Positions 1 through 64,000 of a stretch of 64,000 nucleotides of DNA are shown piece after piece (positions within the stretch are counted from its first letter, which is position 1; every line of letters begins with the position of its first letter). The DNA lies in NCBI RefSeq assembly GCF_024700885.2, contig NZ_CP117016.1, one strand, 5' to 3'. The notes below the pieces were generated by a model. That model did not search any database. It had not been told where the DNA came from and saw only the letters and a program-made list of their open reading frames with translations. Made by a program: the position numbers and the translations under genes. This stretch comes from Escherichia coli (GTDB lineage Bacteria > Pseudomonadota > Gammaproteobacteria > Enterobacterales > Enterobacteriaceae).

Positions 1-167
1 CTGAAAAGCTGTTTGGAGTTATCATTTATATCGTTTTGGGTTTTATTGCACTCGATTATCGTCGTATGCACAGTCAGCAGGCGCGCACTATTGCCTTCCC
101 GCTGGCGTTGGTGGTGCTGTACATCATCATTAAACTCGCCACCACAAAAGTACCGTTACTGGGGTAA
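1..167 (+). CDS. sirB2: C-terminal fragment of a small inner-membrane protein (SirB2/YchQ-like); 5' end lies outside the window
   Basis: Open frame runs from the window edge to TAA at 165-167; hydrophobic tail (...LALVVLYIIIKLATTKVPLLG); sits directly upstream of sirB1 and kdsA as in K-12. Confidence 0.5.
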   Translation, partial: EKLFGVIIYIVLGFIALDYRRMHSQQARTIAFPLALVVLYIIIKLATTKVPLLG

Positions 168-170
168 GTC

Positions 171-980
171 ATGAGATCGTTAGCTGATTTCGAATTTAAT
201 AAAGCGCCATTGTGCGAAGGCATGATCCTGGCTTGCGAAGCAATCCGCCGCGATTTTCCCTCGCAAGATGTTTACGACGAACTGGAGCGTCTCGTTAGTC
301 TGGCGAAGGAAGAAATCAGCCAGCTTCTGCCTTTAGAAGAGCAGCTGGAAAAACTGATCGCGCTGTTTTACGGCGACTGGGGATTTAAAGCCTCACGCGG
401 CGTTTATCGTCTTTCCGATGCATTATGGCTGGACCAGGTGTTAAAGAATCGACAGGGCAGTGCCGTATCATTAGGTGCCGTTTTATTATGGGTCGCGAAT
501 CGTCTCGATTTGCCGCTGCTGCCGGTGATTTTCCCTACGCAGCTGATATTGCGCATTGAATGTCCGGATGGCGAAATTTGGCTGATTAATCCTTTTAACG
601 GTGAATCGTTAAGCGAACATATGCTGGACGTATGGTTAAAGGGAAATATCAGCCCGTCGGCGGAACTGTTTTATGAAGACCTTGATGAAGCTGATAACAT
701 TGAGGTAATCCGCAAATTGCTGGATACACTCAAAGCTTCGTTGATGGAAGAAAATCAGATGGAGCTGGCGTTACGCACCAGCGAAGCTTTATTACAATTC
801 AACCCGGAAGATCCCTATGAAATTCGCGATCGCGGGTTGATTTATGCGCAACTGGATTGCGAACACGTTGCGTTGAACGATTTAAGTTATTTCGTTGAAC
901 AGTGTCCGGAAGACCCGATCAGCGAAATGATCCGTGCGCAAATAAATAACATCGCGCATAAACATATTGTGCTGCATTAA
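171..980 (+). CDS. sirB1: SirB1/YchA-like protein (269 aa)
   Basis: Track ORF of 269 aa; position between sirB2 and kdsA matches K-12 synteny. Confidence 0.7.
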   Translation: MRSLADFEFNKAPLCEGMILACEAIRRDFPSQDVYDELERLVSLAKEEISQLLPLEEQLEKLIALFYGDWGFKASRGVYRLSDALWLDQVLKNRQGSAVSLGAVLLWVANRLDLPLLPVIFPTQLILRIECPDGEIWLINPFNGESLSEHMLDVWLKGNISPSAELFYEDLDEADNIEVIRKLLDTLKASLMEENQMELALRTSEALLQFNPEDPYEIRDRGLIYAQLDCEHVALNDLSYFVEQCPEDPISEMIRAQINNIAHKHIVLH

Positions 981-1006
981 TTAATCGACATTTTACTCAA
1001 GATTAA

Positions 1007-1870
<864 letters not shown>

Positions 1871-1891
1871 TCTTTTTTGCTTGAAAACTAA

Positions 1892-1921
1892 AGCCTTAGC
1901 GTTCTGCGTTAAGGCTTTTTT
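1892..1921 (+). terminator. Rho-independent terminator downstream of kdsA
   Basis: Inverted repeat aagccttagcg...cgttaaggc followed by a T-run (ttttttc). Confidence 0.55.
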
Positions 1922-2017
1922 CATGGGGCCGGATACAAAAAAGGCCGCAGGCTGTTACTCCTGCGGCCGGTTTCGGGCGCATATTGCCATCACGGCAGCC
2001 TGACGCCCGTTTTCACC

Positions 2018-2125
2018 TTACTTCCGGTTACGCCACCAGCTGACAATCGCTGCGGTAATAATTCCCGCCAGGATCGGTGTTGCCAGGTCGTGCCAGAAAG
2101 TCATGGCAAACTGCGTGAGCGTCAT
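2018..2125 (-). CDS. ldr: Ldr-family type I toxin peptide (35 aa), copy 1
   Basis: Minus-strand ORF ATG(2125)..TAA(2018) translating to MTLTQFAMTFWHDLATPILAGIITAAIVSWWRNRK, matching the Ldr toxin family; below the 60-aa cut-off of the ORF track. Confidence 0.8.
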   Translation of the reverse strand: MTLTQFAMTFWHDLATPILAGIITAAIVSWWRNRK

Positions 2126-2181
2126 ATAGCCGCCTTGTTGTAATGACAACATTTTGCGGCTATTCTTGAATTGTTCTGGTT

Positions 2182-2242
2182 CAAGATTAGCCCCCGTTCT
2201 GTTGTCAGGTTATACCTCTCAACGTGCGGGGGTTTTCTCTTT
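2182..2242 (+). ncRNA. rdl: Putative Rdl antisense RNA (antitoxin), copy 1; ends approximate
   Basis: Plus-strand stem cccccg...cggggg followed by ttttctcttt, 57-117 nt upstream of the ldr start on the opposite strand, i.e. antisense to the ldr leader. 5' end not determinable from sequence. Confidence 0.4.
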
Positions 2243-2552
2243 CCAGCAACCAATGCCACCAGGGATAGAGCCCCCGCAACATTGCGCCTCACCGGATAAC
2301 GCCGGCTTGGTGTGGATACTACGACTCAATTAATCTTCACTTCATCCCTGAAATGTATGCAATGAAGAGTGCATTCCGGTTTTTCAACAGCTGTTACAGT
2401 CGTTTCATGAGTGCTCTGGATGATGCTTCCAGCTCGGGTTGCCAATATTTACTTGTGGAAGAGATAAAGACAAAAAAGGCCGCAGGCTGTTACCCCTGCG
2501 GCCGGTTTCGGGCGCATATTGCCATCACGGCAGCCTGACGCCCGTTTTCACC

Positions 2553-2660
2553 TTACTTCCGGTTACGCCACCAGCTGACAATCGCTGCGGTAATAATTCC
2601 CGCCAGGATCGGTGCTGCCAGGTCGTGCCAGAAAATCATGGCAAACTGCGCGAGCGTCAT
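2553..2660 (-). CDS. ldr: Ldr-family type I toxin peptide (35 aa), copy 2
   Basis: Minus-strand ORF ATG(2660)..TAA(2553) translating to MTLAQFAMIFWHDLAAPILAGIITAAIVSWWRNRK. Confidence 0.8.
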   Translation of the reverse strand: MTLAQFAMIFWHDLAAPILAGIITAAIVSWWRNRK

Positions 2661-2717
2661 ATAGCCGCCTTGTTGTAATGACAACATTTTGCGGCTATTC
2701 TTGAATTGTTGATGGTT

Positions 2718-2778
2718 CAAGATTAGCCCCCGTTCTGTTGTCAGGTTTTACCTCTCAACGTGCGGGGGTTTTCTCTTT
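2718..2778 (+). ncRNA. rdl: Putative Rdl antisense RNA (antitoxin), copy 2; ends approximate
   Basis: Same hairpin+T-run as copy 1, in the second repeat unit. Confidence 0.4.
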
Positions 2779-3065
2779 CCAGCAACCAATGCCACCAGGG
2801 ATAAAGCCCCCGCAACATTGCGCCTCACCGGATAACGCCGGCTTGGTGTGGATACTACGTCTCAATTCATCTTCACTTCATCCCTGAAATGTTTGCAATA
2901 AAGAGTACATTCCGGCTTTTCAACAGCTGTTGCAGTGGTTTCGTGCAGGTTCTGGTACAGGCTCGCAATTCTGATTAACAACCTGTTCAGGTAGTATGAA
3001 GAAATACAATAAGCAGGAATTTATATTATCTCCCCCGATTTCTGTCATCGGAGGAGATATAACTG

Positions 3066-4166
3066 TCAGGCAAATATCGTCATCAAATAGGCGGCAAACA
3101 GTGCGAGATGCGCTGCGCCATTGAGCACGTTAGTACGTCCGGTGGAGAAGGAGATATGGCACAGCACTAAAGAGGCCACCATCACCACCATTTCTGGCGC
3201 ACCAAGTGCAAACTGCAATTCGTTACCCGTCATAAAGGCAATTAGCGTGACGACAGGTACGGTAAGCGAAATGGTTGCTAACACTGAACCAAAGAACAGA
3301 TTCATCGCGCGCTGGACCTGGTTGTTCAACACTGCTTTTAACGCACCTAAACCTTCCGGCGACAGAATCAACAGAGCCACCAGGAAGCCAGTAAAGGCGA
3401 CAGGGGCATTCATGCTGTCGAGCAATGTCTCCAGTGGGCTGGCGTTCATTTTGGTCACCGCAATAACGGCAATCAGATGGACAATCAACCAGATAGCATG
3501 CCACAGGCTGCTATGGGCAGACGGTTTACCGTGGTGCGGGTCGTCATCATCACTGTCATCTTCGTGCTCGTAGACAAATAAACTTTGATGCGTTTTGGTC
3601 TGGATCAGCAAAAATACGCCATACATTGCCGCAGAAATTAATGCTACCAGTAACGCCTGACCGGTTGAAAAATTCGCCGCAGGCAGAGCCATTGGAAATA
3701 CCAGTACGATTATCGCCAGGGGGAACAGCGCAATTAAATACTGCTTGATACCAAACAGATTCATATATTGGGTGGCAAACTTACGACCGCCCAACAATAA
3801 TGAAAAGCCAACCAGCCCACCGGTAACAATCATAATGATTGAATAGAGCGTATCACGCATTAGCGTTGGTGCGGCGTCGCCGGTTGCCATTAAAGCTGAA
3901 ATCAAACTGACTTCAAGAATAACCACTGAAAGGCTAAGAATAAGCGAACCGTAAGGTTCTCCCAGGCGATGGGCTAATACGTCCGCATGACGGACAACAC
4001 TAAAGGCGCTACTTAAAATACCAATAAGAGCAAGAAGATTGATGGCAATGACCACTGGTAGTGTCTGGCTGCTTCCCCACAGGAACAGCACTACCAGCGC
4101 CAGAACCGGGAAAATAAGCGAAGTCTCCTTGTGGCGGGTTTTTACCGCCTCTTGAGCATTTGACAT
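3066..4166 (-). CDS. chaA: Ca2+/H+ (Na+/H+) antiporter ChaA
   Basis: Polytopic membrane ORF; start moved to the internal ATG at 4166 (MSNAQEAVKTRHK..., 366 aa) because the 29-codon upstream extension of the track ORF is low-complexity with no RBS. Confidence 0.85.
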   Translation of the reverse strand: MSNAQEAVKTRHKETSLIFPVLALVVLFLWGSSQTLPVVIAINLLALIGILSSAFSVVRHADVLAHRLGEPYGSLILSLSVVILEVSLISALMATGDAAPTLMRDTLYSIIMIVTGGLVGFSLLLGGRKFATQYMNLFGIKQYLIALFPLAIIVLVFPMALPAANFSTGQALLVALISAAMYGVFLLIQTKTHQSLFVYEHEDDSDDDDPHHGKPSAHSSLWHAIWLIVHLIAVIAVTKMNASPLETLLDSMNAPVAFTGFLVALLILSPEGLGALKAVLNNQVQRAMNLFFGSVLATISLTVPVVTLIAFMTGNELQFALGAPEMVVMVASLVLCHISFSTGRTNVLNGAAHLALFAAYLMTIFA

Positions 4167-4435
4167 TATGGTTATCCCTTTGCAGATGAATTTATCGAAA
4201 ATGTAAAAAATAGGTAGGAAAAATAACAGAAAGTGTCTGGATGTCGGTAACATTTTACGAATTTTTACCCCGCTGTCGATTTTTTACTCATCGGGCCATA
4301 AAAATAAGCAATGCGTTTAGACAATGTTTGTTTTAGCGTTTCTTAAGAAGAGTCTGACATGAAAATTCTTATGTTTTGGCAAGAGTGGATATTGTTGACC
4401 ACACTTAATGTTCAACTTTGTAAAAGGAGTCAACG

Positions 4436-4666
4436 ATGCCGTATAAAACGAAAAGCGATCTGCCGGAAAGCGTAAAGCACGTGCTACCGTCTCATGCTCA
4501 GGATATCTATAAAGAAGCGTTCAACAGCGCATGGGATCAATATAAAGATAAAGAAGATCGGCGTGATGACGCCAGTCGCGAAGAAACCGCGCATAAAGTG
4601 GCCTGGGCTGCTGTGAAGCATGAATATGCCAAAGGGGATGATGATAAATGGCATAAAAAATCGTAA
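4436..4666 (+). CDS. chaB: Cation transport regulator ChaB (76 aa)
   Basis: 76-aa ORF MPYKTKSDLPESVKHV... next to chaA; K-12 synteny. Confidence 0.8.
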   Translation: MPYKTKSDLPESVKHVLPSHAQDIYKEAFNSAWDQYKDKEDRRDDASREETAHKVAWAAVKHEYAKGDDDKWHKKS

Positions 4667-4823
4667 AACCGGTAGCTTAGTTAAAGCTATTCGTGCGGTG
4701 TTGCCTTGCAAGTGGTCCGTGGATTGCATATTGTCCCGTTAGTGGTTTCAAAATGAGCAGTAAAAATGTCCGGAAGACACCAAAAAGTTGTCGCAGGGAA
4801 GTATGCAGTGGCGGAGGTGTAAG

Positions 4824-5519
4824 GTGATAACGCGTGATTTCTTGATGAATGCCGATTGTAAAACGGCATTTGGTGCCATTGAAGAATCACTCTTATGGTC
4901 AGCAGAGCAACGGGCGGCTTCGCTGGCGGCGACGCTGGCTTGTCGACCTGATGAGGGACCGGTGTGGATCTTCGGTTATGGATCGTTGATGTGGAATCCG
5001 GCACTGGAGTTTACCGAGTCGTGCACCGGTACACTGGTTGGATGGCATCGTGCGTTTTGCCTGCGCCTGACCGCCGGGCGCGGGACTGCGCACCAGCCGG
5101 GACGGATGCTTGCACTGAAAGAGGGCGGACGCACCACAGGCGTCGCCTATCGACTGCCAGAAGAGGCGCTGGAGCAGGAACTAACCCTGTTGTGGAAGCG
5201 CGAGATGATTACCGGCTGTTATCTGCCAACCTGGTGTCAGCTTGATCTTGATGATGGACGCACAGTAAACGCCATTGTGTTTATTATGGACCCGCGACAT
5301 CCAGAATATGAATCTGACACTCGCGCTCAGGTCATAGCGCCGTTGATTGCGGCGGCGAGCGGTCCGCTGGGAACCAATGCACAATACTTGTTTTCACTGG
5401 AACAGGAGCTTATCAAACTGGGAATGCAGGACGATGGGCTGAATGATTTGCTGGTATCGGTAAAAAAACTGCTGGCGGAGAATTATCCGGATGGTGTGTT
5501 ACGGCCGGGATTCGCCTGA
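4824..5519 (+). CDS. chaC: ChaC, gamma-glutamylcyclotransferase-like protein
   Basis: ORF with YGSLMWNP motif; GTG start at 4824 preceded by GGAGGTG gives 231 aa; track ORF begins 36 nt earlier. Confidence 0.8.
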   Translation: MITRDFLMNADCKTAFGAIEESLLWSAEQRAASLAATLACRPDEGPVWIFGYGSLMWNPALEFTESCTGTLVGWHRAFCLRLTAGRGTAHQPGRMLALKEGGRTTGVAYRLPEEALEQELTLLWKREMITGCYLPTWCQLDLDDGRTVNAIVFIMDPRHPEYESDTRAQVIAPLIAAASGPLGTNAQYLFSLEQELIKLGMQDDGLNDLLVSVKKLLAENYPDGVLRPGFA

Positions 5520-5562
5520 GTAAACTTCCCTCATAGTGGGGCGTCAGACGCCCCCTCAAACA

Positions 5563-5916
5563 TTAAAATGTGAGCACTTTATCGGCTGACAGCGTCCATT
5601 GCGCCAGTTCCACAAGCGTACCGATTTCCACCCCATCAATCAGAGGAAGTGTGCTAATCCCGCGCCCGTCGGTACAGGTTTTGCACAATTTCACCGGTAC
5701 ATTCTGAGCGGTAAGGATCTCCAGCATTTGCTGAATGTTGTAGCCTTCCCCTGGTTTTTGCCCGCGCAACCCGGCTGTGACCGCATCAGACATCAGGAAC
5801 AGGCGCAGATCCAGATTGCTCTCCTGCTCTCGTAACGCAATGGCCAGCCGCAAGCTGTTAAACAAGGATTCGCTCCCGTAAGGTGCGCCATTGGCAACGA
5901 TCACGATTTTTTGCAT
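5563..5916 (-). CDS. ychN: DsrE/YchN-family protein (117 aa)
   Basis: 117-aa ORF MQKIVIVANGAPYGSESLFNSLRLA...; position matches K-12. Confidence 0.8.
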   Translation of the reverse strand: MQKIVIVANGAPYGSESLFNSLRLAIALREQESNLDLRLFLMSDAVTAGLRGQKPGEGYNIQQMLEILTAQNVPVKLCKTCTDGRGISTLPLIDGVEIGTLVELAQWTLSADKVLTF

Positions 5917-5933
5917 TATTTACTCCTGTATTC

Positions 5934-6037
<104 letters not shown>

Positions 6038-6065
6038 TTACCAGTAATCGTTATTCTTTAGGGCT

Positions 6066-7496
6066 ATGGTTTTTCATTTTTTACCGGAAGTTACCGACGT
6101 TTTGAGCCGTTTCGTTCCTCGCATTATTCCGTTTTATTTACTCTTGCTGGCGGCAGGCGGTACCGCTAACGCACAATCTACCTTCGAGCAAAAAGCGGCA
6201 AATCCCTTTGATAATAACAATGATGGTCTGCCGGATTTAGGCATGGCACCTGAAAATCATGATGGGGAAAAACACTTTGCTGAAATTGTGAAAGATTTCG
6301 GCGAAACCAGTATGAATGATAACGGGCTGGATACTGGCGAGCAGGCAAAAGCTTTCGCATTGGGAAAAGTCCGCGACGCGCTTAGTCAACAGGTTAATCA
6401 GCACGTAGAGTCCTGGCTATCACCGTGGGGAAATGCCAGTGTTGACGTCAAAGTGGATAACGAAGGACATTTCACCGGCAGTCGTGGAAGCTGGTTTGTG
6501 CCGTTACAAGATAATGATCGTTATCTCACCTGGAGCCAGCTTGGTCTTACTCAGCAGGATGATGGGTTGGTGAGCAATGTGGGCGTTGGGCAACGCTGGG
6601 CGCGCGGCAACTGGCTGGTGGGTTATAACACTTTTTATGACAATTTGCTGGACGAAAATCTTCAGCGAGCGGGCTTTGGTGCCGAAGCGTGGGGCGAATA
6701 TTTGCGACTATCGGCAAACTTTTATCAGCCATTTGCTGCATGGCATGAACAGACAGCCACGCAGGAACAACGGATGGCGCGCGGGTACGACCTGACAGCC
6801 CGGATGCGCATGCCGTTCTATCAACACCTCAATACCAGTGTCAGCGTTGAACAGTATTTTGGTGATCGTGTCGATTTGTTTAACTCTGGTACGGGTTATC
6901 ACAATCCCGTCGCGTTGAGTCTGGGATTAAATTACACCCCTGTGCCCTTAGTCACTGTGACGGCCCAGCATAAACAGGGTGAAAGTGGCGAGAATCAAAA
7001 TAACCTCGGGCTGAATCTTAACTACCGCTTTGGTGTACCGCTCAAAAAACAACTTTCTGCGGGCGAGGTTGCCGAAAGTCAGTCGTTACGTGGTAGTCGC
7101 TATGACAATCCGCAGCGAAATAATCTACCGACTCTTGAGTACCGACAGCGAAAAACGTTAACGGTGTTTCTGGCGACACCGCCGTGGGATCTAAAACCTG
7201 GCGAAACAGTGCCGCTGAAATTACAAATCCGCAGTCGTTACGGTATTCGGCAACTGATTTGGCAGGGCGATACGCAGATATTAAGTTTGACGCCGGGCGC
7301 ACAAGCCAACAGCGCGGAGGGCTGGACGCTGATCATGCCTGACTGGCAAAACGGGGAAGGGGCAAGCAATCACTGGCGATTGTCTGTAGTGGTGGAAGAT
7401 AACCAGGGGCAGCGTGTCTCCTCCAATGAGATCACGCTAACGCTTGTCGAACCGTTCGACGCATTGTCAAACGACGAACTGCGCTGGGAACCGTAA
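6066..7496 (+). CDS. ychO: Putative invasin/intimin-like outer-membrane protein YchO (start uncertain)
   Basis: 476-aa ORF with signal-peptide-like N-terminus and beta-rich body; lies between ychN and narL as in K-12. True start may be downstream. Confidence 0.6.
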   Translation: MVFHFLPEVTDVLSRFVPRIIPFYLLLLAAGGTANAQSTFEQKAANPFDNNNDGLPDLGMAPENHDGEKHFAEIVKDFGETSMNDNGLDTGEQAKAFALGKVRDALSQQVNQHVESWLSPWGNASVDVKVDNEGHFTGSRGSWFVPLQDNDRYLTWSQLGLTQQDDGLVSNVGVGQRWARGNWLVGYNTFYDNLLDENLQRAGFGAEAWGEYLRLSANFYQPFAAWHEQTATQEQRMARGYDLTARMRMPFYQHLNTSVSVEQYFGDRVDLFNSGTGYHNPVALSLGLNYTPVPLVTVTAQHKQGESGENQNNLGLNLNYRFGVPLKKQLSAGEVAESQSLRGSRYDNPQRNNLPTLEYRQRKTLTVFLATPPWDLKPGETVPLKLQIRSRYGIRQLIWQGDTQILSLTPGAQANSAEGWTLIMPDWQNGEGASNHWRLSVVVEDNQGQRVSSNEITLTLVEPFDALSNDELRWEP

Positions 7497-8147
7497 TCAG
7501 AAAATGCGCTCCTGATGCACCCATACCGCTGCTTCCACGCGAGACTTGAGCTTCATTTTCTTCAGCATGTGCTTGACGTGCACTTTTACTGTGCTTTCGG
7601 TGATGTCCAGGCGGCGGGCAATCATCTTGTTCGGCAAACCCTGGGCAATCAGCTTGAGAATATCGCGCTCGCGTGGGGTTAACTGGTTAACATCGCGTTC
7701 AGTCGTGGCACGGTTAGCGCGCAAGCTGGCGGCCAGAACCGGCGTTAATGCTTCGCTTAATACCATTTCGCCAGCAGCTGCCTGATGCAATGCTTTCAGC
7801 AGATCTTCCGGCTCCATATCTTTTAACAGATAGCCATCCGCGCCGCGTTTCAGTGCGGTGACCACATCTTCTTCATGGTTAGAGACGCTGAATACCACAA
7901 TGCGCCCGGAGAGGGACTTTTCGCGCAGTTTATCCAGCGTTTCCAGACCATTCATGCCGGGCATATTGAGATCTAACAGGATCAGATCGGGATCAAGAGA
8001 TTCCGCCAGTTCAATACCCTGTTCGCCATTACTCGCTTCGCCAACCACGGTGATATCTGGTGCCATACTGATAAGCTGTTTTACGCCAGTTCGCAGCATC
8101 GGGTGATCGTCGATCAGCAGGATAGTAGCCGGTTCCTGATTACTCAT
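7497..8147 (-). CDS. narL: Nitrate/nitrite response regulator NarL
   Basis: Start set at ATG 8147 ([25 protein letters not shown]..., 216 aa): receiver domain plus LuxR-type HTH; 8-bp overlap with narX as expected. Confidence 0.9.
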
Positions 8148-9936
8148 GGGTATCTCCTTGGACGTCTGTGAAAGTTTTTTCGGGAATAAAGGTGACAACC
8201 ACTTCGGTGCCACCTGATTCACGACGGCGGACGCGGCAATCGCCTCGTAAACTTTGCGCACGGTCGCGCATTATTATCATGCCGTAGTGATTGCTGCGGA
8301 TGGCATTTTCAGGCACGCCGCAGCCGTTATCCTGGACGGTCAGTTTGACCTGATTATCGTTTTGCGCCACCGTCACCACGACCTCACTCGCTTGCGAATG
8401 TTTGAGGGCGTTACTTAATGCCTCACGGGCAATTTGCAACAAGTGGATTGCCTGATGCGAAGGCACCAGACGAGGCGGCAATTGATAATCCAGCTTCACC
8501 GGGAAGCCAAATTTGGCGCTGTACTCTTCGCAACTCGCCTCCAGCGCTGGACGTAATCCAGGCTCGGTGAGCTGCAAGCGGAATGTGGTGAGCAATTCAC
8601 GCAACTGCGCCCAGGATGCATTCAGTTCGTTACGGATCTGACTTAACAGTTCGCGGCTGCTTTCTGGCAGCGCATCGCCCTGCATCTGTAAACAACTCAC
8701 CTGCATCTTCATGCAAGAGAGAGATTGGGCAATAGAATCATGCAGTTCGCGCGCAATGGTGGCACGCTCTTCCATCACGATCAACTGTTGCTGACGTTCC
8801 TGATGGCGATCCAACGCCAGCGTGGCGGTGAGTTGTTCAACCAGGGTATCCACCAGTTGTTGTTGATCATGGCTAAGATGACGCCCCTGCGGCAGGGTCG
8901 CCAGCAAAATACCGTACTGCGTATGAGAGTCAGCCAGCCGCCACTTCAGGGTTGTGCCGCGATCGCCAACGGGTAATACGCCGCGCGGGCAGAGCTGGCA
9001 GCCTTTATCATCACAAGTCATATCTGGCTGGCAGGTAAACTCCTGATGATTCTCTTCATCATCAGTGTCATACACCCGCAGTTCAATATCACGTAGCAGG
9101 GTCAAATTCTGTAAGCCGTTGAGTACAGGTGACAGGCGTTCACACAGCGGGGCGCGGGAATGCAATCGGCGGTTGGCCTGCCATAAAAAAGAGAGGATCT
9201 GATTTTTATGCTCCAGCCCGGCGGTTTTCTCCTGAACCCGCTGCTCAAGTACGGCATAACTTTCGGCCAGTTCTGCAGACATATTGTTCAATGCAGTTCC
9301 AAGCATCGCCATTTCGTTGCGCCCGCTGATGTTTGCGCGTTGGGTAAAATCGCGATGGCTGACGGCACTCGCCATTGCCAGCAGTTGCCGCCACGGTTGT
9401 AGCAGTCGCGCCCGCAACCAGATAATAGTGAACACCAGTAAAAGTGCCATAAATACCGCCATTACCCGATGGACCAGTACCACTGTCTCAATGCGCATTT
9501 CCGTGGTGCGGTCAAAACCAGATACCAGCTGATCAAGCCCGGCAACAAACTGGCTGACATCCGCTGACACCGTTTCGCGGTTTTGTGCACGCATCAGCGC
9601 AGGGATCAGTTCATTACGCCAGTAATCTTGTAAACCCTGTAATTGCGCCAGTTGTCCGTCTCGTTCCGCTGCTCGAGTCAACTCGGCGCTAAATGCCGTT
9701 TGTTCCATTTCTTTAATTAAGGGCTTGTCTTTCTCGCTTAATGGCACTGCCGCCAACAGACGATAACTTTGCATGCGCAGCGATCCCGCTTTGTTGATCG
9801 CATGGGCGCTACCCTGAACGCCTTGCACCAGCCAGCCAGAAACTGCCATCCCTGCCAGTCCAATAGCAGTAGAAAGCAACACAATAAGCGCAACCTGATT
9901 AACCAGGGTGAGCGGAGAGAGACAACGTTTAAGCAT
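8140..9936 (-). CDS. narX: Nitrate/nitrite sensor histidine kinase NarX
   Basis: 598-aa ORF with N-terminal TM segments, HAMP and histidine-kinase domains (ELHDSIAQ H-box). Confidence 0.9.
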
Positions 9937-10201
9937 GTAAACCTCTTCCTTCAGGCTTTAAATGAGCAATAACCTTAATGAATGTGACGATACATTCTGG
10001 AATGGCAGTATTCTCGGCTATTGGCTGAAGTATACCCATACCCGGAAAGAGTTACTCCTTATTTGCCGTGTGGTTAGTCGCTTTACATCGGTAAGGGTAG
10101 GGATTTTACAGCACCGTGAAAAATCTCATAATTTTTATGAAATCACTGTACTCACTATGGGTAATGATAAATATCAATGATAGATAAAGTTATCTTATCG
10201 T

Positions 10202-10215
10202 TTGATTTACATCAA
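10202..10215. promoter_or_regulatory. FNR-box-like palindrome upstream of narK
   Basis: TTGATTTACATCAA matches the FNR consensus TTGAT-N4-ATCAA; lies about 60 bp upstream of the narK ATG. Confidence 0.55.
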
Positions 10216-10274
10216 ATTGCCTTTAGCTACAGACACTAAGGTGGCAGACATCGAAACGAGTATCAGAGGTGTCT

Positions 10275-11666
10275 ATGAGTCACTCATCCGCCCCCGAAAG
10301 GGCTACTGGAGCTGTCATTACAGATTGGCGACCGGAAGATCCTGCGTTCTGGCAACAACGCGGTCAACGTATTGCCAGCCGCAACCTGTGGATTTCCGTT
10401 CCCTGTCTGCTGCTGGCGTTTTGCGTATGGATGTTGTTCAGCGCTGTTGCGGTGAACTTACCGAAAGTCGGTTTTAATTTTACGACCGATCAGCTATTTA
10501 TGTTGACTGCGCTGCCTTCGGTTTCTGGCGCGTTATTACGTGTTCCATACTCCTTTATGGTTCCTATCTTCGGTGGTCGTCGCTGGACGGCGTTCAGCAC
10601 CGGTATTCTGATTATTCCTTGCGTCTGGCTGGGTTTTGCCGTGCAGGATACCTCCACGCCTTATAGCGTCTTCATCATCATCTCTCTGCTGTGCGGCTTT
10701 GCTGGCGCGAACTTCGCTTCCAGTATGGCAAACATCAGTTTCTTCTTTCCGAAACAGAAGCAGGGTGGCGCGCTGGGTCTGAATGGTGGTCTGGGCAACA
10801 TGGGCGTCAGCGTCATGCAGTTGGTTGCTCCGCTGGTGGTATCACTGTCGATTTTCGCAGTATTTGGTAGCCAGGGTGTCAAACAGCCGGATGGGACTGA
10901 GCTGTATCTGGCGAATGCGTCCTGGGTATGGGTGCCGTTCCTTGCCATCTTCACCATTGCGGCGTGGTTTGGCATGAACGATCTTGCTACCTCGAAAGCC
11001 TCCATCAAGGAGCAGTTGCCGGTACTCAAACGGGGTCATCTGTGGATTATGAGCCTGCTGTATCTGGCAACCTTCGGCTCCTTCATCGGCTTCTCCGCAG
11101 GCTTTGCGATGCTGTCAAAAACGCAGTTCCCGGATGTTCAGATTCTGCAATACGCTTTCTTCGGGCCGTTTATTGGTGCGCTGGCGCGTTCTGCAGGTGG
11201 TGCATTATCTGACCGTCTGGGCGGAACTCGTGTCACACTGGTGAACTTTATCCTGATGGCGATTTTCAGCGGCCTGCTGTTCCTGACCTTACCGACTGAC
11301 GGGCAGGGCGGAAGCTTCATGGCGTTCTTCGCAGTATTCCTGGCGCTGTTCCTGACAGCTGGGCTGGGTAGTGGTTCCACTTTCCAGATGATTTCCGTGA
11401 TCTTCCGTAAACTGACAATGGATCGCGTGAAAGCAGAAGGGGGTTCTGACGAACGTGCGATGCGTGAAGCGGCAACCGACACGGCGGCGGCGCTGGGTTT
11501 CATCTCTGCGATTGGCGCGATTGGTGGCTTCTTTATCCCGAAAGCGTTCGGTAGCTCGCTGGCATTAACGGGTTCGCCAGTCGGCGCAATGAAAGTATTT
11601 TTGATTTTCTATATCGCCTGCGTAGTGATTACCTGGGCGGTATACGGTCGGCATTCTAAAAAATAA
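10275..11666 (+). CDS. narK: Nitrate/nitrite transporter NarK (MFS)
   Basis: ATG at 10275 (MSHSSAPERATGAVITDWRPEDPAFW..., 463 aa) preceded by AGAGG; multi-TM MFS protein. Confidence 0.9.
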   Translation: MSHSSAPERATGAVITDWRPEDPAFWQQRGQRIASRNLWISVPCLLLAFCVWMLFSAVAVNLPKVGFNFTTDQLFMLTALPSVSGALLRVPYSFMVPIFGGRRWTAFSTGILIIPCVWLGFAVQDTSTPYSVFIIISLLCGFAGANFASSMANISFFFPKQKQGGALGLNGGLGNMGVSVMQLVAPLVVSLSIFAVFGSQGVKQPDGTELYLANASWVWVPFLAIFTIAAWFGMNDLATSKASIKEQLPVLKRGHLWIMSLLYLATFGSFIGFSAGFAMLSKTQFPDVQILQYAFFGPFIGALARSAGGALSDRLGGTRVTLVNFILMAIFSGLLFLTLPTDGQGGSFMAFFAVFLALFLTAGLGSGSTFQMISVIFRKLTMDRVKAEGGSDERAMREAATDTAAALGFISAIGAIGGFFIPKAFGSSLALTGSPVGAMKVFLIFYIACVVITWAVYGRHSKK

Positions 11667-11790
11667 ATCTTAATATTTGATTATCCTTTGCGCGGCATGA
11701 TGTCGCGCTTTTTTTATGCATCATTTAGTTACAACATACTAATGTTATATGGCTTATTTCGCCGGATTTCATTAAGAGCCATTAATATGT

Positions 11791-11820
11791 TACCCATGGG
11801 GAATACTCCTTAATACCCAT
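11791..11820. promoter_or_regulatory. Cluster of NarL heptamer-like sites upstream of narG
   Basis: TACCCAT (11791-11797), TACTCCT (11804-11810) and TACCCAT (11814-11820) fit TACYYMT, about 240-270 bp upstream of the narG start. Confidence 0.4.
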
Positions 11821-11953
11821 CTGCATAAAAATCTTAATAGTTTAAATAACTACAGGTATAAAATGCCTTAATTTACAGTCTTTTATGCTGTAACTGTTAA
11901 TTATCCTAAAGGGGTATCTTAGGAATTTACTTTATTTTTCATCCCCATCACTC

Positions 11954-11967
11954 TTGATCGTTATCAA
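11954..11967. promoter_or_regulatory. FNR box of the narG promoter
   Basis: Perfect TTGATCGTTATCAA palindrome about 90 bp upstream of the narG ATG. Confidence 0.6.
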
Positions 11968-12058
11968 TTCCCACGCTGTTTCAGAGCGTTACCTTGCCCT
12001 TAAACATTAGCAATGTCGATTTATCAGAGGGCCGACAGGCTCCCACAGGAGAAAACCG

Positions 12059-15000
12059 ATGAGTAAATTCCTGGACCGGTTTCGCTACTTCAAACAGAAG
12101 GGTGAAACCTTTGCCGATGGGCATGGCCAGCTTCTCAATACCAACCGTGACTGGGAGGATGGATATCGCCAGCGTTGGCAGCATGACAAAATCGTCCGCT
12201 CTACCCACGGGGTAAACTGCACCGGCTCCTGCAGCTGGAAAATCTACGTCAAAAACGGTCTGGTCACCTGGGAAACCCAGCAGACTGACTATCCTCGTAC
12301 CCGCCCGGACCTGCCAAACCATGAACCTCGCGGCTGCCCGCGCGGTGCCAGCTACTCCTGGTATCTTTACAGTGCCAACCGCCTGAAATACCCGATGATG
12401 CGCAAACGCCTGATGAAAATGTGGCGTGAAGCGAAGGCGCTGCATAGCGATCCGGTTGAGGCATGGGCTTCTATCATTGAAGACGCCGATAAAGCGAAAA
12501 GCTTTAAGCAGGCGCGTGGACGCGGTGGTTTTGTTCGTTCTTCCTGGCAGGAAGTGAACGAACTGATCGCCGCATCTAACGTTTACACCATCAAAAACTA
12601 CGGCCCGGACCGTGTCGCTGGCTTCTCGCCAATTCCGGCAATGTCGATGGTTTCTTACGCGTCGGGTGCGCGTTATCTTTCGCTGCTTGGCGGTACTTGC
12701 TTAAGCTTCTACGACTGGTACTGCGATCTGCCTCCTGCGTCTCCGCAAACCTGGGGCGAGCAAACTGACGTACCGGAATCTGCTGACTGGTACAACTCCA
12801 GCTACATCATCGCCTGGGGGTCAAACGTGCCGCAGACGCGTACTCCGGATGCTCACTTCTTTACTGAAGTGCGTTACAAAGGCACCAAAACTGTTGCCGT
12901 CACACCGGACTACGCTGAAATCGCCAAACTGTGCGATCTGTGGCTGGCACCGAAACAGGGCACCGACGCAGCAATGGCGCTGGCGATGGGCCACGTAATG
13001 CTGCGTGAATTCCACCTCGACAACCCAAGCCAGTATTTCACCGACTATGTGCGTCGCTACACCGACATGCCGATGCTGGTGATGCTGGAAGAACGCGACG
13101 GTTACTACGCTGCGGGTCGTATGCTGCGCGCTGCTGATCTGGTGGATGCGCTGGGCCAGGAAAACAATCCGGAATGGAAAACTGTCGCCTTTAATACCAA
13201 CGGCGAAATGGTTGCGCCGAACGGTTCTATTGGCTTCCGCTGGGGCGAGAAGGGCAAATGGAATCTTGAACAGCGCGACGGCAAAACTGGCGAAGAAACC
13301 GAGCTGCAACTGAGCCTGCTGGGTAGCCAGGATGAGATCGCTGAGGTGGGCTTCCCGTACTTTGGTGGCGACGGCACGGAACACTTCAACAAAGTGGAAC
13401 TGGAAAACGTGCTGCTGCACAAGCTGCCGGTGAAACGCCTGCAACTGGCTGATGGCAGCACCGCCCTGGTGACCACCGTTTATGATCTGACGCTGGCAAA
13501 CTACGGTCTGGAACGTGGCCTGAACGACGTTAACTGTGCAACCAGCTATGACGATGTGAAAGCTTACACCCCTGCCTGGGCCGAGCAAATCACTGGCGTT
13601 TCTCGCAGCCAGATTATCCGTATTGCCCGTGAATTTGCCGACAATGCTGATAAAACGCACGGTCGTTCGATGATTATCGTCGGCGCGGGGCTGAACCACT
13701 GGTATCACCTCGATATGAACTATCGTGGTCTGATCAACATGCTGATTTTCTGCGGCTGTGTAGGTCAGAGCGGTGGTGGCTGGGCGCACTATGTAGGTCA
13801 GGAAAAACTGCGTCCGCAAACCGGCTGGCAGCCGCTGGCGTTTGCCCTTGACTGGCAGCGTCCGGCGCGTCACATGAACAGCACCTCTTATTTCTATAAT
13901 CACTCCAGCCAGTGGCGTTATGAAACCGTGACCGCAGAAGAGTTGTTGTCGCCGATGGCGGATAAATCCCGTTATACCGGACATCTGATCGACTTTAACG
14001 TCCGTGCAGAACGTATGGGTTGGCTGCCGTCTGCGCCGCAGTTAGGCACTAACCCGCTGACTATCGCTCGCGAAGCGGAAAAAGCGGGCATGAATCCGGT
14101 GGATTACACCGTGAAATCTCTGAAAGAGGGTTCTATCCGTTTTGCGGCAGAACAACCAGAAAACGGTAAAAACCACCCGCGTAACCTGTTCATCTGGCGT
14201 TCTAACCTGCTCGGTTCTTCCGGTAAAGGTCATGAGTTTATGCTCAAGTACCTGCTGGGGACGGAGCACGGTATCCAGGGTAAAGATCTGGGGCAGCAGG
14301 GCGGCGTGAAGCCGGAAGAAGTGGACTGGCAGGACAATGGTCTGGAAGGCAAGCTGGATCTGGTGGTGACGCTGGACTTCCGTCTGTCGAGCACCTGTCT
14401 CTATTCCGACATCATTTTGCCGACGGCGACCTGGTACGAAAAAGACGACATGAATACTTCGGATATGCATCCGTTTATTCACCCGCTGTCTGCGGCGGTC
14501 GATCCGGCCTGGAAAGCGAAAAGCGACTGGGAAATCTACAAAGCCATCGCGAAGAAATTCTCCGAAGTGTGCGTTGGTCATCTGGGTAAAGAAACTGACA
14601 TCGTCACGCTGCCTATCCAGCACGACTCTGCCGCTGAACTGGCGCAGCCGCTGGATGTGAAAGACTGGAAAAAAGGCGAATGCGACCTGATCCCAGGTAA
14701 AACTGCACCGCACATTATGGTCGTAGAGCGCGATTATCCGGCAACTTACGAACGCTTTACCTCTATCGGCCCGCTGATGGAGAAAATCGGTAACGGCGGT
14801 AAAGGGATTGCCTGGAACACCCAGAGTGAGATGGATCTGCTGCGTAAGCTCAACTACACCAAAGCGGAAGGTCCGGCAAAAGGTCAGCCGATGCTCAATA
14901 CCGCAATTGATGCGGCAGAGATGATCCTGACGCTGGCACCGGAAACCAATGGTCAGGTAGCTGTAAAAGCCTGGGCTGCCCTGAGCGAGTTTACCGGTCG

Positions 15001-15802
15001 TGACCATACGCATCTGGCGCTGAATAAAGAAGACGAGAAGATTCGCTTCCGCGATATTCAGGCACAGCCGCGCAAAATCATCTCCAGCCCGACCTGGTCT
15101 GGCCTTGAAGATGAACACGTTTCTTACAACGCCGGTTACACCAACGTTCACGAGCTGATCCCGTGGCGTACGCTCTCTGGCCGTCAGCAGCTGTATCAGG
15201 ATCACCAATGGATGCGTGATTTCGGTGAAAGCTTGCTGGTTTATCGTCCGCCGATCGACACCCGTTCGGTGAAAGAAGTGATGGGCCAGAAATCTAATGG
15301 CAACCCGGAAAAAGCGCTCAACTTCCTGACGCCGCACCAGAAGTGGGGTATCCACTCCACTTACAGCGACAACCTGCTGATGCTGACTTTAGGTCGCGGT
15401 GGTCCGGTGGTCTGGTTGAGTGAAGCCGATGCCAAAGAGCTGGGTATCGCCGATAACGACTGGATTGAAGTCTTCAACAGCAACGGTGCACTGACTGCCC
15501 GTGCGGTTGTCAGCCAGCGTGTTCCGGCAGGGATGACCATGATGTACCACGCGCAGGAACGTATCGTTAACCTGCCTGGTTCAGAAATCACCAGCCAGCG
15601 CGGCGGTATTCATAACTCGGTCACCCGTATCACGCCGAAACCGACGCATATGATCGGTGGCTATGCCCATCTGGCATACGGCTTTAACTACTACGGCACC
15701 GTAGGTTCTAACCGCGATGAGTTTGTTGTGGTGCGTAAGATGAAGAACATTGACTGGTTAGATGGCGAAGGCAATGACCAGGTACAGGAGAGCGTAAAAT
15801 GA
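12059..15802 (+). CDS. narG: Respiratory nitrate reductase A, alpha subunit
   Basis: 1247-aa ORF; N-terminal Fe-S motif (HGVNCTGSCSWKIY); overlaps narH by 4 nt. Confidence 0.95.
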   Translation: MSKFLDRFRYFKQKGETFADGHGQLLNTNRDWEDGYRQRWQHDKIVRSTHGVNCTGSCSWKIYVKNGLVTWETQQTDYPRTRPDLPNHEPRGCPRGASYSWYLYSANRLKYPMMRKRLMKMWREAKALHSDPVEAWASIIEDADKAKSFKQARGRGGFVRSSWQEVNELIAASNVYTIKNYGPDRVAGFSPIPAMSMVSYASGARYLSLLGGTCLSFYDWYCDLPPASPQTWGEQTDVPESADWYNSSYIIAWGSNVPQTRTPDAHFFTEVRYKGTKTVAVTPDYAEIAKLCDLWLAPKQGTDAAMALAMGHVMLREFHLDNPSQYFTDYVRRYTDMPMLVMLEERDGYYAAGRMLRAADLVDALGQENNPEWKTVAFNTNGEMVAPNGSIGFRWGEKGKWNLEQRDGKTGEETELQLSLLGSQDEIAEVGFPYFGGDGTEHFNKVELENVLLHKLPVKRLQLADGSTALVTTVYDLTLANYGLERGLNDVNCATSYDDVKAYTPAWAEQITGVSRSQIIRIAREFADNADKTHGRSMIIVGAGLNHWYHLDMNYRGLINMLIFCGCVGQSGGGWAHYVGQEKLRPQTGWQPLAFALDWQRPARHMNSTSYFYNHSSQWRYETVTAEELLSPMADKSRYTGHLIDFNVRAERMGWLPSAPQLGTNPLTIAREAEKAGMNPVDYTVKSLKEGSIRFAAEQPENGKNHPRNLFIWRSNLLGSSGKGHEFMLKYLLGTEHGIQGKDLGQQGGVKPEEVDWQDNGLEGKLDLVVTLDFRLSSTCLYSDIILPTATWYEKDDMNTSDMHPFIHPLSAAVDPAWKAKSDWEIYKAIAKKFSEVCVGHLGKETDIVTLPIQHDSAAELAQPLDVKDWKKGECDLIPGKTAPHIMVVERDYPATYERFTSIGPLMEKIGNGGKGIAWNTQSEMDLLRKLNYTKAEGPAKGQPMLNTAIDAAEMILTLAPETNGQVAVKAWAALSEFTGRDHTHLALNKEDEKIRFRDIQAQPRKIISSPTWSGLEDEHVSYNAGYTNVHELIPWRTLSGRQQLYQDHQWMRDFGESLLVYRPPIDTRSVKEVMGQKSNGNPEKALNFLTPHQKWGIHSTYSDNLLMLTLGRGGPVVWLSEADAKELGIADNDWIEVFNSNGALTARAVVSQRVPAGMTMMYHAQERIVNLPGSEITSQRGGIHNSVTRITPKPTHMIGGYAHLAYGFNYYGTVGSNRDEFVVVRKMKNIDWLDGEGNDQVQESVK

Positions 15803-17337
15803 AAATTCGTTCACAAGTCGGCATGGTGCTGAATCTCGATAAGTGCATCGGCTGCCACACCTGTTCAGTTACCTGTAAAAACGTCTGGACCAGCCGCGAA
15901 GGTGTGGAATACGCGTGGTTCAACAACGTGGAAACCAAGCCGGGCCAGGGCTTCCCGACTGACTGGGAAAACCAGGAAAAATACAAAGGCGGCTGGATCC
16001 GTAAAATCAACGGCAAACTGCAGCCGCGCATGGGTAACCGCGCCATGCTGCTGGGTAAAATCTTTGCTAACCCGCATCTGCCGGGTATCGACGATTATTA
16101 CGAGCCGTTCGATTTTGATTATCAGAACCTGCATACCGCGCCGGAAGGCAGCAAATCGCAGCCGATTGCCCGTCCGCGTTCGCTGATTACCGGCGAACGG
16201 ATGGCGAAAATCGAAAAAGGGCCGAACTGGGAAGATGACCTGGGCGGTGAGTTTGACAAGCTGGCGAAAGACAAGAACTTCGACAACATCCAGAAGGCGA
16301 TGTATAGCCAGTTCGAAAACACCTTCATGATGTATTTGCCGCGCCTGTGCGAACACTGCCTGAACCCGGCATGTGTGGCGACCTGCCCGAGTGGTGCGAT
16401 TTACAAGCGTGAAGAAGATGGCATCGTCCTGATCGACCAGGATAAATGCCGTGGCTGGCGTATGTGCATCACCGGATGCCCGTACAAAAAAATCTACTTC
16501 AACTGGAAGAGCGGTAAGTCTGAGAAGTGCATCTTCTGCTATCCGCGTATTGAAGCCGGTCAGCCGACGGTATGCTCTGAAACCTGTGTCGGTCGTATCC
16601 GTTATCTCGGCGTGCTGCTGTACGATGCGGACGCCATTGAACGTGCAGCCAGCACCGAGAACGAGAAAGATCTCTACCAGCGTCAGCTGGAGGTGTTCCT
16701 CGATCCGAACGATCCGAAAGTCATCGAGCAGGCAATTAAAGACGGTATTCCGCTGAGCGTTATTGAAGCCGCACAGCAGTCGCCGGTTTATAAAATGGCG
16801 ATGGAATGGAAACTGGCGCTGCCGCTGCATCCGGAATATCGCACACTGCCGATGGTCTGGTACGTGCCGCCTCTGTCTCCGATTCAGTCTGCAGCAGATG
16901 CGGGCGAGCTGGGCAGCAACGGAATTCTGCCAGACGTCGAAAGCTTGCGTATTCCGGTACAGTATCTGGCGAATCTGCTGACCGCCGGTGATACCAAACC
17001 GGTACTGCGCGCGCTGAAACGTATGCTGGCGATGCGTCATTACAAACGTGCTGAAACCGTTGACGGTAAAGTTGATACCCGTGCGCTGGAAGAGGTCGGT
17101 CTGACCGAAGCCCAGGCACAGGAGATGTACCGTTATCTGGCGATTGCTAACTACGAAGATCGCTTTGTGGTGCCGAGTAGTCATCGTGAACTGGCACGGG
17201 AAGCCTTCCCGGAGAAAAATGGCTGCGGCTTTACCTTTGGTGATGGCTGCCACGGTTCAGATACCAAATTCAATCTGTTCAACAGCCGTCGTATCGATGC
17301 CATCGATGTGACCAGCAAAACGGAGCCGCATCCATGA
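15799..17337 (+). CDS. narH: Respiratory nitrate reductase A, beta subunit
   Basis: 512-aa ORF with multiple ferredoxin-type Cys clusters (CIGCHTCSVTC, CEHCLNPACVATCP...). Confidence 0.95.
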   Translation: MKIRSQVGMVLNLDKCIGCHTCSVTCKNVWTSREGVEYAWFNNVETKPGQGFPTDWENQEKYKGGWIRKINGKLQPRMGNRAMLLGKIFANPHLPGIDDYYEPFDFDYQNLHTAPEGSKSQPIARPRSLITGERMAKIEKGPNWEDDLGGEFDKLAKDKNFDNIQKAMYSQFENTFMMYLPRLCEHCLNPACVATCPSGAIYKREEDGIVLIDQDKCRGWRMCITGCPYKKIYFNWKSGKSEKCIFCYPRIEAGQPTVCSETCVGRIRYLGVLLYDADAIERAASTENEKDLYQRQLEVFLDPNDPKVIEQAIKDGIPLSVIEAAQQSPVYKMAMEWKLALPLHPEYRTLPMVWYVPPLSPIQSAADAGELGSNGILPDVESLRIPVQYLANLLTAGDTKPVLRALKRMLAMRHYKRAETVDGKVDTRALEEVGLTEAQAQEMYRYLAIANYEDRFVVPSSHRELAREAFPEKNGCGFTFGDGCHGSDTKFNLFNSRRIDAIDVTSKTEPHP

Positions 17338-18044
17338 TCGAACTCGTGATTGTATCGCGTCTCCTTGAATATCCGGATGCTGCCTTATGGCAGCATCAAC
17401 AAGAGATGTTTGAGGCGATTGCCGCGTCGAAAAATCTGCCAAAAGAGGATGCCCACGCGCTGGGCATTTTCCTGCGCGATTTAACGGCGATGGATCCGCT
17501 CGATGCTCAGGCCCAGTACAGCGAACTGTTCGACCGTGGCCGCGCCACGTCGTTGTTGCTGTTTGAACATGTGCACGGCGAATCCCGCGACCGCGGTCAG
17601 GCGATGGTAGACCTGCTGGCGCAGTATGAGCAGCACGGTTTGCAGTTAAACAGCCGCGAATTGCCGGACCATCTGCCGCTGTATCTGGAGTACCTGGCGC
17701 AGCTGCCGCAAAGCGAAGCCGTGGAGGGTTTGAAAGATATTGCGCCGATTCTGGCATTGCTGAGTGCGCGTCTGCAACAGCGTGAAAGCCGTTATGCCGT
17801 GCTGTTTGATCTGCTGCTGAAACTGGCGAATACCGCAATCGACAGCGACAAAGTGGCGGAAAAAATTGCCGACGAAGCGCGCGACGATACGCCGCAGGCG
17901 CTGGATGCTGTCTGGGAAGAAGAGCAGGTTAAATTCTTTGCTGACAAAGGCTGCGGTGATTCAGCAATCACTGCCCATCAACGTCGCTTTGCCGGTGCCG
18001 TCGCGCCGCAATATCTGAATATCACCACCGGAGGACAGCACTAA
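17334..18044 (+). CDS. narJ: Nitrate reductase assembly chaperone NarJ
   Basis: 236-aa ORF between narH and narI with overlapping stop/start codons. Confidence 0.9.
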
Positions 18045-18721
18045 TGCAATTCCTGAATATGTTCTTCTTTGATATCTACCCGTACATAGCCGGGGCGGTC
18101 TTCCTGATTGGTAGCTGGCTGCGTTATGACTACGGGCAGTATACCTGGCGCGCGGCGTCCAGCCAGATGCTGGATCGCAAAGGGATGAACCTGGCGTCGA
18201 ACCTGTTCCATATCGGTATTCTGGGGATTTTTGTCGGTCACTTCTTCGGTATGCTGACGCCGCACTGGATGTATGAAGCCTGGCTGCCGATTGAAGTGAA
18301 ACAGAAAATGGCGATGTTTGCTGGTGGTGCCAGCGGCGTGCTGTGTCTGATTGGCGGCGTACTGTTGCTGAAACGTCGTCTGTTCAGCCCACGCGTGCGT
18401 GCAACGACTACCGGAGCGGATATCCTGATCCTGTCGCTGCTCGTTATCCAGTGCGCACTCGGCCTGCTGACCATTCCTTTCTCCGCCCAGCATATGGATG
18501 GTAGCGAGATGATGAAACTGGTTGGCTGGGCGCAGTCGGTGGTGACCTTCCACGGTGGTGCTTCTCAACACCTTGATGGCGTGGCGTTTATCTTCCGTCT
18601 GCACCTGGTACTGGGGATGACGTTATTCCTGCTGTTCCCGTTCTCACGTCTGGTGCACATCTGGAGCGTACCGGTGGAGTATCTGACACGTAAGTATCAG
18701 CTGGTGCGCGCTCGTCACTAA
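18044..18721 (+). CDS. narI: Respiratory nitrate reductase A, gamma subunit (cytochrome b)
   Basis: 225-aa membrane ORF ending the narGHJI operon. Confidence 0.9.
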
Positions 18722-18742
18722 GCGAATTTTAGTTTGCATAGA

Positions 18743-18766
18743 CCCCGCTTCGGCGGGGTTTTTTTA
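18743..18766 (+). terminator. Rho-independent terminator of the narGHJI operon
   Basis: ccccgcttcggcgggg hairpin followed by TTTTTTT, 20 bp after the narI stop. Confidence 0.7.
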
Positions 18767-18779
18767 TGGGCACGGTACG

Positions 18780-18860
18780 GGGTGAGTTGTCGGATGCGCT
18801 TCGCTTATCCGACCTACAGGGGAGGATATTGTAGGTCCGGTAAACGCGGTGCCATTGGGC
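18780..18860. repeat. REP-like extragenic palindromic element(s)
   Basis: gtcggatgcgcttcgcttatccgacctaca...tgtaggtccgg: imperfect inverted repeats of REP type between narI and the tyrT locus. Confidence 0.35.
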
Positions 18861-18902
18861 AGAATTAGCTCGGAGTAACAGGTTTTGAGTATTTACAGGA
18901 AG

Positions 18903-19616
18903 TGATGGTGGTGGGGGAAGGATTACTCAGCGCTGCGCGCTTCACCCTTCGGGTCGTTGCCTGCGGCAACGCTTTCTCGCTGGCGCTCGAGTCGCACCTT
19001 GGTCGAAGCTTCTCATCCTTCCCCGCATGGGCAGAATATTTAATTGCGGATTCGTTTGAGAGTTCACGGACTTTTGAAAAGTGATGGTGGTGGGGGAAGG
19101 ATTACTCAGCGCTGCGCGCTTCGCCCTTCGGGTCGTTGCCTGCGGCAACGCTCTCTCGCTGGCGCTCGAGTCGAACCTTGGTCGAAGCTTCTCATCCTTC
19201 CCCGCATGGGCAGAATATTTAATCGCGGATTCGTTTGAGAGTTCACGGACTTTTGAAAGTGATGGTGGTGGGGGAAGGATTACTCAGCGCTGCGCGCTTC
19301 GCCCTTCGGGTCGTTGCCTGCGGCCACGCTCTCTCGTTGGCGCTCGAGTCGAACCTTGGTCGAAGCTTCTCATCCTTCCCCCGCTTGGGCAGAATATTTA
19401 ATTACGGATTCGTTTGAGAGTTCAGGGACTTTTGAAAGTGATGGTGGTGGGGGAAGGATTACTCAGCGCTGCGCGCTTCGCCCTTCGGGTCGTTGCCTGC
19501 GGCCACGCTCTCTCGCTGGCGCTCGAGTCGAACCTTGGTCGAAGCTTCTCATCCTTCCCCGCATGGGCAGAATATTTAATCGCGGATTCGTTTGAGAGTT
19601 CACGGACTTTTGAAAG
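18903..19616. repeat. rtT: Four tandem ~178-bp repeats of the tyrT-operon distal region (rtT/tpr-type), each starting with a copy of the tRNA-Tyr 3' end
   Basis: Units begin at 18903, 19081, 19259 and 19438 (period 178-179 bp, >95% identical); each starts with gtgatggtggtgggggaaggatt, which is the reverse complement of the tRNA-Tyr acceptor/T-arm 3' end. Confidence 0.85.
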
Positions 19617-19619
19617 TGA

Positions 19620-19704
<85 letters not shown>

Positions 19705-19738
19705 AGGGGTAATTCAAATTTTGAGGTAATGCTTGAGA

Positions 19739-19823
<85 letters not shown>

Positions 19824-19982
19824 ACGGGGTAATGCTTTTTACTGGCCTGCTCCCTTATCGGGAAGCGGGGCGCATCATATCAAATGACGCGCCGCTGTAA
19901 AGTGTTACGTTGAGAAAAATGAACTGGTTGCGTAATTTTCACCCGTAACGGATTAAAGGTAACCAGTTATTTTTGCTGGCGA

Positions 19983-20825
19983 TTAAAGAATAATCGTCCG
20001 ATTACCGTAAACAAAGACGCGCTGCGCCAGTACTTTGTAGAGTGCGCGACTTAAGACGTTTTTCTCGACGTCACGACCTGCGCGCATCATATCTTCAGCT
20101 GTGTAGGTATGATCGACATGAATAACGTCCTGCATGATGATTGGACCTTCGTCCAGATTGTCATTCACATAGTGAGCGGTTGCGCCAATAATCTTCACGC
20201 CACGTTCATAGGCCTGGTGATAAGGACGTGCGCCGATAAACGCTGGCAGGAATGAATGGTGAATATTGATGATCTTATTCGGGAAGCGTGCCACAAATTC
20301 TGGCGTTAATACCCGCATATACTTCGCCAGCACCACGTAGTCAGGCTGATAAGCATCAATGGCATCCGCCATCTTTTGATCGTGCTCGTTGCGGCTTAAC
20401 CCTTCATGGCTTACCAGCTCAAACGGAATATCAAAACGCTCAACCAGAGAACGTAAAGTATCGTGGTTACCAATAACTGCCGCGATTTCGACATCCAGGC
20501 CGCCGTAATTGGCTTTCATCAACAAATCGCCGAGGCAATGCGCCTCTTTAGTGACCAGAATCACTATCCGGCGACGACCGGCAGGATTCAGCTCACGTAC
20601 GGAGCCTTCTGGCAATGCGCTGTCGAGATCCGCCAGCAGGGTGGAATCATTAAAAATTCCTTCCAGTTCCGTGCGCATAAAAAAGCGCCCGGTACGGTGA
20701 TCAACAAATTCATTGTTCTGTACGATATTTAACTCGTGCTTGTAGCAAATATTGGTAATACGTGCGATCAGACCTTTTTGGTCCGGACAAATAGTACGCA
20801 GAACTTTACGTTGGAGTGAATGCAT
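19983..20825 (-). CDS. purU: Formyltetrahydrofolate deformylase
   Basis: 280-aa ORF with N-terminal ACT-like and C-terminal formyltransferase domains; K-12 synteny next to tyrT. Confidence 0.9.
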   Translation of the reverse strand: MHSLQRKVLRTICPDQKGLIARITNICYKHELNIVQNNEFVDHRTGRFFMRTELEGIFNDSTLLADLDSALPEGSVRELNPAGRRRIVILVTKEAHCLGDLLMKANYGGLDVEIAAVIGNHDTLRSLVERFDIPFELVSHEGLSRNEHDQKMADAIDAYQPDYVVLAKYMRVLTPEFVARFPNKIINIHHSFLPAFIGARPYHQAYERGVKIIGATAHYVNDNLDEGPIIMQDVIHVDHTYTAEDMMRAGRDVEKNVLSRALYKVLAQRVFVYGNRTIIL

Positions 20826-20874
20826 TGCTGGAAAAACCTTGTTGAGAGTGTTTGCTAAACCGTACCGTCAACCA

Positions 20875-21333
20875 TTATTGGCCGCAGCACTTTTTAAATT
20901 TTTTACCTGAACCACAAGGGCAGGGATCGTTGCGGCCAAACTGCGGACGTGTACCGTCAATATAGTACCATTGACCGTTTTCTTTCAAAAATCGCGAACG
21001 TTCAATTATTGCACCTGTTTTGCCACCTTCGGTAAATCGCGCAACAAAACTGACAAATCCGATATTGTCGCCGTCCTGCCAACAATGTTCAAATACGGTC
21101 AATCCCAACCATTCAGTATGCGCAAATCCGGCAATCAATTCGGCACGTAACGCCGCCGCTCCACAAGATGGATGCCAGGTCTTTATTAAATAATCTGCGT
21201 CTTGCATCACAAAAGCGCAGTAACGCGAACGCATGAGATGTTCTGGATCAGGTGCAACCTTTTCACCAGACACATAAGGGTGGCAACATAGGCTATACTC
21301 GACAGCACTACCACAGGGACAAAGCTGAGACAC
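20875..21333 (-). CDS. ychJ: YchJ (UPF0225, SEC-C-motif protein)
   Basis: GTG start at 21333 preceded by AGGGAG ([20 protein letters not shown]..., 152 aa); C-terminal [17 protein letters not shown] motif. Confidence 0.75.
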
Positions 21334-21445
21334 AAATAATCTCCCTGGAAACAATAACGGCGTATTAACCGCCTGAGTAGCACTATGTTAACCGAGCAGT
21401 AGCGATGTTGCTACGATTGCATTCCAGGGGAATCTTGCGGGAATA

Positions 21446-22351
21446 ATGAGAAAGATAAAAATAGGGCTGGCGCTGGGATCTGGCGCGGCGAGAGGTTGGT
21501 CGCATATTGGCGTTATTAATGCGCTAAAAAAAGTGGGTATTGAAATTGATATCGTTGCAGGATGTTCAATTGGTTCGCTGGTGGGCGCTGCCTATGCATG
21601 CGATCGATTATCTGCGCTGGAAGATTGGGTGACCTCTTTCAGTTATTGGGATGTTTTACGCCTGATGGATCTCTCCTGGCAGCGCGGTGGGTTACTGCGC
21701 GGCGAGCGTGTCTTCAATCAATATCGCGAAATAATGCCGGAAACAGAGATCGAAAATTGTTCCCGTCGCTTCGCGGCTGTTGCCACCAATTTAAGTACTG
21801 GGCGCGAATTATGGTTTACTGAAGGCGATCTCCATCTTGCTATTCGTGCATCATGCAGTATTCCAGGACTAATGGCACCCGTTGCGCATAACGGCTACTG
21901 GCTGGTTGATGGCGCTGTAGTTAACCCAATTCCTATTTCGCTCACGCGTGCATTGGGTGCTGATATTGTGATAGCGGTCGACCTGCAGCACGATGCTCAT
22001 TTGATGCAACAAGATCTGCTCTCCTTTAATGTCAGTGAAGAAAATAGCGAGAATGGTGATTCTCTGCCGTGGCATGCGCGTCTGAAAGAAAGGTTGGGCA
22101 GCATAACGACACGTCGGGCGGTGACAGCGCCAACGGCAACAGAGATTATGACCACTTCTATCCAGGTGCTGGAGAACCGCCTTAAAAGGAACCGCATGGC
22201 AGGTGATCCGCCCGATATTCTGATTCAACCTGTTTGCCCGCAAATATCTACGCTTGATTTCCATCGCGCGCACGCTGCCATTGCGGCTGGGCAGCTGGCA
22301 GTGGAAAAGAAAATGGACGAACTTTTGCCGTTGGTACGCACCAACATTTGA
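21446..22351 (+). CDS. rssA: Patatin-like phospholipase RssA
   Basis: 301-aa ORF with GxGxxG and GCSIG (GxSxG) patatin motifs. Confidence 0.8.
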   Translation: MRKIKIGLALGSGAARGWSHIGVINALKKVGIEIDIVAGCSIGSLVGAAYACDRLSALEDWVTSFSYWDVLRLMDLSWQRGGLLRGERVFNQYREIMPETEIENCSRRFAAVATNLSTGRELWFTEGDLHLAIRASCSIPGLMAPVAHNGYWLVDGAVVNPIPISLTRALGADIVIAVDLQHDAHLMQQDLLSFNVSEENSENGDSLPWHARLKERLGSITTRRAVTAPTATEIMTTSIQVLENRLKRNRMAGDPPDILIQPVCPQISTLDFHRAHAAIAAGQLAVEKKMDELLPLVRTNI

Positions 22352-22442
22352 CCAGAATTTTTATCTACACTTAAGTTAATTCTGACAGGCGCAGGTGGCA
22401 ATAGCATGCCACTATTGAGTAAAGCCAGTCAGGGGAGAGAAC

Positions 22443-23456
22443 ATGACGCAGCCATTGGTCGGAAAACAGATTCTCATTGTTGAAGATGAGCAGGTATTTC
22501 GCTCGCTTCTGGATTCGTGGTTTTCCTCATTGGGAGCGACAACGGTACTGGCGGCTGATGGGGTGGATGCCCTTGAGTTGCTGGGAGGTTTCACTCCAGA
22601 CCTGATGATATGTGATATCGCGATGCCACGAATGAACGGGCTTAAACTGCTGGAACATATACGCAACAGAGGTGACCAGACACCGGTTCTGGTGATATCT
22701 GCCACTGAAAATATGGCAGATATTGCCAAAGCGTTACGTCTGGGCGTTGAAGATGTTTTGCTGAAACCAGTTAAAGATCTGAATCGCTTGCGCGAGATGG
22801 TTTTTGCCTGTCTCTATCCCAGCATGTTTAATTCCCGCGTTGAGGAAGAGGAAAGGCTTTTTCGCGACTGGGATGCAATGGTTGATAACCCTGCCGCAGC
22901 GGCGAAATTATTACAGGAACTACAACCGCCGGTTCAGCAGGTGATTTCCCATTGCCGGGTTAATTATCGTCAATTGGTTGCCGCGGACAAACCCGGCCTG
23001 GTGCTTGATATTGCCGCACTTTCGGAAAACGATCTGGCATTTTATTGCCTTGATGTCACCCGAGCTGGACATAATGGCGTACTTGCTGCCTTGTTATTAC
23101 GCGCATTGTTTAACGGATTATTACAGGAACAGCTTGCACACCAAAATCAACGGTTGCCAGAGTTGGGCGCGTTATTGAAGCAGGTAAACCATTTACTCCG
23201 TCAGGCCAATCTGCCGGGGCAGTTTCCGCTATTAGTTGGCTATTATCATCGCGAACTGAAAAATCTCATTCTGGTTTCTGCGGGGCTGAATGCGACGTTA
23301 AATACCGGCGAACACCAGGTGCAAATCAGTAATGGTGTTCCGTTAGGCACTTTAGGTAACGCTTATTTGAATCAATTGAGCCAGCGATGCGATGCCTGGC
23401 AATGCCAAATATGGGGAACCGGTGGTCGGCTGCGCTTGATGTTGTCTGCAGAATGA
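22443..23456 (+). CDS. rssB: RpoS-degradation adaptor/response regulator RssB
   Basis: 337-aa ORF with N-terminal receiver domain (ILIVEDEQVFRSLL...); downstream of rssA. Confidence 0.85.
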   Translation: MTQPLVGKQILIVEDEQVFRSLLDSWFSSLGATTVLAADGVDALELLGGFTPDLMICDIAMPRMNGLKLLEHIRNRGDQTPVLVISATENMADIAKALRLGVEDVLLKPVKDLNRLREMVFACLYPSMFNSRVEEEERLFRDWDAMVDNPAAAAKLLQELQPPVQQVISHCRVNYRQLVAADKPGLVLDIAALSENDLAFYCLDVTRAGHNGVLAALLLRALFNGLLQEQLAHQNQRLPELGALLKQVNHLLRQANLPGQFPLLVGYYHRELKNLILVSAGLNATLNTGEHQVQISNGVPLGTLGNAYLNQLSQRCDAWQCQIWGTGGRLRLMLSAE

Positions 23457-23657
23457 GCAAACGATAACGCGGGCTAAATTTGCATTACCAGCTAATGTCG
23501 GCTGGTGGTACTATCGTCGCCATTCGTATAAGTAATTGTCTTAATTATGCTAACTCGCATCCTTTTCAGAACTTAGCCCCTTCGGGGTGCTGATATACTG
23601 GGATGCGATCCAGAAATATGAACACGTTCAAAACACGAACAGTCCAGGAGAATTTAA

Positions 23658-24566
23658 ATGGCTGCCATTAATACGAAAGTCAAAAAAGCCGTTATCCCCG
23701 TTGCGGGATTAGGAACCAGGATGTTGCCGGCGACGAAAGCCATCCCGAAAGAGATGCTGCCACTTGTCGATAAGCCATTAATTCAATACGTCGTGAATGA
23801 ATGTATTGCGGCTGGCATTACTGAAATTGTGCTGGTTACTCACTCATCTAAAAACTCTATTGAAAACCACTTTGATACCAGTTTTGAACTGGAAGCAATG
23901 CTGGAAAAACGTGTAAAACGTCAACTGCTTGATGAAGTGCAGTCTATTTGTCCGCCGCACGTGACTATTATGCAAGTTCGTCAGGGGCTGGCGAAAGGCC
24001 TGGGACACGCGGTATTGTGTGCTCACCCGGTAGTGGGTGATGAACCTGTGGCTGTTATTTTGCCTGACGTTATTCTGGATGAATATGAATCCGATTTGTC
24101 ACAGGATAACCTGGCAGAGATGATCCGCCGCTTTGATGAAACGGGTCATAGCCAGATCATGGTTGAACCGGTTGCTGATGTGACCGCATATGGCGTTGTG
24201 GATTGCAAAGGCGTTGAATTAGCGCCGGGTGAAAGCGTACCGATGGTTGGCGTGGTTGAAAAACCAAAAGCGGATGTTGCGCCGTCTAATCTCGCTATTG
24301 TGGGTCGTTACGTTCTTAGCGCGGATATTTGGCCGTTGCTGGCGAAAACACCTCCGGGTGCTGGTGATGAAATTCAGCTCACCGACGCAATTGATATGCT
24401 GATCGAAAAAGAAACGGTGGAAGCCTATCATATGAAAGGGAAGAGCCATGACTGCGGTAATAAATTAGGTTACATGCAGGCCTTCGTTGAATACGGAATT
24501 CGTCATAACACCCTTGGCACGGAATTTAAAGCCTGGCTTGAAGAAGAGATGGGCATTAAGAAGTAA
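23658..24566 (+). CDS. galU: UTP-glucose-1-phosphate uridylyltransferase
   Basis: 302-aa ORF with nucleotidyltransferase motif ([24 protein letters not shown]). Confidence 0.9.
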
Positions 24567-24589
24567 CTTCTGTATCGGTGTTATCCACG

Positions 24590-24622
24590 AAACGGCGTTG
24601 AGCAATCGACGCCGTTTTTTTA
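24590..24622 (+). terminator. Rho-independent terminator after galU
   Basis: aacggcgttgagcaatcgacgccgtt hairpin followed by TTTTTTT. Confidence 0.65.
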
Positions 24623-24660
24623 TAGCTTATTCTTATTAAATTGTCTTAAACCGGACAATA

Positions 24661-24689
24661 AAAAATCCCGCCGATGGCGGGATTTTAAG
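24661..24689 (-). terminator. Rho-independent terminator after hns
   Basis: On the minus strand, aaatcccgccatcggcgggattt hairpin followed by a T-run, immediately 3' of the hns stop. Confidence 0.6.
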
Positions 24690-24709
24690 CAAGTGTAATC
24701 TACAAAAGA

Positions 24710-25123
24710 TTATTGCTTGATCAGGAAATCGTCGAGGGATTTACCTTGCTCATCCATTGCTTTTTTGATTACAGCTGGAGTACGGCCCTGGCCAGTCCAG
24801 GTTTTAGTTTCGCCGTTTTCGTCAACGTAGCTATATTTTGCCGGACGCTGAGCACGTTTAGCTTTGGTGCCAGATTTAACGGCAGCAAGGCTATTCAGCA
24901 GTTCGTTCGGGTCAATACCGTCAGCGATCAGCATTTCGCGATATTGCTGCAGTTTACGAGTGCGCTCTTCAACTTCAGCAGCAGCCGCGCTTTCTTCTTC
25001 GCGACGTTCGTTAACAACAACTTCTAATTTTTCCAGCATTTCTTCCAGCGTTTCAAGTGTACATTCTCTTGCCTGCGCACGAAGAGTACGGATGTTGTTC
25101 AGAATTTTAAGTGCTTCGCTCAT
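24710..25123 (-). CDS. hns: Nucleoid-associated protein H-NS
   Basis: 137-aa [47 protein letters not shown]... with C-terminal [12 protein letters not shown]-binding motif. Confidence 0.95.
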
Positions 25124-25726
25124 TGTAGTAATCTCAAACTTATATTGGGGTGGTTTGTTGAGGTAATAATAGAGCCTTAAATTCAGTTGTGCAATAGCCA
25201 GGAATGTAAGGAATTCAAAATTGTTCTTTATTTTGTGCCGCCAATAAATATCTTTTCATAAAATTAGCCAGAAAAGACGCGGCATATAGCCCTATTTGCG
25301 CCGATGATTTCGCAGCACGTGAGGTTAAAACTTCCTGATTCATGTCACATTTTATGGGGAGATTATCGTAGGCTGACGACCTTTCAGTCTTCTGTATTAG
25401 TCGTGTTTACGAGAATTCCCTATTAAGCGAATGATGAAAAGTAGAACAGTCGCAATAAGAGCAGGGACTTAGTATTGCACTATCTCCAGGAGGTCAACAG
25501 AGGGCTATTACTTGCACAACAGGTTAAAGATTGTGAATAGTTACCAGCAGTCATTTACCCGCTTATAACAAGCGAGGCAGTTGTAATGATAGCTCAGAAG
25601 GATTATGCAAGGCTTCGTAAGGGAGAACGCATATACTACTTCTATGCATACTGTTGAGCTGAAAAACTGACGAATTATGATAAACTCCAGCCAACTTTAA
25701 TTCATATCATTGAGGGCCTGTGGCTG

Positions 25727-26344
25727 ATGGCACAGCTATATTTCTACTATTCCGCAATGAATGCGGGTAAGTCTACAGCATTGTTGCAATCTTCATACAA
25801 TTACCAGGAACGCGGCATGCGCACTGTCGTATATACGGCAGAAATTGACGATCGCTTTGGTGCCGGGAAAGTCAGTTCGCGTATAGGTTTGTCATCGCCT
25901 GCAAAATTATTTAACCAAAATTCATCATTATTTGATGAGATTCGTGCGGAACATGAACAGCAGGCAATTCATTGCGTACTGGTTGATGAATGCCAGTTTT
26001 TAACCAGACAACAAGTATATGAATTATCGGAGGTTGTCGATCAACTCGATATACCCGTACTTTGTTATGGTTTACGTACCGATTTTCGAGGTGAGTTATT
26101 TATTGGCAGCCAATACTTACTGGCATGGTCCGACAAACTGGTTGAATTAAAAACCATCTGTTTTTGTGGCCGCAAAGCAAGCATGGTGCTGCGTCTTGAT
26201 CAAGCAGGCAGACCTTATAACGAAGGTGAGCAGGTGGTTATTGGTGGTAATGAACGCTACGTTTCTGTATGCCGTAAACACTATAAAGAGGCGTTAGAAG
26301 TCGGCTCATTAACGGCTATTCAGGAAAGGCATCGCCACGATTAA
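25727..26344 (+). CDS. tdk: Thymidine kinase
   Basis: 205-aa ORF with P-loop ([10 protein letters not shown]) and C-terminal zinc-ribbon cysteines. Confidence 0.85.
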
Positions 26345-26602
26345 TAAGAATTTCTTTACTGACAGGGTGAGCAGGGCGCTTTTATCCTGTCAGTTCGTTT
26401 TACTCACTTCATCCGGTGTATATACCCTTCTCGACAGTTCTTTAACGCTACTATACCCCTCACAGAGCGCTTTACAGTGACGTTGACTTGTGACCTGTAA
26501 AGTACAATATCGCTGTGTGTAGGCGTTATACATCGCCGTAAATATGATGAAGGCAAATGCTGTCGGTTTATGGGAAAGTTGCTTTGGGTAAAACAAAAAA
26601 AC

Positions 26603-26627
26603 GGCCCCAGAAGGGACCGTTTATGTT
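26603..26627 (-). terminator. Rho-independent terminator after adhE
   Basis: On the minus strand, acggtcccttctggggccgt hairpin followed by TTTTTTT, just 3' of the adhE stop. Confidence 0.6.
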
Positions 26628-26645
26628 GCCAGACAGCGCTACTGA

Positions 26646-29321
26646 TTAAGCGGATTTCTTCGCTTTTTTCTCAGCTTTAGCCGGAGCGGCTTCTTTTTTC
26701 GCTGCAGTTTCACCTTCTACATAATCACGACCGTAGTAGGTATCCAGCAGAATCTGTTTCAGCTCGGAGATCAGTGGGTAACGCGGGTTAGCACCGGTGC
26801 ACTGGTCATCGAATGCATCTTCAGACAGTTTATCCACATTCGCCAGGAAGTCTGCTTCCTGAACGCCAGCTTCACGGATAGATTTCGGAATACCCAGTTC
26901 AGCTTTCAGCGTTTCCAGCCATGCCAGCAGTTTCTCGATCTTAGCAGCAGTACGGTCGCCCGGTGCGCTCAGACCCAGGTGGTCAGCAATTTCAGCATAA
27001 CGACGGCGAGCCTGCGGACGGTCATACTGGCTGAATGCAGTCTGCTTGGTCGGGTTGTCATTCGCGTTGTAGCGAATAACGTTACAAATCAGCAGGGCGT
27101 TTGCCAGACCGTGCGGAATATGGAACTGGGAACCCAGTTTGTGCGCCATTGAGTGACATACACCCAGGAAGGCGTTCGCAAACGCGATACCCGCGATAGT
27201 TGCTGCACTGTGAACACGTTCACGCGCTACCGGATTTTTAGATCCTTCGTGGTAGGACGCTGGCAGATATTCTTTCAGCAGTTTCAGCGCCTGCAGAGCC
27301 TGACCATCAGAGAACTCAGATGCCAGTACAGAAACATAAGCTTCCATGGCGTGAGTTACTGCGTCCAGACCACCGAAAGCACACAGGGACTTCGGCATGT
27401 CCATAACCAGGTTGGCATCGACAATCGCCATATCCGGGGTCAGCGCATAGTCTGCCAGCGGATATTTCTGACCAGTAGCGTCGTCAGTTACAACCGCAAA
27501 CGGAGTGACTTCAGAACCTGTACCAGAAGTGGTGGTGACAGCGATCATTTTCGCTTTCACGCCCATTTTCGGGAACTTGTAGATACGTTTACGGATATCC
27601 ATAAAGCGCAGCGCCAGTTCTTCGAAGTGAGTTTCCGGATGTTCGTACATGACCCACATGATCTTCGCGGCGTCCATCGGGGAACCACCACCCAGCGCGA
27701 TAATCACGTCTGGTTTGAAGGAGTTTGCCAGTTCTGCACCTTTACGAACGATGCTCAGGGTCGGGTCAGCTTCTACTTCGAAGAAGACTTCAGTTTCAAC
27801 GCCTGCTGCTTTCAGTACGGAAGTGATCTGATCAGCATAACCATTGTTGAACAGGAAGCGGTCAGTCACGATGAGCGCACGTTTGTGGCCATCAGTAATC
27901 ACTTCATCCAGCGCGATTGGCAGAGAGCCACGGCGGAAGTAGATAGATTTCGGAAGTTTGTGCCACAACATGTTTTCAGCTCGCTTAGCAACGGTTTTCT
28001 TGTTGATCAGGTGTTTCGGACCAACGTTTTCAGAGATGGAGTTACCACCCCAGGAACCACAACCCAGAGTCAGGGAAGGTGCGAGTTTGAAGTTATACAG
28101 GTCACCGATACCACCCTGAGAAGCCGGGGTGTTAATCAGGATACGAGCCGTTTTCATTTTCTGACCGAAGTAAGAAACGCGAGCCGGTTGGTTATCCTGG
28201 TCAGTGTACAGGCAAGAGGTATGACCGATACCGCCCATAGCTACCAGTTTCTCTGCTTTTTCTACCGCGTCTTCGAAATCTTTAGCGCGGTACATTGCCA
28301 GAGTTGGGGACAGTTTTTCATGTGCGAACGGTTCGCTTTCATCAACAACGGTCACTTCACCGATCAGAATCTTGGTGTTTTCTGGTACAGAGAAGCCTGC
28401 CAGTTCAGCAATTTTATAGGCTGGCTGACCAACGATAGCCGCGTTCAGCGCACCGTTTTTCAGGATAACATCCTGAACAGCTTTCAGCTCTTTACCCTGC
28501 AACAGATAGCCGCCGTGGGTTGCGAAACGTTCACGTACTGCGTCATAAACAGAGTCAACAACAACAACAGACTGTTCAGACGCACATATTACGCCGTTGT
28601 CGAAGGTTTTGGACATCAGCACAGATGCAACTGCACGTTTGATATCAGCAGTTTCATCGATAACAACTGGCGTGTTACCCGCGCCTACACCGATAGCTGG
28701 TTTACCGGAGCTGTATGCGGCTTTAACCATGCCCGGACCACCAGTCGCGAGGATCAGGTTGATGTCTGGGTGGTGCATCAGTGCGTTAGACAGTTCAACA
28801 GAAGGTTGATCGATCCAGCCGATCAGATCTTTCGGAGCACCGGCAGCGATAGCAGCCTGCAGAACGATATCAGCCGCTTTGTTGGTTGCATCTTTTGCAC
28901 GCGGGTGCGGGGAGAAGATAATGGCGTTACGGGTCTTCAGGCTGATCAGCGATTTGAAGATAGCAGTTGAAGTCGGGTTAGTGGTCGGAACGATACCGCA
29001 AATAATACCGATTGGTTCAGCGATAGTGATGGTACCAAAAGTGTCGTCTTCAGACAGAACACCACAGGTTTTTTCATCTTTATAGGCGTTATAGATATAT
29101 TCAGAAGCAAAGTGGTTTTTGATCACTTTATCTTCGACGATACCCATGCCGGATTCGGCAACGGCCATTTTCGCGAGTGGGATTCGAGCATCTGCAGCAG
29201 CCAGAGCGGCGGCGCGGAAGATTTTGTCTACTTGCTCTTGAGTGAAACTGGCATATTCACGCTGGGCTTTTTTTACACGCTCTACGAGTGCGTTAAGTTC
29301 AGCGACATTAGTAACAGCCAT
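26646..29321 (-). CDS. adhE: Bifunctional aldehyde/alcohol dehydrogenase AdhE
   Basis: 891-aa ORF: N-terminal aldehyde dehydrogenase and C-terminal Fe-alcohol dehydrogenase domains ([26 protein letters not shown]...). Confidence 0.95.
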
Positions 29322-29797
29322 AATGCTCTCCTGATAATGTTAAACTTTTTTAGTAAATCATCTGCTCGAATACGAGAGTATAGTCAGTGCGGTGATGATT
29401 TGCTTAACCGATGAAAATCAAAAGCTTACTCGCGCTCACACTCACTGTGATTTACTAAAAGAGTTTAAACATTAGAGTTATTATCTCTAATGCGTCACTT
29501 CCAGGTGGCGTAAGCAAGATTACTCACTTCTGGGTACTGATTACGTGATCCAAATCAAATTTTTGCAAAGCTGACACCTTTCAGCATCGCTTTTCGCCAT
29601 TATAGCTAACAGTTAATAAATTGTAGTATGATTTGTTGGCTACATTATCATGTTTTGCACAACTAGATAACAATAACGAATGATAGCAATTTTAAGTAGT
29701 TAGGAGGTGAAAAATGCTGTCAAAAGGCGTATTGTCAGCGCGTCTTTTTAACCTTATTTATGGCTAACATTATCCGGCTTTTGCTTCGGAGCTAACC

Positions 29798-30445
29798 GTG
29801 ATTCAGACCCTTTTTGATTTTCCCGTTTACTTCAAATTTTTCATCGGGTTATTTGCGCTGGTCAACCCGGTAGGGATTATTCCCGTCTTTATCAGCATGA
29901 CCAGTTATCAGACAGCGGCAGCGCGAAACAAAACGAACCTTACAGCCAACCTGTCTGTGGCTATTATCTTGTGGATCTCGCTTTTTCTCGGCGACACGAT
30001 TCTGCAACTTTTTGGTATATCAATTGATTCGTTCCGTATCGCCGGGGGCATCCTGGTGGTGACGATAGCGATGTCGATGATCAGCGGCAAGCTTGGCGAG
30101 GATAAACAGAACAAGCAAGAAAAATCAGAAACCGCGGTACGTGAAAGCATTGGTGTGGTGCCACTGGCGTTGCCGTTGATGGCGGGGCCAGGGGCGATCA
30201 GTTCTACCATCGTCTGGGGTACGCGTTATCACAGCATTAGCTATCTGTTTGGTTTCTTTGTGGCTATTGCATTGTTCGCTTTATGTTGCTGGGGATTGTT
30301 CCGCATGGCACCGTGGCTGGTACGGGTTTTACGCCAAACCGGCATCAACGTGATCACGCGTATTATGGGGCTATTGCTGATGGCATTGGGGATTGAATTT
30401 ATCGTTACTGGTATTAAGGGGATTTTCCCCGGCCTGCTTAATTAA
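29798..30445 (+). CDS. ychE: MarC-family integral membrane protein YchE
   Basis: 215-aa multi-TM ORF; position between adhE and oppA. Confidence 0.8.
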   Translation: MIQTLFDFPVYFKFFIGLFALVNPVGIIPVFISMTSYQTAAARNKTNLTANLSVAIILWISLFLGDTILQLFGISIDSFRIAGGILVVTIAMSMISGKLGEDKQNKQEKSETAVRESIGVVPLALPLMAGPGAISSTIVWGTRYHSISYLFGFFVAIALFALCCWGLFRMAPWLVRVLRQTGINVITRIMGLLLMALGIEFIVTGIKGIFPGLLN

Positions 30446-31182
30446 TTCCTTTCAAATGAAACGGAGCTGCCATGCTCCGTTTACTTCGTCATTATTTTTA
30501 CTTTGTACCCGCGCAGTTATCAAAAGCAAAAGGAATAGGTAAAAATATTCTTCTCAAATTACAGTTAGTTATAAGGATTTCCTTAACTGCTTCTCCTCAC
30601 CATCATGTTATTTTCGCCACATCATAATCCTGGGCTTGCTGAAGAATAATTGAAATGATATTAGTAATTCCACTGCCTTTGGTAGAGGAAAGTGCTAAAT
30701 AATAATCAATTGTTAAATTATTGTGCATTTCACTACTGGAACTGTAATCAGAAAAGAGAGACATGCTTAACCAATCTCTATTTGATTGAATTAAAAGATG
30801 TTTGTTAAGACATGGATGCAAGCTATAGATTCTGATACGGTCAATAAAAGAGAATTGCTTAACAATTTTGCAAAATGTATTGGCGAGTAAGAAGCGCATT
30901 TGGTACTTTCCGGGCAACCGCCAGACGATTCTTTATTGGTAATGAGAATAATTAACAATTAAAGAGCGTCGCGAAAGAATAATGTGTCTCGACAGGGGAG
31001 ACACAGTACGAATCGACATAAGGTGATCGTCTGAATCACCAGAATAAATAAAGTCGGTGATAGTAATACGTAACGATAAAGTAACCTGACAGCAGAAAGT
31101 CTCCGAGCCTGTGCAGGGTCCCAATCCGGGATTACACATGCTGGTTAATACCAGTAATTATAATGAGGGAGTCCAAAAAACA

Positions 31183-32814
31183 ATGACCAACATCACCAAG
31201 AGAAGTTTAGTAGCAGCTGGCGTTTTGGCTGCGCTTATGGCAGGGAATGTCGCGCTGGCAGCTGATGTACCCGCAGGCGTCACACTGGCGGAAAAACAAA
31301 CGCTGGTACGTAACAATGGTTCAGAAGTTCAGTCATTAGATCCGCACAAAATTGAAGGTGTTCCGGAGTCTAATATCAGCCGAGACCTGTTTGAAGGCTT
31401 ACTGGTTAGCGATCTTGACGGCCATCCGGAACCTGGCGTCGCTGAATCCTGGGATAATAAAGACGCGAAAGTCTGGACCTTCCATTTGCGTAAAGATGCG
31501 AAATGGTCTGATGGCACGCCAGTCACAGCACAAGACTTTGTGTATAGCTGGCAACGTTCTGTTGATCCGAACACTGCTTCTCCGTATGCCAGTTATCTGC
31601 AATATGGGCATATCGCCGGTATTGATGAAATTCTTGAAGGGAAAAAACCGATTACCGATCTCGGCGTGAAAGCTATTGATGATCACACACTAGAAGTTAC
31701 CTTAAGTGAACCCGTTCCGTACTTCTATAAATTACTTGTTCACCCATCAACTTCACCGGTGCCAAAAGCCGCTATCGAGAAATTCGGCGAAAAATGGACC
31801 CAGCCTGGTAATATCGTCACCAACGGTGCCTATACCTTAAAAGATTGGGTCGTAAACGAACGAATCGTTCTTGAACGCAGCCCGACCTACTGGAACAACA
31901 CGAAAACCGTTATTAACCAGGTAACCTATTTGCCTATTGCTTCTGAAGTTACCGATGTCAATCGCTACCGTAGTGGTGAAATCGACATGACTTATAACAA
32001 CATGCCGATCGAATTGTTCCAGAAGCTGAAAAAAGAGATCCCGGACGAAGTTCACGTTGATCCATACCTGTGCACTTATTATTACGAAATTAACAACCAG
32101 AAACCGCCATTTAACGATGTACGTGTGCGTACCGCACTGAAACTGGGTATGGACCGCGATATCATTGTTAATAAAGTGAAAGCGCAGGGCGACATGCCCG
32201 CCTATGGTTACACTCCACCGTATACTGATGGCGCAAAATTGACTCAGCCGGAATGGTTTGGCTGGAGCCAGGAAAAACGTAACGAAGAAGCGAAAAAACT
32301 GCTGGCTGAAGCGGGTTATACCGCAGACAAACCGTTAACCATCAACCTGTTGTATAACACCTCCGATCTGCATAAAAAGCTGGCGATTGCTGCCTCTTCA
32401 TTGTGGAAGAAAAACATTGGTGTAAACGTCAAACTGGTTAACCAGGAGTGGAAAACATTTCTCGACACCCGTCACCAGGGCACTTTTGATGTGGCCCGTG
32501 CAGGCTGGTGTGCAGACTACAACGAACCAACTTCCTTCCTGAACACCATGCTGTCGAACAGCTCGATGAATACCGCGCATTATAAGAGCCCGGCCTTTGA
32601 CAGCATTATGGCGGAAACGCTGAAAGCGACTGACGAGGCGCAGCGCACAGCTCTGTACACTAAAGCAGAACAACAGCTGGATAAGGATTCGGCCATTGTT
32701 CCTGTTTATTACTACGTGAATGCGCGTCTGGTGAAACCGTGGGTTGGTGGCTATACCGGCAAAGATCCGCTGGATAATACCTACACCCGGAATATGTACA
32801 TTGTGAAGCACTAA
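31183..32814 (+). CDS. oppA: Periplasmic oligopeptide-binding protein OppA
   Basis: ATG at 31183 after GAGGGA; MTNITKRSLVAAGVLAALMAGNVALA signal peptide; 543 aa, SBP family 5. Confidence 0.9.
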   Translation: MTNITKRSLVAAGVLAALMAGNVALAADVPAGVTLAEKQTLVRNNGSEVQSLDPHKIEGVPESNISRDLFEGLLVSDLDGHPEPGVAESWDNKDAKVWTFHLRKDAKWSDGTPVTAQDFVYSWQRSVDPNTASPYASYLQYGHIAGIDEILEGKKPITDLGVKAIDDHTLEVTLSEPVPYFYKLLVHPSTSPVPKAAIEKFGEKWTQPGNIVTNGAYTLKDWVVNERIVLERSPTYWNNTKTVINQVTYLPIASEVTDVNRYRSGEIDMTYNNMPIELFQKLKKEIPDEVHVDPYLCTYYYEINNQKPPFNDVRVRTALKLGMDRDIIVNKVKAQGDMPAYGYTPPYTDGAKLTQPEWFGWSQEKRNEEAKKLLAEAGYTADKPLTINLLYNTSDLHKKLAIAASSLWKKNIGVNVKLVNQEWKTFLDTRHQGTFDVARAGWCADYNEPTSFLNTMLSNSSMNTAHYKSPAFDSIMAETLKATDEAQRTALYTKAEQQLDKDSAIVPVYYYVNARLVKPWVGGYTGKDPLDNTYTRNMYIVKH

Positions 32815-32899
32815 TGGCAATACGTGGGGCAGGCGTGTCCTGCTCCACGGTGTCTGATTTTTATCGCATTACAGAAGGCACAGGCCAGAAGGTAGGGCA

Positions 32900-33820
32900 A
32901 TGTTAAAATTTATTCTACGTCGCTGTCTGGAAGCGATTCCGACGCTATTTATTCTTATTACTATTTCGTTCTTTATGATGCGCCTCGCGCCGGGAAGCCC
33001 TTTTACCGGCGAACGTACTTTACCGCCGGAAGTGATGGCCAATATCGAAGCGAAATATCATCTTAATGATCCGATCATGACACAGTATTTCAGCTACCTG
33101 AAACAACTGGCGCATGGCGATTTCGGTCCATCGTTTAAATATAAAGATTATTCGGTCAACGACCTGGTTGCATCCAGTTTTCCCGTTTCTGCCAAACTGG
33201 GAGCCGCAGCATTTTTCCTTGCGGTAATACTGGGTGTTAGTGCTGGCGTTATTGCCGCATTAAAACAAAACACCAAATGGGACTATACCGTGATGGGGCT
33301 GGCAATGACCGGGGTTGTTATCCCCAGTTTTGTGGTTGCGCCATTATTAGTCATGATATTTGCGATCATTTTGCATTGGCTGCCGGGCGGTGGCTGGAAT
33401 GGTGGGGCGCTTAAATTCATGATATTGCCGATGGTGGCGTTGTCACTCGCCTATATCGCCAGTATTGCGCGTATTACCCGTGGCTCTATGATTGAGGTTT
33501 TACACTCCAACTTTATTCGTACTGCCCGGGCGAAAGGGTTACCTATGCGGCGGATCATTTTACGCCACGCATTAAAACCTGCTCTGTTACCCGTGCTCTC
33601 CTATATGGGCCCCGCATTTGTCGGCATTATTACCGGTTCTATGGTTATCGAAACCATTTATGGTTTGCCGGGGATTGGGCAACTGTTCGTTAATGGCGCA
33701 TTGAACCGTGACTATTCCTTAGTGTTAAGCCTGACTATCCTGGTTGGTGCGTTAACCATTTTGTTTAATGCCATTGTCGATGTGCTATATGCGGTTATCG
33801 ACCCGAAAATCCGTTACTGA
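32900..33820 (+). CDS. oppB: Oligopeptide ABC transporter permease OppB
   Basis: 306-aa membrane ORF following oppA. Confidence 0.9.
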   Translation: MLKFILRRCLEAIPTLFILITISFFMMRLAPGSPFTGERTLPPEVMANIEAKYHLNDPIMTQYFSYLKQLAHGDFGPSFKYKDYSVNDLVASSFPVSAKLGAAAFFLAVILGVSAGVIAALKQNTKWDYTVMGLAMTGVVIPSFVVAPLLVMIFAIILHWLPGGGWNGGALKFMILPMVALSLAYIASIARITRGSMIEVLHSNFIRTARAKGLPMRRIILRHALKPALLPVLSYMGPAFVGIITGSMVIETIYGLPGIGQLFVNGALNRDYSLVLSLTILVGALTILFNAIVDVLYAVIDPKIRY

Positions 33821-33834
33821 TACTGGAGCTCGCG

Positions 33835-34743
33835 ATGATGTTAAGTAAGAAAAACAGCGAGACGCTGGAAAATTTCAGTGAAAAGCTGGAGGTCGAAGGG
33901 CGCAGCTTGTGGCAGGACGCACGTCGACGTTTTATGCATAACCGTGCGGCGGTTGTCAGTCTGATAGTGCTGGTGCTGATCGCGTTATTTGTAATCCTGG
34001 CACCGATGCTTTCGCAGTTTGCCTATGACGATACTGACTGGGCGATGATGTCCAGTGCCCCGGATATGGAGTCCGGTCACTACTTTGGTACTGACTCATC
34101 CGGTCGCGACCTGCTTGTGCGTGTTGCGATTGGCGGGCGTATCTCACTCATGGTCGGTGTTGCTGCGGCACTGGTGGCTGTGGTCGTCGGGACACTTTAT
34201 GGTTCGCTTTCCGGTTATCTGGGCGGTAAAGTGGATTCGGTAATGATGCGTCTGCTGGAAATCCTCAACTCCTTCCCATTCATGTTCTTCGTCATTTTGC
34301 TGGTGACCTTTTTCGGTCAAAACATCCTGCTGATTTTCGTGGCGATTGGCATGGTTTCCTGGCTGGATATGGCTCGTATTGTGCGTGGGCAAACCCTGAG
34401 TCTGAAGCGTAAAGAGTTTATTGAGGCGGCACAAGTTGGCGGTGTATCGACGTCGGGCATTGTTATTCGCCACATTGTGCCGAATGTACTCGGTGTGGTG
34501 GTGGTCTACGCATCACTTCTGGTGCCCAGCATGATCCTCTTTGAATCTTTCCTTAGCTTCCTGGGGTTGGGTACGCAAGAGCCGTTAAGCAGCTGGGGTG
34601 CATTGCTGAGTGATGGCGCGAACTCGATGGAAGTCTCTCCATGGTTATTGTTGTTCCCAGCGGGATTCCTCGTGGTGACACTGTTTTGTTTCAACTTTAT
34701 CGGCGATGGCTTGCGTGATGCCCTCGACCCGAAAGATCGTTAA
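33835..34743 (+). CDS. oppC: Oligopeptide ABC transporter permease OppC
   Basis: 302-aa membrane ORF following oppB. Confidence 0.9.
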   Translation: MMLSKKNSETLENFSEKLEVEGRSLWQDARRRFMHNRAAVVSLIVLVLIALFVILAPMLSQFAYDDTDWAMMSSAPDMESGHYFGTDSSGRDLLVRVAIGGRISLMVGVAAALVAVVVGTLYGSLSGYLGGKVDSVMMRLLEILNSFPFMFFVILLVTFFGQNILLIFVAIGMVSWLDMARIVRGQTLSLKRKEFIEAAQVGGVSTSGIVIRHIVPNVLGVVVVYASLLVPSMILFESFLSFLGLGTQEPLSSWGALLSDGANSMEVSPWLLLFPAGFLVVTLFCFNFIGDGLRDALDPKDR

Positions 34744-34754
34744 GGAGTGCAGCC

Positions 34755-35768
34755 ATGAGCGTAATTGAAACTGCAACTGTGCCGCTCGCACAACAACAGG
34801 CTGACGCACTTCTGAACGTGAAAGATTTGCGTGTCACCTTTAGTACCCCGGACGGCGACGTCACGGCGGTCAATGATTTGAATTTTTCCCTACGTGCCGG
34901 AGAAACGCTGGGCATTGTAGGTGAGTCTGGTTCGGGTAAATCGCAAACTGCATTTGCGTTGATGGGCCTGTTGGCTGCCAACGGACGTATTGGCGGATCG
35001 GCAACCTTCAATGGGCGTGAAATCCTCAATTTGCCAGAGCGTGAACTCAATAAACTGCGCGCTGAACAAATCTCAATGATTTTTCAGGACCCAATGACTT
35101 CGTTGAATCCCTATATGCGCGTCGGTGAGCAGTTGATGGAAGTGCTGATGCTGCATAAGAACATGAGCAAAGCTGAGGCGTTTGAAGAGTCGGTGCGGAT
35201 GCTCGATGCGGTAAAAATGCCGGAAGCGCGTAAACGCATGAAAATGTACCCGCACGAATTTTCTGGCGGCATGCGTCAGCGAGTTATGATTGCGATGGCA
35301 TTGCTATGTCGACCTAAGCTGCTGATTGCGGATGAACCCACTACTGCGCTGGACGTCACCGTACAGGCGCAGATCATGACGCTATTGAATGAACTGAAGC
35401 GGGAATTTAATACCGCCATCATTATGATCACCCACGATCTTGGCGTGGTTGCGGGGATCTGCGACAAAGTGCTGGTAATGTACGCCGGGCGCACGATGGA
35501 ATATGGCAACGCGCGCGATGTCTTTTATCAACCCGTTCATCCTTATTCTATCGGTTTACTCAACGCGGTGCCGCGTCTCGATGCGGAAGGTGAAACAATG
35601 TTGACCATCCCGGGTAATCCGCCAAACCTGTTGCGATTACCGAAAGGTTGCCCGTTCCAGCCACGTTGTCCGCATGCGATGGAAATTTGTAGTAGCGCAC
35701 CGCCGCTGGAAGAGTTTACGCCTGGCCGTCTGCGTGCTTGCTTTAAACCGGTGGAGGAACTGTTATGA
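34755..35768 (+). CDS. oppD: Oligopeptide ABC transporter ATP-binding protein OppD
   Basis: 337-aa ORF with Walker A GESGSGKS and ABC signature. Confidence 0.9.
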   Translation: MSVIETATVPLAQQQADALLNVKDLRVTFSTPDGDVTAVNDLNFSLRAGETLGIVGESGSGKSQTAFALMGLLAANGRIGGSATFNGREILNLPERELNKLRAEQISMIFQDPMTSLNPYMRVGEQLMEVLMLHKNMSKAEAFEESVRMLDAVKMPEARKRMKMYPHEFSGGMRQRVMIAMALLCRPKLLIADEPTTALDVTVQAQIMTLLNELKREFNTAIIMITHDLGVVAGICDKVLVMYAGRTMEYGNARDVFYQPVHPYSIGLLNAVPRLDAEGETMLTIPGNPPNLLRLPKGCPFQPRCPHAMEICSSAPPLEEFTPGRLRACFKPVEELL

Positions 35769-36769
35769 ATGCTGTAACCGAAGGAAGAAAAGTCCTCCTC
35801 GAAATCGCCGATCTGAAAGTGCACTTTGAAATCAAAGATGGCAAACAGTGGTTCTGGCAACCGCCGAAAACGCTCAAAGCCGTCGATGGTGTCACTCTTC
35901 GCCTGTATGAAGGGGAAACATTAGGTGTGGTAGGGGAATCGGGATGCGGTAAGTCCACCTTTGCTCGCGCCATCATTGGTTTGGTCAAGGCGACCGACGG
36001 TCATGTTGCCTGGTTAGGTAAAGAGTTGCTGGGCATGAAGCCCGATGAATGGCGTGCCGTTCGCAGTGATATTCAGATGATTTTCCAGGATCCATTGGCA
36101 TCGCTTAACCCGCGTATGACCATCGGCGAGATTATCGCTGAACCGCTGCGTACCTATCATCCGAAAATGTCACGCCAGGAAGTTCGCGAGCGCGTGAAGG
36201 CGATGATGCTGAAAGTCGGGTTATTGCCTAACCTGATTAACCGCTATCCGCATGAGTTCTCTGGTGGGCAGTGCCAGCGTATCGGGATTGCTCGTGCTCT
36301 TATTCTTGAACCGAAGCTGATTATCTGTGATGAGCCGGTGTCGGCGCTGGACGTGTCAATTCAGGCGCAGGTGGTCAACCTGCTCCAGCAGCTGCAACGC
36401 GAGATGGGATTGTCATTAATTTTTATCGCTCACGACCTGGCCGTGGTAAAACACATTTCCGATCGTGTGCTGGTGATGTATCTCGGCCATGCGGTAGAAC
36501 TGGGGACCTATGATGAGGTCTATCACAATCCGCTACATCCTTACACCAGGGCATTGATGTCGGCAGTCCCCATACCTGATCCGGATCTGGAGAAGAACAA
36601 AACCATCCAGTTACTGGAAGGGGAATTACCGTCGCCGATCAACCCGCCTTCCGGTTGTGTTTTCCGTACCCGTTGCCCGATTGCCGGTCCGGAGTGTGCC
36701 AAAACACGTCCTGTGCTGGAGGGGAGTTTCAGACACGCTGTTTCTTGCCTGAAAGTCGATCCGCTTTAA
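35765..36769 (+). CDS. oppF: Oligopeptide ABC transporter ATP-binding protein OppF
   Basis: 334-aa ORF with Walker A GESGCGKST; 4-nt overlap with oppD. Confidence 0.9.
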   Translation: MNAVTEGRKVLLEIADLKVHFEIKDGKQWFWQPPKTLKAVDGVTLRLYEGETLGVVGESGCGKSTFARAIIGLVKATDGHVAWLGKELLGMKPDEWRAVRSDIQMIFQDPLASLNPRMTIGEIIAEPLRTYHPKMSRQEVRERVKAMMLKVGLLPNLINRYPHEFSGGQCQRIGIARALILEPKLIICDEPVSALDVSIQAQVVNLLQQLQREMGLSLIFIAHDLAVVKHISDRVLVMYLGHAVELGTYDEVYHNPLHPYTRALMSAVPIPDPDLEKNKTIQLLEGELPSPINPPSGCVFRTRCPIAGPECAKTRPVLEGSFRHAVSCLKVDPL

Positions 36770-36776
36770 ACACAAT

Positions 36777-36804
36777 AAGGGCTGACAGTTGTCAGCCCTT
36801 TTTC
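36777..36804. terminator. Bidirectional terminator between oppF and yciU
   Basis: aagggctgacagttgtcagccctt perfect palindrome flanked by a T-run on the plus strand and an A-run 5' of it. Confidence 0.7.
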
Positions 36805-36821
36805 ACGCCAAAAGCGATTAT

Positions 36822-38646
<1,825 letters not shown>

Positions 38647-38788
38647 AGATTAGAAATCCTTTTGAAAGCGCATTGTTATGAGTTTACGCATATGGATTCA
38701 TCTGGCAAATAAAAACGCGGGAAAAGCACTGGTCAGCGTCGGGGGTGGGGGTATAATGACCATTCTGTTATTGCATAGAGTAGTTAAC

Positions 38789-38962
38789 ATGAAGCGGAGT
38801 AGAACGGAAGTGGGGCGCTGGCGCATGCAGCGTCAGGCTAGCCGACGTAAATCGCGTTGGCTTGAGGGGCAGTCGCGCCGAAATATGCGTATCCACAGCA
38901 TCAGGAAGTGCATTCTAAACAAACAGCGTAACTCGTTATTGTTTGCGATCTACAATATCTAA
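38789..38962 (+). CDS. yciY: Small basic protein YciY-like (57 aa)
   Basis: ATG at 38789 gives a 57-aa Arg/Lys-rich peptide (MKRSRTEVGRWRMQRQASRRKSRW...) in the cls-kch intergenic region where K-12 carries a 57-aa gene; the upstream part of the track ORF is rejected. Confidence 0.45.
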   Translation: MKRSRTEVGRWRMQRQASRRKSRWLEGQSRRNMRIHSIRKCILNKQRNSLLFAIYNI

Positions 38963-39016
38963 ATGTACTGGGCACCATTGCGGTGCCCAATAAGTTTACT
39001 CTTCCGTCTTTAAAGT

Positions 39017-40270
39017 CTATTTTTGCGCCGATTCTTTATTGTCAGCTTTCGTTTCTTGTTCATCGTTATCGCTGAAAATACCATGACCGGAGTTCAACAA
39101 CATTGAAACGAGCATATCATTATTAATCTCTTCACCATTTAAAACTCGCGCCAGAATTTCGCTGCCAAACAGTTGCGGTGAGAGAATGATATCCGGATGT
39201 ACCATCTTAATCTTATTCAGGTTTTTGCTATCACTGACGGCGAGAACTGTTTTGACATCACTGCTCATATCTTTTGCCGAGAGTACAACAAACGCGTTAT
39301 CTGCATCGTTATCACTCAGCGCCAGAATGGCCCGGCATCGATCGATTCCCGCTTTCTTTAATACTGAACTGTCATTACTGTCACCGGGGATAACATCAGC
39401 GTTATCGCCTAAGCGTTGCTCAAGTTGCTTGATATCATCTTCAGGCAAGTTGCTGATAACCGTTACGTTTTGTCCGCGTTGATTCAGTTGCAGGATCGTA
39501 TTGATGGCGAGAATCGAATGTCCGCAAACAATAAAATGATCTTTACGATGCATTGTATGATTGTTTCCTTTTACAAGTTTGTTGAATCCCCCGCGGATAA
39601 GCGGACCAAAAATTGAGGTCATAGAGGTGGCAAAAACGGTAATGCCGGAAATAATGACCGAAATAGTGAACAATCGTGCTGATTCAGAAACAGGGACAAT
39701 ATCGCCATAGCCGACGGTTGACATGGTTTCTATCGAAAAATAGAACGCGGTCATCAAACTTTCTATTCGCGGATTAAAACCTTCGCTTAAATAAAGCGCA
39801 CCGTAGGTGGAGTAAAACAGTAACGTCGTGAAACTAATAAATGCGAAAATTGTCCCGGCTGCGGCGCTACTGTGGGAGAAGTCTTTGCGCAGTATCAGCA
39901 AAAACACCAGCGTAAAAATGCAAAATCCAATACTAAATTTCAGCCAGGGATAAAAATGCAGGGTGTAAATTAGCGCTATCAACAACAAAATGATACTGAT
40001 TGCCCATGCGAGCTTTGCCCGGAACAGTAAGCCAATGGAGTTCAGGACAAGAAAGACGCCGAGCATAAATAGTGGGGCGTTTGCCAGCAAGGAGAGATCC
40101 AACTCTGAAAATGCTTTGATATGGAAAATATCAAGCAAATTGACCGACATACCATAGATTGTTTTAAAAATAAGCAATCCATTTAAAAAGACGGCCAGCG
40201 CGAGAATGTCGTGCCGTAGGGTCACCCATAAATTTGTTGCTGTTTGTTTGAATGTAGCCCAGTGACTCAC
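39017..40270 (-). CDS. kch: Voltage-gated potassium channel Kch
   Basis: GTG start at 40270 (VSHWATFKQTATNLW..., 417 aa); selectivity filter TVGYGD present; C-terminal RCK/TrkA domain. Confidence 0.85.
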   Translation of the reverse strand: MSHWATFKQTATNLWVTLRHDILALAVFLNGLLIFKTIYGMSVNLLDIFHIKAFSELDLSLLANAPLFMLGVFLVLNSIGLLFRAKLAWAISIILLLIALIYTLHFYPWLKFSIGFCIFTLVFLLILRKDFSHSSAAAGTIFAFISFTTLLFYSTYGALYLSEGFNPRIESLMTAFYFSIETMSTVGYGDIVPVSESARLFTISVIISGITVFATSMTSIFGPLIRGGFNKLVKGNNHTMHRKDHFIVCGHSILAINTILQLNQRGQNVTVISNLPEDDIKQLEQRLGDNADVIPGDSNDSSVLKKAGIDRCRAILALSDNDADNAFVVLSAKDMSSDVKTVLAVSDSKNLNKIKMVHPDIILSPQLFGSEILARVLNGEEINNDMLVSMLLNSGHGIFSDNDEQETKADNKESAQK

Positions 40271-40570
40271 TGATACCTCTGTAACCACAATTTTGTTTAA
40301 TTATCTCAACGTGCACATTTTCTGAACATACATGCGGCACGTGAATGTGTTAAACAATAGTAGATGACTTTATCCGCAGTAATCAAAGGTTTTGAGTGAG
40401 CAACTCTGCGTCAGGAAAGGGCATTTTTCCTGAATATGCTCACATCATATAAAGAAATACAGATAAAGTTATTATCTGCTTGTGGGGGTGAATGCACTGA
40501 CCGACCTATAAGGAAAGGCCAAACAAGAACACGGTTGCAAAAACCGTGCCCTTAAATATTGAATCTCTAT

Positions 40571-40867
40571 TCAGAACACTTTCTTAAATGGTTTCACTGA
40601 AACGTGTTCATAGACTCCTGCCGCTACGTACGGGTCAGCATCGGCCCAGGCCTGAGCTGCTTCCAGCGATTCAAATTCAGCAATAACGGTTGAGCCAGTA
40701 AATCCCGCAGCCCCTGGATCGTTACTGTCTACCGCTGGCATTGGACCAGCTGTCAACAAACGACCTTCATCATGCAGTAACTGTAAACGTGCTAAATGTG
40801 CCGGACGAACGGAAAGGCGTTTTTCGAGGCTATCAGCTTTGTCTTGAGCGTAAATAACATACAACAC
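40571..40867 (-). CDS. yciI: YciI-like protein (98 aa)
   Basis: GTG start at 40867 preceded by AAGGAG; 98-aa product ([25 protein letters not shown]...). Confidence 0.75.
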
Positions 40868-41090
40868 GGGCACAACTCCTTGTTCGGGAAAGTTGTAAAG
40901 TACGTTATTTGAAAGGGCGAAGATCTGCAACGGAAAGATGATGTCTTTGTTAAGACCATGCATAAAGTAAGGTCAATTACGCCAAAAATGACATTTTCAC
41001 TGATCCTGATCGTCTTGCCTTATTGAATATGATTGCTATTTGCATTTAAAATCGAGACCTGGTTTTTCTACTGAAATGATTATGACTTCA

Positions 41091-41810
41091 ATGACCCTTG
41101 ATTTACCTCGCCGCTTCCCCTGGCCGACGTTACTTTCGGTCTGCATTCATGGTGCTGTTGTGGCGGGTCTGCTCTATACCTCGGTACATCAGGTTATTGA
41201 ACTACCTGCGCCTGCGCAGCCAATTTCTGTCACGATGGTTGCGCCTGCGGATCTCGAACCGCCACAAGCCGTTCAGCCGCCACCGGAGCCGGTGGTAGAG
41301 CCAGAACCGGAACCTGAGCCGATCCCCGAACCGCCAAAAGAAGCACCGGTGGTCATTGAAAAGCCGAAGCCGAAACCTAAGCCAAAACCGAAGCCGGTGA
41401 AAAAGGTACAGGAGCAGCCAAAACGCGATGTCAAACCCGTAGAGTCGCGTCCGGCATCACCGTTTGAAAATACGGCACCGGCACGCCCGACATCAAGTAC
41501 AGCAACGGCTGCAACCAGCAAGCCGGTTACCAGTGTGGCTTCAGGACCACGCGCATTAAGCCGTAATCAGCCGCAGTATCCGGCACGAGCACAGGCATTG
41601 CGCATTGAAGGGCAGGTTAAAGTTAAATTTGACGTCACGCCGGATGGTCGCGTGGATAACGTACAAATCCTCTCAGCCAAGCCTGCGAATATGTTTGAGC
41701 GTGAGGTGAAAAATGCGATGCGCAGATGGCGTTATGAGCCGGGTAAGCCAGGCAGTGGGATTGTGGTGAATATCCTGTTTAAAATTAACGGCACCACCGA
41801 AATTCAGTAA
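41091..41810 (+). CDS. tonB: TonB energy transducer
   Basis: 239-aa ORF from ATG 41091 ([26 protein letters not shown]...) with the EP/KP proline-rich spacer ([15 protein letters not shown]...[12 protein letters not shown]). Confidence 0.95.
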
Positions 41811-41819
41811 GCATAAAGT

Positions 41820-41843
41820 CAAAAGCCTCCGACCGGAGGCTTT
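41820..41843. terminator. Bidirectional terminator between tonB and yciA
   Basis: aaaagcctccgaccggaggctttt palindrome with flanking T/A runs on both strands. Confidence 0.7.
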
Positions 41844-41849
41844 TGACTA

Positions 41850-42248
41850 TTACTCAACAGGTAAGGCGCGAGGTTTTCCTTCAGGATCAACCGCGACATA
41901 CTTAAATAATGCTTCTGTCGCTTTATAGCGTTGCCCGATGGGTTCAGACGCGACTTTTTTCACCCACACTTCAATATTAATGCTGACCGATGTCGTCCCT
42001 TTCTGGACACAGCGTGCATAGCAGCACACCACATCGCCGACCGCAACCGGCCGTAAGAAAGTCATTCCTTCAACCCGCACGGTCACTACGCGACCGTGGG
42101 CAATTTCTTTCGCCAGAATAGCGCCGCCAATATCCATTTGTGACATTAACCAACCACCAAAGATGTCACCATTGGCATTGGTATCGGCGGGCATGGCTAA
42201 AGTACGTAAAACAAGATCGCCCTGAGGGACGTTATGTGTTGTAGACAT
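41850..42248 (-). CDS. yciA: Acyl-CoA thioesterase YciA
   Basis: 132-aa hotdog-fold-like ORF; K-12 synteny. Confidence 0.85.
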   Translation of the reverse strand: MSTTHNVPQGDLVLRTLAMPADTNANGDIFGGWLMSQMDIGGAILAKEIAHGRVVTVRVEGMTFLRPVAVGDVVCCYARCVQKGTTSVSINIEVWVKKVASEPIGQRYKATEALFKYVAVDPEGKPRALPVE

Positions 42249-42352
42249 GGTAAAACCGACTTAAAAGGAAAATCACAGGCGCGATGCTACTATGATTTTC
42301 CTGAGGAGAACAGAGGAGATACAGCGCCAGCCCCGAAGGACTGGCAGTCTGG

Positions 42353-42892
42353 TTAGGATTTATCTTCCTGCGGCATGTGGCGGTAGATATAGATACCGCT
42401 TAACAATGTGAAGATTAAGGTAAGGGCGGTCAGGCCAAAGACTTTAAAGTTGACCCAAATATTTTGCGGCAGCCAGAATGCGATGTAGATGTTTGCCAGA
42501 CCGCAAAGGATAAAGAAAACAGCCCAGGCCAGATTCAGCTTCGACCATACCGGTTGCGGCAGCGTGAGTTCTTTACCCAGCATCCGCTGAATTAGCGGCT
42601 TTTTCATCACCCATTGGCTGACTAACAGGGCTCCCGCAAACAGAGCATAAATGACTGTAACCTTCCATTTAATAAACTCATCATTGTGGAAGAACAGCGT
42701 CAAGCCACCGAAGACGACCACCAGAACAAAAGTGATCAGGGCCATCTTCTCAACCTTACGAAAGCGAACCCAGCTATATATAAGCACAATCGCCGTGGCG
42801 ACGATCAGCGCCGCAGTAGCCGCATAGATGTCATAAATCTTGTAAAACGCGAAAAAGACAACCAGCGGTAAAAAATCAAGAAACTGCTTCAT
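42353..42892 (-). CDS. yciB: Inner-membrane protein YciB (intracellular septation protein family)
   Basis: 179-aa multi-TM ORF. Confidence 0.85.
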
Positions 42893-42921
42893 TTTACGAT
42901 TCCGTAATCAAATGCTTAAGG

Positions 42922-43665
42922 TTATTGGCGAATCAACATATACAGGCGGAACAGATAGATGAGCAGTACGGCTGAAATCAGGTTGCTCAAGGTGTTCGCC
43001 AGTACGGCACCAATTTCCGGGGTTAATGCGGCAAAAGAAGAGGCAAAAAGCAGCAACAGTGTCTTTGCCAGCAACCAGCTCAGTACTGCGGGTGCCACCA
43101 GACGCATATTCGCCCAAGTCAGCCGCATACTGCTACGCATCGAGGCAAAAACGCCCATTTTGTCCTGTACCAACATCACCGGTGCCAGAGCCAGTAAAAT
43201 GGCCATGATAATTCCCGGAACGACCACCAGCATGATGCCAATCTGTACTAAAAGGGTAGTCAGAAAAATCAGAATAAATAACTTTGGCAATATCGGCGCA
43301 CTGGCACCAATAGCTCGAAGCGCACTGACTCTCTGACCCGCAGACACCAGCTGGATAATTAATATTACGCCTCCGGCGAGAATGGCGTTACCGATTAATC
43401 CTGAAAAAGTGGACGCCGCTGAAGCCTGCAGCAAAATTTGTTGCTGTTCCGGTGACATATTCTGAACCAGGTCGAACAACCCACTACTGCCGCTAACGGG
43501 CACGCCGTCATTGAGCTGCGCAAGCTGTGCATCACTGGGTGAGAAAACATGCCCTAACACCACTGTGATAAACGCACATAGCAACGATACCAACAGAATG
43601 GTCATAAATTGATTACGGAAGAAATTTCCGGTGTCACGGTATACGGACTGCGCCGTGATAGACAT
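42922..43665 (-). CDS. yciC: UPF0259 membrane protein YciC
   Basis: 247-aa multi-TM ORF. Confidence 0.85.
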
Positions 43666-44021
43666 GCACTCTCCTTGAGTTTTATGCAGGTGTTAATTAG
43701 CGGGCAATTGTACCCTGGTTAAGCCTCGGGTGGCAGCATCAGGTCTTGTATGGAAAAGCATATCTTTGTAAAGCGGAGGTAATTGCTGGCCTTCAGGCGT
43801 GGGCAAACCGCTGCAAGTGGCGAGCGAGTTAATATTTGCGTAGCGAAAATATGTAAAAATTGATTTAAATCACATTAACCAGGATTTTCAATGCAACTTC
43901 TAAATTAATCCAGATCAATAAAGGGTGAATTATCATATGTAATGTGATCTATGTAGGATCATTTGTTACTCCAATGTAGGTATATTCGTCACGTTTTTAT
44001 AACCATAACGACGGAGCGGAT

Positions 44022-44660
44022 ATGAAAAAGTTAACAGTGGCGGCTTTGGCAGTAACAACTCTTCTCTCTGGCAGTGCCTTTGCGCATGAAGCAGGCGAAT
44101 TTTTTATGCGTGCAGGTTCTGCAACCGTACGTCCAACAGAAGGTGCTGGTGGTACGTTAGGAAGTCTGGGTGGATTCAGCGTGACCAATAACACTCAACT
44201 GGGCCTGACGTTTACTTATATGGCGACCGACAACATTGGTGTGGAATTACTGGCAGCGACGCCGTTCCGCCATAAAATCGGCACCAGGGCGACCGGCGAT
44301 ATTGCAACCGTTCATCATCTGCCGCCAACACTGATGGCGCAGTGGTATTTTGGTGATGCCAGCAGCAAATTCCGTCCTTATGTTGGGGCAGGCATCAACT
44401 ACACCACCTTCTTTGATAATGGATTTAACGATCATGGCAAAGAGGCGGGGCTTTCCGATCTCAGTCTGAAAGATTCCTGGGGAGCTGCCGGGCAGGTGGG
44501 GGTTGATTATCTGATTAACCGTGACTGGTTGGTTAACATGTCAGTGTGGTACATGGATATCGATACCACGGCTAAGTACAAATCTGGTGTTACTACCGTA
44601 AAAGACTCGGTACGACTGGATCCGTGGGTGTTTATGTTCTCCGCAGGATATCGTTTTTAA
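44022..44660 (+). CDS. ompW: Outer-membrane protein W
   Basis: 212-aa ORF with signal peptide (MKKLTVAALAVTTLLSGSAFA) and C-terminal aromatic residue (…YRF) typical of beta-barrel OMPs. Confidence 0.9.
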   Translation: MKKLTVAALAVTTLLSGSAFAHEAGEFFMRAGSATVRPTEGAGGTLGSLGGFSVTNNTQLGLTFTYMATDNIGVELLAATPFRHKIGTRATGDIATVHHLPPTLMAQWYFGDASSKFRPYVGAGINYTTFFDNGFNDHGKEAGLSDLSLKDSWGAAGQVGVDYLINRDWLVNMSVWYMDIDTTAKYKSGVTTVKDSVRLDPWVFMFSAGYRF

Positions 44661-44705
44661 TTTTCTCTGCAAAACCTCTGCAAAACCCCTCTGCAAAACT
44701 GGTCA

Positions 44706-45836
44706 TCAAATGACCAGTTTTTTCCATTCCTTACCGCGTGCATCGTTATAAATATCGGTCATTTTTTGATTCGAATGGCCTAGCAAAATTTTGGTATCAA
44801 CCCCCTGCTCTCTGAACAATCGCTCTGATAAAGATCTCTGCTCATGGAAAGAGGGTGGGGTGCCATTAGCACGCCAGTTGTAATCCACAGAATCCCGGGC
44901 TTTTTTAAATGCAACGGTTAATGTTGCTGGCTTAACCATCCCGCCGCGCTTAGCTGTCCCTTTCGCGTGATGGTGGTGCAATAGCCACGGACTAAGAACG
45001 CAATCGCGGCAGGATGACACTACATCATCCAGGGTGAGATTTAATTTATCGCAACGCAGAGCCAGAGGGATGGCAATCCGGGTTCCTGTTTTTTGCTGTT
45101 CGACATGAAGATAACCATCCCGGATATCCGAAAATTGCATTTTGCAAATATCTGAAAGGCGCTGGCCTGTCATCAGTGCCAGCAGCATACCGCGCTGTAA
45201 AAAGTAACCATCCTTTTCCGCTGCGTTATAAATCATCATCCACTCATCAAAAGTCAGTCGCTGTCTTGATATCCGCACCTGCGGTTTTTTTGCCGATTCT
45301 GCAGGGTTAAAGCCTGGCGGGACATCGCCCGTTTGCTGAGCTTCCCGGAAAACATCGATCAGTACTTTCCTGAAAATTTGTCCCATTCTGTTATGTCCTC
45401 TGGCCTTGTACTCTTCCAGTACTGATACCACATCTTTTACGGTTATGGCATCTAACGGTCTGGTGCCAAAACGTTCATCAAATACCCTGAGAGGGGCCGC
45501 TTTCTGTTTCAGCGTGTTGAGTTTGATCTCGCCGTTTTCATATCTTTCCTGTTGAATTTTTCTGTAATTATTCAGAAAAATGGTAACGGTTGATGAACCG
45601 CCGGTATCACTAATAATTTTCTCCTGCAGACTGAGCATTTGTTCCATTTGCTGCCGGGCAAGACGGCTGTTCGCTTCTGCTGCAATAGTTTCTGCCAGTT
45701 TCTGGTCAATACTGCCGAGACCGTGATTTTTGCCTGTTATGGGATGCCTGTAACGCCAGTAAACTTTGTTATTTCTTTTGTCAAAATACGGAGATAATCC
45801 CGGAACATCGGTTTTATATTTTCGCGGGCGCGCCAT
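44706..45836 (-). CDS. int: Phage tyrosine integrase
   Basis: 376-aa ORF ending at the ompW-proximal junction; C-terminal LLGHSNQKMTDIY box II with catalytic Tyr; overlaps the upstream xis gene by 23 nt. Confidence 0.9.
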   Translation of the reverse strand: MARPRKYKTDVPGLSPYFDKRNNKVYWRYRHPITGKNHGLGSIDQKLAETIAAEANSRLARQQMEQMLSLQEKIISDTGGSSTVTIFLNNYRKIQQERYENGEIKLNTLKQKAAPLRVFDERFGTRPLDAITVKDVVSVLEEYKARGHNRMGQIFRKVLIDVFREAQQTGDVPPGFNPAESAKKPQVRISRQRLTFDEWMMIYNAAEKDGYFLQRGMLLALMTGQRLSDICKMQFSDIRDGYLHVEQQKTGTRIAIPLALRCDKLNLTLDDVVSSCRDCVLSPWLLHHHHAKGTAKRGGMVKPATLTVAFKKARDSVDYNWRANGTPPSFHEQRSLSERLFREQGVDTKILLGHSNQKMTDIYNDARGKEWKKLVI

Positions 45837-46062
45837 CTTCCAGTATCCTCTTCAAAGCAGGGTGATCTGTGGCGATCACCTCCGGCTTGTTTACCATTCC
45901 GACAAAGCGAGCTTGCGGATCCACTCGCCAGCGTCTTCCAACTTTTTTGGGGAGAGGAAATATCATTCCGGCTTTAGCGTATTTACTTAACGTACTCGGA
46001 GTAGGGACCGGTTCACTGAATTCCTCTTTTGCCCACTCAGTGAGCAGAATAAGTCTTGCCAT
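45814..46062 (-). CDS. xis: Excisionase (lambda Xis-like)
   Basis: 82-aa ORF just upstream of and overlapping int; basic winged-helix-like core (GMIFPLPKKVGRRWRV). Confidence 0.65.
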   Translation of the reverse strand: MARLILLTEWAKEEFSEPVPTPSTLSKYAKAGMIFPLPKKVGRRWRVDPQARFVGMVNKPEVIATDHPALKRILEDGAPAKI

Positions 46063-46126
46063 GAGCGTCGTTCGCTAATCATGGTCGCCGCCACTATAGC
46101 TGGTGGGCAACGACCGGGGTTGAACA

Positions 46127-48571
46127 TTAAAAATCAGCCTGATTCGGGATCAGTTTTTGCCAGATAACTGAAACGTATTTTGCCTGGTAACGGGCGTCAT
46201 CAAGTGCATTATGGCGCTCACCTTCGAATGGAATAGCCGTTCTGGCATCGAAGTCTATGGCTTTCCCCAGCTCAACGATTGTGCGTACATCTCGATCGTT
46301 GTAGTAACGCCACGGGCAGGGGATCCCCTGCCGTTCGTATGAACGGCGCAAAATCGTGTTGTCGAAGTTGGCTCCATTTCCCCAGACCTGAACAAAAAAT
46401 TCACCGGAGTTTTCGTCGATAAATTCCCGCAATTGTAACAGTGCATCATCTAACGGGATTTCATCGGTCATAATGGCAGATTGCGCTTCGCGTGATTGCT
46501 TAAGCCACCATTTAATGGTGTCCCGATCAATGACCCCGCCAGCAGTTTCCAGATCGATAGTCTTACTAAATTCCGGTCCCATATCTCCGGTTTGCGGATC
46601 GAAAAATATTGCACCTATTGAGATGATCGGGGCATCAGGATTTTTTCCCATGGTTTCAAGGTCGATCATTAGATGGTCACACGTCCTGCTGGTGGATGTG
46701 ATAATGTAATGATCGTTCACCGTAATTAAGGGATCTGCCGTCTCGCCAGTTTCACTATCGCTGGCGTGATCCTGAGCGCTGCCAGCATTCTCCTTGTGTG
46801 GATGTTCAGCGCCTTCCATTTCCTTCGGATCATTTTCCTGAACTTCAACCTGATTCTCTTCATCGAATGTTTCCTGGTATGTTGCGTCGCCCATCACCGC
46901 GCCACAATCAGGGCAGTTACCGCCGCCGGTCTGACCGCAGGCGGTGCAGACTTTTTCCACTTCCTGTTGCGCCACTGGTTCAGGCTGTTTCGTTTCTGGC
47001 TCGTTTTGTTGCGTATTTGGGCTGTTTTGTTCCGCTTTCTGGTCGTTCTGTTCCGATTCTTGCTGGTTCTGGTTTACAGAATCGCGGGTTTCAATCCCCT
47101 TTACCCATTTCGGATCATTCGGGTCGCTAATCCCTGCAACAAATTCTCCGCGAGAGGCAGCCAGTAATTTGTCTGCATCGACAGGATTTTTGGGCGGAAT
47201 GTTTTTCCGGGCTTCATAGAGTTCTGCCCGCAGTTTCTGATATTTCGCATCAACAGAATTTACCTGTGACTGAGCATCCAGCGGCTGCGTGTCCTGATGA
47301 TGTTCAGTTGCATCCGGTTCCACTGTTTCAGCCGTTGCCTGTTCATCTGCCATTGCGCAAGATGGTTGCAGTTTTTCTTCATCATCCTGTTTTTCTTCTT
47401 CTGTTACACGCTGCGGCATCGGGGCAGAGGAACGACCGCAGGCAATATCCACGATTTCTGGATCAGGGTTGGCATGATCAGTTTCAGTCAGTACTTTGTT
47501 AAGATATTCAGTGACGTGTGCGGGGATAACCTCGATCCCAATTGGTGCTTCTTTTACGGACGCAACCACGATGGCGCGGGAATAATCCAGCCCGCCAGGC
47601 ATGGTGATGAATTTGTCGCGGAAAACAGAAAAGGGCGGTTTATTTTCAGCGATAATTTCCTCGACACGTTTAGCGTGTGCCGGATGAAGGTTATAAATGT
47701 CCACGTCCATTGAACGAGCCAGTACGCCAGTGGCTACGTCGCGCGCCAGTGACGTCAGATCGTGAACGAAACCTTCGCCGCGATCGGTGAGGTTCCCGCC
47801 GCCAGCATTAGCGCCGGAAGCCGTGCGCGTGATGCGTGAAACACGATTTCCTTTCATCCACTCTTTTGTCAGCAGACCGCGATCGGTGTAGTCTGCGTCC
47901 AGGTATGCTTCGAAAAAAGCAGTCATCAGCCCCAGGCTTGAATTGCCTGGATTAGGGAAAACTCTGTCAGTATCACGCACCAGTTTGTGGAGATCGCGAA
48001 TTTCCAGCGGGTCGAGCAGGCTGGTTTTGTGGGAAACAGCCAGGGCAGTAACAGCTGGTAGTTCTTCAGCTCGTGCAATGTGTAATGCCTGTAGTTCGTT
48101 GCGTGAAACGTGCGTTACCGGTTTTTCGCTGCCGTGTTGAGCAAGCCAGCGAATGGGCAGCTCCTGACCGGAAATCGGGAGTAGCATATTCTCCTCAATC
48201 TCCGTCATGTCTTCGCCATTAACATTGGTATTGTCAGTGCTGGCTGGCTTGTCCTGCGCAGAGGATGAGGGCGCGATAAATACCATTGTGATGCCATCTT
48301 CCCCGCCTTTTTCGTAACGGTTGCAGAATTCCGTATCAAATACGCCTTCTGGTGGAAGGTCATCAACAACGGGCAAATTGACGCGAACAGGTTTTTTAAA
48401 GTCATCTTCATCGTAGCCAGCATCGTCAATCGCAACAGCACCACGATAGATGGCAATGGATAATTTTTTCGCTTCAGCCCAGTAGAAACCGCCTTTAATA
48501 CCGAGACGTTTTCTTACTTTGTCATTTTTTGCTTCGTAATACAGTGGGTAAACTTGTTTATCGGTGCTCAT
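46127..48571 (-). CDS. Large early-region protein (814 aa) with C-terminal DEDDh (DnaQ-like) 3'-5' exonuclease domain
   Basis: C-terminal ~180 aa carry Exo I (MIDLETMG), Exo II ([12 protein letters not shown]) and Exo III (HNALDDARY) motifs; the central segment is highly acidic/low-complexity with a CxxC...CxxC zinc ribbon ([16 protein letters not shown]). Confidence 0.6.
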
Positions 48572-48670
48572 TGCTTTTTAACCTCAACTCAGATTAAAAT
48601 TAATGCGAGTGATGAATAAATGTCCCAGGTTCTTCACTCAGGCCTGCACAGTGTGCAGGCTTTCTTTTTT

Positions 48671-48946
48671 TCAGATTTCACCTTTTAATTTCATTGCAAT
48701 CAGAGTTGCCAGAAATTCGGCTTTTTTTTCTGCGGGCAGATTCTTTCCTATGTGCACCAGACACATTTTTTTAACACCATCGTTAAGTGTTTTAACGTTG
48801 CCTGTTGAACTGTCGATATCAACCACAGTGAATGGGGTTTCTTTATTTTCTGTTTTAATCACGTAGCCAATACGTTTTCCCTCCAGGATAACTTCGAGCA
48901 CAATGCCATCAGTAGTAACAATGGTGGCTTCATAACTGTTAATCAT
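48671..48946 (-). CDS. Hypothetical phage protein (91 aa)
   Basis: ATG at 48946 preceded by AAGGAG at 6-nt spacing (MINSYEATIVTTDGIVLEVILEGKRIGYV...); the 16-codon upstream extension in the track is rejected. Confidence 0.5.
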   Translation of the reverse strand: MINSYEATIVTTDGIVLEVILEGKRIGYVIKTENKETPFTVVDIDSSTGNVKTLNDGVKKMCLVHIGKNLPAEKKAEFLATLIAMKLKGEI

Positions 48947-49020
48947 GTTTTTCTCCTTAATTAAGGTTGAGCGAATCTCTGCCATTGCTGGCATAAATTC
49001 AGTTTTGAATAGTCAGTTAA

Positions 49021-49308
49021 TTAAAGTTCGTGTGCCATCTGGTATTTTTCGGCGCATTGCTTACAGCAGTATTTATGCTCCTTACGTGCAATAAGGGAAC
49101 CGTGCATATAAATAATTTCAGCGGTAAAGGCTTTTTCAGGTTCAATTTGTTTATTACAGAGCGTATATGCACAGGGAATTAAATCCGGGTCACCCTTTTG
49201 CTGGAGGATTTTTCTGATTCTCCACAGCCATTTTTTAATTCCGGTGTGACTGATGGTCTGCCTGGAGGCAGGCGTAAAACAATAATCAAGCATGGGGTTC
49301 ATATCCAT
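49021..49308 (-). CDS. Hypothetical Cys-rich phage protein (95 aa), possible zinc-binding
   Basis: ORF with clustered cysteines (PCAYTLC, KYCCKQC); same strand and operon context as neighbours. Confidence 0.4.
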   Translation of the reverse strand: MDMNPMLDYCFTPASRQTISHTGIKKWLWRIRKILQQKGDPDLIPCAYTLCNKQIEPEKAFTAEIIYMHGSLIARKEHKYCCKQCAEKYQMAHEL

Positions 49309-49318
49309 AGCTCCATTT

Positions 49319-49873
49319 TTATTTTAAGGAAAGCAACTGCTCTACGGTCATATTTTTAATTGCGCTCCGGTTTACAAGAGTCCAGCCTTGTTGCTCCAGA
49401 TAAAACAGGAAGGTATCCAGGGTGCAGACCATTGCGCCGTCAGGAACGGTTTCAGTGAATTTGATATTGCCGTGTTCGTCGAGACGGATAACCAGGGTGC
49501 GTCCGTCCCCGTGAATCATTTTGTCGGGAGACGGGGCGTTATTCTGGCGCAGTTCAGCTTCCATGCGGTCGAACTCAGCAATGTATGCCTCTTTAAATGC
49601 AGCGGCTTTTTTGCCAGTGAAGCCCATCACCAGGAAAACGAAGCCGTTTTTGGTGATTTGGTACATTGGGAGTTTGCGCCCGGTTGAGTCGGTGTATTCG
49701 CTCGACACAAAATTGTGCTCAGTGAATTTTGCTGAACAGTCCAGATTGCGAATTTTATCCAACACTCGTTCGTGGCGTTTGCCAAAGAACTCGGCGATCG
49801 CAACAGACGTAGTGACAGCGCGACCATTTTCGATGGTTACGTCAGGGTGAGAAAGGGTAAGGATAGTAGCCAT
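49319..49873 (-). CDS. Rha-family phage regulatory protein (184 aa)
   Basis: ATG at 49873 preceded by GGAGG; N-terminal motif VTTSVAIAEFFGKRHERVLDKIRNL and downstream PMYQITKNGFVFLVMGFTGKKAAAFKEAYIAEFDRME match the pRha pattern. The 100-codon upstream extension of the track ORF reads through a terminator hairpin and is rejected. Confidence 0.65.
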   Translation of the reverse strand: MATILTLSHPDVTIENGRAVTTSVAIAEFFGKRHERVLDKIRNLDCSAKFTEHNFVSSEYTDSTGRKLPMYQITKNGFVFLVMGFTGKKAAAFKEAYIAEFDRMEAELRQNNAPSPDKMIHGDGRTLVIRLDEHGNIKFTETVPDGAMVCTLDTFLFYLEQQGWTLVNRSAIKNMTVEQLLSLK

Positions 49874-50042
49874 GATGGCAGCCTCCGCGATGAATTTGAT
49901 TAACTCACCACCGAGGTTTTCCACGACCATAAGGGTGGTGAGACGTACAGGGGTGGAAATACCGGTCATCACGGAACCCGGCCAGCCTTGCGGCTGCCCT
50001 GCACGCCCCACCATAATGCGAATGTGGCTGTGCTTAACGCAT

Positions 50043-50064
50043 AAAAAAACCGCCTGAGCGCGGT
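50043..50064 (-). terminator. Rho-independent terminator downstream of the DicF-like sRNA
   Basis: On the minus strand, aaccgcgctcaggcggtt hairpin followed by TTTTTTT. Confidence 0.55.
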
Positions 50065-50352
50065 TATGCGCCGTGAATGATTTCGGGTTTCCACGCCCGG
50101 CACCCGTTTTATGAGGTGCAGGTGCACTATAATTCCACCCGTTCTGGTTTTCAATAGCTACATTCAACATTTTCTCTACCTTTCATCACCGAAGTGAACT
50201 TTGTTGATGCGGTGCCTGGTGCCTCCAGGTGATGTTAACCAGTTAACAATTAACGCCGGATACAGAGAATCCACCCATAACACTGTTTTTGGTTTTAACT
50301 GTTCCGCGTGCGCTGAGCCGCATTCACCGCATCACAAAATTCACTTTAAAAA

Positions 50353-50405
50353 GGGCGGCAGAGCAGTCACGGAGTAAAACTGATACCGCCAAAAGTCACC
50401 AGAAA
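50353..50405 (-). ncRNA. dicF: DicF-like sRNA (cell-division inhibitor sRNA of Qin-type prophages)
   Basis: Minus-strand 53 nt TTTCTGGTGACTTTTGGCGGTATCAGTTTTACTCCGTGACTGCTCTGCCGCCC differs at one position from the K-12 DicF sequence as I recall it; followed by a T-run. Confidence 0.65.
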
Positions 50406-50737
50406 ATTGATAACAGAGGGCGTTGCAGCGGAGTTGTCACTTAAGCGTATGGTCAACCTGACAACCCGGTGTCCTCAACGGGGGAAGGAATAACCCCGCC
50501 ATACTTACCGCCGCGCCATTTCGCGGAGTGCCACAACCGGAAGCGCACGGTCGAACTAAATTTAACGACACCGTACAGAGAGACCAATTTCGCCGTGCGC
50601 TTTCGCGTTATGCCCTGACTTTTCAGGGACATATCCTTTCAGTAAACTGTCAGTGCCGGATGTTCACCCGTGTCCGGCGCACGCACTCCACCTGACCCGT
50701 GGAGAACTCCTTAATTACCAACCCTCAGGAGGGTGAA

Positions 50738-51016
50738 ATGGATAAAAAGCAAATTGAGGCCCTGCAATCTATTATTGAAAAACAAGATGAAGCTATCAGG
50801 ATTCTTTCATATCGCACTGATATGATACTAAATATGCTTTCTGCATTAACGGCTGCGCTTGGTGGTACAAAAACAAACGTATACCGCGAAGTTGTTATTC
50901 AACAGATAGATAAATTTGAAAAAACCATACCAGGTATTAATGCTCATCTTGCAGAACAAGAGAAAGACCATGCTCTTATGGCAATTTCTTCAGTAGCTCT
51001 CCCGAAAGTTGAGTAG
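50738..51016 (+). CDS. Hypothetical AT-rich cargo protein (92 aa), convergent to the neighbouring minus-strand operon
   Basis: ATG at 50738 preceded by AGGAGG at 6-nt spacing (MDKKQIEALQSIIEKQDEAIRILSYRTDMILNMLSALTAALGG...); local GC is clearly below the flanks; 3' end overlaps the convergent 137-aa gene by 41 nt. Confidence 0.5.
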   Translation: MDKKQIEALQSIIEKQDEAIRILSYRTDMILNMLSALTAALGGTKTNVYREVVIQQIDKFEKTIPGINAHLAEQEKDHALMAISSVALPKVE

Positions 51017-51389
51017 TTTTAATTGTTGTTTTGAAATAATCACTGCTTTCACATTTGAGTGATTTCATGGCAATCCAAATGCGGGCCTCTGTGCCTGCAT
51101 TTGGTTCCAGTTGCTGTAGACGTTTTGCGTCTTCCAAAAGTAAGGCGATAATGTGTTTCAGCTTCTCATCATTTGCTTGATTCTTGTTTTCAGGCGAATT
51201 CTGTCCGCCGAATAGGCGCTTCTCTTCATACAGACCTATAAAGGCACGACGCACGTTACCGGATATAGTATCGATGGTTTCCTTTTCTACAGTACTCAGG
51301 TCAAGAGTCGCCAGTTGAGAGCGAACCACATTCGATGCCATTTCCTGGAATGGTACTGGTAAATCTTTAAATTCCATCGTCAACCTCAT
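50976..51389 (-). CDS. Hypothetical phage protein (137 aa; alternative start at 51377 after GAGG)
   Basis: ORF whose ATG overlaps the stop of the upstream gene (ATGA), suggesting translational coupling. Confidence 0.5.
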   Translation of the reverse strand: MRLTMEFKDLPVPFQEMASNVVRSQLATLDLSTVEKETIDTISGNVRRAFIGLYEEKRLFGGQNSPENKNQANDEKLKHIIALLLEDAKRLQQLEPNAGTEARIWIAMKSLKCESSDYFKTTIKTTQLSGELLKKLP

Positions 51390-51541
51390 CAGTCAGTGTT
51401 TCTGGTTAACCAGCGACGTGCGCCAGCTTCAGTTTTAAACGTTTTGCTTCTGGTATATGTCATCGCGGTAAACGTGCCGTCCTGGTTGGGAAACACGCCG
51501 CATACCAGAGATTCGTTGTTGCCAAGCTCGATAGTATCCAT
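51389..51541 (-). CDS. Small YdfA-like protein (50 aa)
   Basis: ATG at 51541 preceded by GAGG (MDTIELGNNESLVCGVFPNQDGTFTAMTYTRSKTFKTEAGARRWLTRNTD); it is the first gene after the repressor terminator, as ydfA follows dicA in Qin. The track ORF extends 27 codons upstream. Confidence 0.45.
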   Translation of the reverse strand: MDTIELGNNESLVCGVFPNQDGTFTAMTYTRSKTFKTEAGARRWLTRNTD

Positions 51542-51783
51542 GCTGACCTCATTTCCCCTTAACGCCGGGGTAGCGGAACAAAAACCTGCTGCATAGTTAT
51601 TAAAGTTGAACCCTGCCGTCATGTTCTTACGCCTCGGGCTGGCTACTTACCCCCTGACCACTGCTTGGTAACTCGAAGTATTGCCCGGCGTTCTGTGGGG
51701 CGGGGTGGGTTGGTATGTTGTTAAGGTAACAAGAGTTACCTTTCGAGTCAATACAATGTTGCAAAAGGTACATTTGAGGGCAT

Positions 51784-51807
51784 AAAAAACCCGCAATGAA
51801 TGCGGGT
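51784..51807 (-). terminator. Rho-independent terminator immediately after the cI-like repressor gene
   Basis: On the minus strand, acccgcattcattgcgggt hairpin followed by TTTTTTAT, starting 7 nt after the repressor stop. Confidence 0.6.
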
Positions 51808-51813
51808 TCTGAC

Positions 51814-52488
51814 TCAGTCTAAGTATTGATGTATTTGTGAAACTTTACCTTTAATGGTGTAACCACCATTCAGTTCGATGGGTTTGTAAAGCGGATTCAG
51901 TGACAACAGATAGATGTTTGGTCCGTCAATCGCAACTTTTTTTAGTGTTACGTTTGGCGTTCCTTCCAATTGGATTAAGATTATTTTTCCCACCAGTTCT
52001 CTAATGTTACTTGAGCATGGTGTGATCAGCACGGTAGATCCGTCGGGGATGGTTGGGAGGCCGTTAGAGTTTGTCATCGCATCTCCCTCAACATGCAATA
52101 AAAAAGAGTTTTCAGCGGTTTTTGTCATGACATCAACCCAGTTCTTAATACCAGGAATCTTGGTTACTGGACAACTCATATCCCAATAACCAGCCTGTTC
52201 CCACGTTAAAACGGGCAACCGGGCGATGTTGTCACTAATGTAAGGGTACTGATTCAGACGCAGATCATCGGTTTTATCGTGACCGTCCTTTCCATAAAGA
52301 ATCCATTCAGGAGATTTGGAAAGCAATTTTGACAGTAGATACAAATTCTCACCGTCAGGTTTTGAAGAGCCATTTTCCCATTTTGTTACGGATACACGAG
52401 ATATGCCGATTGCTTTCGCAACCTGCTGTTGGGTTAATCCAACGTCTTTTCGACGATTCCGAATACGTTCGCTGATAGTGTTTTTCAT
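51814..52488 (-). CDS. cI: CI-like prophage repressor (HTH_XRE plus S24 LexA-like peptidase domain)
   Basis: N-terminal XRE HTH (GLTQQQVAKAIGISRVSVTKWENG) and C-terminal S24-like domain; divergent from the cro-like gene. Start chosen at ATG 52488 (MKNTISERIR..., 224 aa, no SD, compatible with a leaderless PRM-type transcript); alternative start at 52530. Confidence 0.8.
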   Translation of the reverse strand: MKNTISERIRNRRKDVGLTQQQVAKAIGISRVSVTKWENGSSKPDGENLYLLSKLLSKSPEWILYGKDGHDKTDDLRLNQYPYISDNIARLPVLTWEQAGYWDMSCPVTKIPGIKNWVDVMTKTAENSFLLHVEGDAMTNSNGLPTIPDGSTVLITPCSSNIRELVGKIILIQLEGTPNVTLKKVAIDGPNIYLLSLNPLYKPIELNGGYTIKGKVSQIHQYLD

Positions 52489-52550
52489 GTAACCAATGTT
52501 ACTACCAAGTGATGTTGCTATGGTTGACATTGTTATGTAACTATTGTTAC
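52489..52550. promoter_or_regulatory. Putative operator/divergent-promoter region between cI and cro
   Basis: Two 14-bp inverted repeats of the same form, GTAACCAATGTTAC (52489-52502) and GTAACTATTGTTAC (52537-52550), plus a TTGACA hexamer at 52524-52529. Confidence 0.4.
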
Positions 52551-52579
52551 CCTTCTGCTCGAAATAACAGGAGAGTTTT

Positions 52580-52795
52580 ATGTTCAAAGATGATGTTCTG
52601 CGCTATTTCAAAAAAAAGCGACTAGTAGCTGAGGCTCTTGGAATTTCACATGTGGCTGTTGTGCGGTGGAAAGCAGTTATTCCCAAACTTCGCGCAATGG
52701 AACTGGATGAAATTACTAACGGTGAATTGAAATACAACCCAGAACTTTACAAGAAGCAGGATAGCACCTCGAACGAAGGAAAGAATGATTCATGA
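52580..52795 (+). CDS. cro: Cro-like / YdaS-family HTH regulator (71 aa)
   Basis: Small HTH ORF (RLVAEALGISHVAVVRWKAVIP) divergent from cI; AGGAG RBS; stop overlaps the next gene (ATGA). Confidence 0.7.
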   Translation: MFKDDVLRYFKKKRLVAEALGISHVAVVRWKAVIPKLRAMELDEITNGELKYNPELYKKQDSTSNEGKNDS

Positions 52796-53217
52796 AAATC
52801 AAGCATGAACACATCCGCATGGCGATGAATGCCTGGGCGCATCCGGACGGCGAAAAAGTACCGGCTGCGAAAATTACCAAAGCGTATTTCGAGCTGGGAA
52901 TGACGTTCCCGGAACTGTATGACGACAGCCATCCGGAAGCCCTGGCCCGTAATACCCAGAAAATTTTCCGTTGGCTGGATAAAGACACCCCTGATGCTGT
53001 TGAAAAAATGCAGGCTCTGTTACCGGCGATCGAAAAGGCGATGCCGCCTTTGCTGGTGGCCCGTATGCGCAGCCACAGTTCTGAATATTACCGTGAGATC
53101 GTCGAACGGAGGGATCGGCTGGTGAAGGATGTCGATGATTTTGTTGCGTCAGCGGTTGTTTTGTATGACCAGATGAATCGCGGCGGCCCGGCAGGGAATG
53201 CTGTGGTGATGCACTAA
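52792..53217 (+). CDS. YdaT-family protein (141 aa), CII-position gene
   Basis: Starts MKIKHEHI and ends ...VVMH, like Rac YdaT; translationally coupled to the cro-like gene. Confidence 0.65.
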   Translation: MKIKHEHIRMAMNAWAHPDGEKVPAAKITKAYFELGMTFPELYDDSHPEALARNTQKIFRWLDKDTPDAVEKMQALLPAIEKAMPPLLVARMRSHSSEYYREIVERRDRLVKDVDDFVASAVVLYDQMNRGGPAGNAVVMH

Positions 53218-53239
53218 AAGCACGGTGTTCGGGGGTTTT

Positions 53240-54202
53240 ATGAGCAGCAAGCTTCATGGTCTTGTCTGGGAAGGGTGCGCCTTCACCGGCATGATCTTAT
53301 CCAGGGTGGCGGTTATGGCCCGTCTTGCAGACTACAGCAATGACGAGGGCGTGTCATGGCCTGCCATTGAAACTATCCGGCGTCAGATCGGTGCAAGAAG
53401 TGAATCCACAGTGAAATCGGCTATTGCAGAACTGGCGAAAGAGGGCTGGCTGACGAAGGAAGAGCGTAAGGTCGGTGGGCGTAATGTAAGCAATATCTAT
53501 CGGCTTAATGTGGAAAAACTCGAAGCAGCTGCGGCGGCGGCGCGTGAGTCATATAAACCGAAAAGAAAAATTAGCCCGGCAAAAAATGACCCGTTAACAG
53601 TTGACCCGTCAAATATTGACCCCTCAACGGTTGACCCGTCAAATTTTGATGGATCAACTGTTGATAAAAAACTGCCGATTAGGGGGCCGATGATTGACCC
53701 CGATCCGTCAGTATTAAAACCTGATCCGTCAGATAAAAGATCTTCTTGTCCGGACGCTTCGCAACCGGACCCGCAGACGGCTGAACAGGATTTTTTAACC
53801 CGACACCCTGACGCGGTTGTGTTCAGTGCGAAAAAACGCCAGTGGGGAAGTCAGGAAGATTTGGTGTGCGCACAGTGGATCTGGGGACGAATCGTGAGTC
53901 TTTACGAGCAGGCGGCCAGCTATGATGGCGAGATCACTAGACCGAAAGAACCCAACTGGACAGCATGGGCCAATGACGTTCGCACAATGCGGATGCTGGA
54001 TGGCAGAACTCACAGACAAATTTGTGAAATGTTTGGGCGTCTCCAGCGGGATTCGTTCTGGGTAAAAAACATCATGAGTCCGGCAAAACTCCGGGAAAAA
54101 TGGGATGAACTGGTTATCCGCCTGGGGCGTTCGCCTGCGCAGCGTTGCGTGAATCACATTTCTGAACCGGACACTGAAATACCGCCGGGATTCAGGGGGT
54201 GA
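53240..54202 (+). CDS. Replication initiator (lambda O-like / YdaU-like) containing the putative origin iterons
   Basis: ATG at 53240 preceded by GGGGG; N-terminal winged-helix-like region; iterons lie inside the coding sequence; followed by a DnaC-like gene. Confidence 0.6.
   Translation: MSSKLHGLVWEGCAFTGMILSRVAVMARLADYSNDEGVSWPAIETIRRQIGARSESTVKSAIAELAKEGWLTKEERKVGGRNVSNIYRLNVEKLEAAAAAARESYKPKRKISPAKNDPLTVDPSNIDPSTVDPSNFDGSTVDKKLPIRGPMIDPDPSVLKPDPSDKRSSCPDASQPDPQTAEQDFLTRHPDAVVFSAKKRQWGSQEDLVCAQWIWGRIVSLYEQAASYDGEITRPKEPNWTAWANDVRTMRMLDGRTHRQICEMFGRLQRDSFWVKNIMSPAKLREKWDELVIRLGRSPAQRCVNHISEPDTEIPPGFRG
53586..53726. repeat. Putative phage replication origin: iterons within the O-like gene
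   Basis: Repeated TGACCCGTCAA-type motifs at 53586-53599, 53600-53614, 53616-53629 and 53629-53644, related ATCCGTCAG copies at 53703-53726, and an A-rich stretch at 53661-53671. Confidence 0.5.
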
Positions 54203-54208
54203 CGTGTC

Positions 54209-54955
54209 ATGAAAAACATTGCGGCAGTTGGGGTTCTTGAACGTATTCGCAGACTTGCACCACAGGGGTCGGTTCCACCGTACCGGACGGTGGAGGAGTG
54301 GCGGGAATGGCAACTTGCTGAAGGACGAAAACGCAGCGAGGAGATTAACCGCCAGAATCGCCAGTTGCGGGTGGAAAAAATCCTGAATCGTTCGGGCATC
54401 CAGCCTCTGCACAGCAAATGCTCGTTTGCAAATTATCAGGTGCAGAACGACGGGCAAAAATACGCGCTGAGCCAGGCCAAATCCATAGCTGACGAACTGA
54501 TGACCGGGTGCACGAATTTTGTGTTCAGCGGTAAAACCGGCACCGGGAAAAATCACCTTGCAGCGGCGATGGGCAACCGGCTGATGGTGAAGGGGCGCAG
54601 CGTGATTATCGTCACCGTGTCTGACGTCATGAGCGTGTTGCATGACAGCTACGACAACGGCAAATCCGGGGAAAAATTTTTACAGGAGCTTTGCGGGGTT
54701 GATTTGCTGGTCCTGGATGAAATAGGCGTTCAGCGGGAGACGAAAAACGAGCAGGTGGTATTGCACCAGATAATTGATCGCCGGACAGCATCACTGTGCA
54801 GTGTCGGGATGTTAACAAACCTGAATCATGCCGCAATGAGTACGCTTCTTGGTGAGAGGATTATGGACCGCATGACCATGAACGGTGGTCGATGGGTGAC
54901 GTTTAACTGGGATAGCTGGCGTCCAAATGTCAGCAATATGAGGGTTGTGAAGTAA
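54209..54955 (+). CDS. DnaC-like helicase loader (IstB-like AAA+ ATPase)
   Basis: Walker A GKTGTGKNHL and Walker B LLVLDEIG; 248 aa; directly after the initiator gene. Confidence 0.8.
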   Translation: MKNIAAVGVLERIRRLAPQGSVPPYRTVEEWREWQLAEGRKRSEEINRQNRQLRVEKILNRSGIQPLHSKCSFANYQVQNDGQKYALSQAKSIADELMTGCTNFVFSGKTGTGKNHLAAAMGNRLMVKGRSVIIVTVSDVMSVLHDSYDNGKSGEKFLQELCGVDLLVLDEIGVQRETKNEQVVLHQIIDRRTASLCSVGMLTNLNHAAMSTLLGERIMDRMTMNGGRWVTFNWDSWRPNVSNMRVVK

Positions 54956-54976
54956 TTTTGTCCGGAGGAAATTTTA

Positions 54977-55747
54977 ATGGAAACCGTATCTGACGCACTG
55001 AAAGCACTGAAAAAAGCCTCTTCACATGTGGTGGCAGCTCGCCTTGGAATCAGTCGTGAAGAGGCTGTCAACGAGCTGTGGGAACTCAAAAGAAATGGCG
55101 TCGTTGATAAAACTGGTCACACCTGGTTTCTGGCTGGCGAAGGTGAATCCCGGGTAACCGAAGAGCGGCCAGTAAAATCTGAAGCACAGGATATGCTGAC
55201 CGGGGAGGTCGAACAAAAAGTTACCGCAGACATGATGATTGAGTTTATCGGTCAGGATGGGGCTAAAACGTGTGAGGAACTGGCGGGTAAGTTCGGTGTC
55301 AGTACTCGCAAGGTTGCTTCCACGCTGGCGGTGGTAACCGCAACGGGGCGGCTGGCACGCGTTAATCAGAACGGTAAATTTCGTTACTGCATGCCGGGCG
55401 ATAATTTACCAGCAGAGCCGAAAGCCGCGCTGGTAACGGAAAGTGATGGTAAGGCCTTTCCTCAGCCAGCAGGTGCTGCGTTACCAGTCCGGGAAGCCGC
55501 AACACAGGAAGAAATTAAAACAGAAACTGTGGCGGACATTGTGCAGCCGTTGCCATCGTTTACCGAAACGCAAGCAGATGAGCTGATTTTTCCGTCCCTT
55601 CGCAGGGCAAACCTGGCGCTGCGCAGGGCGAAAAGTGATGTTCAGAAGTGGGAGCGAGTCTGCGCCGCGCTGCGGGAGCTGAACAAGCACCGGGATATTG
55701 TTCGACAGATTACTGATTCTTCCCGCCGTGTTGTATCGGAAAAGTGA
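54977..55747 (+). CDS. Hypothetical phage protein (256 aa) with two winged-helix-like segments
   Basis: ORF with RBS-like GGAGG upstream; segments VAARLGISREEAVNELWELKRNGVV and CEELAGKFGVSTRKVASTLAVV resemble HTH units. Confidence 0.45.
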   Translation: METVSDALKALKKASSHVVAARLGISREEAVNELWELKRNGVVDKTGHTWFLAGEGESRVTEERPVKSEAQDMLTGEVEQKVTADMMIEFIGQDGAKTCEELAGKFGVSTRKVASTLAVVTATGRLARVNQNGKFRYCMPGDNLPAEPKAALVTESDGKAFPQPAGAALPVREAATQEEIKTETVADIVQPLPSFTETQADELIFPSLRRANLALRRAKSDVQKWERVCAALRELNKHRDIVRQITDSSRRVVSEK

Positions 55748-55762
55748 TTGCCGGAGGCGCTT

Positions 55763-56185
55763 ATGGCAAAAGTATTTACACAAGAAGAGCGGGAAAAAAT
55801 TAAAGGGCAGGTTGTTGAACTTGTACGTCTGAGCGGTCGCGAGACGTTGCGGCAACTGGAAGCCAAGACAGGTGCGACAAGATATCTGATGAGTGTTCTC
55901 GCCAGAGAGCTGGTTGCCAGTGGCGATGTATACAACTCTGTTTACGGGTTATTCCCGTCTGAACAGGCGCGTAAGGACTGGCAAAACGCCCGCAAAAAAC
56001 TCTCAAGGGCAAATCTGAAGAAACCATCTGTGGTTGATCCTGACCTTATCTGGACATTACCCGACGGAGAAATACGCCGCTACGACAGGCGTATGAACAT
56101 AATCTGTCGCGAGTGCCGGAAGAGTGAAGTTATGCAGCGCATATTGTCGTTTTATCAGGGTGATGTTCGGTATTTATTGAAGTGA
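55763..56185 (+). CDS. Hypothetical phage protein (140 aa)
   Basis: ATG at 55763 preceded by GGAGG at 5-nt spacing (MAKVFTQEEREKIKGQVVELV...). Confidence 0.45.
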   Translation: MAKVFTQEEREKIKGQVVELVRLSGRETLRQLEAKTGATRYLMSVLARELVASGDVYNSVYGLFPSEQARKDWQNARKKLSRANLKKPSVVDPDLIWTLPDGEIRRYDRRMNIICRECRKSEVMQRILSFYQGDVRYLLK

Positions 56186-56352
56186 CGAGATTAAAGTGCA
56201 TTAGTTCAGATGCAAATTGACATTTTGTGGCACAGGGTAGAGCTAGCGTGGTTGTCCGCTTTGTGCCAGAAGCGGACATAGCAGGTGCCAGATGCATTTG
56301 TTATTCTTCATTGAATTGAGCAGTATCCTTAACAGGAACTCTGAATACATAA

Positions 56353-56991
56353 ATGAAGATGAAAAACATGTCTGAAGTGTTGACCCAAGAAAAGCTTATT
56401 TTTGTTGCCCAGAGACTAAATGCCCTCGCGCAGTCAGGCCTGACCTATTCAAAAGACGTCTTTGACAAGGAACGCTATGAAGCCTTGCGTGAAATTGCCG
56501 CTGGACTGCTGAGTTCGCAGTTTGATATTAGCCGCAATGATTTGTTTCATGTATCGGAAACGGGTTACGCGACGCCCAAAACAGATGTGCGTGCGTTTAT
56601 CCTGCGTAATAATCGTATTCTGATGGTGAAAGAGGCTGCAGATGGATTATGGAGTCTTCCTGGCGGATGGGCAGATGTTGGAGATACACCTTCTGAAGCT
56701 GTGCGTCGAGAGGTCGAAGAAGAAACCGGATTAAAAGTCAGAGTGACTAAACTATTGGGAGTTTGGGATCGTAATCTTCACGGCCATCCGCCTTTACCCT
56801 GGCATGTTTACAAGCTGATTTTTCTCTGTGAAGAAGTAGGTGGCAGCCTGTCAATCAGCCATGAGTCACTCGATGCTGATTTTTTTGATGTCAACGACCT
56901 GCCTGAATTGTCGCTTTCAAGAATTGTGCCTGAGCAGATTGCTGTCAGCCTGAGAGTAGCGAAAGGTGATGAAAAAACATGGTTTGATTAA
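56353..56991 (+). CDS. NUDIX hydrolase with Nudix_N-type N-terminal domain (prophage cargo)
   Basis: Nudix box GGWADVGDTPSEAVRREVEEETGL (Gx5Ex7REUxEExGU); N-terminal ~60 aa resemble the Nudix N-terminal extension of ADP-ribose pyrophosphatase-type enzymes. Start may be 56359 or 56368. Confidence 0.8.
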   Translation: MKMKNMSEVLTQEKLIFVAQRLNALAQSGLTYSKDVFDKERYEALREIAAGLLSSQFDISRNDLFHVSETGYATPKTDVRAFILRNNRILMVKEAADGLWSLPGGWADVGDTPSEAVRREVEEETGLKVRVTKLLGVWDRNLHGHPPLPWHVYKLIFLCEEVGGSLSISHESLDADFFDVNDLPELSLSRIVPEQIAVSLRVAKGDEKTWFD

Positions 56992-57020
56992 CTTTCTTCT
57001 GCAACCATTAAGGAATGGCA

Positions 57021-57659
57021 ATGATATTCAACGCTAAGGGTTTTTTATTCGATATGGACGGTACGCTGGTTGATTCAACAGCCGTAGTGGAAAGCGTCTG
57101 GAGAGATTTTTGTGCAGAATACGGTCTTGATACTCAGGCTGTGATTGCTTACGCACACGGGCGGCAAACGATTGATACACTGACGCATTTTATTGGTGCA
57201 GGTGAGAAAACCAATAAAATCGCGGCCTCACTCGAAGAGGTTGAAATCAACACGACAGAAGGCGTTACTGAAGTAAAAGGGGCCGCTGCACTCTTATCAA
57301 AACTGCCACCGGATAGCTGGGCACTTGTTACTTCTGCAGGCAGAATGCTTGCCGAAAACAGGATGAAAGCGGCTAATCTCCCCTTACCCATAGTAATGGT
57401 GTGTGCAGAAGATGTAATGACGGGAAAACCAAGTCCCGAGGGTTACATCAAAGCAGCTTTGGCTTTGGGCCTTGAGCCTGGTGAATGCGTGGTATTTGAG
57501 GATGCATCTGCGGGTATAAAAGCAGGGCTGGCAAGTGGAGCTTCGGTAATAGCTGTTCAGCCTGACGCTCTGGGATCATCTGAAGCCCATGCCGTCAGCG
57601 AGCTGTCTGACATTATGGTCAAGATTTCCGGAGAACGTTTCAATATCATCTGTGGTTAA
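57021..57659 (+). CDS. HAD-superfamily phosphatase (beta-phosphoglucomutase-like subfamily)
   Basis: Motif I FDMDGTLVDS, motif II VTSAG, motif IV EDASAGIKAG; ATG at 57021 is 6 nt after AAGGA; 29 bp downstream of the Nudix gene. Confidence 0.8.
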   Translation: MIFNAKGFLFDMDGTLVDSTAVVESVWRDFCAEYGLDTQAVIAYAHGRQTIDTLTHFIGAGEKTNKIAASLEEVEINTTEGVTEVKGAAALLSKLPPDSWALVTSAGRMLAENRMKAANLPLPIVMVCAEDVMTGKPSPEGYIKAALALGLEPGECVVFEDASAGIKAGLASGASVIAVQPDALGSSEAHAVSELSDIMVKISGERFNIICG

Positions 57660-57922
57660 TCACGTTACACAATACGCATCAATGGACGCTGAGTAGTTCG
57701 CGAGTTTTAAACTTCCAACGTCCGCTTTTCGCTCAAAGCGGACTAGAAGGTTAGCTTGCGTCGGACTTGGCGTATTTAAAGAAGTGCTGGTGGTGACTGG
57801 TTGTTGTGTTCCATTTCTACAGAACAAAATCACAGAAACTATACCCAATAGTTGTATTGAATCACTGACGAGACAGCCTCATATTTATCAGGACTGGTGT
57901 ACGTCCAATACAGGAGGTTGTG

Positions 57923-58012
57923 GTGCTGGTTCTCAAATGTGCGCTGGCTATTGCTGCTGTAATGGCAATTTATTGCCTTGCTGTTGTTCTTATGGATCGC
58001 CTTTCTGATTGA
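57923..58012 (+). CDS. Candidate small hydrophobic peptide (29 aa) with strong Shine-Dalgarno
   Basis: AGGAGG at 57912-57917, then GTG at 57923 (or 57920); translation MLVLKCALAIAAVMAIYCLAVVLMDRLSD has a single predicted TM helix and charged tail; not in the ORF track (<60 aa). Confidence 0.3.
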   Translation: MLVLKCALAIAAVMAIYCLAVVLMDRLSD

Positions 58013-58223
58013 TTTCATATTGGCGAGGTGACGGGAGTTAAGTAGAATGGCTGCGGGTGCTTGAGGCTATCTGTCTCAGGCATGAACACCAAAGGCAGAT
58101 AGAGAAAAGCCCCAGTTAACATTACGCGTCCTGCAAGACGCTTAACATTAATCTGAGGCCATATCTATGCTCTACACACGTAGGTTAGCCTCTTACGTGC
58201 CGAAAGGCAAGGAGAAGCAGGCT

Positions 58224-58379
58224 ATGAAGCAGCAAAAGGCGATGCTAATCGCCCTGATCGTCATCTGTTTAACCGTCATGGTGACGGCACTGGTAACGAG
58301 GAAAGACCTCTGCGAGGTACGAATCCGAACCGGCCAGACGGAGGTCGCTGTCTTCACAGCTTACGAACCTGAGGAGTAA
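58224..58379 (+). CDS. hok: Hok/Gef-family type I toxin (51 aa), near-identical to HokD/RelF
   Basis: MKQQKAMLIALIVICLTVMVTALVTRKDLCEVRIRTGQTEVAVFTAYEPEE; the in-frame upstream extension in the track (from 58167) is not the toxin start. Confidence 0.85.
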   Translation: MKQQKAMLIALIVICLTVMVTALVTRKDLCEVRIRTGQTEVAVFTAYEPEE

Positions 58380-58447
58380 GAGACCCGGCGGGGGAGAAAT
58401 CCCTCGCCACCGCTGATGTGTCAGGCATCCTCAACGCACCCGCACTT

Positions 58448-58474
58448 AACCCGCTTCGGCGGGTTTTGTTTTTT
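58448..58474 (+). terminator. Rho-independent terminator after hok
   Basis: aacccgcttcggcgggtt hairpin followed by TTGTTTTTT. Confidence 0.65.
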
Positions 58475-58546
58475 CTGGTCGTTCTGGTTTACAATCCATC
58501 CGTCAGCCTGAACAACTGGCACCTGCTGCGCCAGCAGAGAAAACAG

Positions 58547-58825
58547 ATGGCGCACGATACCAAATTTTACAATTCGGATAACTCTGCCGCCCCTGCCAGC
58601 AGGCACGGGCGGCGTTCTCATGCATTCAAATCTGACTGGTATCAGCACGACCCCTGCACCGAAGAACAGGCTGAATGGCTCATTCAGTGTTACCGCAGGC
58701 GCGGATGCGAGGTTAAAAAAGCCCTTAGCCTCGACTACCGTCACTGGATAATCTCCGTCAGGCTCCCTTACTCAGAACGGCCAGCGCGTCCGTCCCGCAC
58801 ATTCCAGCAACGGATCTGGAGGTAA
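58547..58825 (+). CDS. Hypothetical protein (92 aa), Rem-position gene
   Basis: ATG at 58547 after the hok terminator (MAHDTKFYNSDNSAAPASRHGRR...); occupies the slot between hok and the DUF968-like gene, as rem does in Qin. Confidence 0.4.
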   Translation: MAHDTKFYNSDNSAAPASRHGRRSHAFKSDWYQHDPCTEEQAEWLIQCYRRRGCEVKKALSLDYRHWIISVRLPYSERPARPSRTFQQRIWR

Positions 58826-58826
58826 T

Positions 58827-59885
58827 GTGCGGGTATTACTTCGACCTGTTCTGGTACCGGAACTCGGTCTGGTTATCGTTAAGCCAGGCCGTGAATCAAT
58901 GTCAGCATTCCATAACGGCAGAATACTGGTGGAGCCGGAACCAAAAAGCATGCGTAATCTGCCGTCCGGGGTCGTTCCTGCCGCTCGCCAGCCGCTGGTG
59001 GAAGACAAAACATTGCTGCCGTTTTTCAGTAACGCACGGGTGATTCGTGCTGCTGGTGGTGCTGGTGCATTGTCTGACTGGCTGTTGCGCCATATTAAAT
59101 CCTGCCAGTGGCCACACGGCGATTATCATCACAGCGAAACCGTCATTCACCGTTATGGTACCGGCGCAATGGTGTTGTGCTGGCACTGCGACAACCAGCT
59201 GCGTGACCAGACATCCGAATCACTCGGGCAACTTGCTCATCAAAACCTGTCAGCATGGATGATTGACGTCATCGGTCACGCAATAAGCGGTACGCAGGAG
59301 CGTGAATTATCTCTGGCTGAATTATCCTGGTGGGCGGTCCGCAATCAGGTGGCGGACGCGCTACCGGAAGCGGTATTACGTCGTTCGCTGGGGTTGCGTG
59401 CGGAAAAAATTCGCTCTGTGTACAGTGAAAGCGACATCATACCGGGAGAGCAGACCGCCACCAGCATACTGAAGCAGCGCACAAAAAATATTGCGTTACT
59501 GCCTCACGTCCACCAGCAACAGAACCCACCACAGGAAAAGACGGTGGTCAGCATTGCCGTTGATCCGGAGTCACCGGCTCAGTATCTCCAGCGCCAGAAA
59601 TCACAACGGGAAGAGATGCCTGTATACACGCGCTGGGTAAAAACGCAGAAATGCATGACGTGTGGCAATCAGGCAGATGATCCGCATCACATCATTGGTC
59701 ATGGACTGGGAGGGATGGGAACAAAGGCTGATGATTTGTTTGTTATTCCGTTATGCCGTAAATGCCGTAACGAACTACATGCCGGAGTAAAAGATTTTGA
59801 AGAGAAACACGGCAGTCAGCTGTTGTTGCTGATTCGTTTTTTAATGCACGCGAGAAATTCGGGTGTTCTGAAGTGGAAAGCATAA
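58827..59885 (+). CDS. DUF968-like protein (YdfU-like, 352 aa)
   Basis: GTG at 58827 preceded by GGAGG; Cys/His-rich C-terminal segment (CMTCGNQADDPHHIIGHGLGG...CRKCRNELH); synteny hok-rem-ydfU as in Qin. Confidence 0.55.
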   Translation: MRVLLRPVLVPELGLVIVKPGRESMSAFHNGRILVEPEPKSMRNLPSGVVPAARQPLVEDKTLLPFFSNARVIRAAGGAGALSDWLLRHIKSCQWPHGDYHHSETVIHRYGTGAMVLCWHCDNQLRDQTSESLGQLAHQNLSAWMIDVIGHAISGTQERELSLAELSWWAVRNQVADALPEAVLRRSLGLRAEKIRSVYSESDIIPGEQTATSILKQRTKNIALLPHVHQQQNPPQEKTVVSIAVDPESPAQYLQRQKSQREEMPVYTRWVKTQKCMTCGNQADDPHHIIGHGLGGMGTKADDLFVIPLCRKCRNELHAGVKDFEEKHGSQLLLLIRFLMHARNSGVLKWKA

Positions 59886-60266
59886 ATGACCGAGCGCATA
59901 GAATTTGTTTTACCTTACCCGCCGACGGTGAACACTTACTGGCGACGCCGTGGCAGCACATATTTTATCTCGGAGGAGGGAAAGCGTTATCGCCGGGCTG
60001 TGGCGCTTATTGTTCGCCAGCAGCGGCTGAAATTAAGCCTGTCCGGAAGGCTGGCGATAAAGGTGATTGCAGAGCCACCGGATAAGCGTCGTCGCGACCT
60101 GGACAATATCCTGAAAGCACCGCTGGATGCGCTGACGCATGCGGGAGTGTTAATGGACGATGAGCAGTTTGATGAAATCAATATCGTTCGTGGTCAGCCA
60201 GTATCTGGTGGACGTCTGGGGGTGAAGATTTACCCCATAATGCATGAAGAGCAGGTCAAAAAATGA
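59886..60266 (+). CDS. rusA: RusA-family Holliday-junction resolvase
   Basis: 126-aa ORF with MTERIEFVLPYPPTVNTYWRRRG and the catalytic-region motif DKRRRDLDNILKAPLDALTHAGVLMDDEQF. Confidence 0.75.
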   Translation: MTERIEFVLPYPPTVNTYWRRRGSTYFISEEGKRYRRAVALIVRQQRLKLSLSGRLAIKVIAEPPDKRRRDLDNILKAPLDALTHAGVLMDDEQFDEINIVRGQPVSGGRLGVKIYPIMHEEQVKK

Positions 60267-61084
60267 AACTGGAAGATTTACCGAAATACTACTCCCCAAA
60301 ATCCCCTGGCCTGACCGATGCATCGGCCTCAACGTCAAAAGATGCGCTGAGTATCACTGATGTGATGGCCGCGCAGGGCATGACACAGAATCGGGCTGAG
60401 ATGGGGTTTTCTGCGTTCCTGGGGAAAATGGGCATCAGTATGAATGACAGGGCGCGGGCAACAGAATTACTGGCAGATTATGCACTCAGTCGGTGCGATC
60501 GTGTGGCGGCGTTGAGAAAACTTCCGGCAGAAATAAAACCGGTAGTGATGCGCATTATGGCTTCGTACGCTTTTGAGGATTATGCCCGCAGCGCAGCGAG
60601 TAAAAAGCAGTGCCCCTGTTGCCGAGGGGAAAAATTTATTGAAGGCGAAGTTTTTACAAACAAGGTTCAGTATCCGGATGGCAAGCCGCCAGTATGGGCA
60701 AAGTGTACGAAAGGTGTGTATCCGTCTTACTGGGAAGAATGGAAAAAAATTCGGGAGGTGGTGAAAGTTTCTTGTCCTGAATGTAAAGGGAAGGGGGAGA
60801 TTTCCACTGCCTGTAAAGACTGCCGTGGGCGTGGTGTTGCCATTCATCGTGAAGAGTCGGTAAAACGTGGTATGCCTGTTATCAGAGACTGCCAGCGTTG
60901 TGGTGGTCGTGGCTGTGAAAGACTACCATCAACGGAGGCATTTAATGCCATACGCAAAGTGACGAGTGCTATCACGCTTGATACGTGGAAAAAATCAGTG
61001 AAACGCTTTTACGATACGTTGGTGGTTCGGTTTGACATTGAAGAGGCATGGGCGGAGCGGCAGTTAAAGAGGGTAACGCGATAG
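60263..61084 (+). CDS. Putative late-gene antiterminator (Q-like) with four DnaJ-type CxxCxGxG zinc-finger repeats
   Basis: Position (after rusA, before a strong terminator and the late region) is that of Q; contains CPCCRGEK, CPECKGKG, CKDCRGRG and CQRCGGRG. Confidence 0.5.
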   Translation: MKLEDLPKYYSPKSPGLTDASASTSKDALSITDVMAAQGMTQNRAEMGFSAFLGKMGISMNDRARATELLADYALSRCDRVAALRKLPAEIKPVVMRIMASYAFEDYARSAASKKQCPCCRGEKFIEGEVFTNKVQYPDGKPPVWAKCTKGVYPSYWEEWKKIREVVKVSCPECKGKGEISTACKDCRGRGVAIHREESVKRGMPVIRDCQRCGGRGCERLPSTEAFNAIRKVTSAITLDTWKKSVKRFYDTLVVRFDIEEAWAERQLKRVTR

Positions 61085-61165
61085 TGTTGTTGATTTTTCC
61101 CGAATCTGTGGTAAATTTGCTCTAACGATGGGCGTTTTATGCCTGACGTTAGAAGATTTTTTACA

Positions 61166-61188
61166 CCCCGCCGCCTGGCGGGTTTTTT
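61166..61188 (+). terminator. Rho-independent terminator downstream of the Q-like gene (tR'-like)
   Basis: cccgccgcctggcggg hairpin followed by TTTTTT. Confidence 0.65.
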
Positions 61189-61310
61189 ATGACTGAAATC
61201 GCGTCAGTACAGTAAACGCGCTGGTGGCGGTGAATACCTGTCTTTCAGCTTGCTGGCTTTTTCGACAAGAGTTATTGGTGTGTCACGTTAACCGGAAAAG
61301 GGAAAAAGAC

Positions 61311-61508
61311 ATGCTAAAACAGCAGGATATGACAGAAACCGCCAGAGTGGTGTTTAATGAATTAAGCGTTACCGAACCGGCGACAGTCGGGGAGATAGCG
61401 CAGAATACTTACCTTTCACGCGAACGCTGCCAGTTAATACTGACCCAGCTGGTTATGGCGGGTCTGGCAGACTATCAGTTCGGTTGTTACAGACGCCTTC
61501 AGTCCTGA
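61311..61508 (+). CDS. Small hypothetical protein (65 aa)
   Basis: ATG at 61311 after AAGGGA (MLKQQDMTETARVVFNELSVTEPATVGEIAQN...); ends inside a terminator hairpin. Confidence 0.4.
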   Translation: MLKQQDMTETARVVFNELSVTEPATVGEIAQNTYLSRERCQLILTQLVMAGLADYQFGCYRRLQS

Positions 61509-61518
61509 AGGCTTTTTT
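61494..61518 (+). terminator. Rho-independent terminator
   Basis: gccttcagtcctgaaggc hairpin followed by TTTTTTATTT. Confidence 0.65.
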
Positions 61519-61658
61519 ATTTGTGGTAAATGGGCGGCTGGTGGGTGTTAGGGGCACCCACCAGCCATCTGCTCATGCGTTGGGTTCACAAGCAAACCTC
61601 AGGCCCACTGCTTTGCGCAAAAGCAGAATGAGCCTATCAGAGACAGGCTTAATGATCC

Positions 61659-62708
61659 ATGCTTAATACTGTAAAAATATCCAGTTGTGAGTTAATCAAC
61701 GCCGACTGCCTGGAATTTATCCGGTCGTTACCCGAAAATTCTGTTGACCTGATAGTCACGGACCCGCCGTACTTTAAAGTGAAGCCTGAGGGCTGGGATA
61801 ACCAGTGGAAGGGCGACGATGATTACCTGAAGTGGCTGGACCAGTGTCTGGCGCAGTTCTGGCGGGTGCTGAAACCTGCCGGAAGTCTTTACCTGTTCTG
61901 TGGTCATCGCCTGGCATCTGATATCGAAATCATGATGCGTGAACGCTTCAGTGTGCTGAACCATATTATCTGGGCGAAGCCGTCCGGACGCTGGAACGGA
62001 TGCAACAAGGAAAGCCTGCGGGCGTATTTCCCCGCCACAGAGCGCATTCTGTTCGCGGAACATTATCAGGGGCCGTATCGTCCGAAAGATGCCGGGTATG
62101 CGGCGAAGGGCAGTGCACTGAAACAGCATGTGATGGCCCCGCTGATTTCTTACTTTCGTGATGCGCGCGCGGCCCTGGGGATAACGGCAAAACAGATTGC
62201 AGATGCCACAGGAAAGAAAAACATGGTGTCGCACTGGTTCAGTGCCAGTCAGTGGCAGCTACCGAATGAAAGCGATTATCTGAAATTACAGGCGCTGTTT
62301 GCCCGGGTGGCAGAAGAGAAGCATCGGCGTGGTGAACTGGAAAAGCTCCACCACCAGCTGGTGGATACGTATACCTCACTGAACCGGCAGTATGCGGAGC
62401 TGCTGAGTGAATATAAACATCTGCGGCGGTATTTTGGCGTGACGGTGCAGGTGCCGTATACCGATGTGTGGACGCATAAACCGGTGCAGTTCTATCCCGG
62501 GAAACATCTGTGCGAAAAACCGGCAGAAATGCTGCAGCAGATAATCAGCGCAAGCAGTCGTCCGGGTGACCTGGTTGCAGATTTTTTCATGGGGTCGGGT
62601 TCAACGGTAAAAGCGGCGATGGCACTGGGGCGTCGTGCGATTGGCGTTGAACTGGAGACCGGACGTTTTGAGCAGACAGTCAGGGAAGTTCAGGATTTAA
62701 TCGTTTGA
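61659..62708 (+). CDS. Orphan DNA methyltransferase (beta-class N6-adenine/N4-cytosine type)
   Basis: Motif IV DPPY (LIVTDPPYF) near the N-terminus and AdoMet motif I FFMGSGST near the C-terminus (beta-class order); no adjacent restriction endonuclease gene. Confidence 0.8.
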   Translation: MLNTVKISSCELINADCLEFIRSLPENSVDLIVTDPPYFKVKPEGWDNQWKGDDDYLKWLDQCLAQFWRVLKPAGSLYLFCGHRLASDIEIMMRERFSVLNHIIWAKPSGRWNGCNKESLRAYFPATERILFAEHYQGPYRPKDAGYAAKGSALKQHVMAPLISYFRDARAALGITAKQIADATGKKNMVSHWFSASQWQLPNESDYLKLQALFARVAEEKHRRGELEKLHHQLVDTYTSLNRQYAELLSEYKHLRRYFGVTVQVPYTDVWTHKPVQFYPGKHLCEKPAEMLQQIISASSRPGDLVADFFMGSGSTVKAAMALGRRAIGVELETGRFEQTVREVQDLIV

Positions 62709-62757
62709 AACGGATGAGATTGCAGAATTAATTACGCACCATTATTATTCTGCTTCC

Positions 62758-62833
62758 GGCCCTTTAGCTCAGTGGTGAGAGCGAGCGACTCATAATCGCC
62801 AGGTCGCTGGTTCAAATCCAGCAAGGGCCACCA
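62758..62833 (+). tRNA. Prophage tRNA with CAU anticodon (Ile2/lysidine-type, ileZ-like; Met not excluded)
   Basis: 76 nt folding into a cloverleaf by hand: acceptor GGCCCTT/AAGGGCC, D-stem GCTC/GAGC, anticodon loop CTCATAA, T-arm GCTGG-TTCAAAT-CCAGC, 3' ACCA. Confidence 0.8.
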
Positions 62834-62933
62834 TCACAAACCGCCATTAGCTTATCAGGAAGAGCAGACGACACGATAACAGGGTTGTTGGTGCGGGGGC
62901 GGGTCCCCGATGGCGGTCCATTATCGGTATTCA

Positions 62934-63010
62934 GCGTTGTTAGCTCAGCCGGACAGAGCAATTGCCTTCTAAGCAATCGGTCACTGGTTCGAATCCAGTA
63001 CAGCGCGCCA
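62934..63010 (+). tRNA. Prophage tRNA-Arg (UCU)
   Basis: 77 nt: acceptor GCGTTGT/ACAGCGC, D-arm TAGCTCAGCCGGACAGAGCA, anticodon loop CTTCTAA, T-arm ACTGG-TTCGAAT-CCAGT, 3' GCCA; related to argU-type tRNAs. Confidence 0.8.
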
Positions 63011-63117
63011 TATTCATTCTTCCAGATTCCTTTCGGCAGAGCCTTATACTGAAATATACCTGGCTCAGGATATTGTTGAAAATATTATATGTTTGTCAAA
63101 AATAAAAGTTCTGTTAA

Positions 63118-63474
63118 GTGTTGATTGAGTGTTTGTTATACGGTCTAATGGTTTTTTCAGCATTAAATATTTATCATTCATATGGTGTGGGTAGAGTGAA
63201 TATTGATGAGGCGTCGGGGTGTTTCATCCTTAGGCAGCGTATTGATATAGTCAATGCAGAACGAGCAAAGGCCTTCAGCCGTTTGACAGTTTTGTTCTGT
63301 ACTCCTGATCGTCTTTCGGGAAGAGACGTTATTATTCTGAATAGTGATGCTATACAGAGGGTTTGCGATGAGTTCATGGTGGCTAATTCAGAATTATTTG
63401 CTCTTGTTCAGGAGTACAACAGAATAGCCAGGACCTGTGGTATGGATGAACTTCGGATTACTCATCTGGGGTAG
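63118..63474 (+). CDS. Hypothetical AT-rich cargo ORF (118 aa) in the post-tRNA slot
   Basis: ORF directly downstream of the tRNA pair; low GC; no recognisable motif (MLIECLLYGLMVFSALNIYHSYGVGRVNIDEASGCFILRQRIDIVNAERAK...). Start uncertain (alternative Met at 63148). Confidence 0.4.
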   Translation: MLIECLLYGLMVFSALNIYHSYGVGRVNIDEASGCFILRQRIDIVNAERAKAFSRLTVLFCTPDRLSGRDVIILNSDAIQRVCDEFMVANSELFALVQEYNRIARTCGMDELRITHLG

Positions 63475-64000
63475 ATACATATCTGGATTATCACCGGTTA
63501 CGGTAAAAAGTGATTGCTTACTGTTTTTGTGAATGGCATTGCAGCAGCCGGATAATGTCAGTGCTGGCTGACGGTGTGCTGGTGGCGGGTGTGGTGGTTG
63601 CTGCTTTCCCGTTGCTGAAAAAGAAAACGCCAGACTGTTAGCCGGGTATCAGTTAGCGGGAGAAATTTTTAAATACTTCACAATTCAGGCGGTTGACTGT
63701 TGTCTGGTTTGCGGGGAGTTTGTTAAAAGAAACTGGCATGGTGAATCCCCCTGTGCGGAGGGGCAATCAGCGAGTAGGTATATGGGATAATCGCGGATTC
63801 AGGTGCTGGTACTGAATTCACCGGGAGGCACCCGGCACCATGCAATGGCACATAGCGCCACTCTCCAGCCCCTCTCCGGAGGGGCTGTTTATATTGATTT
63901 TGTCAGATGTGAGTAAACTCCTTATGGACTTTGTTGTTTTAGCCCATAAGGACATATTTGCAGAGTGCAACGGTTATTAAAGCATTCATTCAATACGTTA

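Follow-up and report, generated by a model that had tools for sequence, protein, structure and literature searches.

The most satisfactory explanation of the locus that we analyzed, and in our judgment very probably the correct one, is that dicF lies here in an early-left operon of the Rac/Qin type, that the dicB slot has been taken by a module of the small RNA (sRNA) IsrK, the antisense RNA C4, and an antirepressor gene (IsrK-C4-ant), and that a 59-codon basic open reading frame (ORF) near dicF is spurious. The locus is a known sRNA in a recurrent mosaic variant. It lies in a stretch of 64,000 nucleotides of the Escherichia coli chromosome (here called the window), roughly the last 18 kb of which are filled by a lambdoid prophage. 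The biogenesis of DicF has been described previously (PMC9438474), as have its targets and multiple contexts (PMC5069750).

Where in the prophage is dicF located? The genome of strain MLI114, with 100% identity in this region, carries, in RefSeq order, a Cro/CI-type regulator, a LexA-family repressor, a DUF1391 (ydfA-like) gene, two hypothetical genes, a "DicB pseudogene," a Rha family regulator, a YdaE family gene, a hypothetical gene, an exonuclease, an excisionase, an integrase, and ompW. This gene order places dicF in the early-left operon of a prophage of the Rac/Qin type, integrated beside ompW. The first gene of this operon is the ydfA-like DUF1391 gene at 51389-51541 on the minus strand (-), with 88% identity to YdfA (tblastn, E 4e-27). 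YdfB and YdfC had no tblastn match in the window, and the ydfABC set found upstream of dicF in Qin is not present. RefSeq annotates a CI-like LexA-family repressor at 51814-52530(-), the gene for which is flanked by operator-like palindromes (GGTAAC-N4-GTTACC) at 51725-51739 (left) and 52537-52551 (right). The left palindrome overlies a putative left promoter (TTGACT at ~51743), the right one lies in the cI-cro spacer, and an intrinsic terminator is located 3' of the repressor gene (~51785-51810). The putative left promoter (TTGACT-17-TACCTT) is a weak consensus match that was read by eye and is absent from the output of the promoter scan. Inside the early-left operon on the opposite strand is a 92-amino-acid (aa) gene with a good GGAGG ribosome-binding site (RBS) (50738-51016(+), PHROG 18692), which is convergent with a 133-aa gene (50976-51377(-)); the two share 41 nt at the 3' end of the 133-aa gene. 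To yield DicF, the operon transcript must run antisense through the 92-aa gene.

Is the sRNA gene a genuine copy of dicF? The earlier note had recognized it as matching DicF at 52 of 53 positions, and this call was borne out by comparison with Rfam and with K-12. The Rfam covariance model RF00039 scored 75.8 bits at 50353-50404(-) (gathering score, 48; E 6e-15 for the window), and the match spans the full model (positions 1 to 52), as expected for a member of the DicF family. Direct alignment with K-12 dicF (NC_000913.3, 1649382-1649434) gave 52/53 identities, the sole difference being G12 to T (G12U in the RNA). The 3' hairpin and its U-run (50348-50352(-)), which make up the terminator/Hfq-binding module, fold at -15.9 kcal/mol (z -3.1). 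Nucleotides 13 to 53, which include the ftsZ-complementary 3' region (defined as in PMC5069750), are identical to K-12, and the sequence flanking the 5' processing site is invariant among 25 homologues. Judged by sequence, the 53-nt gene at 50353-50405(-) is a genuine dicF copy and looks functional.

We then asked what stands in the place of dicB. Downstream of dicF is a sigma-70-type promoter (TTGAAA-17-TATAGT, 50126-50154(-)) that was the best match (10/12) in the interval 49300-52700. From the end of its -10 hexamer it is 7 nt to the 5' end of an IsrK-like sRNA at 50043-50119(-) (Rfam RF01394, 67.7 bits; gathering score, 50), a spacing that fits the Rfam start of IsrK at 50119. The sRNA ends in an intrinsic terminator with a stem and a T-run (50065-50048(-)). 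The terminator that the earlier note had placed at 50043-50064 is thus real, but it corresponds to the 3' end of IsrK (RF01394) and not to the end of the dicF transcription unit. The middle block of IsrK mimics the target of C4, and Rfam gives a weak match to the c4-a1b1 motif that overlaps the sRNA. The RNA has the attributes of IsrK throughout: a score above the gathering score, its own promoter, an intrinsic terminator, complementarity to sequence downstream, and a Rha-type antirepressor gene next to it.

The second element is a C4-type antisense RNA at 49931-50018(-) (Rfam RF01695, 81.9 bits; gathering score, 45), the fold of which has an energy of -47.3 kcal/mol (z -4.4). This stretch is the sequence that was read as orf45 in the work on Gifsy-1; c4 is unmentioned in the Gifsy-1 IsrK paper (PMC4825925). 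Through its loop and the stem beside it, C4 is complementary to UCAUCGCGGAGGCUGCC, a site in the leader of the antirepressor gene (49877-49893(-)) that covers the Shine-Dalgarno sequence GGAGG, 4 nt before the ATG at 49873, and the C4-leader duplex was more stable than 299 of 300 shuffles. The RNA at 49931-50018 therefore shows both marks of the C4 family, an Rfam match above the gathering score and complementarity between its loop and the RBS region of ant. The antirepressor gene itself, of the Rha/AnrP type, encodes 184 aa from ATG 49873 (49319-49873(-); TIGR02681 phage_pRha, E 3e-31), and the protein also matches PHROG antirepressor families. RefSeq gives instead a Rha coding sequence (CDS) of 283 aa (49319-50170(-)), with a start at 50170 that lies upstream of the IsrK promoter and a frame that reads through IsrK and C4. 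In L077, a divergent relative, the long N-terminal frame is not preserved. Translation of Rha likely starts at ATG 49873, with the C4-targeted GGAGG, or at an orf45-like ATG near 50012, whose frame here continues into the antirepressor. Taken together, the elements of the dicB slot form an intact and autonomous IsrK-C4-antirepressor cassette.

Comparison among 123 C4-bearing IMG/VR loci (including L130 to L205, L077, L079, L090, and L097) revealed 13 distinct C4 loops, each accompanied by corresponding changes in the leader of the antirepressor gene and the IsrK middle block, a three-way covariation. Cognate duplexes between C4 and the leader were more stable than non-cognate ones (-14.9 versus -6.0 kcal/mol), and the same was true of those between C4 and IsrK (-11.9 versus -4.3 kcal/mol). 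These data give strong comparative support to the view that C4 would mask the antirepressor RBS and that IsrK carries a copy of the target. By analogy, the 13 covarying classes look like the immI heteroimmunity classes of the P1/P7 type, here in lambdoid prophages.

The sRNA gene is enclosed in a non-coding block of ~530 bp (50723-50195) with 93% identity to the ydfC-dicB intergenic region of K-12 Qin (532 nt). The K-12 counterpart (locus L002, 2563-3092) starts 21 nt past the stop codon of ydfC and reaches to within 18 nt of the ATG of dicB, where the homology ends. At 90 to 97% identity, this block is found again, with unchanged ends, in loci with differing flanking genes, and the columns from ~50620 to 50195 are mostly invariant among 25 diverse sequences with unrelated flanks. 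Downstream, the block ends at a recurrent recombination joint (50192-50195) that is common to at least three types of cargo. On the upstream side of DicF is a conserved non-coding leader of ~320 nt (50406-50723(-)), homologous to the K-12 ydfC-dicF intergenic region. On the downstream side is a conserved multi-hairpin trailer of ~155 nt (50195-50352(-)), which in K-12 is the dicB 5' untranslated region (UTR). In the consensus fold, the trailer hairpins are closed by a 10-bp helix (50334-50325 with 50214-50205), in which we observed changes from G-C to G-U to A-U pairs; the single-sequence fold has a z of -2.5. A 72-nt RNase III species of DicF has been reported (PMC9438474), and we infer that the closing helix starts where this species would end. 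RNAalifold gave plausible helices in leader and trailer, with double changes at only 1 and 6 pairs, respectively, the sequences being too conserved for covariation.

Several further observations concern the two flanks. A permissive scan of 49300-51500 found no Rfam family in the leader. The part of the leader at 50406-50655(-) is near-invariant across prophages with unrelated upstream genes, and a predicted long helix surrounds a hypervariable segment (~50545-50580). In the trailer, 50195-50341(-) gave a sub-threshold match to STnc100 (32 bits, E 1e-4); a hairpin, UCACCNGGAGGCACCNGGCACC, and the outer helix are common to the DicF trailer and STnc100. A full STnc100 copy (132 bits) is located in the same prophage at 63707-63896(+), downstream of two tRNA genes (62758-63007).

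Could the ~530-nt block be a single RNA cassette, portable and functional, instead of the sum of a ydfC 3' UTR and a dicB 5' UTR? On this reading it would consist of a leader of ~250 to 320 nt that hardly varies, the sRNA, and a trailer of ~140 nt with several hairpins, closed by the 10-bp helix. The argument for this reading is that the sequence of the block is retained through exchanges of the genes to either side and that it ends at a fixed joint. If it were true, leader and trailer could serve as a scaffold for processing or as additional riboregulators, and read-through past DicF would add an IsrK-type decoy that titrates C4, which would couple the division block to release of the antirepressor. 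We put this reading forward tentatively and consider it, with these further parts, rather unlikely.

How might this copy of dicF act? Its transcription, processing, and activity can be outlined by analogy with K-12. Once the CI-like repressor is inactivated, transcription would start at the left promoter and cross the ydfA-like gene and then the leader; a fraction of the transcripts would terminate at the DicF hairpin and U-run, and RNase E would trim the 5' end to yield a 53-nt Hfq-dependent RNA, the unchanged 3' half of which would block translation of ftsZ. The IsrK-C4-antirepressor module past the joint is a separate unit, with its own promoter and with C4 complementary to the antirepressor RBS. 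DicF is reported to target ftsZ mRNA, and DicB is reported to target MinC/ZipA (PMC5069750). Because DicB acts separately through MinC/ZipA, the absence of dicB should leave DicF unimpaired. The suggestion that the sRNA may act alone is reasonable in light of these different targets, but it does not make the locus special.

An alternative to a working division inhibitor is that the copy is silent or functionally shifted, either G12U or the lost dicB context having inactivated or re-targeted it. Position 12 lies within the 5' arm used for xylR and pykA (PMC5069750), and the T12 allele is rare (3 of 122 IMG/VR loci; A in 17 and G in most). With a simple duplex model, which takes no account of intramolecular structure, the predicted duplex with xylR is weaker in the window than in K-12 (-27.9 versus -33.7 kcal/mol), a difference of ~6 kcal/mol that arises because G12 pairs with C in xylR, whereas the predicted duplex with K-12 ftsZ is little changed (-37.1 versus -38.5 kcal/mol). 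G12U is thus predicted to weaken pairing with xylR through the 5' arm. Against inactivation, however, the ftsZ-pairing 3' region, the terminator hairpin, and the flanking processing context are those of K-12, and position 12, in lower case in the Rfam consensus, is where the family varies naturally (G, A, or T). We therefore regard a silent or re-targeted DicF as improbable and retain the reading in which this copy would still act on ftsZ.

Is dicB really missing? The earlier note had found no DicB-like ORF between dicF and the terminator, and tblastn searches of all six frames bore this out, both for 50065-50352 and for the rest of the window: the best match to K-12 DicB and to the divergent DicB of E. 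coli 042 in the whole 64 kb had an E of 0.87. The same six-frame searches of the 64-kb window gave no homologue of Rac-type Kil or YdfD. A dicB gene (Pfam PF05358) directly downstream of dicF, as in Qin, is accordingly not found. The statement that the longest frame has about 26 codons overlooked two ORFs, one of 35 codons with a GTG start (50176-50283) and one of 283 codons with an ATG start at 50170, which passes through the terminator and is the Rha protein of RefSeq. Neither of the two resembles DicB.

RefSeq nevertheless labels 50200-50283(-) as "DicB, incomplete, missing C-terminus" in the genome that is 100% identical over the finding. The K-12 stretch equivalent to 50200-50283 lies upstream of dicB, in frame with it, and translates as VLWVDSLYPALIVNWLTSPGGTRH.... 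Database "DicB" records of 94 to 114 aa begin (M)VLWVDSLYPALIVNWLTSPGGTRH..., that is, with the same upstream extension. We therefore rejected the pseudogene, which matches only this in-frame 5'-UTR extension and 0 of the 62 DicB residues; the label is an annotation artefact of over-long DicB records.

These results bear on whether the locus is a decayed dicBF operon, in which dicB was lost by deletion or mutation and a pseudogene remnant was left beside a stranded dicF. The RefSeq label would fit such a history, as would the position of dicB at +228 in most DicF loci. However, the presumed remnant contains none of the 62-aa DicB and stands equally upstream of the intact dicB of K-12. The replacement also starts at the joint that at least three types of cargo have in common. 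The cassette that took the place of dicB is intact, with a promoter of its own, two RNAs at the Rfam level, and Rha at full length, and 314 complete genomes show the same arrangement. Decay is already largely refuted by these data, and we give it very little chance of being correct. Of the two descriptions offered in the earlier note, a decayed or a variant dicBF operon, "variant" stands and "decayed" does not, given an intact autonomous cassette at a joint used for dicB and for other cargo. Because the conserved block stops 18 nt before the start of dicB and a separate module comes next, the absence of dicB is best read as modular recombination at a recurrent joint, that is, as ordinary prophage mosaicism.

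How frequent is this arrangement? Counted per genome, the DicF block is present in 4,093 of 5,426 complete E. coli genomes; it is contiguous with dicB in 3,984 and with IsrK-C4-ant in 314 (~6%). The number of DicF places per E. coli genome has a median of 2 and a maximum of 10. Among 105 IMG/VR DicF loci with enough downstream sequence, dicB was found at +228 in 94, IsrK-C4 in 4, and other cargo in 7. Viewed from the other side, DicF lies within 1.6 kb upstream at 13 of 125 C4 loci, and the IsrK-C4-antirepressor cassette is seen without DicF in Stx2 phages. A scan of species-representative genomes for the DicF core gave only 2 loci, an uninformative outcome, and the frequencies given here come from IMG/VR and the complete E. 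coli genomes. DicF blocks are also present in isolated phages such as Evi, Tritos, and mEp460 and in records of ompW-site prophages (PPompW).

Exchange of genes is also observed beyond the antirepressor. E. coli 042 is 98% identical to the window over 51377-49332 and then has dicB and a DUF1482 (ydfD-like) gene, and IHE3034 has kil in the slot after the antirepressor. In the window, this slot holds YdaE-family and RacC-like (PRK09790) genes, and this prophage therefore has no recognizable protein division inhibitor. DicF is the only recognizable division inhibitor of the early-left operon in this prophage. The alternating slot spans 48671-49308(-) in the window, 4465-4686 in locus L128, and 4451-4839 in locus L129.

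What is the basic ORF upstream of dicF? An ORF of 59 codons with an ATG start is present at 50453-50632(-), as had been described, and lies within the conserved DicF leader. It had been assigned to the ydfC-equivalent position, but it aligns to the non-coding K-12 stretch between ydfC and dicF. At this site K-12 has ATT for ATG and stops at codons 16 and 21, and thus no ORF. Among 99 distinct homologous sequences (115 loci), 76 lack the start codon and contain in-frame stops, and start, frame, and C-terminus are all preserved in 9. The length differences between homologues are mostly -1, +1, or +2 nt, not multiples of three, and the variable sites fall at codon positions 1, 2, and 3 in the numbers 18, 15, and 13, with no third-position excess. 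Neither conservation of start and frame nor a third-position bias, as expected of protein-coding sequence, is observed.

Annotation of the ORF is divided. It has a full-length match to PHROG 8854 (E 1e-42), a family built from predicted proteins, and RefSeq has a CDS of 64 aa here in E. coli 042, with a frameshifted C-terminus; some annotators therefore treat the ORF as a gene. Conversely, no NCBIfam family matches it, and of 30 genomes chosen to span the identity range, nearly all have no RefSeq CDS at the ORF. The RBS is weak, as the earlier note itself had said, and conservation is higher at the nucleotide level than in any of the frames, a pattern typical of RNA or DNA elements that have a function. 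On frame conservation we rejected the ORF as a gene, the PHROG match notwithstanding; what had been presented as an unannotated basic ORF is a chance frame, broken in most homologues, in a non-coding element conserved at the RNA level. That it is a genuine early-left gene for a small basic protein, despite the open frame, the family match, the 042 annotation, and the few homologues that keep it, is hardly credible.

The locus can be compared with three known systems. With the dicBF operon of K-12 Qin (ydfABC-dicF-dicB-ydfD) it shares the sRNA, the ~530-bp block, the ydfA-like first gene, and the place in a repressor-controlled early-left operon. Unlike Qin, the window lacks ydfB, ydfC, dicB, and ydfD and has the 133-aa gene and the convergent 92-aa gene before the block and the IsrK-C4-antirepressor cassette after it. 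With isrK-orf45-anrP of Salmonella Gifsy-1, a locus studied by experiment (PMC4825925), it shares a dedicated promoter, a 77-nt IsrK, a leaky intrinsic terminator, a conserved stretch of ~90 nt complementary to the middle of IsrK, and a Rha-type antirepressor downstream. In contrast to Gifsy-1, the orf45-like frame of the window is fused in frame to the antirepressor without a stop (a fusion noted for S. dysenteriae in the same paper, PMC4825925), the cassette is directly downstream of DicF, and the specificity sequence of IsrK and C4 differs.

The third system is immI (c4-icd-ant) of P1/P7, with the C4 and c4-a1b1 motifs of Rfam (PMC2864571). In both, C4 precedes an antirepressor gene and has two complementary sites, one over the downstream RBS and the other upstream of C4, and specificity classes are defined by the loop. 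The window differs in being a lambdoid rather than a plasmid prophage and in having the upstream target copy packaged as a terminated sRNA (IsrK); we recognized no separate icd gene in the cassette of the window. Multiple copies of DicF in several contexts have been reported from the prophages of EHEC O157:H7 and other E. coli (PMC5069750, PMC7873438), whereas IsrK-C4-antirepressor as the downstream neighbor is not described there. In the literature that we searched, we found no paper that links DicF and IsrK by position.

DicF, its many prophage contexts and multi-copy state, IsrK, C4, and Rha antirepressors are all known already, and the locus contains little new biology. Its value lies in part in annotation. 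RefSeq "DicB pseudogene" calls at such loci stem from over-long DicB reference proteins, the RefSeq start of Rha spans two RNA genes, DicF, IsrK, and C4 are all unannotated, and the basic ORF of PHROG 8854 should not count as a protein. It also follows that ~6% of complete E. coli genomes have DicF directly upstream of an antirepressor switch under antisense control. The more interesting by-products of the analysis are the 13 covarying classes of IsrK, C4, and antirepressor and the high degree of conservation seen in the non-coding sequence on either side of DicF.

Elsewhere in the window, Rfam-level RNAs, listed jointly at 2173-2774, 18906-19823, and 58055-58229, included two rdlD antitoxin RNAs, four tandem RtT repeats, and, inside the prophage, a sok antitoxin RNA. 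The RtT repeats together with two tRNA genes form a K-12-like tyrT region in the window.

Follow-up and report, generated by a model that had tools for sequence, protein, structure and literature searches.

Next to a cI-like repressor gene in an Escherichia coli prophage (contig NZ_CP117016.1; 'the window' is the whole stretch of 64,000 nucleotides that was analysed) lie three small protein genes, two on the minus strand and one facing them on the plus strand. All three ORFs are real genes, which RefSeq labels hypothetical or DUF1391. The minus strand carries the following features:

51788–51808, minus strand: intrinsic terminator of the cI-like repressor gene, AACCCGCA-loop-UGCGGGUU and then a U run (dG -15.8 kcal/mol, z -3.97)
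51723–51751, minus strand: early-left (pL or dicBp-like) promoter, with -35 TTGACT at 51751–51746, a 17-nt spacer and -10 TACCTT at 51728–51723
51726–51739: operator palindrome GTAACAAGAGTTAC, overlapping the -10 and spacer of the early-left promoter
51389–51541, minus strand: ydfA homologue (DUF1391, 50 aa; WP_021538048.1), first gene of the early-left operon, aligned to K-12 and phage Tritos
50976–51377, minus strand: gene for a 133-aa two-domain protein (WP_001339605.1), with an N-terminal 'MEFKDLP' domain (aa 1–57), a C-terminal helical domain (aa 65–108) and a disordered tail
50353–50404, minus strand: DicF small RNA (RF00039, 75.8 bits, E 5e-16, gathering score 48), downstream of ydfA and the 133-aa gene

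The YdfA-like ORF described in the first-pass annotation of this DNA is confirmed at 51389–51541 by K-12 homology and by the RefSeq call, and it matches phrog_751 with an E value of 1.9e-35. Its 50-aa start is backed by K-12 ydfA homology that begins only ~30 nt upstream, RefSeq also giving 50 aa; a 77-aa extended ORF was rejected, its upstream extension not being conserved as an ORF. The second minus-strand ORF exists as described and ends at 50976, but encodes 133 aa rather than 137. The longest ORF (137 aa) and the ydfA stop share one base (TGATG at 51389), not the ATGA overlap that had been read as translational coupling; ATG 51377 opens a 133-aa frame beginning MEFKDLP, 11 nt past the ydfA stop and with GAGG 6 nt upstream. 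This codon is at once the PGAP start, the PHROG profile start and the start where ydfC, not ydfA, precedes the gene, and it is almost certainly the true one. AlphaFold2 gives the 133-aa protein a pLDDT of 84–92 over the N-domain, 75–81 over the C-domain and <50 over the tail, the coding sequence of which is antisense to the 3' end of the plus-strand gene; for any gene that converges on the cargo, antisense to the cargo 3' end dictates the last ~13 residues, which are predicted to be disordered. The C-terminal domain is under purifying selection (dN/dS 0.06–0.22). The gene belongs to a mosaic family, and its C-domain also stands alone as a 71–75-aa gene, paired in Salmonella with a 93-aa homologue of the plus-strand protein, the overlap again being 41 bp.

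DicF lies downstream on the ydfA strand, and the operon therefore does not stop after two ORFs, as had been supposed, but extends past 50976, across the antisense of the plus-strand gene, to DicF and beyond. Its order is promoter and operator, ydfA, the 133-aa gene, a long spacer, DicF, an IsrK/C4/Rha cassette, YdaE and an exonuclease. The operon is a homologue of the K-12 Qin dicBF operon (ydfA-ydfB-ydfC-dicF-dicB-ydfD), with which it shares the repressor-adjacent layout, ydfA as first gene, the same ~340-nt spacer, DicF and a putatively repressor-controlled promoter (PMC5069750; PMC10448788). In both K-12 Qin and phage Tritos, ydfA, spacer and DicF are arranged collinearly with the locus here, and window positions 50195–50725 are ~94% identical to the K-12 ydfC-dicF-dicB spacer. 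Unlike Qin, the locus lacks ydfB and ydfC and has the 133-aa MEFKDLP-family gene and the convergent 92-aa gene instead; the IsrK/C4/Rha cassette replaces dicB, with a dicB fragment annotated as a pseudogene and Rha starting at the K-12 dicB start. The repressor also differs in having an S24 peptidase domain, so that this prophage, unlike Qin, is probably SOS-inducible.

A strong intrinsic terminator (51788–51808, minus strand; dG -15.8 kcal/mol) separates cI, at 51814–52488, from the ydfA operon, just where the first-pass annotation had placed a cI terminator ahead of the small genes. The hexamers TTGACT and TACCTT of the early-left promoter were read by eye, the consensus scan having returned neither. 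Its palindrome is shared with OR: exact GTAAC-N4-GTTAC occurs at three sites in the 64 kb, namely 51726 and the two OR copies at 52489 and 52537, and six matches are found against 1.18 expected when one mismatch is allowed. Immunity-type-specific sequence reaches the early-left promoter, and downstream of the promoter the sequence is conserved. On this arrangement the early-left promoter should be under the adjacent cI/DicA-type repressor, acting through a putative operator common to OR. ydfA and the 133-aa gene should in turn be repressed, and silent in the lysogen, because their promoter bears the OR palindrome, as for Qin dicBp, which lies upstream of ydfA, is repressed by DicA and drives a polycistronic transcript through dicF (PMC5069750, PMC10448788). 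The conserved ydfA 5' UTR shows no Put-like or other structure, with no excess folding (z 0.06).

The position had been called RexAB-equivalent. It does adjoin the repressor, and the site is homologous to that of Qin ydfABC-dicF-dicB; functionally it is not equivalent, given the cI terminator and the operator-bearing promoter. Lambda rexAB, HK022 nun and sieB are likewise repressor-adjacent in lambdoid immunity regions, accessory and variable between related phages; PRM transcribes rexAB and nun together with cI, and sieB has the orientation of pL transcription. Here, in contrast, a terminator follows cI, an operator-bearing promoter precedes the minus-strand genes and the candidate lysogenic gene is convergent. 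The genes have no sequence or profile similarity to rexAB, nun or sieB in PADLOC and NCBIfam (all three proteins) or Pfam (the 92-aa and 137-aa proteins). Relatives bear sieB near this place (matches H22–H24).

The plus strand carries what looks like a separate unit:

50620–50648, plus strand: candidate sigma-70 promoter of the 92-aa gene (TTTTCA, 17 nt, TAAACT), with a predicted start at ~50654, at the foot of hairpin 1
50651–50740, plus strand: conserved structured 5' leader, ~85 nt, with three hairpins (AUG at 50738)
50653–50662 with 50671–50680, plus strand: leader hairpin 1 (H1), which includes G-U pairs
50686–50691 with 50699–50704, plus strand: leader hairpin 2 (H2), with compensatory changes
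50707–50711 with 50727–50731, plus strand: leader hairpin 3 (H3), pairing anti-Shine–Dalgarno (anti-SD) CUCCU with SD AGGAG, with compensatory changes
50738–51016, plus strand: 92-aa gene (WP_000358771.1, phrog_18692), cargo of the leader, encoding a predicted three-helix protein
51075–51104, plus strand: 12-bp hairpin ~60 nt past the 92-aa stop, inside the 133-aa coding sequence (z -4.35), without a U tract

What had been said of the convergent gene holds up well: the AGGAGG ribosome-binding site is present (50727–50732, with a 5-nt spacer to the start), the tail-to-tail overlap with the 133-aa gene is 41 bp (50976–51016), and the AT-rich, foreign composition is reflected in a GC of 0.37 (flanks 0.52 and 0.49–0.55, window 0.49, cI 0.42). 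Against Salmonella homologues dN/dS is 0.19–0.25 overall and 0.037 over codons 25–57, with dS of ~0.9; the ORF is under strong purifying selection as a protein and is more than a chance ORF. A 105-aa extended form was rejected, since the upstream extension is not conserved as an ORF. An exhaustive HMM search with the 92-aa profile found 14 clusters in 1.84 billion representatives, none annotated, and a tblastn search of 50,697 deposited phage records had no match to the family. Of 5426 complete E. coli genomes, 123 have the cassette itself, whereas the 4109 that align with some portion of the query do so mostly beyond its limits. E. coli MLI114, TW14425 and CE10 are among the lysogens with this cassette. 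The 92-aa cargo is found beside four different repressor types and is thus not specific to one immunity. Among the three genes only this one is a candidate lysogen-expressed accessory gene, and our best guess at its class is a protein that is expressed in the lysogen and modifies the host or excludes other phages. It resembles the morons (lambda bor and lom; HK97 gp15) in its small size, its own putative promoter and 3' hairpin, its atypical GC and its presence or absence among collinear prophages, but it lies antisense inside an early operon, not between late genes, and it is invariably accompanied by a conserved structured leader common to unrelated cargo, which to our knowledge is not a described moron feature.

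The candidate plus-strand promoter is weak (8 of 12 consensus positions) and was not reported by the consensus scan; a TAnnnT -10-like hexamer stands 6–9 nt upstream of H1 in most otherwise unrelated upstream contexts (dicF-type, L004, L009, L016, L017, L019 and L047). Folding of the leader is a property of the plus strand (z -3.10 vs -0.68 for the minus strand), and 86% of cells pair, vs 39–45% with the partners slid. The leader covaries, H3 appearing as CUCCU/AGGAG or as CUCCA/UGGAG; pairs changed on both sides exceed shuffles only moderately (14/500), and the leader sequences represent about three lineages, so that the compensatory changes are not independent events. H3 is sometimes missing from the minimum-energy fold of single sequences, the SD then being sequestered by a different nearby segment. 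A leader covariance model scores 102.9 bits at a single copy in the window, and the search is specific; no Rfam family was found for 50651–50740 (E up to 1 over 5 kb; E up to 10 over 181 nt). The leader is predicted to be a plus-strand-specific RNA structure that sequesters the SD. It is akin to known SD-sequestering leaders (RNA thermometers, the alternative structures of lambda cIII mRNA) in pairing the SD with an upstream CUCC through a helix with compensatory changes, and differs from them in matching no Rfam family and in adding two 5' hairpins. At dicF-type loci the dicBF mRNA includes the leader sequence too, and some of the conservation at these loci could be due to a minus-strand role. 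RNase III helps to process dicBF mRNA, with a mapped cut ~137 nt upstream of DicF (PMC10448788); a tie between the leader and this processing was rejected, as the cut (~50540) falls ~110 nt outside the leader. At the other end of the unit, the hairpin at 51075–51104 recurs in L004, L009 and L064, where it includes a G-U pair, and other cargo types have plus-strand hairpins of their own, some with U tracts (L061, L079); it is possibly the 3' end or a stabilizer of the plus-strand transcript.

The same leader and SD precede at least 10 unrelated small ORFs (57–105 aa) in other prophages and in viable phages, cargo-bearing slots being present in phages Evi and mEp460_ev081; other cargo types include MLKSTL, MPNKPI, MSEQEL and MTSKNV. 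About 44% of the sampled leader copies, K-12 Qin included, are empty: these retain the promoter-like hexamers together with H1 and H2, yet lack both SD and ORF. Every homologue of the 92-aa protein retains the leader, even the distant ones located in P2-like, integrase-adjacent or other cI/S24 contexts. The slot is bounded by conserved sequence at both ends: at one the leader and its SD-ATG, at the other either ydfA or the 133-aa N-domain. Opposite almost all slots that carry cargo is encoded a protein of the MEFKDLP N-domain family, whose C-terminal region changes with cargo type; in L023 this 137-aa protein stands beside a different cargo (MQVDII), and one C-domain start is shared by three cargo types. 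The first-pass annotation had grouped the three genes as one module. They separate readily, ydfA occurring without the other two in most relatives and the 92-aa gene without ydfA or the 133-aa gene in L007/L008 and L016–L020. The slot looks like a swap-in site for accessory genes, not a recognizable defence system, and the leader would mark a point of recombination at which unrelated small genes are exchanged among prophages.

Searches for function bear out the earlier remark that the three proteins have no known motif (Pfam, NCBIfam, PADLOC, PDB and fold searches all being negative). PHROGs, NCBIfam and PADLOC returned only PHROGs of 'unknown function' and sub-threshold noise, and for ten other cargo proteins the same databases gave no informative match (PADLOC none at all). 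Pfam had no match for the 92-aa and 137-aa proteins, PDB sequence searches had none, and PADLOC-DB v2 produced two chance-level matches only (HerA, E 0.022; AbiEi, E 0.04). AlphaFold2 models the 92-aa protein as three helices with mediocre confidence, and Foldseek against the PDB finds nothing but generic three-helix folds, headed by ribosomal protein chains (chain t, taken here to be bS20; E 0.15). When the 133-aa and 92-aa proteins were joined by a linker, the domains folded with no sign of a confident complex (pTM 0.39), and a Foldseek search of this model against viral structures had as its sole match a 52-aa homologue of the N-domain, from phage phi191; remote homology and structure prediction yielded no informative homologue or solved fold. 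Type II toxin–antitoxin systems are two co-directional, co-transcribed small genes with toxin and antitoxin family homology; here the genes are convergent and the sole match is RelB-like, at 15.9 bits vs a cut-off of 50. Nothing useful was found in the literature on an antisense start site near ydfC or on DUF1391. The exclusion or defence function that had been proposed gains no evidence from the PADLOC, Pfam, NCBIfam, PDB sequence or fold searches, and a defence role for these genes is possible but without support in them.

We lean, at slightly better than an even chance, towards two interlocked units: a repressor-controlled early-left operon on the minus strand and a separate antisense accessory gene on the plus strand, set in a leader-marked recombination slot. 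The minus strand would be the start of a dicBF-homologous early-left operon, shut in the lysogen by the cI-like repressor and firing upon induction. The plus strand would be a separate 'moron' antisense within that operon, made up of a weak constitutive promoter, the leader, the 92-aa helical protein and the 3' hairpin. H1 and H2 may stabilize the mRNA of the 92-aa gene, and H3, by pairing the SD with the upstream CUCC, may throttle or gate its translation. In the lysogen the plus unit alone would be transcribed; on induction the strong early-left promoter would read through it antisense, probably silencing it by polymerase collision and double-stranded RNA. The suggestion of antisense regulation from the convergent overlap fits here, interference being likely given convergent transcription. 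More speculatively, and in our estimation unlikely, the leader and promoter could be an unrecognized 'plug-in' expression platform, antisense in dicBF-type lambdoid early-left operons and with a related form in P2-like and other temperate elements, from which lysogens would express interchangeable small proteins (57–105 aa), with antisense switch-off upon induction. Each such protein would work alone to exclude superinfecting phages or otherwise counter phages, or would be the cognate partner of a variable C-domain in the convergent protein.

We regard it as quite improbable that the convergent pair forms a cognate two-protein system with the logic of pore-forming colicins and their immunity proteins, in which an induced effector (conserved N-domain, variable C-domain) would face a constitutive, type-matched small partner, one neutralizing the other to give self-immunity on induction. 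The immunity gene of a pore-forming colicin lies on the opposite strand, with its own constitutive promoter, between the SOS-induced colicin and lysis genes. The locus likewise has a small, putatively constitutive convergent gene within a stress- or SOS-induced operon, and a neighbour protein with a conserved N-part and a variable C-part, although this is an analogy of arrangement only, without homology, and the pairing of cargo and C-domain is not strict. Purifying selection on both partners, the MEFKDLP family facing nearly every cargo with a C-terminal region that varies with cargo type, and the free-standing 71–75-aa C-domain gene that meets a 93-aa homologue across a 41-bp overlap in Salmonella all speak for such a pair. 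Linkage alone explains the co-variation, however, because everything between the two conserved recombination flanks moves together. Strict co-variation as proof of interaction was rejected on its counter-examples, the 137-aa protein with MQVDII cargo in L023 and the one C-domain start with three cargo types; L007/L008, L019 and L020 have a 92-aa homologue without such a partner, the last ~13 residues of the converging gene are dictated by the cargo antisense and predicted to be disordered, and the linker-fused model reaches a pTM of just 0.39.

Still more doubtful is an account in which the plus transcript acts mainly as RNA, a constitutive antisense that pairs leaky early-left transcripts and keeps toxic DicF, DicB or Rha antirepressor off in the lysogen, the ORFs being passengers. 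The plus transcript would be fully complementary to the operon mRNA, the empty copies (~44% of those sampled, K-12 Qin too) keep hexamers, H1 and H2 without SD or ORF, and RNase III is involved in dicBF mRNA processing (PMC10448788); yet the mapped RNase III cut near 50540 lies outside the predicted plus transcript, and the minus-strand mRNA can itself explain conservation in empty loci. The strong purifying selection on the 92-aa protein (dS saturated), the SD-sequestering helix, which is a translational feature, and the distant homologues that keep leader and ORF outside dicF contexts also argue against it.

We give very little credence to ydfA, the 133-aa gene and the 92-aa gene being one undescribed superinfection-exclusion or defence module in the RexAB position, active in the lysogen: the three assort independently, PADLOC gives no matches beyond chance level and ydfA is the near-universal first gene of such operons whatever the cargo, even though the slot adjoins the repressor, a place taken in other phages by rexAB, sieB, nun and bstA-type genes, relatives have sieB near this place, DicB of the same operon type, once expressed, reportedly protects against phages (bioRxiv 10.1101/708461), and no function has been assigned to any of the three proteins. 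Moreover, both ydfA and the 133-aa gene stand behind a terminator and an operator-bearing promoter and should be off in the lysogen (PMC10448788).

These observations correct the reading of the locus, in that ydfA and its neighbour would be early genes under repressor control, not lysogenic genes. Should the plus-strand gene prove silent or without effect, the locus would be merely another hypothetical prophage ORF pair. The logic of 'on in lysogen, off on induction' that the two interlocked units would follow is directly testable. Temperate phage immunity regions are where lysogens keep genes that alter their own phage sensitivity and physiology, and the conserved promoter and leader, if the proposal is true, would be a sequence handle (for example, as a covariance model) with which to harvest small accessory proteins from enterobacterial prophages.

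The site belongs to the immunity region of a prophage of lambdoid type, and across 941 bp (50700–51640) its sequence matches the E. coli strain MLI114 chromosome at 100% identity. RefSeq labels the three small genes beside the repressor as hypothetical or DUF1391 proteins. The region is laid out as follows.

52580–52795, plus strand: cro
51814–52530 as annotated, minus strand: cI-like LexA/S24 repressor gene
51788–51808, minus strand: strong terminator between cI and ydfA (dG −15.8, z −3.97)
51389–51541, minus strand: DUF1391/YdfA gene, 50 aa
51377 (start ATG) to 50976, minus strand: second minus-strand gene, 133 aa
50738–51016, plus strand: convergent 92-aa gene, AGGAGG-N5-ATG

Much of the first-pass annotation holds at this level: the 50-aa YdfA-like ORF, the convergent 92-aa gene with its AGGAGG ribosome-binding site, the 41-bp overlap of that gene with the second minus-strand gene, and its AT-richness (GC 0.37 versus 0.49–0.55 in the flanks; cI itself has only 0.42). 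The 137-aa ORF that it described exists as the longest ORF, but the true start is almost certainly ATG 51377, giving 133 aa beginning MEFKDLP. This codon lies 11 nt past the ydfA stop with GAGG in front, is both the PGAP start and the first position of phrog_1363, and is also used at loci where the gene comes after ydfC or ydfB. The claimed ATGA coupling is absent; the 137-aa ORF shares one base with the ydfA stop (TGATG). At the repressor, the first OR operator (52489–52502) falls inside the annotated cI coding sequence, for which RefSeq starts at 52530; an alternative ATG at 52488 (MKNTISERIRN...) directly adjoins the operator, and a start there would make the cI mRNA leaderless, as in lambda, and the repressor ~224 aa long. 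The gene in the cII position (52792–53217, plus strand) is annotated 'toxin YdaT family protein', a label it shares with Rac and many related loci.

Operator and operon comparisons identify ydfA and the 133-aa gene as the predicted head of an early-left operon rather than as a lysogenic unit of the RexAB kind. Past the cI terminator and upstream of ydfA lies a promoter (TTGACT-17-TACCTT) overlapped by the palindrome GTAACAAGAGTTAC (51726–51739), one of three exact copies of GTAAC-N4-GTTAC in 64 kb; the other two sit between cI and cro (52489 and 52537), and allowing one mismatch gives six matches in the 64-kb window against 1.18 expected. Immunity-type-specific sequence reaches the ydfA promoter, and the sequence downstream is common to phage Tritos, whose repressor differs. 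The stretch 50195–50725 matches the ydfC-dicF-dicB spacer present in K-12 Qin and in Tritos (~94% identity); DicF (RF00039, 75.8 bits) lies within it, in the orientation of ydfA. The Qin operon is a single polycistronic transcript from dicBp, upstream of ydfA; this promoter is DicA-repressed and silent in laboratory conditions, with derepression occurring through an antirepressor or, in a subpopulation, spontaneously (PMC5069750; PMC10448788). Operator sharing, continuity through DicF and the Qin literature together imply that the lysogen should keep ydfA and the 133-aa gene silent and that induction should switch them on. The rexAB genes, being transcribed together with cI, show the reverse pattern; the operator-bearing promoter and the homology to the repressed dicBp operon thus speak against a functional equivalence of this position to that of RexAB, as first proposed.

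The window differs from Qin in lacking ydfB and ydfC and in having an IsrK/C4-antisense/Rha cassette, P1/P7 immI-like, in place of dicB.

49319–50170, minus strand: Rha-family antirepressor-like gene, annotated as a 283-aa ORF

Further features of this cassette lie at 49931–50018, 50043–50119 and 50080–50132; it carries C4 antisense RNA (RF01695, 81.9 bits), IsrK (RF01394, 67.7 bits) and a sub-threshold c4-a1b1 target match. Because both RNA genes sit in the 5′ part of the 283-aa ORF, the true Rha start is probably near 49872 (MATILTL...). PGAP places a DicB pseudogene fragment at 50200–50283, but in K-12 the aligned sequence precedes the dicB start codon; STnc100 also matches this stretch (50200–50341, minus strand), at 32.3 bits and so below its gathering score of 47. 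The ~175-nt ydfA 5′ UTR (51542–51716, minus strand) is kept between the window and Tritos, which have different repressors, and is absent from K-12 Qin; it has neither excess folding (z 0.06) nor an Rfam match, and gives no evident clue to antitermination in these N-less phages.

Conservation argues that the 92-aa gene is real and a separate unit. Close homologues are confined to Enterobacteriaceae and form 22 clusters at 90% identity; compared with Salmonella versions (72–74% identity) dN/dS is 0.19–0.25, and 0.037 over codons 25–57 (dS ~0.9). Searching 1.84 billion representatives exhaustively with a profile recovered only 14 clusters, distant 90–93-aa relatives included. All relatives occur in temperate-phage or integrative contexts, each convergent with its neighbour, as in these compared loci.

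L019 and L020: directly convergent with a repressor gene of cI/S24 type
L007 and L008: directly convergent with a 133-aa HTH repressor gene
L016: convergent with the early operon of a P2-like element
L017 and L018: convergent with an integrase

The gene is found beside four different repressor types and is therefore not tied to one immunity. None of 50,697 deposited phage records contains this type; the exact cassette is present in 123 of 5426 complete E. coli genomes, and partial matches to the 941-bp query, most of them lying beyond the cassette, occur in 4109 of the 5426.

The same ~85-nt leader precedes every 92-aa homologue, including the distant ones, and RNAalifold predicts the following helices.

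50653–50662 with 50671–50680, plus strand: H1, 10 bp
50686–50691 with 50699–50704, plus strand: H2, 6–9 bp
50707–50711 with 50727–50731, plus strand: H3, CUCCU with the Shine-Dalgarno AGGAG

Folding relative to shuffles gives z −3.10 on the plus strand versus −0.68 on the minus strand, and H1 has conserved U-G and G-U pairs that become mismatches if read on the other strand. Pairing over 22 distinct leaders amounts to 86% of cells; sliding the partners lowers it to 39–45%. H2 forms from three markedly dissimilar sequences (CUCCAC/GUGGAG, CCCAAC/GUUGGG and GACCACACG/CGUGUUGGUC) and the last H3 pair alternates between U-A (7 sequences) and A-U (12), but the leaders represent few lineages, so these compensatory changes are not independent events. 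H3 is not always chosen in minimum-energy folds of single sequences. These patterns point to a plus-strand RNA structure. With a covariance model built from the leaders, the window gives one copy (102.9 bits, 50651–50740, plus strand) and no others of significance, and the leader matches no Rfam family. In most otherwise unrelated upstream sequences a −10-like hexamer stands 6–9 nt upstream of H1 (TAAACT in the window, with TTTTCA 17 nt upstream; elsewhere TAAAAT, TGnTATTAT, TGcTATACA, TAAGCT and TAGTAT), a position that predicts a transcription start at the foot of H1; this candidate promoter is weak by consensus and not among consensus-scan matches.

Comparison across loci suggests that cargo is exchanged at a slot marked by the leader. 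Scanning viral contigs for H1 gave at least 120 stretches, and all sequence examined contains at least 136 instances, a redundant, non-random sample. About 44% of the sampled copies are empty, among them that of K-12 Qin, which leads straight into the antisense of the ydfC 3′ end with no Shine-Dalgarno and no ORF. The remainder carry at least 10 mutually unrelated ORFs (57–105 aa) directly after the same SD-ATG; these are PHROGs of unknown function or have no PHROG, and none matched PADLOC or NCBIfam save for one weak YmfI-like match. In the viable phages Evi and mEp460_ev081 the slots carry cargo of other types. Downstream of each cargo comes a plus-strand hairpin of its own, in some with a U tract.

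51075–51104, plus strand: 12-bp hairpin 3′ of the 92-aa gene, with a conserved G-U pair

By first residues, the cargo families in viral contigs include MLKSTL (77 aa), MPNKPI (69), MSDKLI (61), MTQEEK (69), MSEQEL (64), M[TA]SKNV (73), MQVDII (57), MPNKPC (61), the weakly YmfI-like MAKFTV (94) and MSTEND/MGFDVN (91), which are distantly related to the 92-aa family. The 51075–51104 hairpin sits in the 133-aa coding sequence, at its conserved PNAGTEARIW motif, and is kept in Salmonella and other cassettes with the same C-domain; its bases seem to be under two constraints, from the 133-aa protein and from the opposite-strand RNA. The empty K-12 leader (Qin locus L003, 3529–3635, minus strand; NC_000913.3 about 1649028–1649134), antisense between ydfC and dicF, retains promoter-like hexamers, H1 and H2, scores 49 bits with the covariance model, and may represent either just a relic or an antisense RNA that lacks annotation.

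The 133-aa protein belongs to a mosaic family whose conserved N-terminal domain (MEFKDLP...VR.AF.GLY) occurs as a free-standing 52–56-aa protein or with C-terminal regions of up to ~160 residues, which vary with cargo type. Its C-domain, LKHIIALLLEDAKRLQQLEPNAGTEARIWIA, is also a free-standing 71–75-aa gene in Salmonella, paired with a 93-aa homologue by the same 41-bp overlap, and is under purifying selection (dN/dS 0.06–0.22). AlphaFold2 models two helical hairpins (pLDDT 84–92 and 75–81) and a disordered tail (residues 110–133), the codons for its last ~13 residues lying on the strand opposite the 92-aa gene's 3′ end. Such pairing of cargo with C-domain might suggest a colicin/immunity-like cognate pair, which we think unlikely: the pairing is not strict (L023, L037 and L064), and physical linkage accounts for it without requiring interaction. 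The overlap itself looks like a by-product of whichever gene reads into the cassette, because an unrelated 214-aa gene converging on the homologue at L016 also ends in a similar ...EELLIRCS tail. A mainly RNA-level antisense role, favoured by the empty copies and disfavoured by the constrained codons of the 92-aa gene, seems slightly less probable still. The single three-gene exclusion or defence module of the first-pass annotation is very improbable, and no defence system is demonstrated here.

On balance we lean, modestly, towards an early-left operon plus a separate plus-strand unit with a leader slot. Searches identified no biochemical role for the YdfA, 133-aa or 92-aa proteins, in line with the initial remark that none has a recognised motif. 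By analogy, the 92-aa protein would most likely be a host-modifying or phage-excluding factor; an anti-phage effect in particular is possible but doubtful, an estimate drawn from the precedent of immunity-region genes and not from this sequence. The genes are already in databases as hypotheticals, and a variable accessory region beside a prophage repressor is of a known kind. A conserved, plus-strand-specific, SD-sequestering leader common to many unrelated small cargos, and its placement antisense inside a repressor-controlled early operon, both appear undescribed in Rfam and the searchable literature, and the leader slot is a concrete, cheaply testable lead.

Follow-up and report, generated by a model that had tools for sequence, protein, structure and literature searches.

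Two divergent genes lie at the centre of this locus (Table 1). According to the list of open reading frames and Pfam searches, the leftward gene encodes a repressor with HTH_3 (3.8e-17) and Peptidase_S24 (1.1e-16) domains, and the rightward gene encodes a cro of the P22_Cro family. The 91-bp divergent region between them, given in a preliminary description of this DNA, is borne out by the cro ATG at 52580.

Among proteins of solved structure, the repressor matches lambda cI (PDB 3bdn, E = 3.4e-14), P22 c2 (1.3e-12) and 434 cI (3.6e-5), with P22 c2 and 434 cI being the best relatives of its DNA-binding domain. Its recognition helix, SRVSVTKWE, is invariant in 17 aligned homologs. The Ala-Gly self-cleavage site (QAG, residues 98-100) and the Lys (TLKKV) are present, and Ala137 (codon 52078-52080) occupies the position of the catalytic Ser of S24 proteins, giving GDAMT where lambda cI has GNSMT. 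The Ser/Lys dyad of RecA-stimulated self-cleavage is therefore broken by the replacement of Ser. Among 45 fetched homologs, the nucleophile motif reads G(D/E)SM(T/V) in 39 and GDAMT in 4, with no match in the other 2. The Ser-to-Ala change predicts a prophage that is not inducible by RecA-driven self-cleavage, which bears on prophage stability and on the expression of DicF/DicB-type cargo.

Of 5,426 complete E. coli genomes, about 700 carry the repressor, ST131 strains such as JJ1886 among them. A tblastn search found no isolated-phage repressor above 43% identity, and megablast against isolated phages matched the flanks only, which shows mosaic exchange of the immunity module. We consider this region likely to be the lysis/lysogeny immunity switch of a Qin/Rac-like lambdoid E. 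coli prophage. The type of switch is ordinary, that is, lambda-like; the DNA specificity of its operators is new and previously undescribed. The start codon and operators of the preliminary description stand, and its leaderless cI is backed at the level of inference. That reading was incomplete rather than wrong: it overlooked the site(s) at OL/PL, the degenerate operator in the middle and the clash with the RefSeq gene model.

Table 1. Features of the repressor-cro locus, with positions numbered along the window
Feature	Position	Strand	Remarks
PL-like promoter	51723..51751	-	TTGACT (51746-51751), N17, TACCTT (51723-51728); read from sequence
OL1 operator GTAACAAGAGTTAC	51726..51739		third exact motif copy, inside PL, 75 bp past repressor stop
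OL2-like weaker site	51758..51771		minus strand GTACCTTTTGCAAC, 7/10; 32 bp from OL1, upstream of PL -35
Intrinsic terminator	51783..51808	-	stem AACCCGCA/UGCGGGUU then U6; fold -16.7 kcal/mol, z = -3.3
Repressor gene	51814..52488	-	224 aa + stop; N-terminal HTH_3, C-terminal Peptidase_S24
Proximal operator GTAACCAATGTTAC	52489..52502		abuts repressor ATG; equivalent to Qin Oa / lambda OR3
RefSeq/PGAP 14-codon extension	52489..52530	-	WP_000103687.1, 238 aa; judged non-coding (operator + spacer + PR -35)
Candidate PRM -10 TAACAT	52496..52501	-	putative; 4/6 to TATAAT (T-12, A-11, T-7); inside proximal operator
Degenerate middle operator	52514..52527		minus strand TCAAC-CATA-GCAAC, 6/10 half-site matches; equivalent to Qin Om / lambda OR2
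PR -35 TTGACA	52524..52529	+	minus strand ATG-TCA-AC, the MST of the RefSeq extended model
Distal operator GTAACTATTGTTAC	52537..52550		between PR -35 and -10; equivalent to Qin Oc / lambda OR1
PR -10 candidate TACCCT	52548..52553	+	TTGACA-N18-TACCCT; read from sequence
cro Shine-Dalgarno AGGAG	52569..52573	+	anti-SD -7.4 kcal/mol
cro	52580..52795	+	71 aa; P22_Cro family, Pfam PF14549, 2.9e-16
Candidate YdaT site ATGATTCATGAAAATCAA	52785..52802		cro/ydaT junction; 1 mismatch from YdaT operator TTGATT-N6-AATCAA
ydaT-family gene	52792..53217	+	141 aa; Pfam YdaT_toxin 2.8e-10

Operators of the divergent region

The proximal and distal operators are each a perfect 5 + 5 inverted repeat around a 4-nt spacer, and the proximal one directly adjoins CAT 52486-52488, the repressor ATG on the minus strand. 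The sequence thereby confirms the earlier claim of two similar 14-bp inverted repeats, the first abutting the cI start. In the window, by which we mean the whole 64,000-nucleotide stretch analysed, GTAACNNNNGTTAC has three exact matches, a number reached in none of 100 shuffles, and all three fall within 825 bp around the repressor gene. Between the two perfect sites, the degenerate middle operator overlaps the PR -35.

We compared 10 homolog loci with protein identities of 43-98%, drawn from E. coli, Salmonella, Kosakonia, Edwardsiella, Hamiltonella and unassigned Logan read-assembly contigs. In all 10, two sites are spaced by exactly 48 bp, and the second touches the conserved ATG. This distance of 0 nt between proximal site and ATG is also found in 93 viral contigs and in phages ZF40 and vB_EcoS-733R5. 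A scan of IMG/VR using DNA only (site-N34-site-ATG) returned 93 loci encoding 27 distinct proteins, all HTH repressors, which share a recognition helix of the SR(V/A)(S/A/T)(V/I)(T/A)KWE type and include HTH-only proteins of 128-149 aa. Across 12 enterobacterial loci, conservation within the 34-nt inter-operator spacer is confined to the columns G..AAC and AC, which stand in operator register, and six distant loci read (T/C)(C/A)AA(C/G)-CAT(A/G)-(mostly GTTnC) at the middle-operator position. With free spacing between the two sites (N14-44), the matches listed were mostly coding tandem repeats of 36, 45 and 54 bp (multiples of 9), probably collagen-like, and operator-ATG contact has no unbiased control from that scan.

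We give very little credence to a reading of these repeats as palindromes arisen by chance, as binding sites of Cro alone or of a host factor, or as hairpin elements in RNA or DNA. Cro-family genes do accompany the sites as faithfully as the repressor does, but lambdoid Cro and repressor share operators, so Cro-only sites are no true alternative. Chance is excluded by the three copies in the window, where 0.04 are expected. In the homolog loci, position, spacing and half-sites are conserved amid diverging flanks; both early promoters, PR and PL, have such a site at their core; and the search for DNA alone recovered a single recognition-helix class. Furthermore, DicA binds in vivo to Oc, the equivalent Qin site, and this binding is lost on single-base changes (PMC3441716).

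The comparison thus favours repressor operators and indicates that GTAAC-N4-GTTAC is an immunity specificity common to prophages of several enterobacterial genera and to ZF40 and vB_EcoS-733R5. Sequence and comparison together show the sites, the 48-bp spacing, the contact with the AUG, the association with a single helix type, the missing Shine-Dalgarno (SD) and the start codon. A full-text literature search for six operator sequences returned no paper; the ZF40 papers found concern Aca2, not cI, and the operators of ZF40 and vB_EcoS-733R5 are not described in the literature searched. As readers of the sites, repressor and Cro are inseparable by co-occurrence, both genes travelling with them; in the distant loci, too, the divergent gene is Cro/YdaS-like.

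Start codon and transcript of the repressor

Under the RefSeq/PGAP model, the repressor would be a 238-aa protein read from ATG 52530, and the proximal operator would lie inside the coding sequence of an N-terminal arm; lambda cI carries such an arm. PGAP places the start at 52530 in JJ1886 as in other strains, gene-caller predictions for relatives of 66-98% identity are 238-240 aa long, and the loci of these relatives have an open frame that offers an ATG or GTG 14 codons upstream. Against this model, the Met of ATG 52488 is invariant in 17 homologs (43-98% identity), and in three distant loci (L007-L009) the extension is absent or closed by an in-frame stop 6-7 codons upstream, and no start codon intervenes; distant homologs have 215-223 aa. 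The extension is poorly conserved except for MST and NIGY, which merely translate TTGACA and the operator, respectively, and its changes number 0 synonymous and 4 non-synonymous, compared with 32 and 11 in the coding sequence (Fisher p = 0.008). The N-terminal HTH register agrees with P22 c2 and 434 cI only with a start at 52488. ATG 52530 is also without an SD (+0.9 kcal/mol), and the annotated cI start of ZF40 is likewise over-extended, overlapping cro. We consider the 238-aa model highly improbable. The invariant Met, the upstream stops and the non-coding-like extension bear out the earlier proposal and indicate that ATG 52488, not ATG 52530, is the real repressor start; the RefSeq protein is probably 14 residues too long.

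The further claim that ATG 52488 has no SD also holds, because pairing of the 20 nt upstream with the anti-SD (-3.0 kcal/mol) is near the window background (median -2.5 kcal/mol), whereas pairing at cro (-7.4), ydaT (-5.7) and a P-like gene (-10.7 kcal/mol) is far stronger. Repressor starts in eight of nine homolog loci range from -3.8 to +0.6 kcal/mol, with L010 at -6.2, and the start codon is ATG in every locus.

The candidate PRM -10, TAACAT, stands 7 nt (TGGTTAC) before the AUG and has no recognisable -35. A T at position 2 or 3 of the proximal-operator spacer is kept in all loci, and an equivalent TAGCAT lies inside the Qin operator at the Oa position, at -12 to -7 of the mapped dicA transcription start site (TSS). 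PRM would use TAACAT as its -10 and start at, or within ~3 nt of, the A of the AUG, so that the maintenance mRNA would be leaderless. A leaderless repressor mRNA is very probable and well supported, given the missing SD, TAACAT 7 nt before the AUG and the homologous layout of Qin dicA with its mapped TSS.

We infer these promoter assignments from comparative reading; the PRM and PR hexamers match consensus at only 3-4 of 6 positions, and a strict sigma-70 promoter scan of 51500-52900 returned no promoter. TAACAT could be a fortuitous -10, arising from an AT-rich palindrome; the distal operator has AACAAT in the same direction. Two other elements were considered and rejected. The right half of the middle element (GTGACA/GTTACA), which is conserved, was discarded as a PRM -35 for its distance of 11 bp from TAACAT. 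Hexamers of the TAGAAT type, 19-24 nt before the AUG, were discarded as a -10 of PRM common to the loci, since they fall in unconserved columns.

Alternatively, operators and start may be right and the maintenance transcript leadered, coming from a PRM well upstream, for instance with its -10 in the spacer between the operators, or only from PRE-type transcription or read-through, in which case the SD-less AUG would be inefficiently translated from a leadered mRNA. In keeping with this, a consensus PRM is not detectable, better -10-like hexamers (TAGAAT, TTGAAT, CATAAT) stand 19-33 nt before the AUG in some distant loci, racR has extra upstream promoters beside its leaderless one (PMC9638921), and the YdaT-type site suggests a PRE. 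However, the 11 nt before the proximal operator are unconserved in 12 loci, and hence there is no shared upstream -10. Very divergent repressors, moreover, all keep an operator-to-AUG distance of 0 nt, a constancy for which a long leader would create no need. Every TSS-mapped E. coli prophage relative or analogue has a leader of 0 to at most 3 nt: the dicA TSS maps 3 nt before its AUG and those of racR and ymfK at 0 nt (PMC4681348 Table S3), 5′ RACE and N-terminal sequencing show paaR2 of CP-933P to be leaderless (PMC8630535), and the lambda cI mRNA is leaderless, made from a weak, activator-dependent PRM (PMC8630535, PMC4681348). A leadered maintenance transcript is in our judgement unlikely, and the repressor is a well-supported candidate for the short list of E. 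coli leaderless mRNAs, nearly all of which encode prophage repressors.

The proximal operator overlaps the putative PRM -10 and start point, and negative autoregulation as well as Cro repression of PRM is expected: repressor at high level, or Cro, would block PRM from this site. The distal site is predicted to repress cro transcription, and its occupancy may help the weak, -35-less PRM by analogy with DicA, which at Oc represses dicC and activates dicA (PMC3441716). By arithmetic, the distal-site centre lies at -55.5 from the AUG and that of Oc at -56.5 from the dicA TSS. With +1 set at the AUG, the middle operator covers -39 to -26, closer to PRM than lambda OR2 (-50 to -34); lambda-style activation through sigma-4 contact therefore does not transfer directly.

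Candidate early promoters and establishment

The PR -35 is kept as TTGACA or TTTGC(A/T/G) in the homolog loci, and the same element occurs at PL. In the window, the first three bases of the candidate PR -10 are the last three of the distal operator, and this construction of -35, operator and -10, seen again at PL, is present in nine of the 10 loci (none was found in L003), with TACAAT as the -10 of the distant group. Repressor dimers at the distal and middle sites would shut PR. All homolog loci have a P22_Cro gene in divergent orientation; upstream of its start, a CTCC-type SD complement is visible in the 10 loci, with L008 reading ccccct.

On the other side of the repressor gene, an operator within a TTGACn-N17-TAC(C/A)nT promoter is found in nine of the 10 loci (none in L003), L008 requiring the alternative -35 TTGCAT. 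This PL-like promoter heads a leftward operon comprising a DUF1391/ydfA-like gene, DicF and others, and parallels dicBp of Qin. Repressor at OL1 would shut PL. A second, OL2-type site at no more than one mismatch occurs only in L005 and L006, where it is perfect and lies 34-35 bp before the PL-proximal site; reading of the flanks gives a weaker OL2-type site in the other loci and the window, ~32 bp away where measured (the window and L002). The terminator after the repressor gene, though obvious, was absent from the pattern-scan output.

By analogy with a described system (PMC9986795), the ydaT-family gene would be the equivalent of CII, and ATGATTCATGAAAATCAA is a probable candidate for the YdaT site of a PRE-type promoter. 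The location of ATGATTCATGAAAATCAA corresponds to OM of CP-933P (PMC9986795), and the junction sequence is 83-91% identical to that of O157 strains. Matches to the YdaT site at up to two mismatches number 5 window-wide against 4.8 expected, and the 1-mismatch match is suggestive by location only. A YdaT/CII-dependent PRE-type promoter at this junction would probably supply leadered repressor mRNA during establishment.

Relation to known immunity switches

The window shares with the dicA/dicC/dicBp region of Qin (E. coli K-12) the following features of a DicA/DicC-type module: homologous HTH domains (54% identity over 70 aa), a divergent partner of the P22_Cro family, an Oc/Om/Oa layout of three positions in a short divergent region, and a further operator in a TTGACn-N17 promoter after the repressor gene, driving the ydfA...dicF operon. 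The outer two sites are 50 bp apart in Qin and 48 bp apart here. The Qin proximal operator ends 1 nt before the AUG (0 nt here), both proximal sites contain a -10-like TA(G/A)CAT, and the dicA mRNA has a 3-nt leader. The immunity specificity and the short, S24-less repressor of Qin are not shared. The Qin operator TTGTTAGTCATAACTAACAA, i.e. GTTAG-N6-CTAAC, differs from GTAAC-N4-GTTAC in sequence and size, and the DicA helix reads SHVSVSQWE against SRVSVTKWE here; DicA has 135 aa and lacks S24, whereas the window repressor is full length, with an Ala-Gly site, an S24 fold and Ala at the catalytic Ser.

As in lambda, cI and cro are divergent, dyad operators lie over PR and PRM (in lambda, three OR sites ~23-25 bp apart; here, two perfect and one degenerate), a second set stands at PL (here, OL1 and OL2), and the repressor combines HTH and S24 domains. 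In contrast to the 14-bp sites here, lambda operators are 17 bp and of the TATCACCGC type. The centre of lambda OR3 lies near -20 of PRM, while -14 to -1 would be the span of the proximal site here; lambda Cro belongs to a different fold family, and CII is replaced here by a YdaT-family protein. The Cro family is shared with P22. Operators of 434 are also 14 bp, and the sequences of the 434 operator (ACAA-N6-TTGT) and the 18-bp P22 site are unrelated to those of the window.

The paaR2/ydaS-ydaT region of CP-933P (E. coli O157:H7) resembles the window in its 97-bp divergent region (91 bp here), its PR, PRM and PL analogues, and its CII equivalent YdaT with a TTGATT-N6-AATCAA site at the cro/ydaT junction. 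Unlike the window repressor, PaaR2 is without S24, and its gene is the first of a toxin-antitoxin operon; YdaS belongs to the Xre-type HTH proteins rather than to the P22_Cro family, and the operators are four 18-bp palindromes of the GTTTAGTAA type.

In Pectobacterium phage ZF40 and Escherichia phage vB_EcoS-733R5, the gene of a cI-type repressor, whose helix reads SRV(S/T)(V/I)TKWE, is preceded by two GTAAC-N4-G(T/G)TAC sites with a spacing of 48 bp. The second of these adjoins the conserved ATG, and OL-type site(s) follow the gene. Their repressors are ~42-43% identical to that of the window and, unlike it, keep the catalytic Ser (GESMT).

The GTAAC-N4-GTTAC switch may, more tentatively, be a portable cassette that fuses operator, -10 and start codon, is kept while the rest of the repressor is exchanged, and is bidirectionally leaderless in its distant members; we think this possible though rather doubtful. 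If true, this would be a switch of a kind, leaderless in both directions, that is not reported for lambdoid phages. The general understanding of such switches is unchanged by our findings; what the analysis fixes is the gene model of a widespread E. coli repressor. Enterobacterial repressors found with these sites bear S24 and are 215-224 aa long; those of GC-richer hosts are HTH-only and 128-149 aa long, and in distant members the cro-side gene begins 5-8 nt after the TACAAT -10, without an SD.

Operator sites in the window and its relatives

The preliminary description had reported two GTAAC-N4-GTTAC inverted repeats in the 91-bp region between the repressor gene and cro, the first abutting the repressor start codon. 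Both are present: the proximal operator, GTAACCAATGTTAC, directly contacts the minus-strand ATG, and the distal operator, GTAACTATTGTTAC, shares the divergent region with it. Across the 64-kb window there are exactly three copies of GTAACNNNNGTTAC, compared with 0.04 expected, and none of 100 shuffles reached that number. The observation is thus real and non-random, yet it was incomplete, as it missed the third exact copy 75 bp past the repressor stop (OL1), the weaker OL2 and a terminator.

For operator comparison, we fetched the DNA of ten homologous loci. All ten carry two sites of this type (0-2 mismatches) at a start-to-start distance of exactly 48 bp, with the second site ending on the base immediately preceding the conserved ATG. 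The recognition helix SRVSVTKWE is unchanged in 17 of 17 aligned proteins, from which a shared half-site is predicted. As an independent test, we scanned IMG/VR for the DNA pattern site-N34-site-ATG alone, which returned 93 loci. The 27 distinct proteins they encode are all HTH repressors whose helix-turn-helix is of the ...TQQQ.A...SRV(S/A)V(T/A)KWE type, and they include HTH-only proteins of 128-149 aa that have little else in common with the window's repressor. The same arrangement is found in two isolated phages, Pectobacterium phage ZF40 and Escherichia phage vB_EcoS-733R5. Polymorphisms among the E. coli copies border the operators and the TTGACA hexamer, with none inside them.

Within the 34-nt inter-site spacer, conservation across 12 enterobacterial loci is limited to the columns G..AAC and, eight bases further along, AC. 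These read nnAAC-N4-nnnAC in the operator register and mark a weak middle operator, which in the window lies at distances of 23 and 25 bp from the two neighbouring sites and overlaps the PR -35. In six distant loci, the middle element reads (T/C)(C/A)AA(C/G)-CAT(A/G) followed mostly by GTTnC. The three-operator layout is like that of lambda OR and of Oc/Om/Oa in Qin.

Distant members of the operator family (IMG/VR loci L086, L017, L018, L025, L047 and L085) encode repressors consisting of an HTH alone (128-149 aa) and, in one case, a repressor of 217 aa. The cro-side gene in six distant loci starts 5-8 nt past a TACAAT -10 built from the operator end and lacks a Shine-Dalgarno (SD) sequence, suggesting switches that express both divergent genes from leaderless mRNAs. 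Among the matches listed, GTAAC-N4-GTTAC pairs spaced 36, 45 or 54 bp (IMG/VR L106, L113, L114, L122, L165 and others) were rejected as operators: they are tandemly repeated coding sequence whose period is a multiple of 9, and are probably collagen-like. Such repeats are a source of false positives in motif-pair scans.

Features of the switch and the left operon (window coordinates)
Feature	Position	Strand	Sequence, basis or remark
Repressor ORF, 224 codons	ATG at 52488, stop at 51814	minus	ORF list
Ala137 codon	52078-52080	minus	GCG
cro ORF, 71 codons	start 52580	plus	P22_Cro family (Pfam)
cro SD			AGGAG; anti-SD pairing -7.4 kcal/mol
YdaT-family gene, next after cro	52792-53217		Pfam
Proximal operator	52489-52502		GTAACCAATGTTAC
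Middle weak operator	52514-52527		minus strand reads TCAAC-CATA-GCAAC; conserved spacer columns
Distal operator	52537-52550		GTAACTATTGTTAC
Candidate PRM -10	52501-52496	minus	TAACAT
Putative PR	52524-52529, N18, 52548-52553	plus	TTGACA, TACCCT; sequence and conservation
Putative PL	51746-51751, N17, 51723-51728	minus	TTGACT, TACCTT; sequence and conservation
OL1	51726-51739		exact operator copy inside PL
OL2	51758-51771		weaker 7/10 site upstream of PL
Intrinsic terminator hairpin	51783-51808	minus	strong, -16.7 kcal/mol; between repressor stop and PL
YdaT-like site	52785-52802		ATGATTCATGAAAATCAA; cro/ydaT junction
DicF	50353-50404	minus	
isrK-like RNA	50043-50119	minus	
C4 antisense-like RNA	49931-50018	minus	
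Rha/Ash-family gene	49319-50170	minus	

Start codon and leader of the repressor mRNA

The RefSeq/PGAP model (WP_000103687.1) has a 238-aa repressor beginning at ATG 52530; its 14-codon extension (52489-52530, minus strand) is absent if translation begins at ATG 52488, as had been proposed from the fit to the HTH. All 17 aligned homologs (43-98% identity) keep the Met at 52488, with a conserved MK(T/N)...RIR after it. Homologs below ~52% identity are 215-223 aa long and start at the equivalent of 52488, and three distant loci (Hamiltonella, Kosakonia and Edwardsiella) carry an in-frame stop 6-7 codons before that position, with no intervening start codon. The extension's sole conserved residues, MST and NIGY, are the translated PR -35 hexamer (TTGACA, read as ATG-TCA-AC), which ATG 52530 overlaps, and the translated operator (AAC-ATT-GGT-TAC). 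Among 33 distinct, nearly identical copies, synonymous and non-synonymous differences number 0 and 4 in the extension versus 32 and 11 in the gene (Fisher p = 0.008). Together, the invariant methionine, upstream stops, MST/NIGY and substitution pattern favour 52488 as the true start, with the RefSeq model too long; the annotated ZF40 cI is over-extended likewise, its GTG start overlapping cro. The repressor has HTH_3 and Peptidase_S24 domains (Pfam), and its best solved-structure relatives are lambda cI (full length) and P22 c2 and 434 cI (DNA-binding domains); the N-terminal register with all three fits if the protein starts at 52488.

The absence of an SD sequence before this ATG, also claimed previously, is borne out by anti-SD pairing. 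The 20 nt ahead of it, the operator itself, pair at -3.0 kcal/mol versus a median of -2.5, no better than random, and 8 of 9 homolog loci give -3.8 to +0.6 kcal/mol (the exception, homolog locus L010, gives -6.2). The candidate PRM -10 lies in the proximal operator, matches at 4 of 6 positions including T-12, A-11 and T-7, and is followed after 7 nt by the AUG. No conserved PRM -35 was found in the loci compared, and the 11 nt upstream of the proximal operator are unconserved.

In the Qin dicA-dicC region of K-12, operators occupy the same three positions (outer two 50 bp apart), and the dicA-proximal one ends 1 nt ahead of the AUG and has TAGCAT at the place equivalent to TAACAT; the DNA-binding domains of DicA and the window's repressor are 54% identical. 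Differential RNA-seq places the dicA transcription start 3 nt upstream of the AUG, and those of racR and ymfK on the AUG itself (PMC4681348, Table S3). The leaderless promoter is the strongest of racR (PMC9638921), and 5′ RACE and protein sequencing show paaR2 of CP-933P, whose divergent region spans 97 bp, to be leaderless (PMC8630535). Applied here, the dicA distance from -10 to start would place initiation at the A of the AUG or at the C just ahead of it. We consider it likely, with homology giving the decisive support, that the repressor mRNA has a leader of 0-3 nt.

Promoters and proposed working of the switch

A strict consensus promoter scan returned zero promoters in the switch region, and we therefore infer PR and PL from sequence and conservation. 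The distal operator fills the PR spacer and provides the first three bases of its -10. PL has the same architecture, with OL1 inside it. This -35/operator/-10 construction is present in 9 of 10 homolog loci, no site having been found in L003, and takes a TACAAT form in the distant group.

Repressor bound at the distal operator, and cooperatively at the middle one, would block PR, while binding at OL1/OL2 would block PL. Occupancy of the distal site may also stimulate the weak PRM. DicA bound at Oc represses dicC and activates dicA (PMC3441716); measured from the dicA start, the centre of Oc falls at -56.5, and the distal site of the window falls at -55.5 relative to the AUG. By contrast, lambda OR2 is centred at -42, so the lambda sigma-4 contact model is not simply transferable. 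The proximal operator overlies the candidate PRM -10 and start point, and PRM should therefore be shut when Cro or surplus repressor binds there.

The cro/ydaT junction holds a site that differs from the YdaT operator TTGATT-N6-AATCAA at a single position. CP-933P has a YdaT operator at the same junction, beside a PRE-type promoter, and by this analogy the site here marks a probable PRE-type establishment promoter region. A long-leader establishment transcript is thus to be expected, so a leadered cI mRNA, one element of the refutation criterion in the preliminary description, would be misleading as evidence against leaderless expression.

The repressor's S24 motif is GDAMT, compared with G(D/E/N)SMT in homologs and lambda cI, placing Ala137 at the catalytic-Ser position. 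Of the 93 IMG/VR copies, 75 have Ala there, as do the homologs sharing 98%, 89% and 70% identity, and Ser is kept in sister lineages of 88% and 66% identity. In LexA and lambda cI, the Ser-to-Ala change abolishes self-cleavage, so the prophage is predicted not to be inducible by RecA-stimulated cleavage. Induction would then need another route, perhaps an antirepressor.

Immunity type and distribution

The locus belongs to the lambdoid CI/Cro switch class and most likely works in the same way. Among characterised systems it is closest to the Qin dicA/dicC/dicBp module, from which it differs in immunity type. Qin Oc (TTGTTAGTCATAACTAACAA) and the GTTTAGTAA-type palindromes of CP-933P are unlike the operators here, and the operators of lambda, 434 and P22 are unrelated to them. 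A full-text search with the six operator sequences of the locus found no publication in the literature library covered; the operator specificity is undescribed so far, and the kind of switch is already known.

The window is E. coli chromosome, 100% identical to strain MLI114 and 99.9% to JJ1886, and the 1.65-kb immunity segment is found in ~700 of 5,426 complete genomes. Searches found the immunity module in no isolated phage: DNA matches span the flanks only and top protein identity is 43%. Of the switch, only the cro/ydaT junction is conserved with O157 prophages (83-91%).

The prophage adjoins ompW and has left-arm genes of the ydfA/B/C-dicB type. Its left operon (minus strand, 49319-50404) contains DicF, isrK-like and C4 antisense-like RNAs and a Rha/Ash-family gene, in a layout resembling the antisense-controlled antirepressor modules of P1 immI and Gifsy IsrK. 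These elements may belong to an antirepressor-type control of the kind described for Qin and the Gifsy phages. Outside the switch (18906-19823, 2173-2774 and 58055-58229) are four RtT repeats with tRNAs, two rdlD antitoxin RNAs and, in the prophage right arm, a sok/hokD module.

Follow-up and report, generated by a model that had tools for sequence, protein, structure and literature searches.

A putative replication origin within the linker-coding part of a lambdoid prophage initiator gene in Escherichia coli

In the phages lambda, 434, phi80 and P22 the replication origin is located inside the initiator gene and carries iterons specific to that initiator. The 64,000-nucleotide stretch of E. 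coli chromosome analysed here (referred to as the window) includes a lambdoid prophage next to ompW, whose initiator gene 53240-54202 contains a series of short tandem repeats in its middle, and this raises the question of whether the repeats constitute the replication origin of the prophage, a control element, or only a repetitive piece of protein. On the basis of sequence comparison, the segment of about 53545-53749, which lies entirely inside the initiator ORF, is probably the replication origin of this prophage, embedded in the part of the gene that codes for a linker predicted to be disordered. Three rival explanations are all unlikely, and none of them explains the evidence as well as a lambdoid origin.

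A known replication start would help in reading prophage induction and copy-number data, in predicting the replication incompatibility or cross-activation of co-resident prophages, and in building mini-replicons. Relatives of the initiator are carried by serotype-converting Shigella phages, Stx phages (phiP27), and phages of Klebsiella, Citrobacter and Yersinia.

Prophage context and the initiator protein

DNA identical to that of the window was found in E. coli strain MLI114, where it belongs to a lambdoid prophage that adjoins ompW and is apparently complete. The gene order of the MLI114 prophage starts with integrase, excisionase, exonuclease, CI-like repressor, Cro, and a YdaT/CII-like gene, continues with the initiator, a DnaC-like ATPase, DUF1627, DUF977, morons, RusA and Q, and ends with lysis genes, terminase and head genes. 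The prophage of strain 4/1-1 is similar in gene order. Between DUF977 and hokD, genes for NUDIX and HAD hydrolases were identified in the window (56353-57659), whereas QueH occupies this place in 4/1-1, a difference which looks like moron exchange.

The genes for the repressor, Cro and the CII/YdaT-like protein are located upstream of the initiator gene (Table 1), so that the putative origin, like that of lambda, belongs to the rightward early operon. The product of the loader gene that follows is 80% identical to YdaV of the Rac prophage. At a coverage of at least 80%, about 1500 of the 5426 complete E. coli genomes, O157:H7 among them, carried the initiator allele with its repeats.

Table 1. 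Features of the initiator gene and its surroundings. Positions refer to the window, or to amino acids (aa) of the initiator.
Feature	Position	Strand	Sequence or content	Basis
Control genes upstream	51815-53217		CI/LexA-like repressor (-), Cro 52580-52795 (+), CII/YdaT-like 52792-53217 (+)	Pfam, PHROG, RefSeq of identical DNA
Initiator gene	53240-54202	+	320 aa	ORF; RefSeq 'helix-turn-helix domain-containing protein'
Initiator, winged-helix domain	aa 1-104			
Initiator, linker	aa 109-177			
Initiator, lambda-O-type C-terminal domain	aa about 190-297			
Initiator, DnaT-like tail	aa 300-320			
Left A-rich, low-stability tract	53545-53584		TGAGTCATATAAACCGAAAAGAAAAATTAG..., runs into degenerate first repeat	
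Iteron array	53571-53664		six units, exact 15-bp spacing, core TTGAC-CC-GTCAA	
Unit 1	53571-53582		TTAGCCCGGCAA, degenerate	
Unit 2	53586-53597		ATGACCCGTTAA	
Unit 3	53601-53612		TTGACCCGTCAA	
Unit 4	53616-53627		TTGACCCCTCAA	
Unit 5	53631-53642		TTGACCCGTCAA again	
Last unit	53646-53657		TTGATGGATCAA, site with central bases inverted	found on minus strand
Right of array	53660-53700		lone TTGAT half-site and A-tract GTTGATAAAAAACTG, G+C-rich spacer CCGATTAGGGGGCCG, TTGACCCC half-site	
A-tract downstream of array	53663-53671		GATAAAAAA	
Auxiliary sites and candidate unwinding segment	53701-53749			sequence, stability scan, diversity
First auxiliary site	53701-53711		cGATCCGTCAG	
Second auxiliary site	53721-53732		CTGATCCGTCAG, perfect TGA-N4-TCA palindrome	
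Exchangeable C-terminal module	53735-54202	+		start of nucleotide matches with initiators that differ in their N-terminal module
DnaC-like AAA+ helicase loader gene	54209-54955	+		phrog_50 E 8e-82; NCBIfam PRK12377 E 1e-152; DnaC E 2e-89

RefSeq labels the product of 53240-54202 as a helix-turn-helix protein only. Over its full length (aa 1-320), however, the protein matched phrog_391, 'replication initiation O-like', with an E-value of 4e-115. The sole Pfam match was HTH_36 at aa 25-71 (27.9 bits against a cut-off of 25), and no match to Phage_rep_O was obtained at the N-terminus. In the AlphaFold2 model the winged-helix part is separated from a helical domain (aa 201-297) by the linker, which is predicted to be disordered (pLDDT about 31-43). 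The N-terminal fold weakly matched winged-helix regulators that form dimers (MarR, ArsR and PaaX types), and a Foldseek search of the PDB with the whole model returned weak matches (E-value ≥6.5e-3) that were all generic winged-helix regulators, with no solved initiator among them.

According to BLASTP, aa 153-300 of the initiator align at 35% identity (E-value 5e-26) with aa 145-277 of lambda O, in the half of that protein which interacts with P, and no similarity was found between the N-termini of the two proteins. The repeats cover codons of about 111-141, all within the linker, and the annotated iterons of lambda cover codons 117-144 of O. In position and logic the arrangement does mirror ori-lambda within gene O, as the initial annotation had suggested. 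The designation 'O-like' holds for the C-terminal half and for the architecture of the protein; it does not hold for the N-terminal domain, which is of the HTH_36 and not of the Phage_rep_O type.

The last 21 codons of the gene (54137-54199) code for a tail, RCVNHISEPDTEIPPGFRG, which is closely similar to the very end of the host restart protein DnaT (PDB 2ru8, 6aep, 9zbt). The ending xPxGFR[GST] recurs in most initiator alleles, whatever gene follows, and lambda O is without such a tail. The DnaT-like tail may be a common handle for DnaC-type loaders or for the host primosome.

The repeat array and its flanking tracts

Closely spaced iteron copies inside the O-like gene had been reported in the initial annotation, and were confirmed as six units with a spacing of 15 bp. 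The core of the array consists of inverted TGA and TCA half-sites in alternation, at distances of 7 and 8 bp. Copies at the ends are degenerate, the spacer of the fifth copy is inverted, and a 30-bp super-period is present. Tandem Repeats Finder (TRF) returned periods of 15/30 with a score of 101 for the array, and no other tandem repeat in the window's share of the prophage scored as high. The array also produced the self-match peak of the whole 64 kb both at lag 15 (0.72, with the runner-up at 0.50) and at lag 30 (0.84, runner-up 0.58), and none of 1000 codon shuffles of the initiator gene reached its self-match. The generic core TGANNNNTCA as such occurred at chance level (21 in 64 kb against 18 expected), and five of these 21 fell within 53602-53731. 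The repeats encode the peptide NDPLTVDPSNIDPSTVDPSNFDGSTVD, and the repetitive peptide quoted in the initial annotation was exactly the product of the ORF.

Other tandem repeats of the window include three copies of 11-13 nt at the ompW junction, directly ahead of the integrase gene (44665-44699), four copies of 21 nt inside the exonuclease gene (46986-47068), and 4.1 copies of a 179-bp unit adjoining two tRNA-Tyr genes on the minus strand (18900-19823), which resembles the known tyrT-tyrV locus with its 178-bp repeats.

The element had been placed at 53586-53726; this location is correct, although the extent is somewhat larger (about 53545-53749). The A-rich tract and the further copies described beside the array are present as well, the latter as two copies of GATCCGTCAG at 53702-53711 and 53723-53732, which are 21 bp apart and are arranged around TATTAAAAC.

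The stability of the 3.6-kb early operon (52580-56185) was scanned in 30-mers with the nearest-neighbour method, and of the four 30-mers with the lowest stability three abut the array, with starts at 53545, 53642 and 53712. The least stable of all falls in the left A-rich tract, and the one starting at 53642 is the second least stable. The same script recovered the known A+T-rich region of lambda just to the right of iteron 4. The tracts at the array are shorter and milder than that of lambda (-33.2 versus -30.3 kcal/mol per 30-mer).

Three GATC sites are located within 41 bp, at 53702, 53723 and 53739. In the 85 bp after the array the density of GATC was 29 per kb versus 3.7 per kb elsewhere, and this array-adjacent cluster of two to three sites, an eight-fold enrichment, was kept in 12 of 12 lineages; inside the 15-bp units only one GATC was found, in the fifth. 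The conserved cluster hints that the putative origin may be sensitive to Dam or SeqA.

Matches to DnaA boxes near the array were at chance level and none stands out. No promoter-like site was found in 52400-55100, and the reading of the TTGAC repeats as promoter or terminator was dropped on this ground. An iteron-like palindrome, TGACGTGTCA, at the junction of the initiator stop and the loader start (54200-54209) is not conserved in other alleles and is probably due to chance.

An array with these properties could also bind the initiator for the purpose of control, by autorepression, titration or handcuffing, while the true origin would be elsewhere in the prophage. Iterons of plasmids have such double roles (PMC4980987), the A+T tracts are modest, and the window takes in only about 20 kb of the prophage. 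Nevertheless, no repeat cluster comparable to the array was found elsewhere in 44000-64000, the position of the array is homologous to that of ori-lambda, and both the low-stability tracts and the conserved GATC/AT segment directly adjoin it, and we consider a purely controlling role unlikely.

Conservation of the repeats and constraint on the DNA

Homologues collected from phage records and from 80 IMG/VR loci yielded 66 distinct alleles. The lineages compared were E. coli variants, SfIV, SfII, phiNP, Klebsiella and Yersinia (YeP2) phages, Flotzy, phiP27, an Stx2a phage, and IMG/VR contigs, with DNA-binding domains 52-93% identical to that of the window. In 12 of 12 diverged lineages, four to eight units with a 15-bp period and the core TGA-N4-TCA were located directly after the DNA-binding domain. 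Absence of the iterons from homologous initiator genes, named in the initial annotation as a finding that would speak against an origin, was thus seen in none of the lineages examined, all of which have a 15-bp-period array at the same place. Over 59 units, the positions T-G-A and T-C-A-A carry 1.3-1.9 bits each and the four bases between them 0.35-0.8 bits. The encoded peptide varies by lineage (VDPSN, SDASK, FEGSK, SEPSK) while TGA-N4-TCA persists.

A distant homologue in Vibrio phage (Va_PF430-3_p42), with a domain 35% identical to that of the window, has repeats of the GGTCAAAT type after the domain (L014, 1816-1870), so that the GTCAAA half-site may predate the enterobacterial clade.

At the codon level, the T of TGA falls on a third position and was conserved in 57 of the 59 units, while the first two positions of the same codon were nearly free. 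Serine was encoded by TCA in 51 of 73 cases within the arrays versus 70 of 318 in the remainder of these genes (P = 2e-14). Spacers were found in both orientations (CCCC or GGGG; TCCA or TGGA), so that DPS becomes DGS.

Polymorphism was examined among 36 E. coli alleles, with segments counted in nucleotides from the ATG. In the part encoding the DNA-binding domain (nt 1-315), 79% of third positions were variable, with a third-position pi of 0.214. The corresponding values were 20% and 0.021 in the A-rich tract before the array (nt 316-345), 40% and 0.087 in the array (nt 346-420), and 19% and 0.020 in the GATC/A+T segment (nt 463-510), the most conserved at synonymous sites, and they rose to 87% and 0.30 just downstream (nt 511-600). 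Variation in the array was without codon-position bias (0.40 at third positions versus 0.36 overall), unlike in the DNA-binding-domain part (0.79 versus 0.34). Natural alleles showed indels of 15 and 30 nt in the array, and in one allele a 21-nt deletion had removed one unit of the auxiliary (second) repeat.

The invariant wobble T, the preference for TCA serine, the flipped spacers and the low synonymous diversity support the view that the constraint at the repeats acts on the DNA and not on the peptide. The earlier proposal that this part of the protein is shaped by selection at the DNA level is in this respect backed by both the codon and the polymorphism tests, with the reservations that copies and lineages share descent and are not fully independent, and that recent duplication, gene conversion or mosaic history could account in part for the low synonymous diversity and the uniform codons.

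The same data bear on the explanation that the repeats are a flexible (V/I)DPS(N/T) spacer of the protein, grown by slippage, in which case the periodicity of the DNA would be a by-product with no role in cis. The repeats do lie in a linker predicted to be disordered, whole units vary in number among alleles as slippage predicts, and D-P-S-rich peptides recur across the family. Yet the conserved positions cut across codons, with an invariant wobble base beside variable first and second positions, the peptides differ (DPSNV, DASKS, EGSKF, EPSKS) under an unchanged TGA-N4-TCA, the units are palindromic, spacer flips replace P by G, and substitutions in the array lack the codon-position bias of the DNA-binding-domain part. 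A spacer at the protein level is accordingly quite improbable, and the repeats are better understood as sites in an origin.

If the repeats were the targets of the DNA-binding domain, the two would be expected to be exchanged together. In megablast comparisons, similarity to other initiators began at nt 478-511 of the gene, i.e. at about 53702-53735 of the window, right after the last site. Initiators of the mEp460 type have a C-terminal half with 86% nucleotide identity to that of the window and a different N-terminal domain, and the linker of phage mEp460 contains five 23-bp dyad repeats (CATCGGGTCAAAATG..CGATG; L099, 1632-1761). In the O protein of Min27, which also belongs to HTH_36, the domain is followed by 2.9 copies of GGTGGGGCAGGAGCTGCCCAGG, a G+C-rich repeat of 24 bp (L101, 1738-1801). 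Since another N-terminal domain comes with other repeats in mEp460 and Min27, the binding domain and the repeats are exchanged as one unit. A RefSeq hit named 'phage replication protein O' (H42) was considered as a fusion with Phage_rep_O and rejected, since it is of the mEp460 type.

That the repeats are targets of another protein, such as CI, Cro, the YdaT/CII-like activator or host SeqA/Dam, would agree with the GATC cluster kept in all lineages and with the resemblance of TTGAC to a -35 hexamer, but is very improbable, as the repeats co-segregate and change with the N-terminal domain of the initiator while the immunity genes vary independently, no TGA-N4-TCA site is present in the cI-cro intergenic region, and the array has neither a promoter-like site nor GATC in its units except the fifth.

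Comparison with known origins and a possible mechanism

The assignment of 53545-53749 as an origin is favoured by the match to phrog_391, the C-terminal homology to lambda O, the position of the iterons and the loader gene next to the initiator; by an array that is exceptional in the window, conserved in the family, constrained as DNA and linked to the DNA-binding module; and by the low-stability 30-mers next to the array. For P22 and phage L gene 18 the same line of argument has been published (PMC8022706).

The putative origin shares with ori-lambda its location within the initiator's coding sequence, where a linker joins the DNA-binding domain to a homologous C-terminal domain, the tandem dyad-symmetric sites, which here have short and milder A+T-rich tracts beside them, and the place in the rightward early operon behind cro and a gene resembling cII. 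The differences are in the DNA-binding domain, which in lambda O is Phage_rep_O (PF04492, E-value 6e-36) and here HTH_36, and in the sites, which in lambda are four 18-bp iterons about 20-24 bp apart and here five or six 12-bp sites with a 15-bp period. The window in addition has two extra GATC-bearing sites, a weaker A+T tract and a DnaT-like tail, and its loader is a DnaC/IstB-like AAA+ protein, whereas that of lambda is of the P type.

Gene 18 of P22 and phage L has its own short repeats in the coding region, which in phage L are six imprecise copies of an 11-bp sequence, and the origin has been inferred from sequence (PMC8022706), as in this study. These are distantly related lambdoid initiators, each with in-gene repeats, but both the repeat sequences and the proteins are different, and a DnaB-type helicase (gp12) takes the place of the DnaC-like loader. 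The arrays of mEp460 and Min27, too, are located directly after the DNA-binding domain, and mEp460 has the C-terminal module and Min27 the HTH_36 fold class of the window's initiator; their repeats of 23-24 bp are unrelated in sequence to those of the window.

In iteron plasmid origins (RepA, pi, TrfA), winged-helix initiators act on tandem repeats beside an A+T-rich unwinding element (PMC4980987). The window resembles them in having tandem repeats that adjoin short A+T-rich tracts and an initiator with a predicted winged-helix domain. The iterons of plasmids, however, are direct repeats of 17-22 bp in intergenic DNA, to which monomers bind and which DnaA boxes usually accompany, while the sites in the window are palindromes within a gene, with no conspicuous DnaA box.

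A search of the literature returned no paper on these motifs or on an origin for this protein family, and a full-text search for the motif sequences gave unrelated primer hits only. A paper on O and ori of Stx phages (PMC7466680) was set aside, since its 'P27' has lambda-type iterons and is not of the phiP27 L17 family. Iterons are not mentioned in a paper on the Eru replication region.

What would be new, as far as can be read from sequence, is a specificity type of the known lambdoid design of an origin within the initiator, with a DNA-binding domain from another family, repeats at a shorter period, auxiliary GATC sites and a loader of the DnaC type. This adds to the textbook design rather than introducing a new principle, and its selection signal is unusually clean; the locus offers a clean natural case of a cis-acting DNA element that dictates protein sequence.

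A possible course of events is as follows. Upon prophage induction, rightward early transcription would lead to synthesis of the initiator, and its N-terminal winged-helix domain, probably in the form of dimers, would bind the palindromic TGA-N4-TCA sites, i.e. the five or six sites at 15-bp spacing together with the two GATC-bearing sites 21 bp apart. The resulting nucleoprotein complex would destabilise one of the adjacent A+T tracts (53545-53574, 53642-53671 or 53712-53741), after which the lambda-O-type C-terminal domain, possibly with the DnaT-like tail, would recruit the DnaC-like loader with host DnaB. By analogy to lambda, transcription through the region may help initiation, and Dam or SeqA may have a role at the GATC cluster. 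A period of 15 bp, in which half-sites alternate at 7 and 8 bp, is unusual for winged-helix dimers and departs from the spacing of about 23 bp in lambda, and the geometry of the lambda O-some is not simply transferable. A more elaborate version, with a continuous spiral filament of winged-helix dimers on the alternating half-sites, Dam-methylatable GATC sites that gate unwinding, and handoff to DnaC-type loaders through the tail copied from DnaT, is speculative and must be regarded as doubtful.

The YdaU-YdaV pair of Rac is similar to the window in gene order (cro-like, YdaT-like, initiator, DnaC-like YdaV), in its closely related loader, and in the PPGFRG tail. Alignment with ydaU, which the initial annotation had proposed as a check, was uninformative, and YdaU was rejected as a homologue of the initiator: it is a DUF1376 protein, a domain that the window's initiator does not have, only its last 19 residues align, and its mid-gene repeats are different. 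The latter were observed in ydaU of E. coli K-12 Rac (L003, 4472-4563) as four copies of AAnCAGATGTTCAA with a spacing of 33, 33 and 12 bp, and are possibly the iterons of oriJ, the Rac origin.
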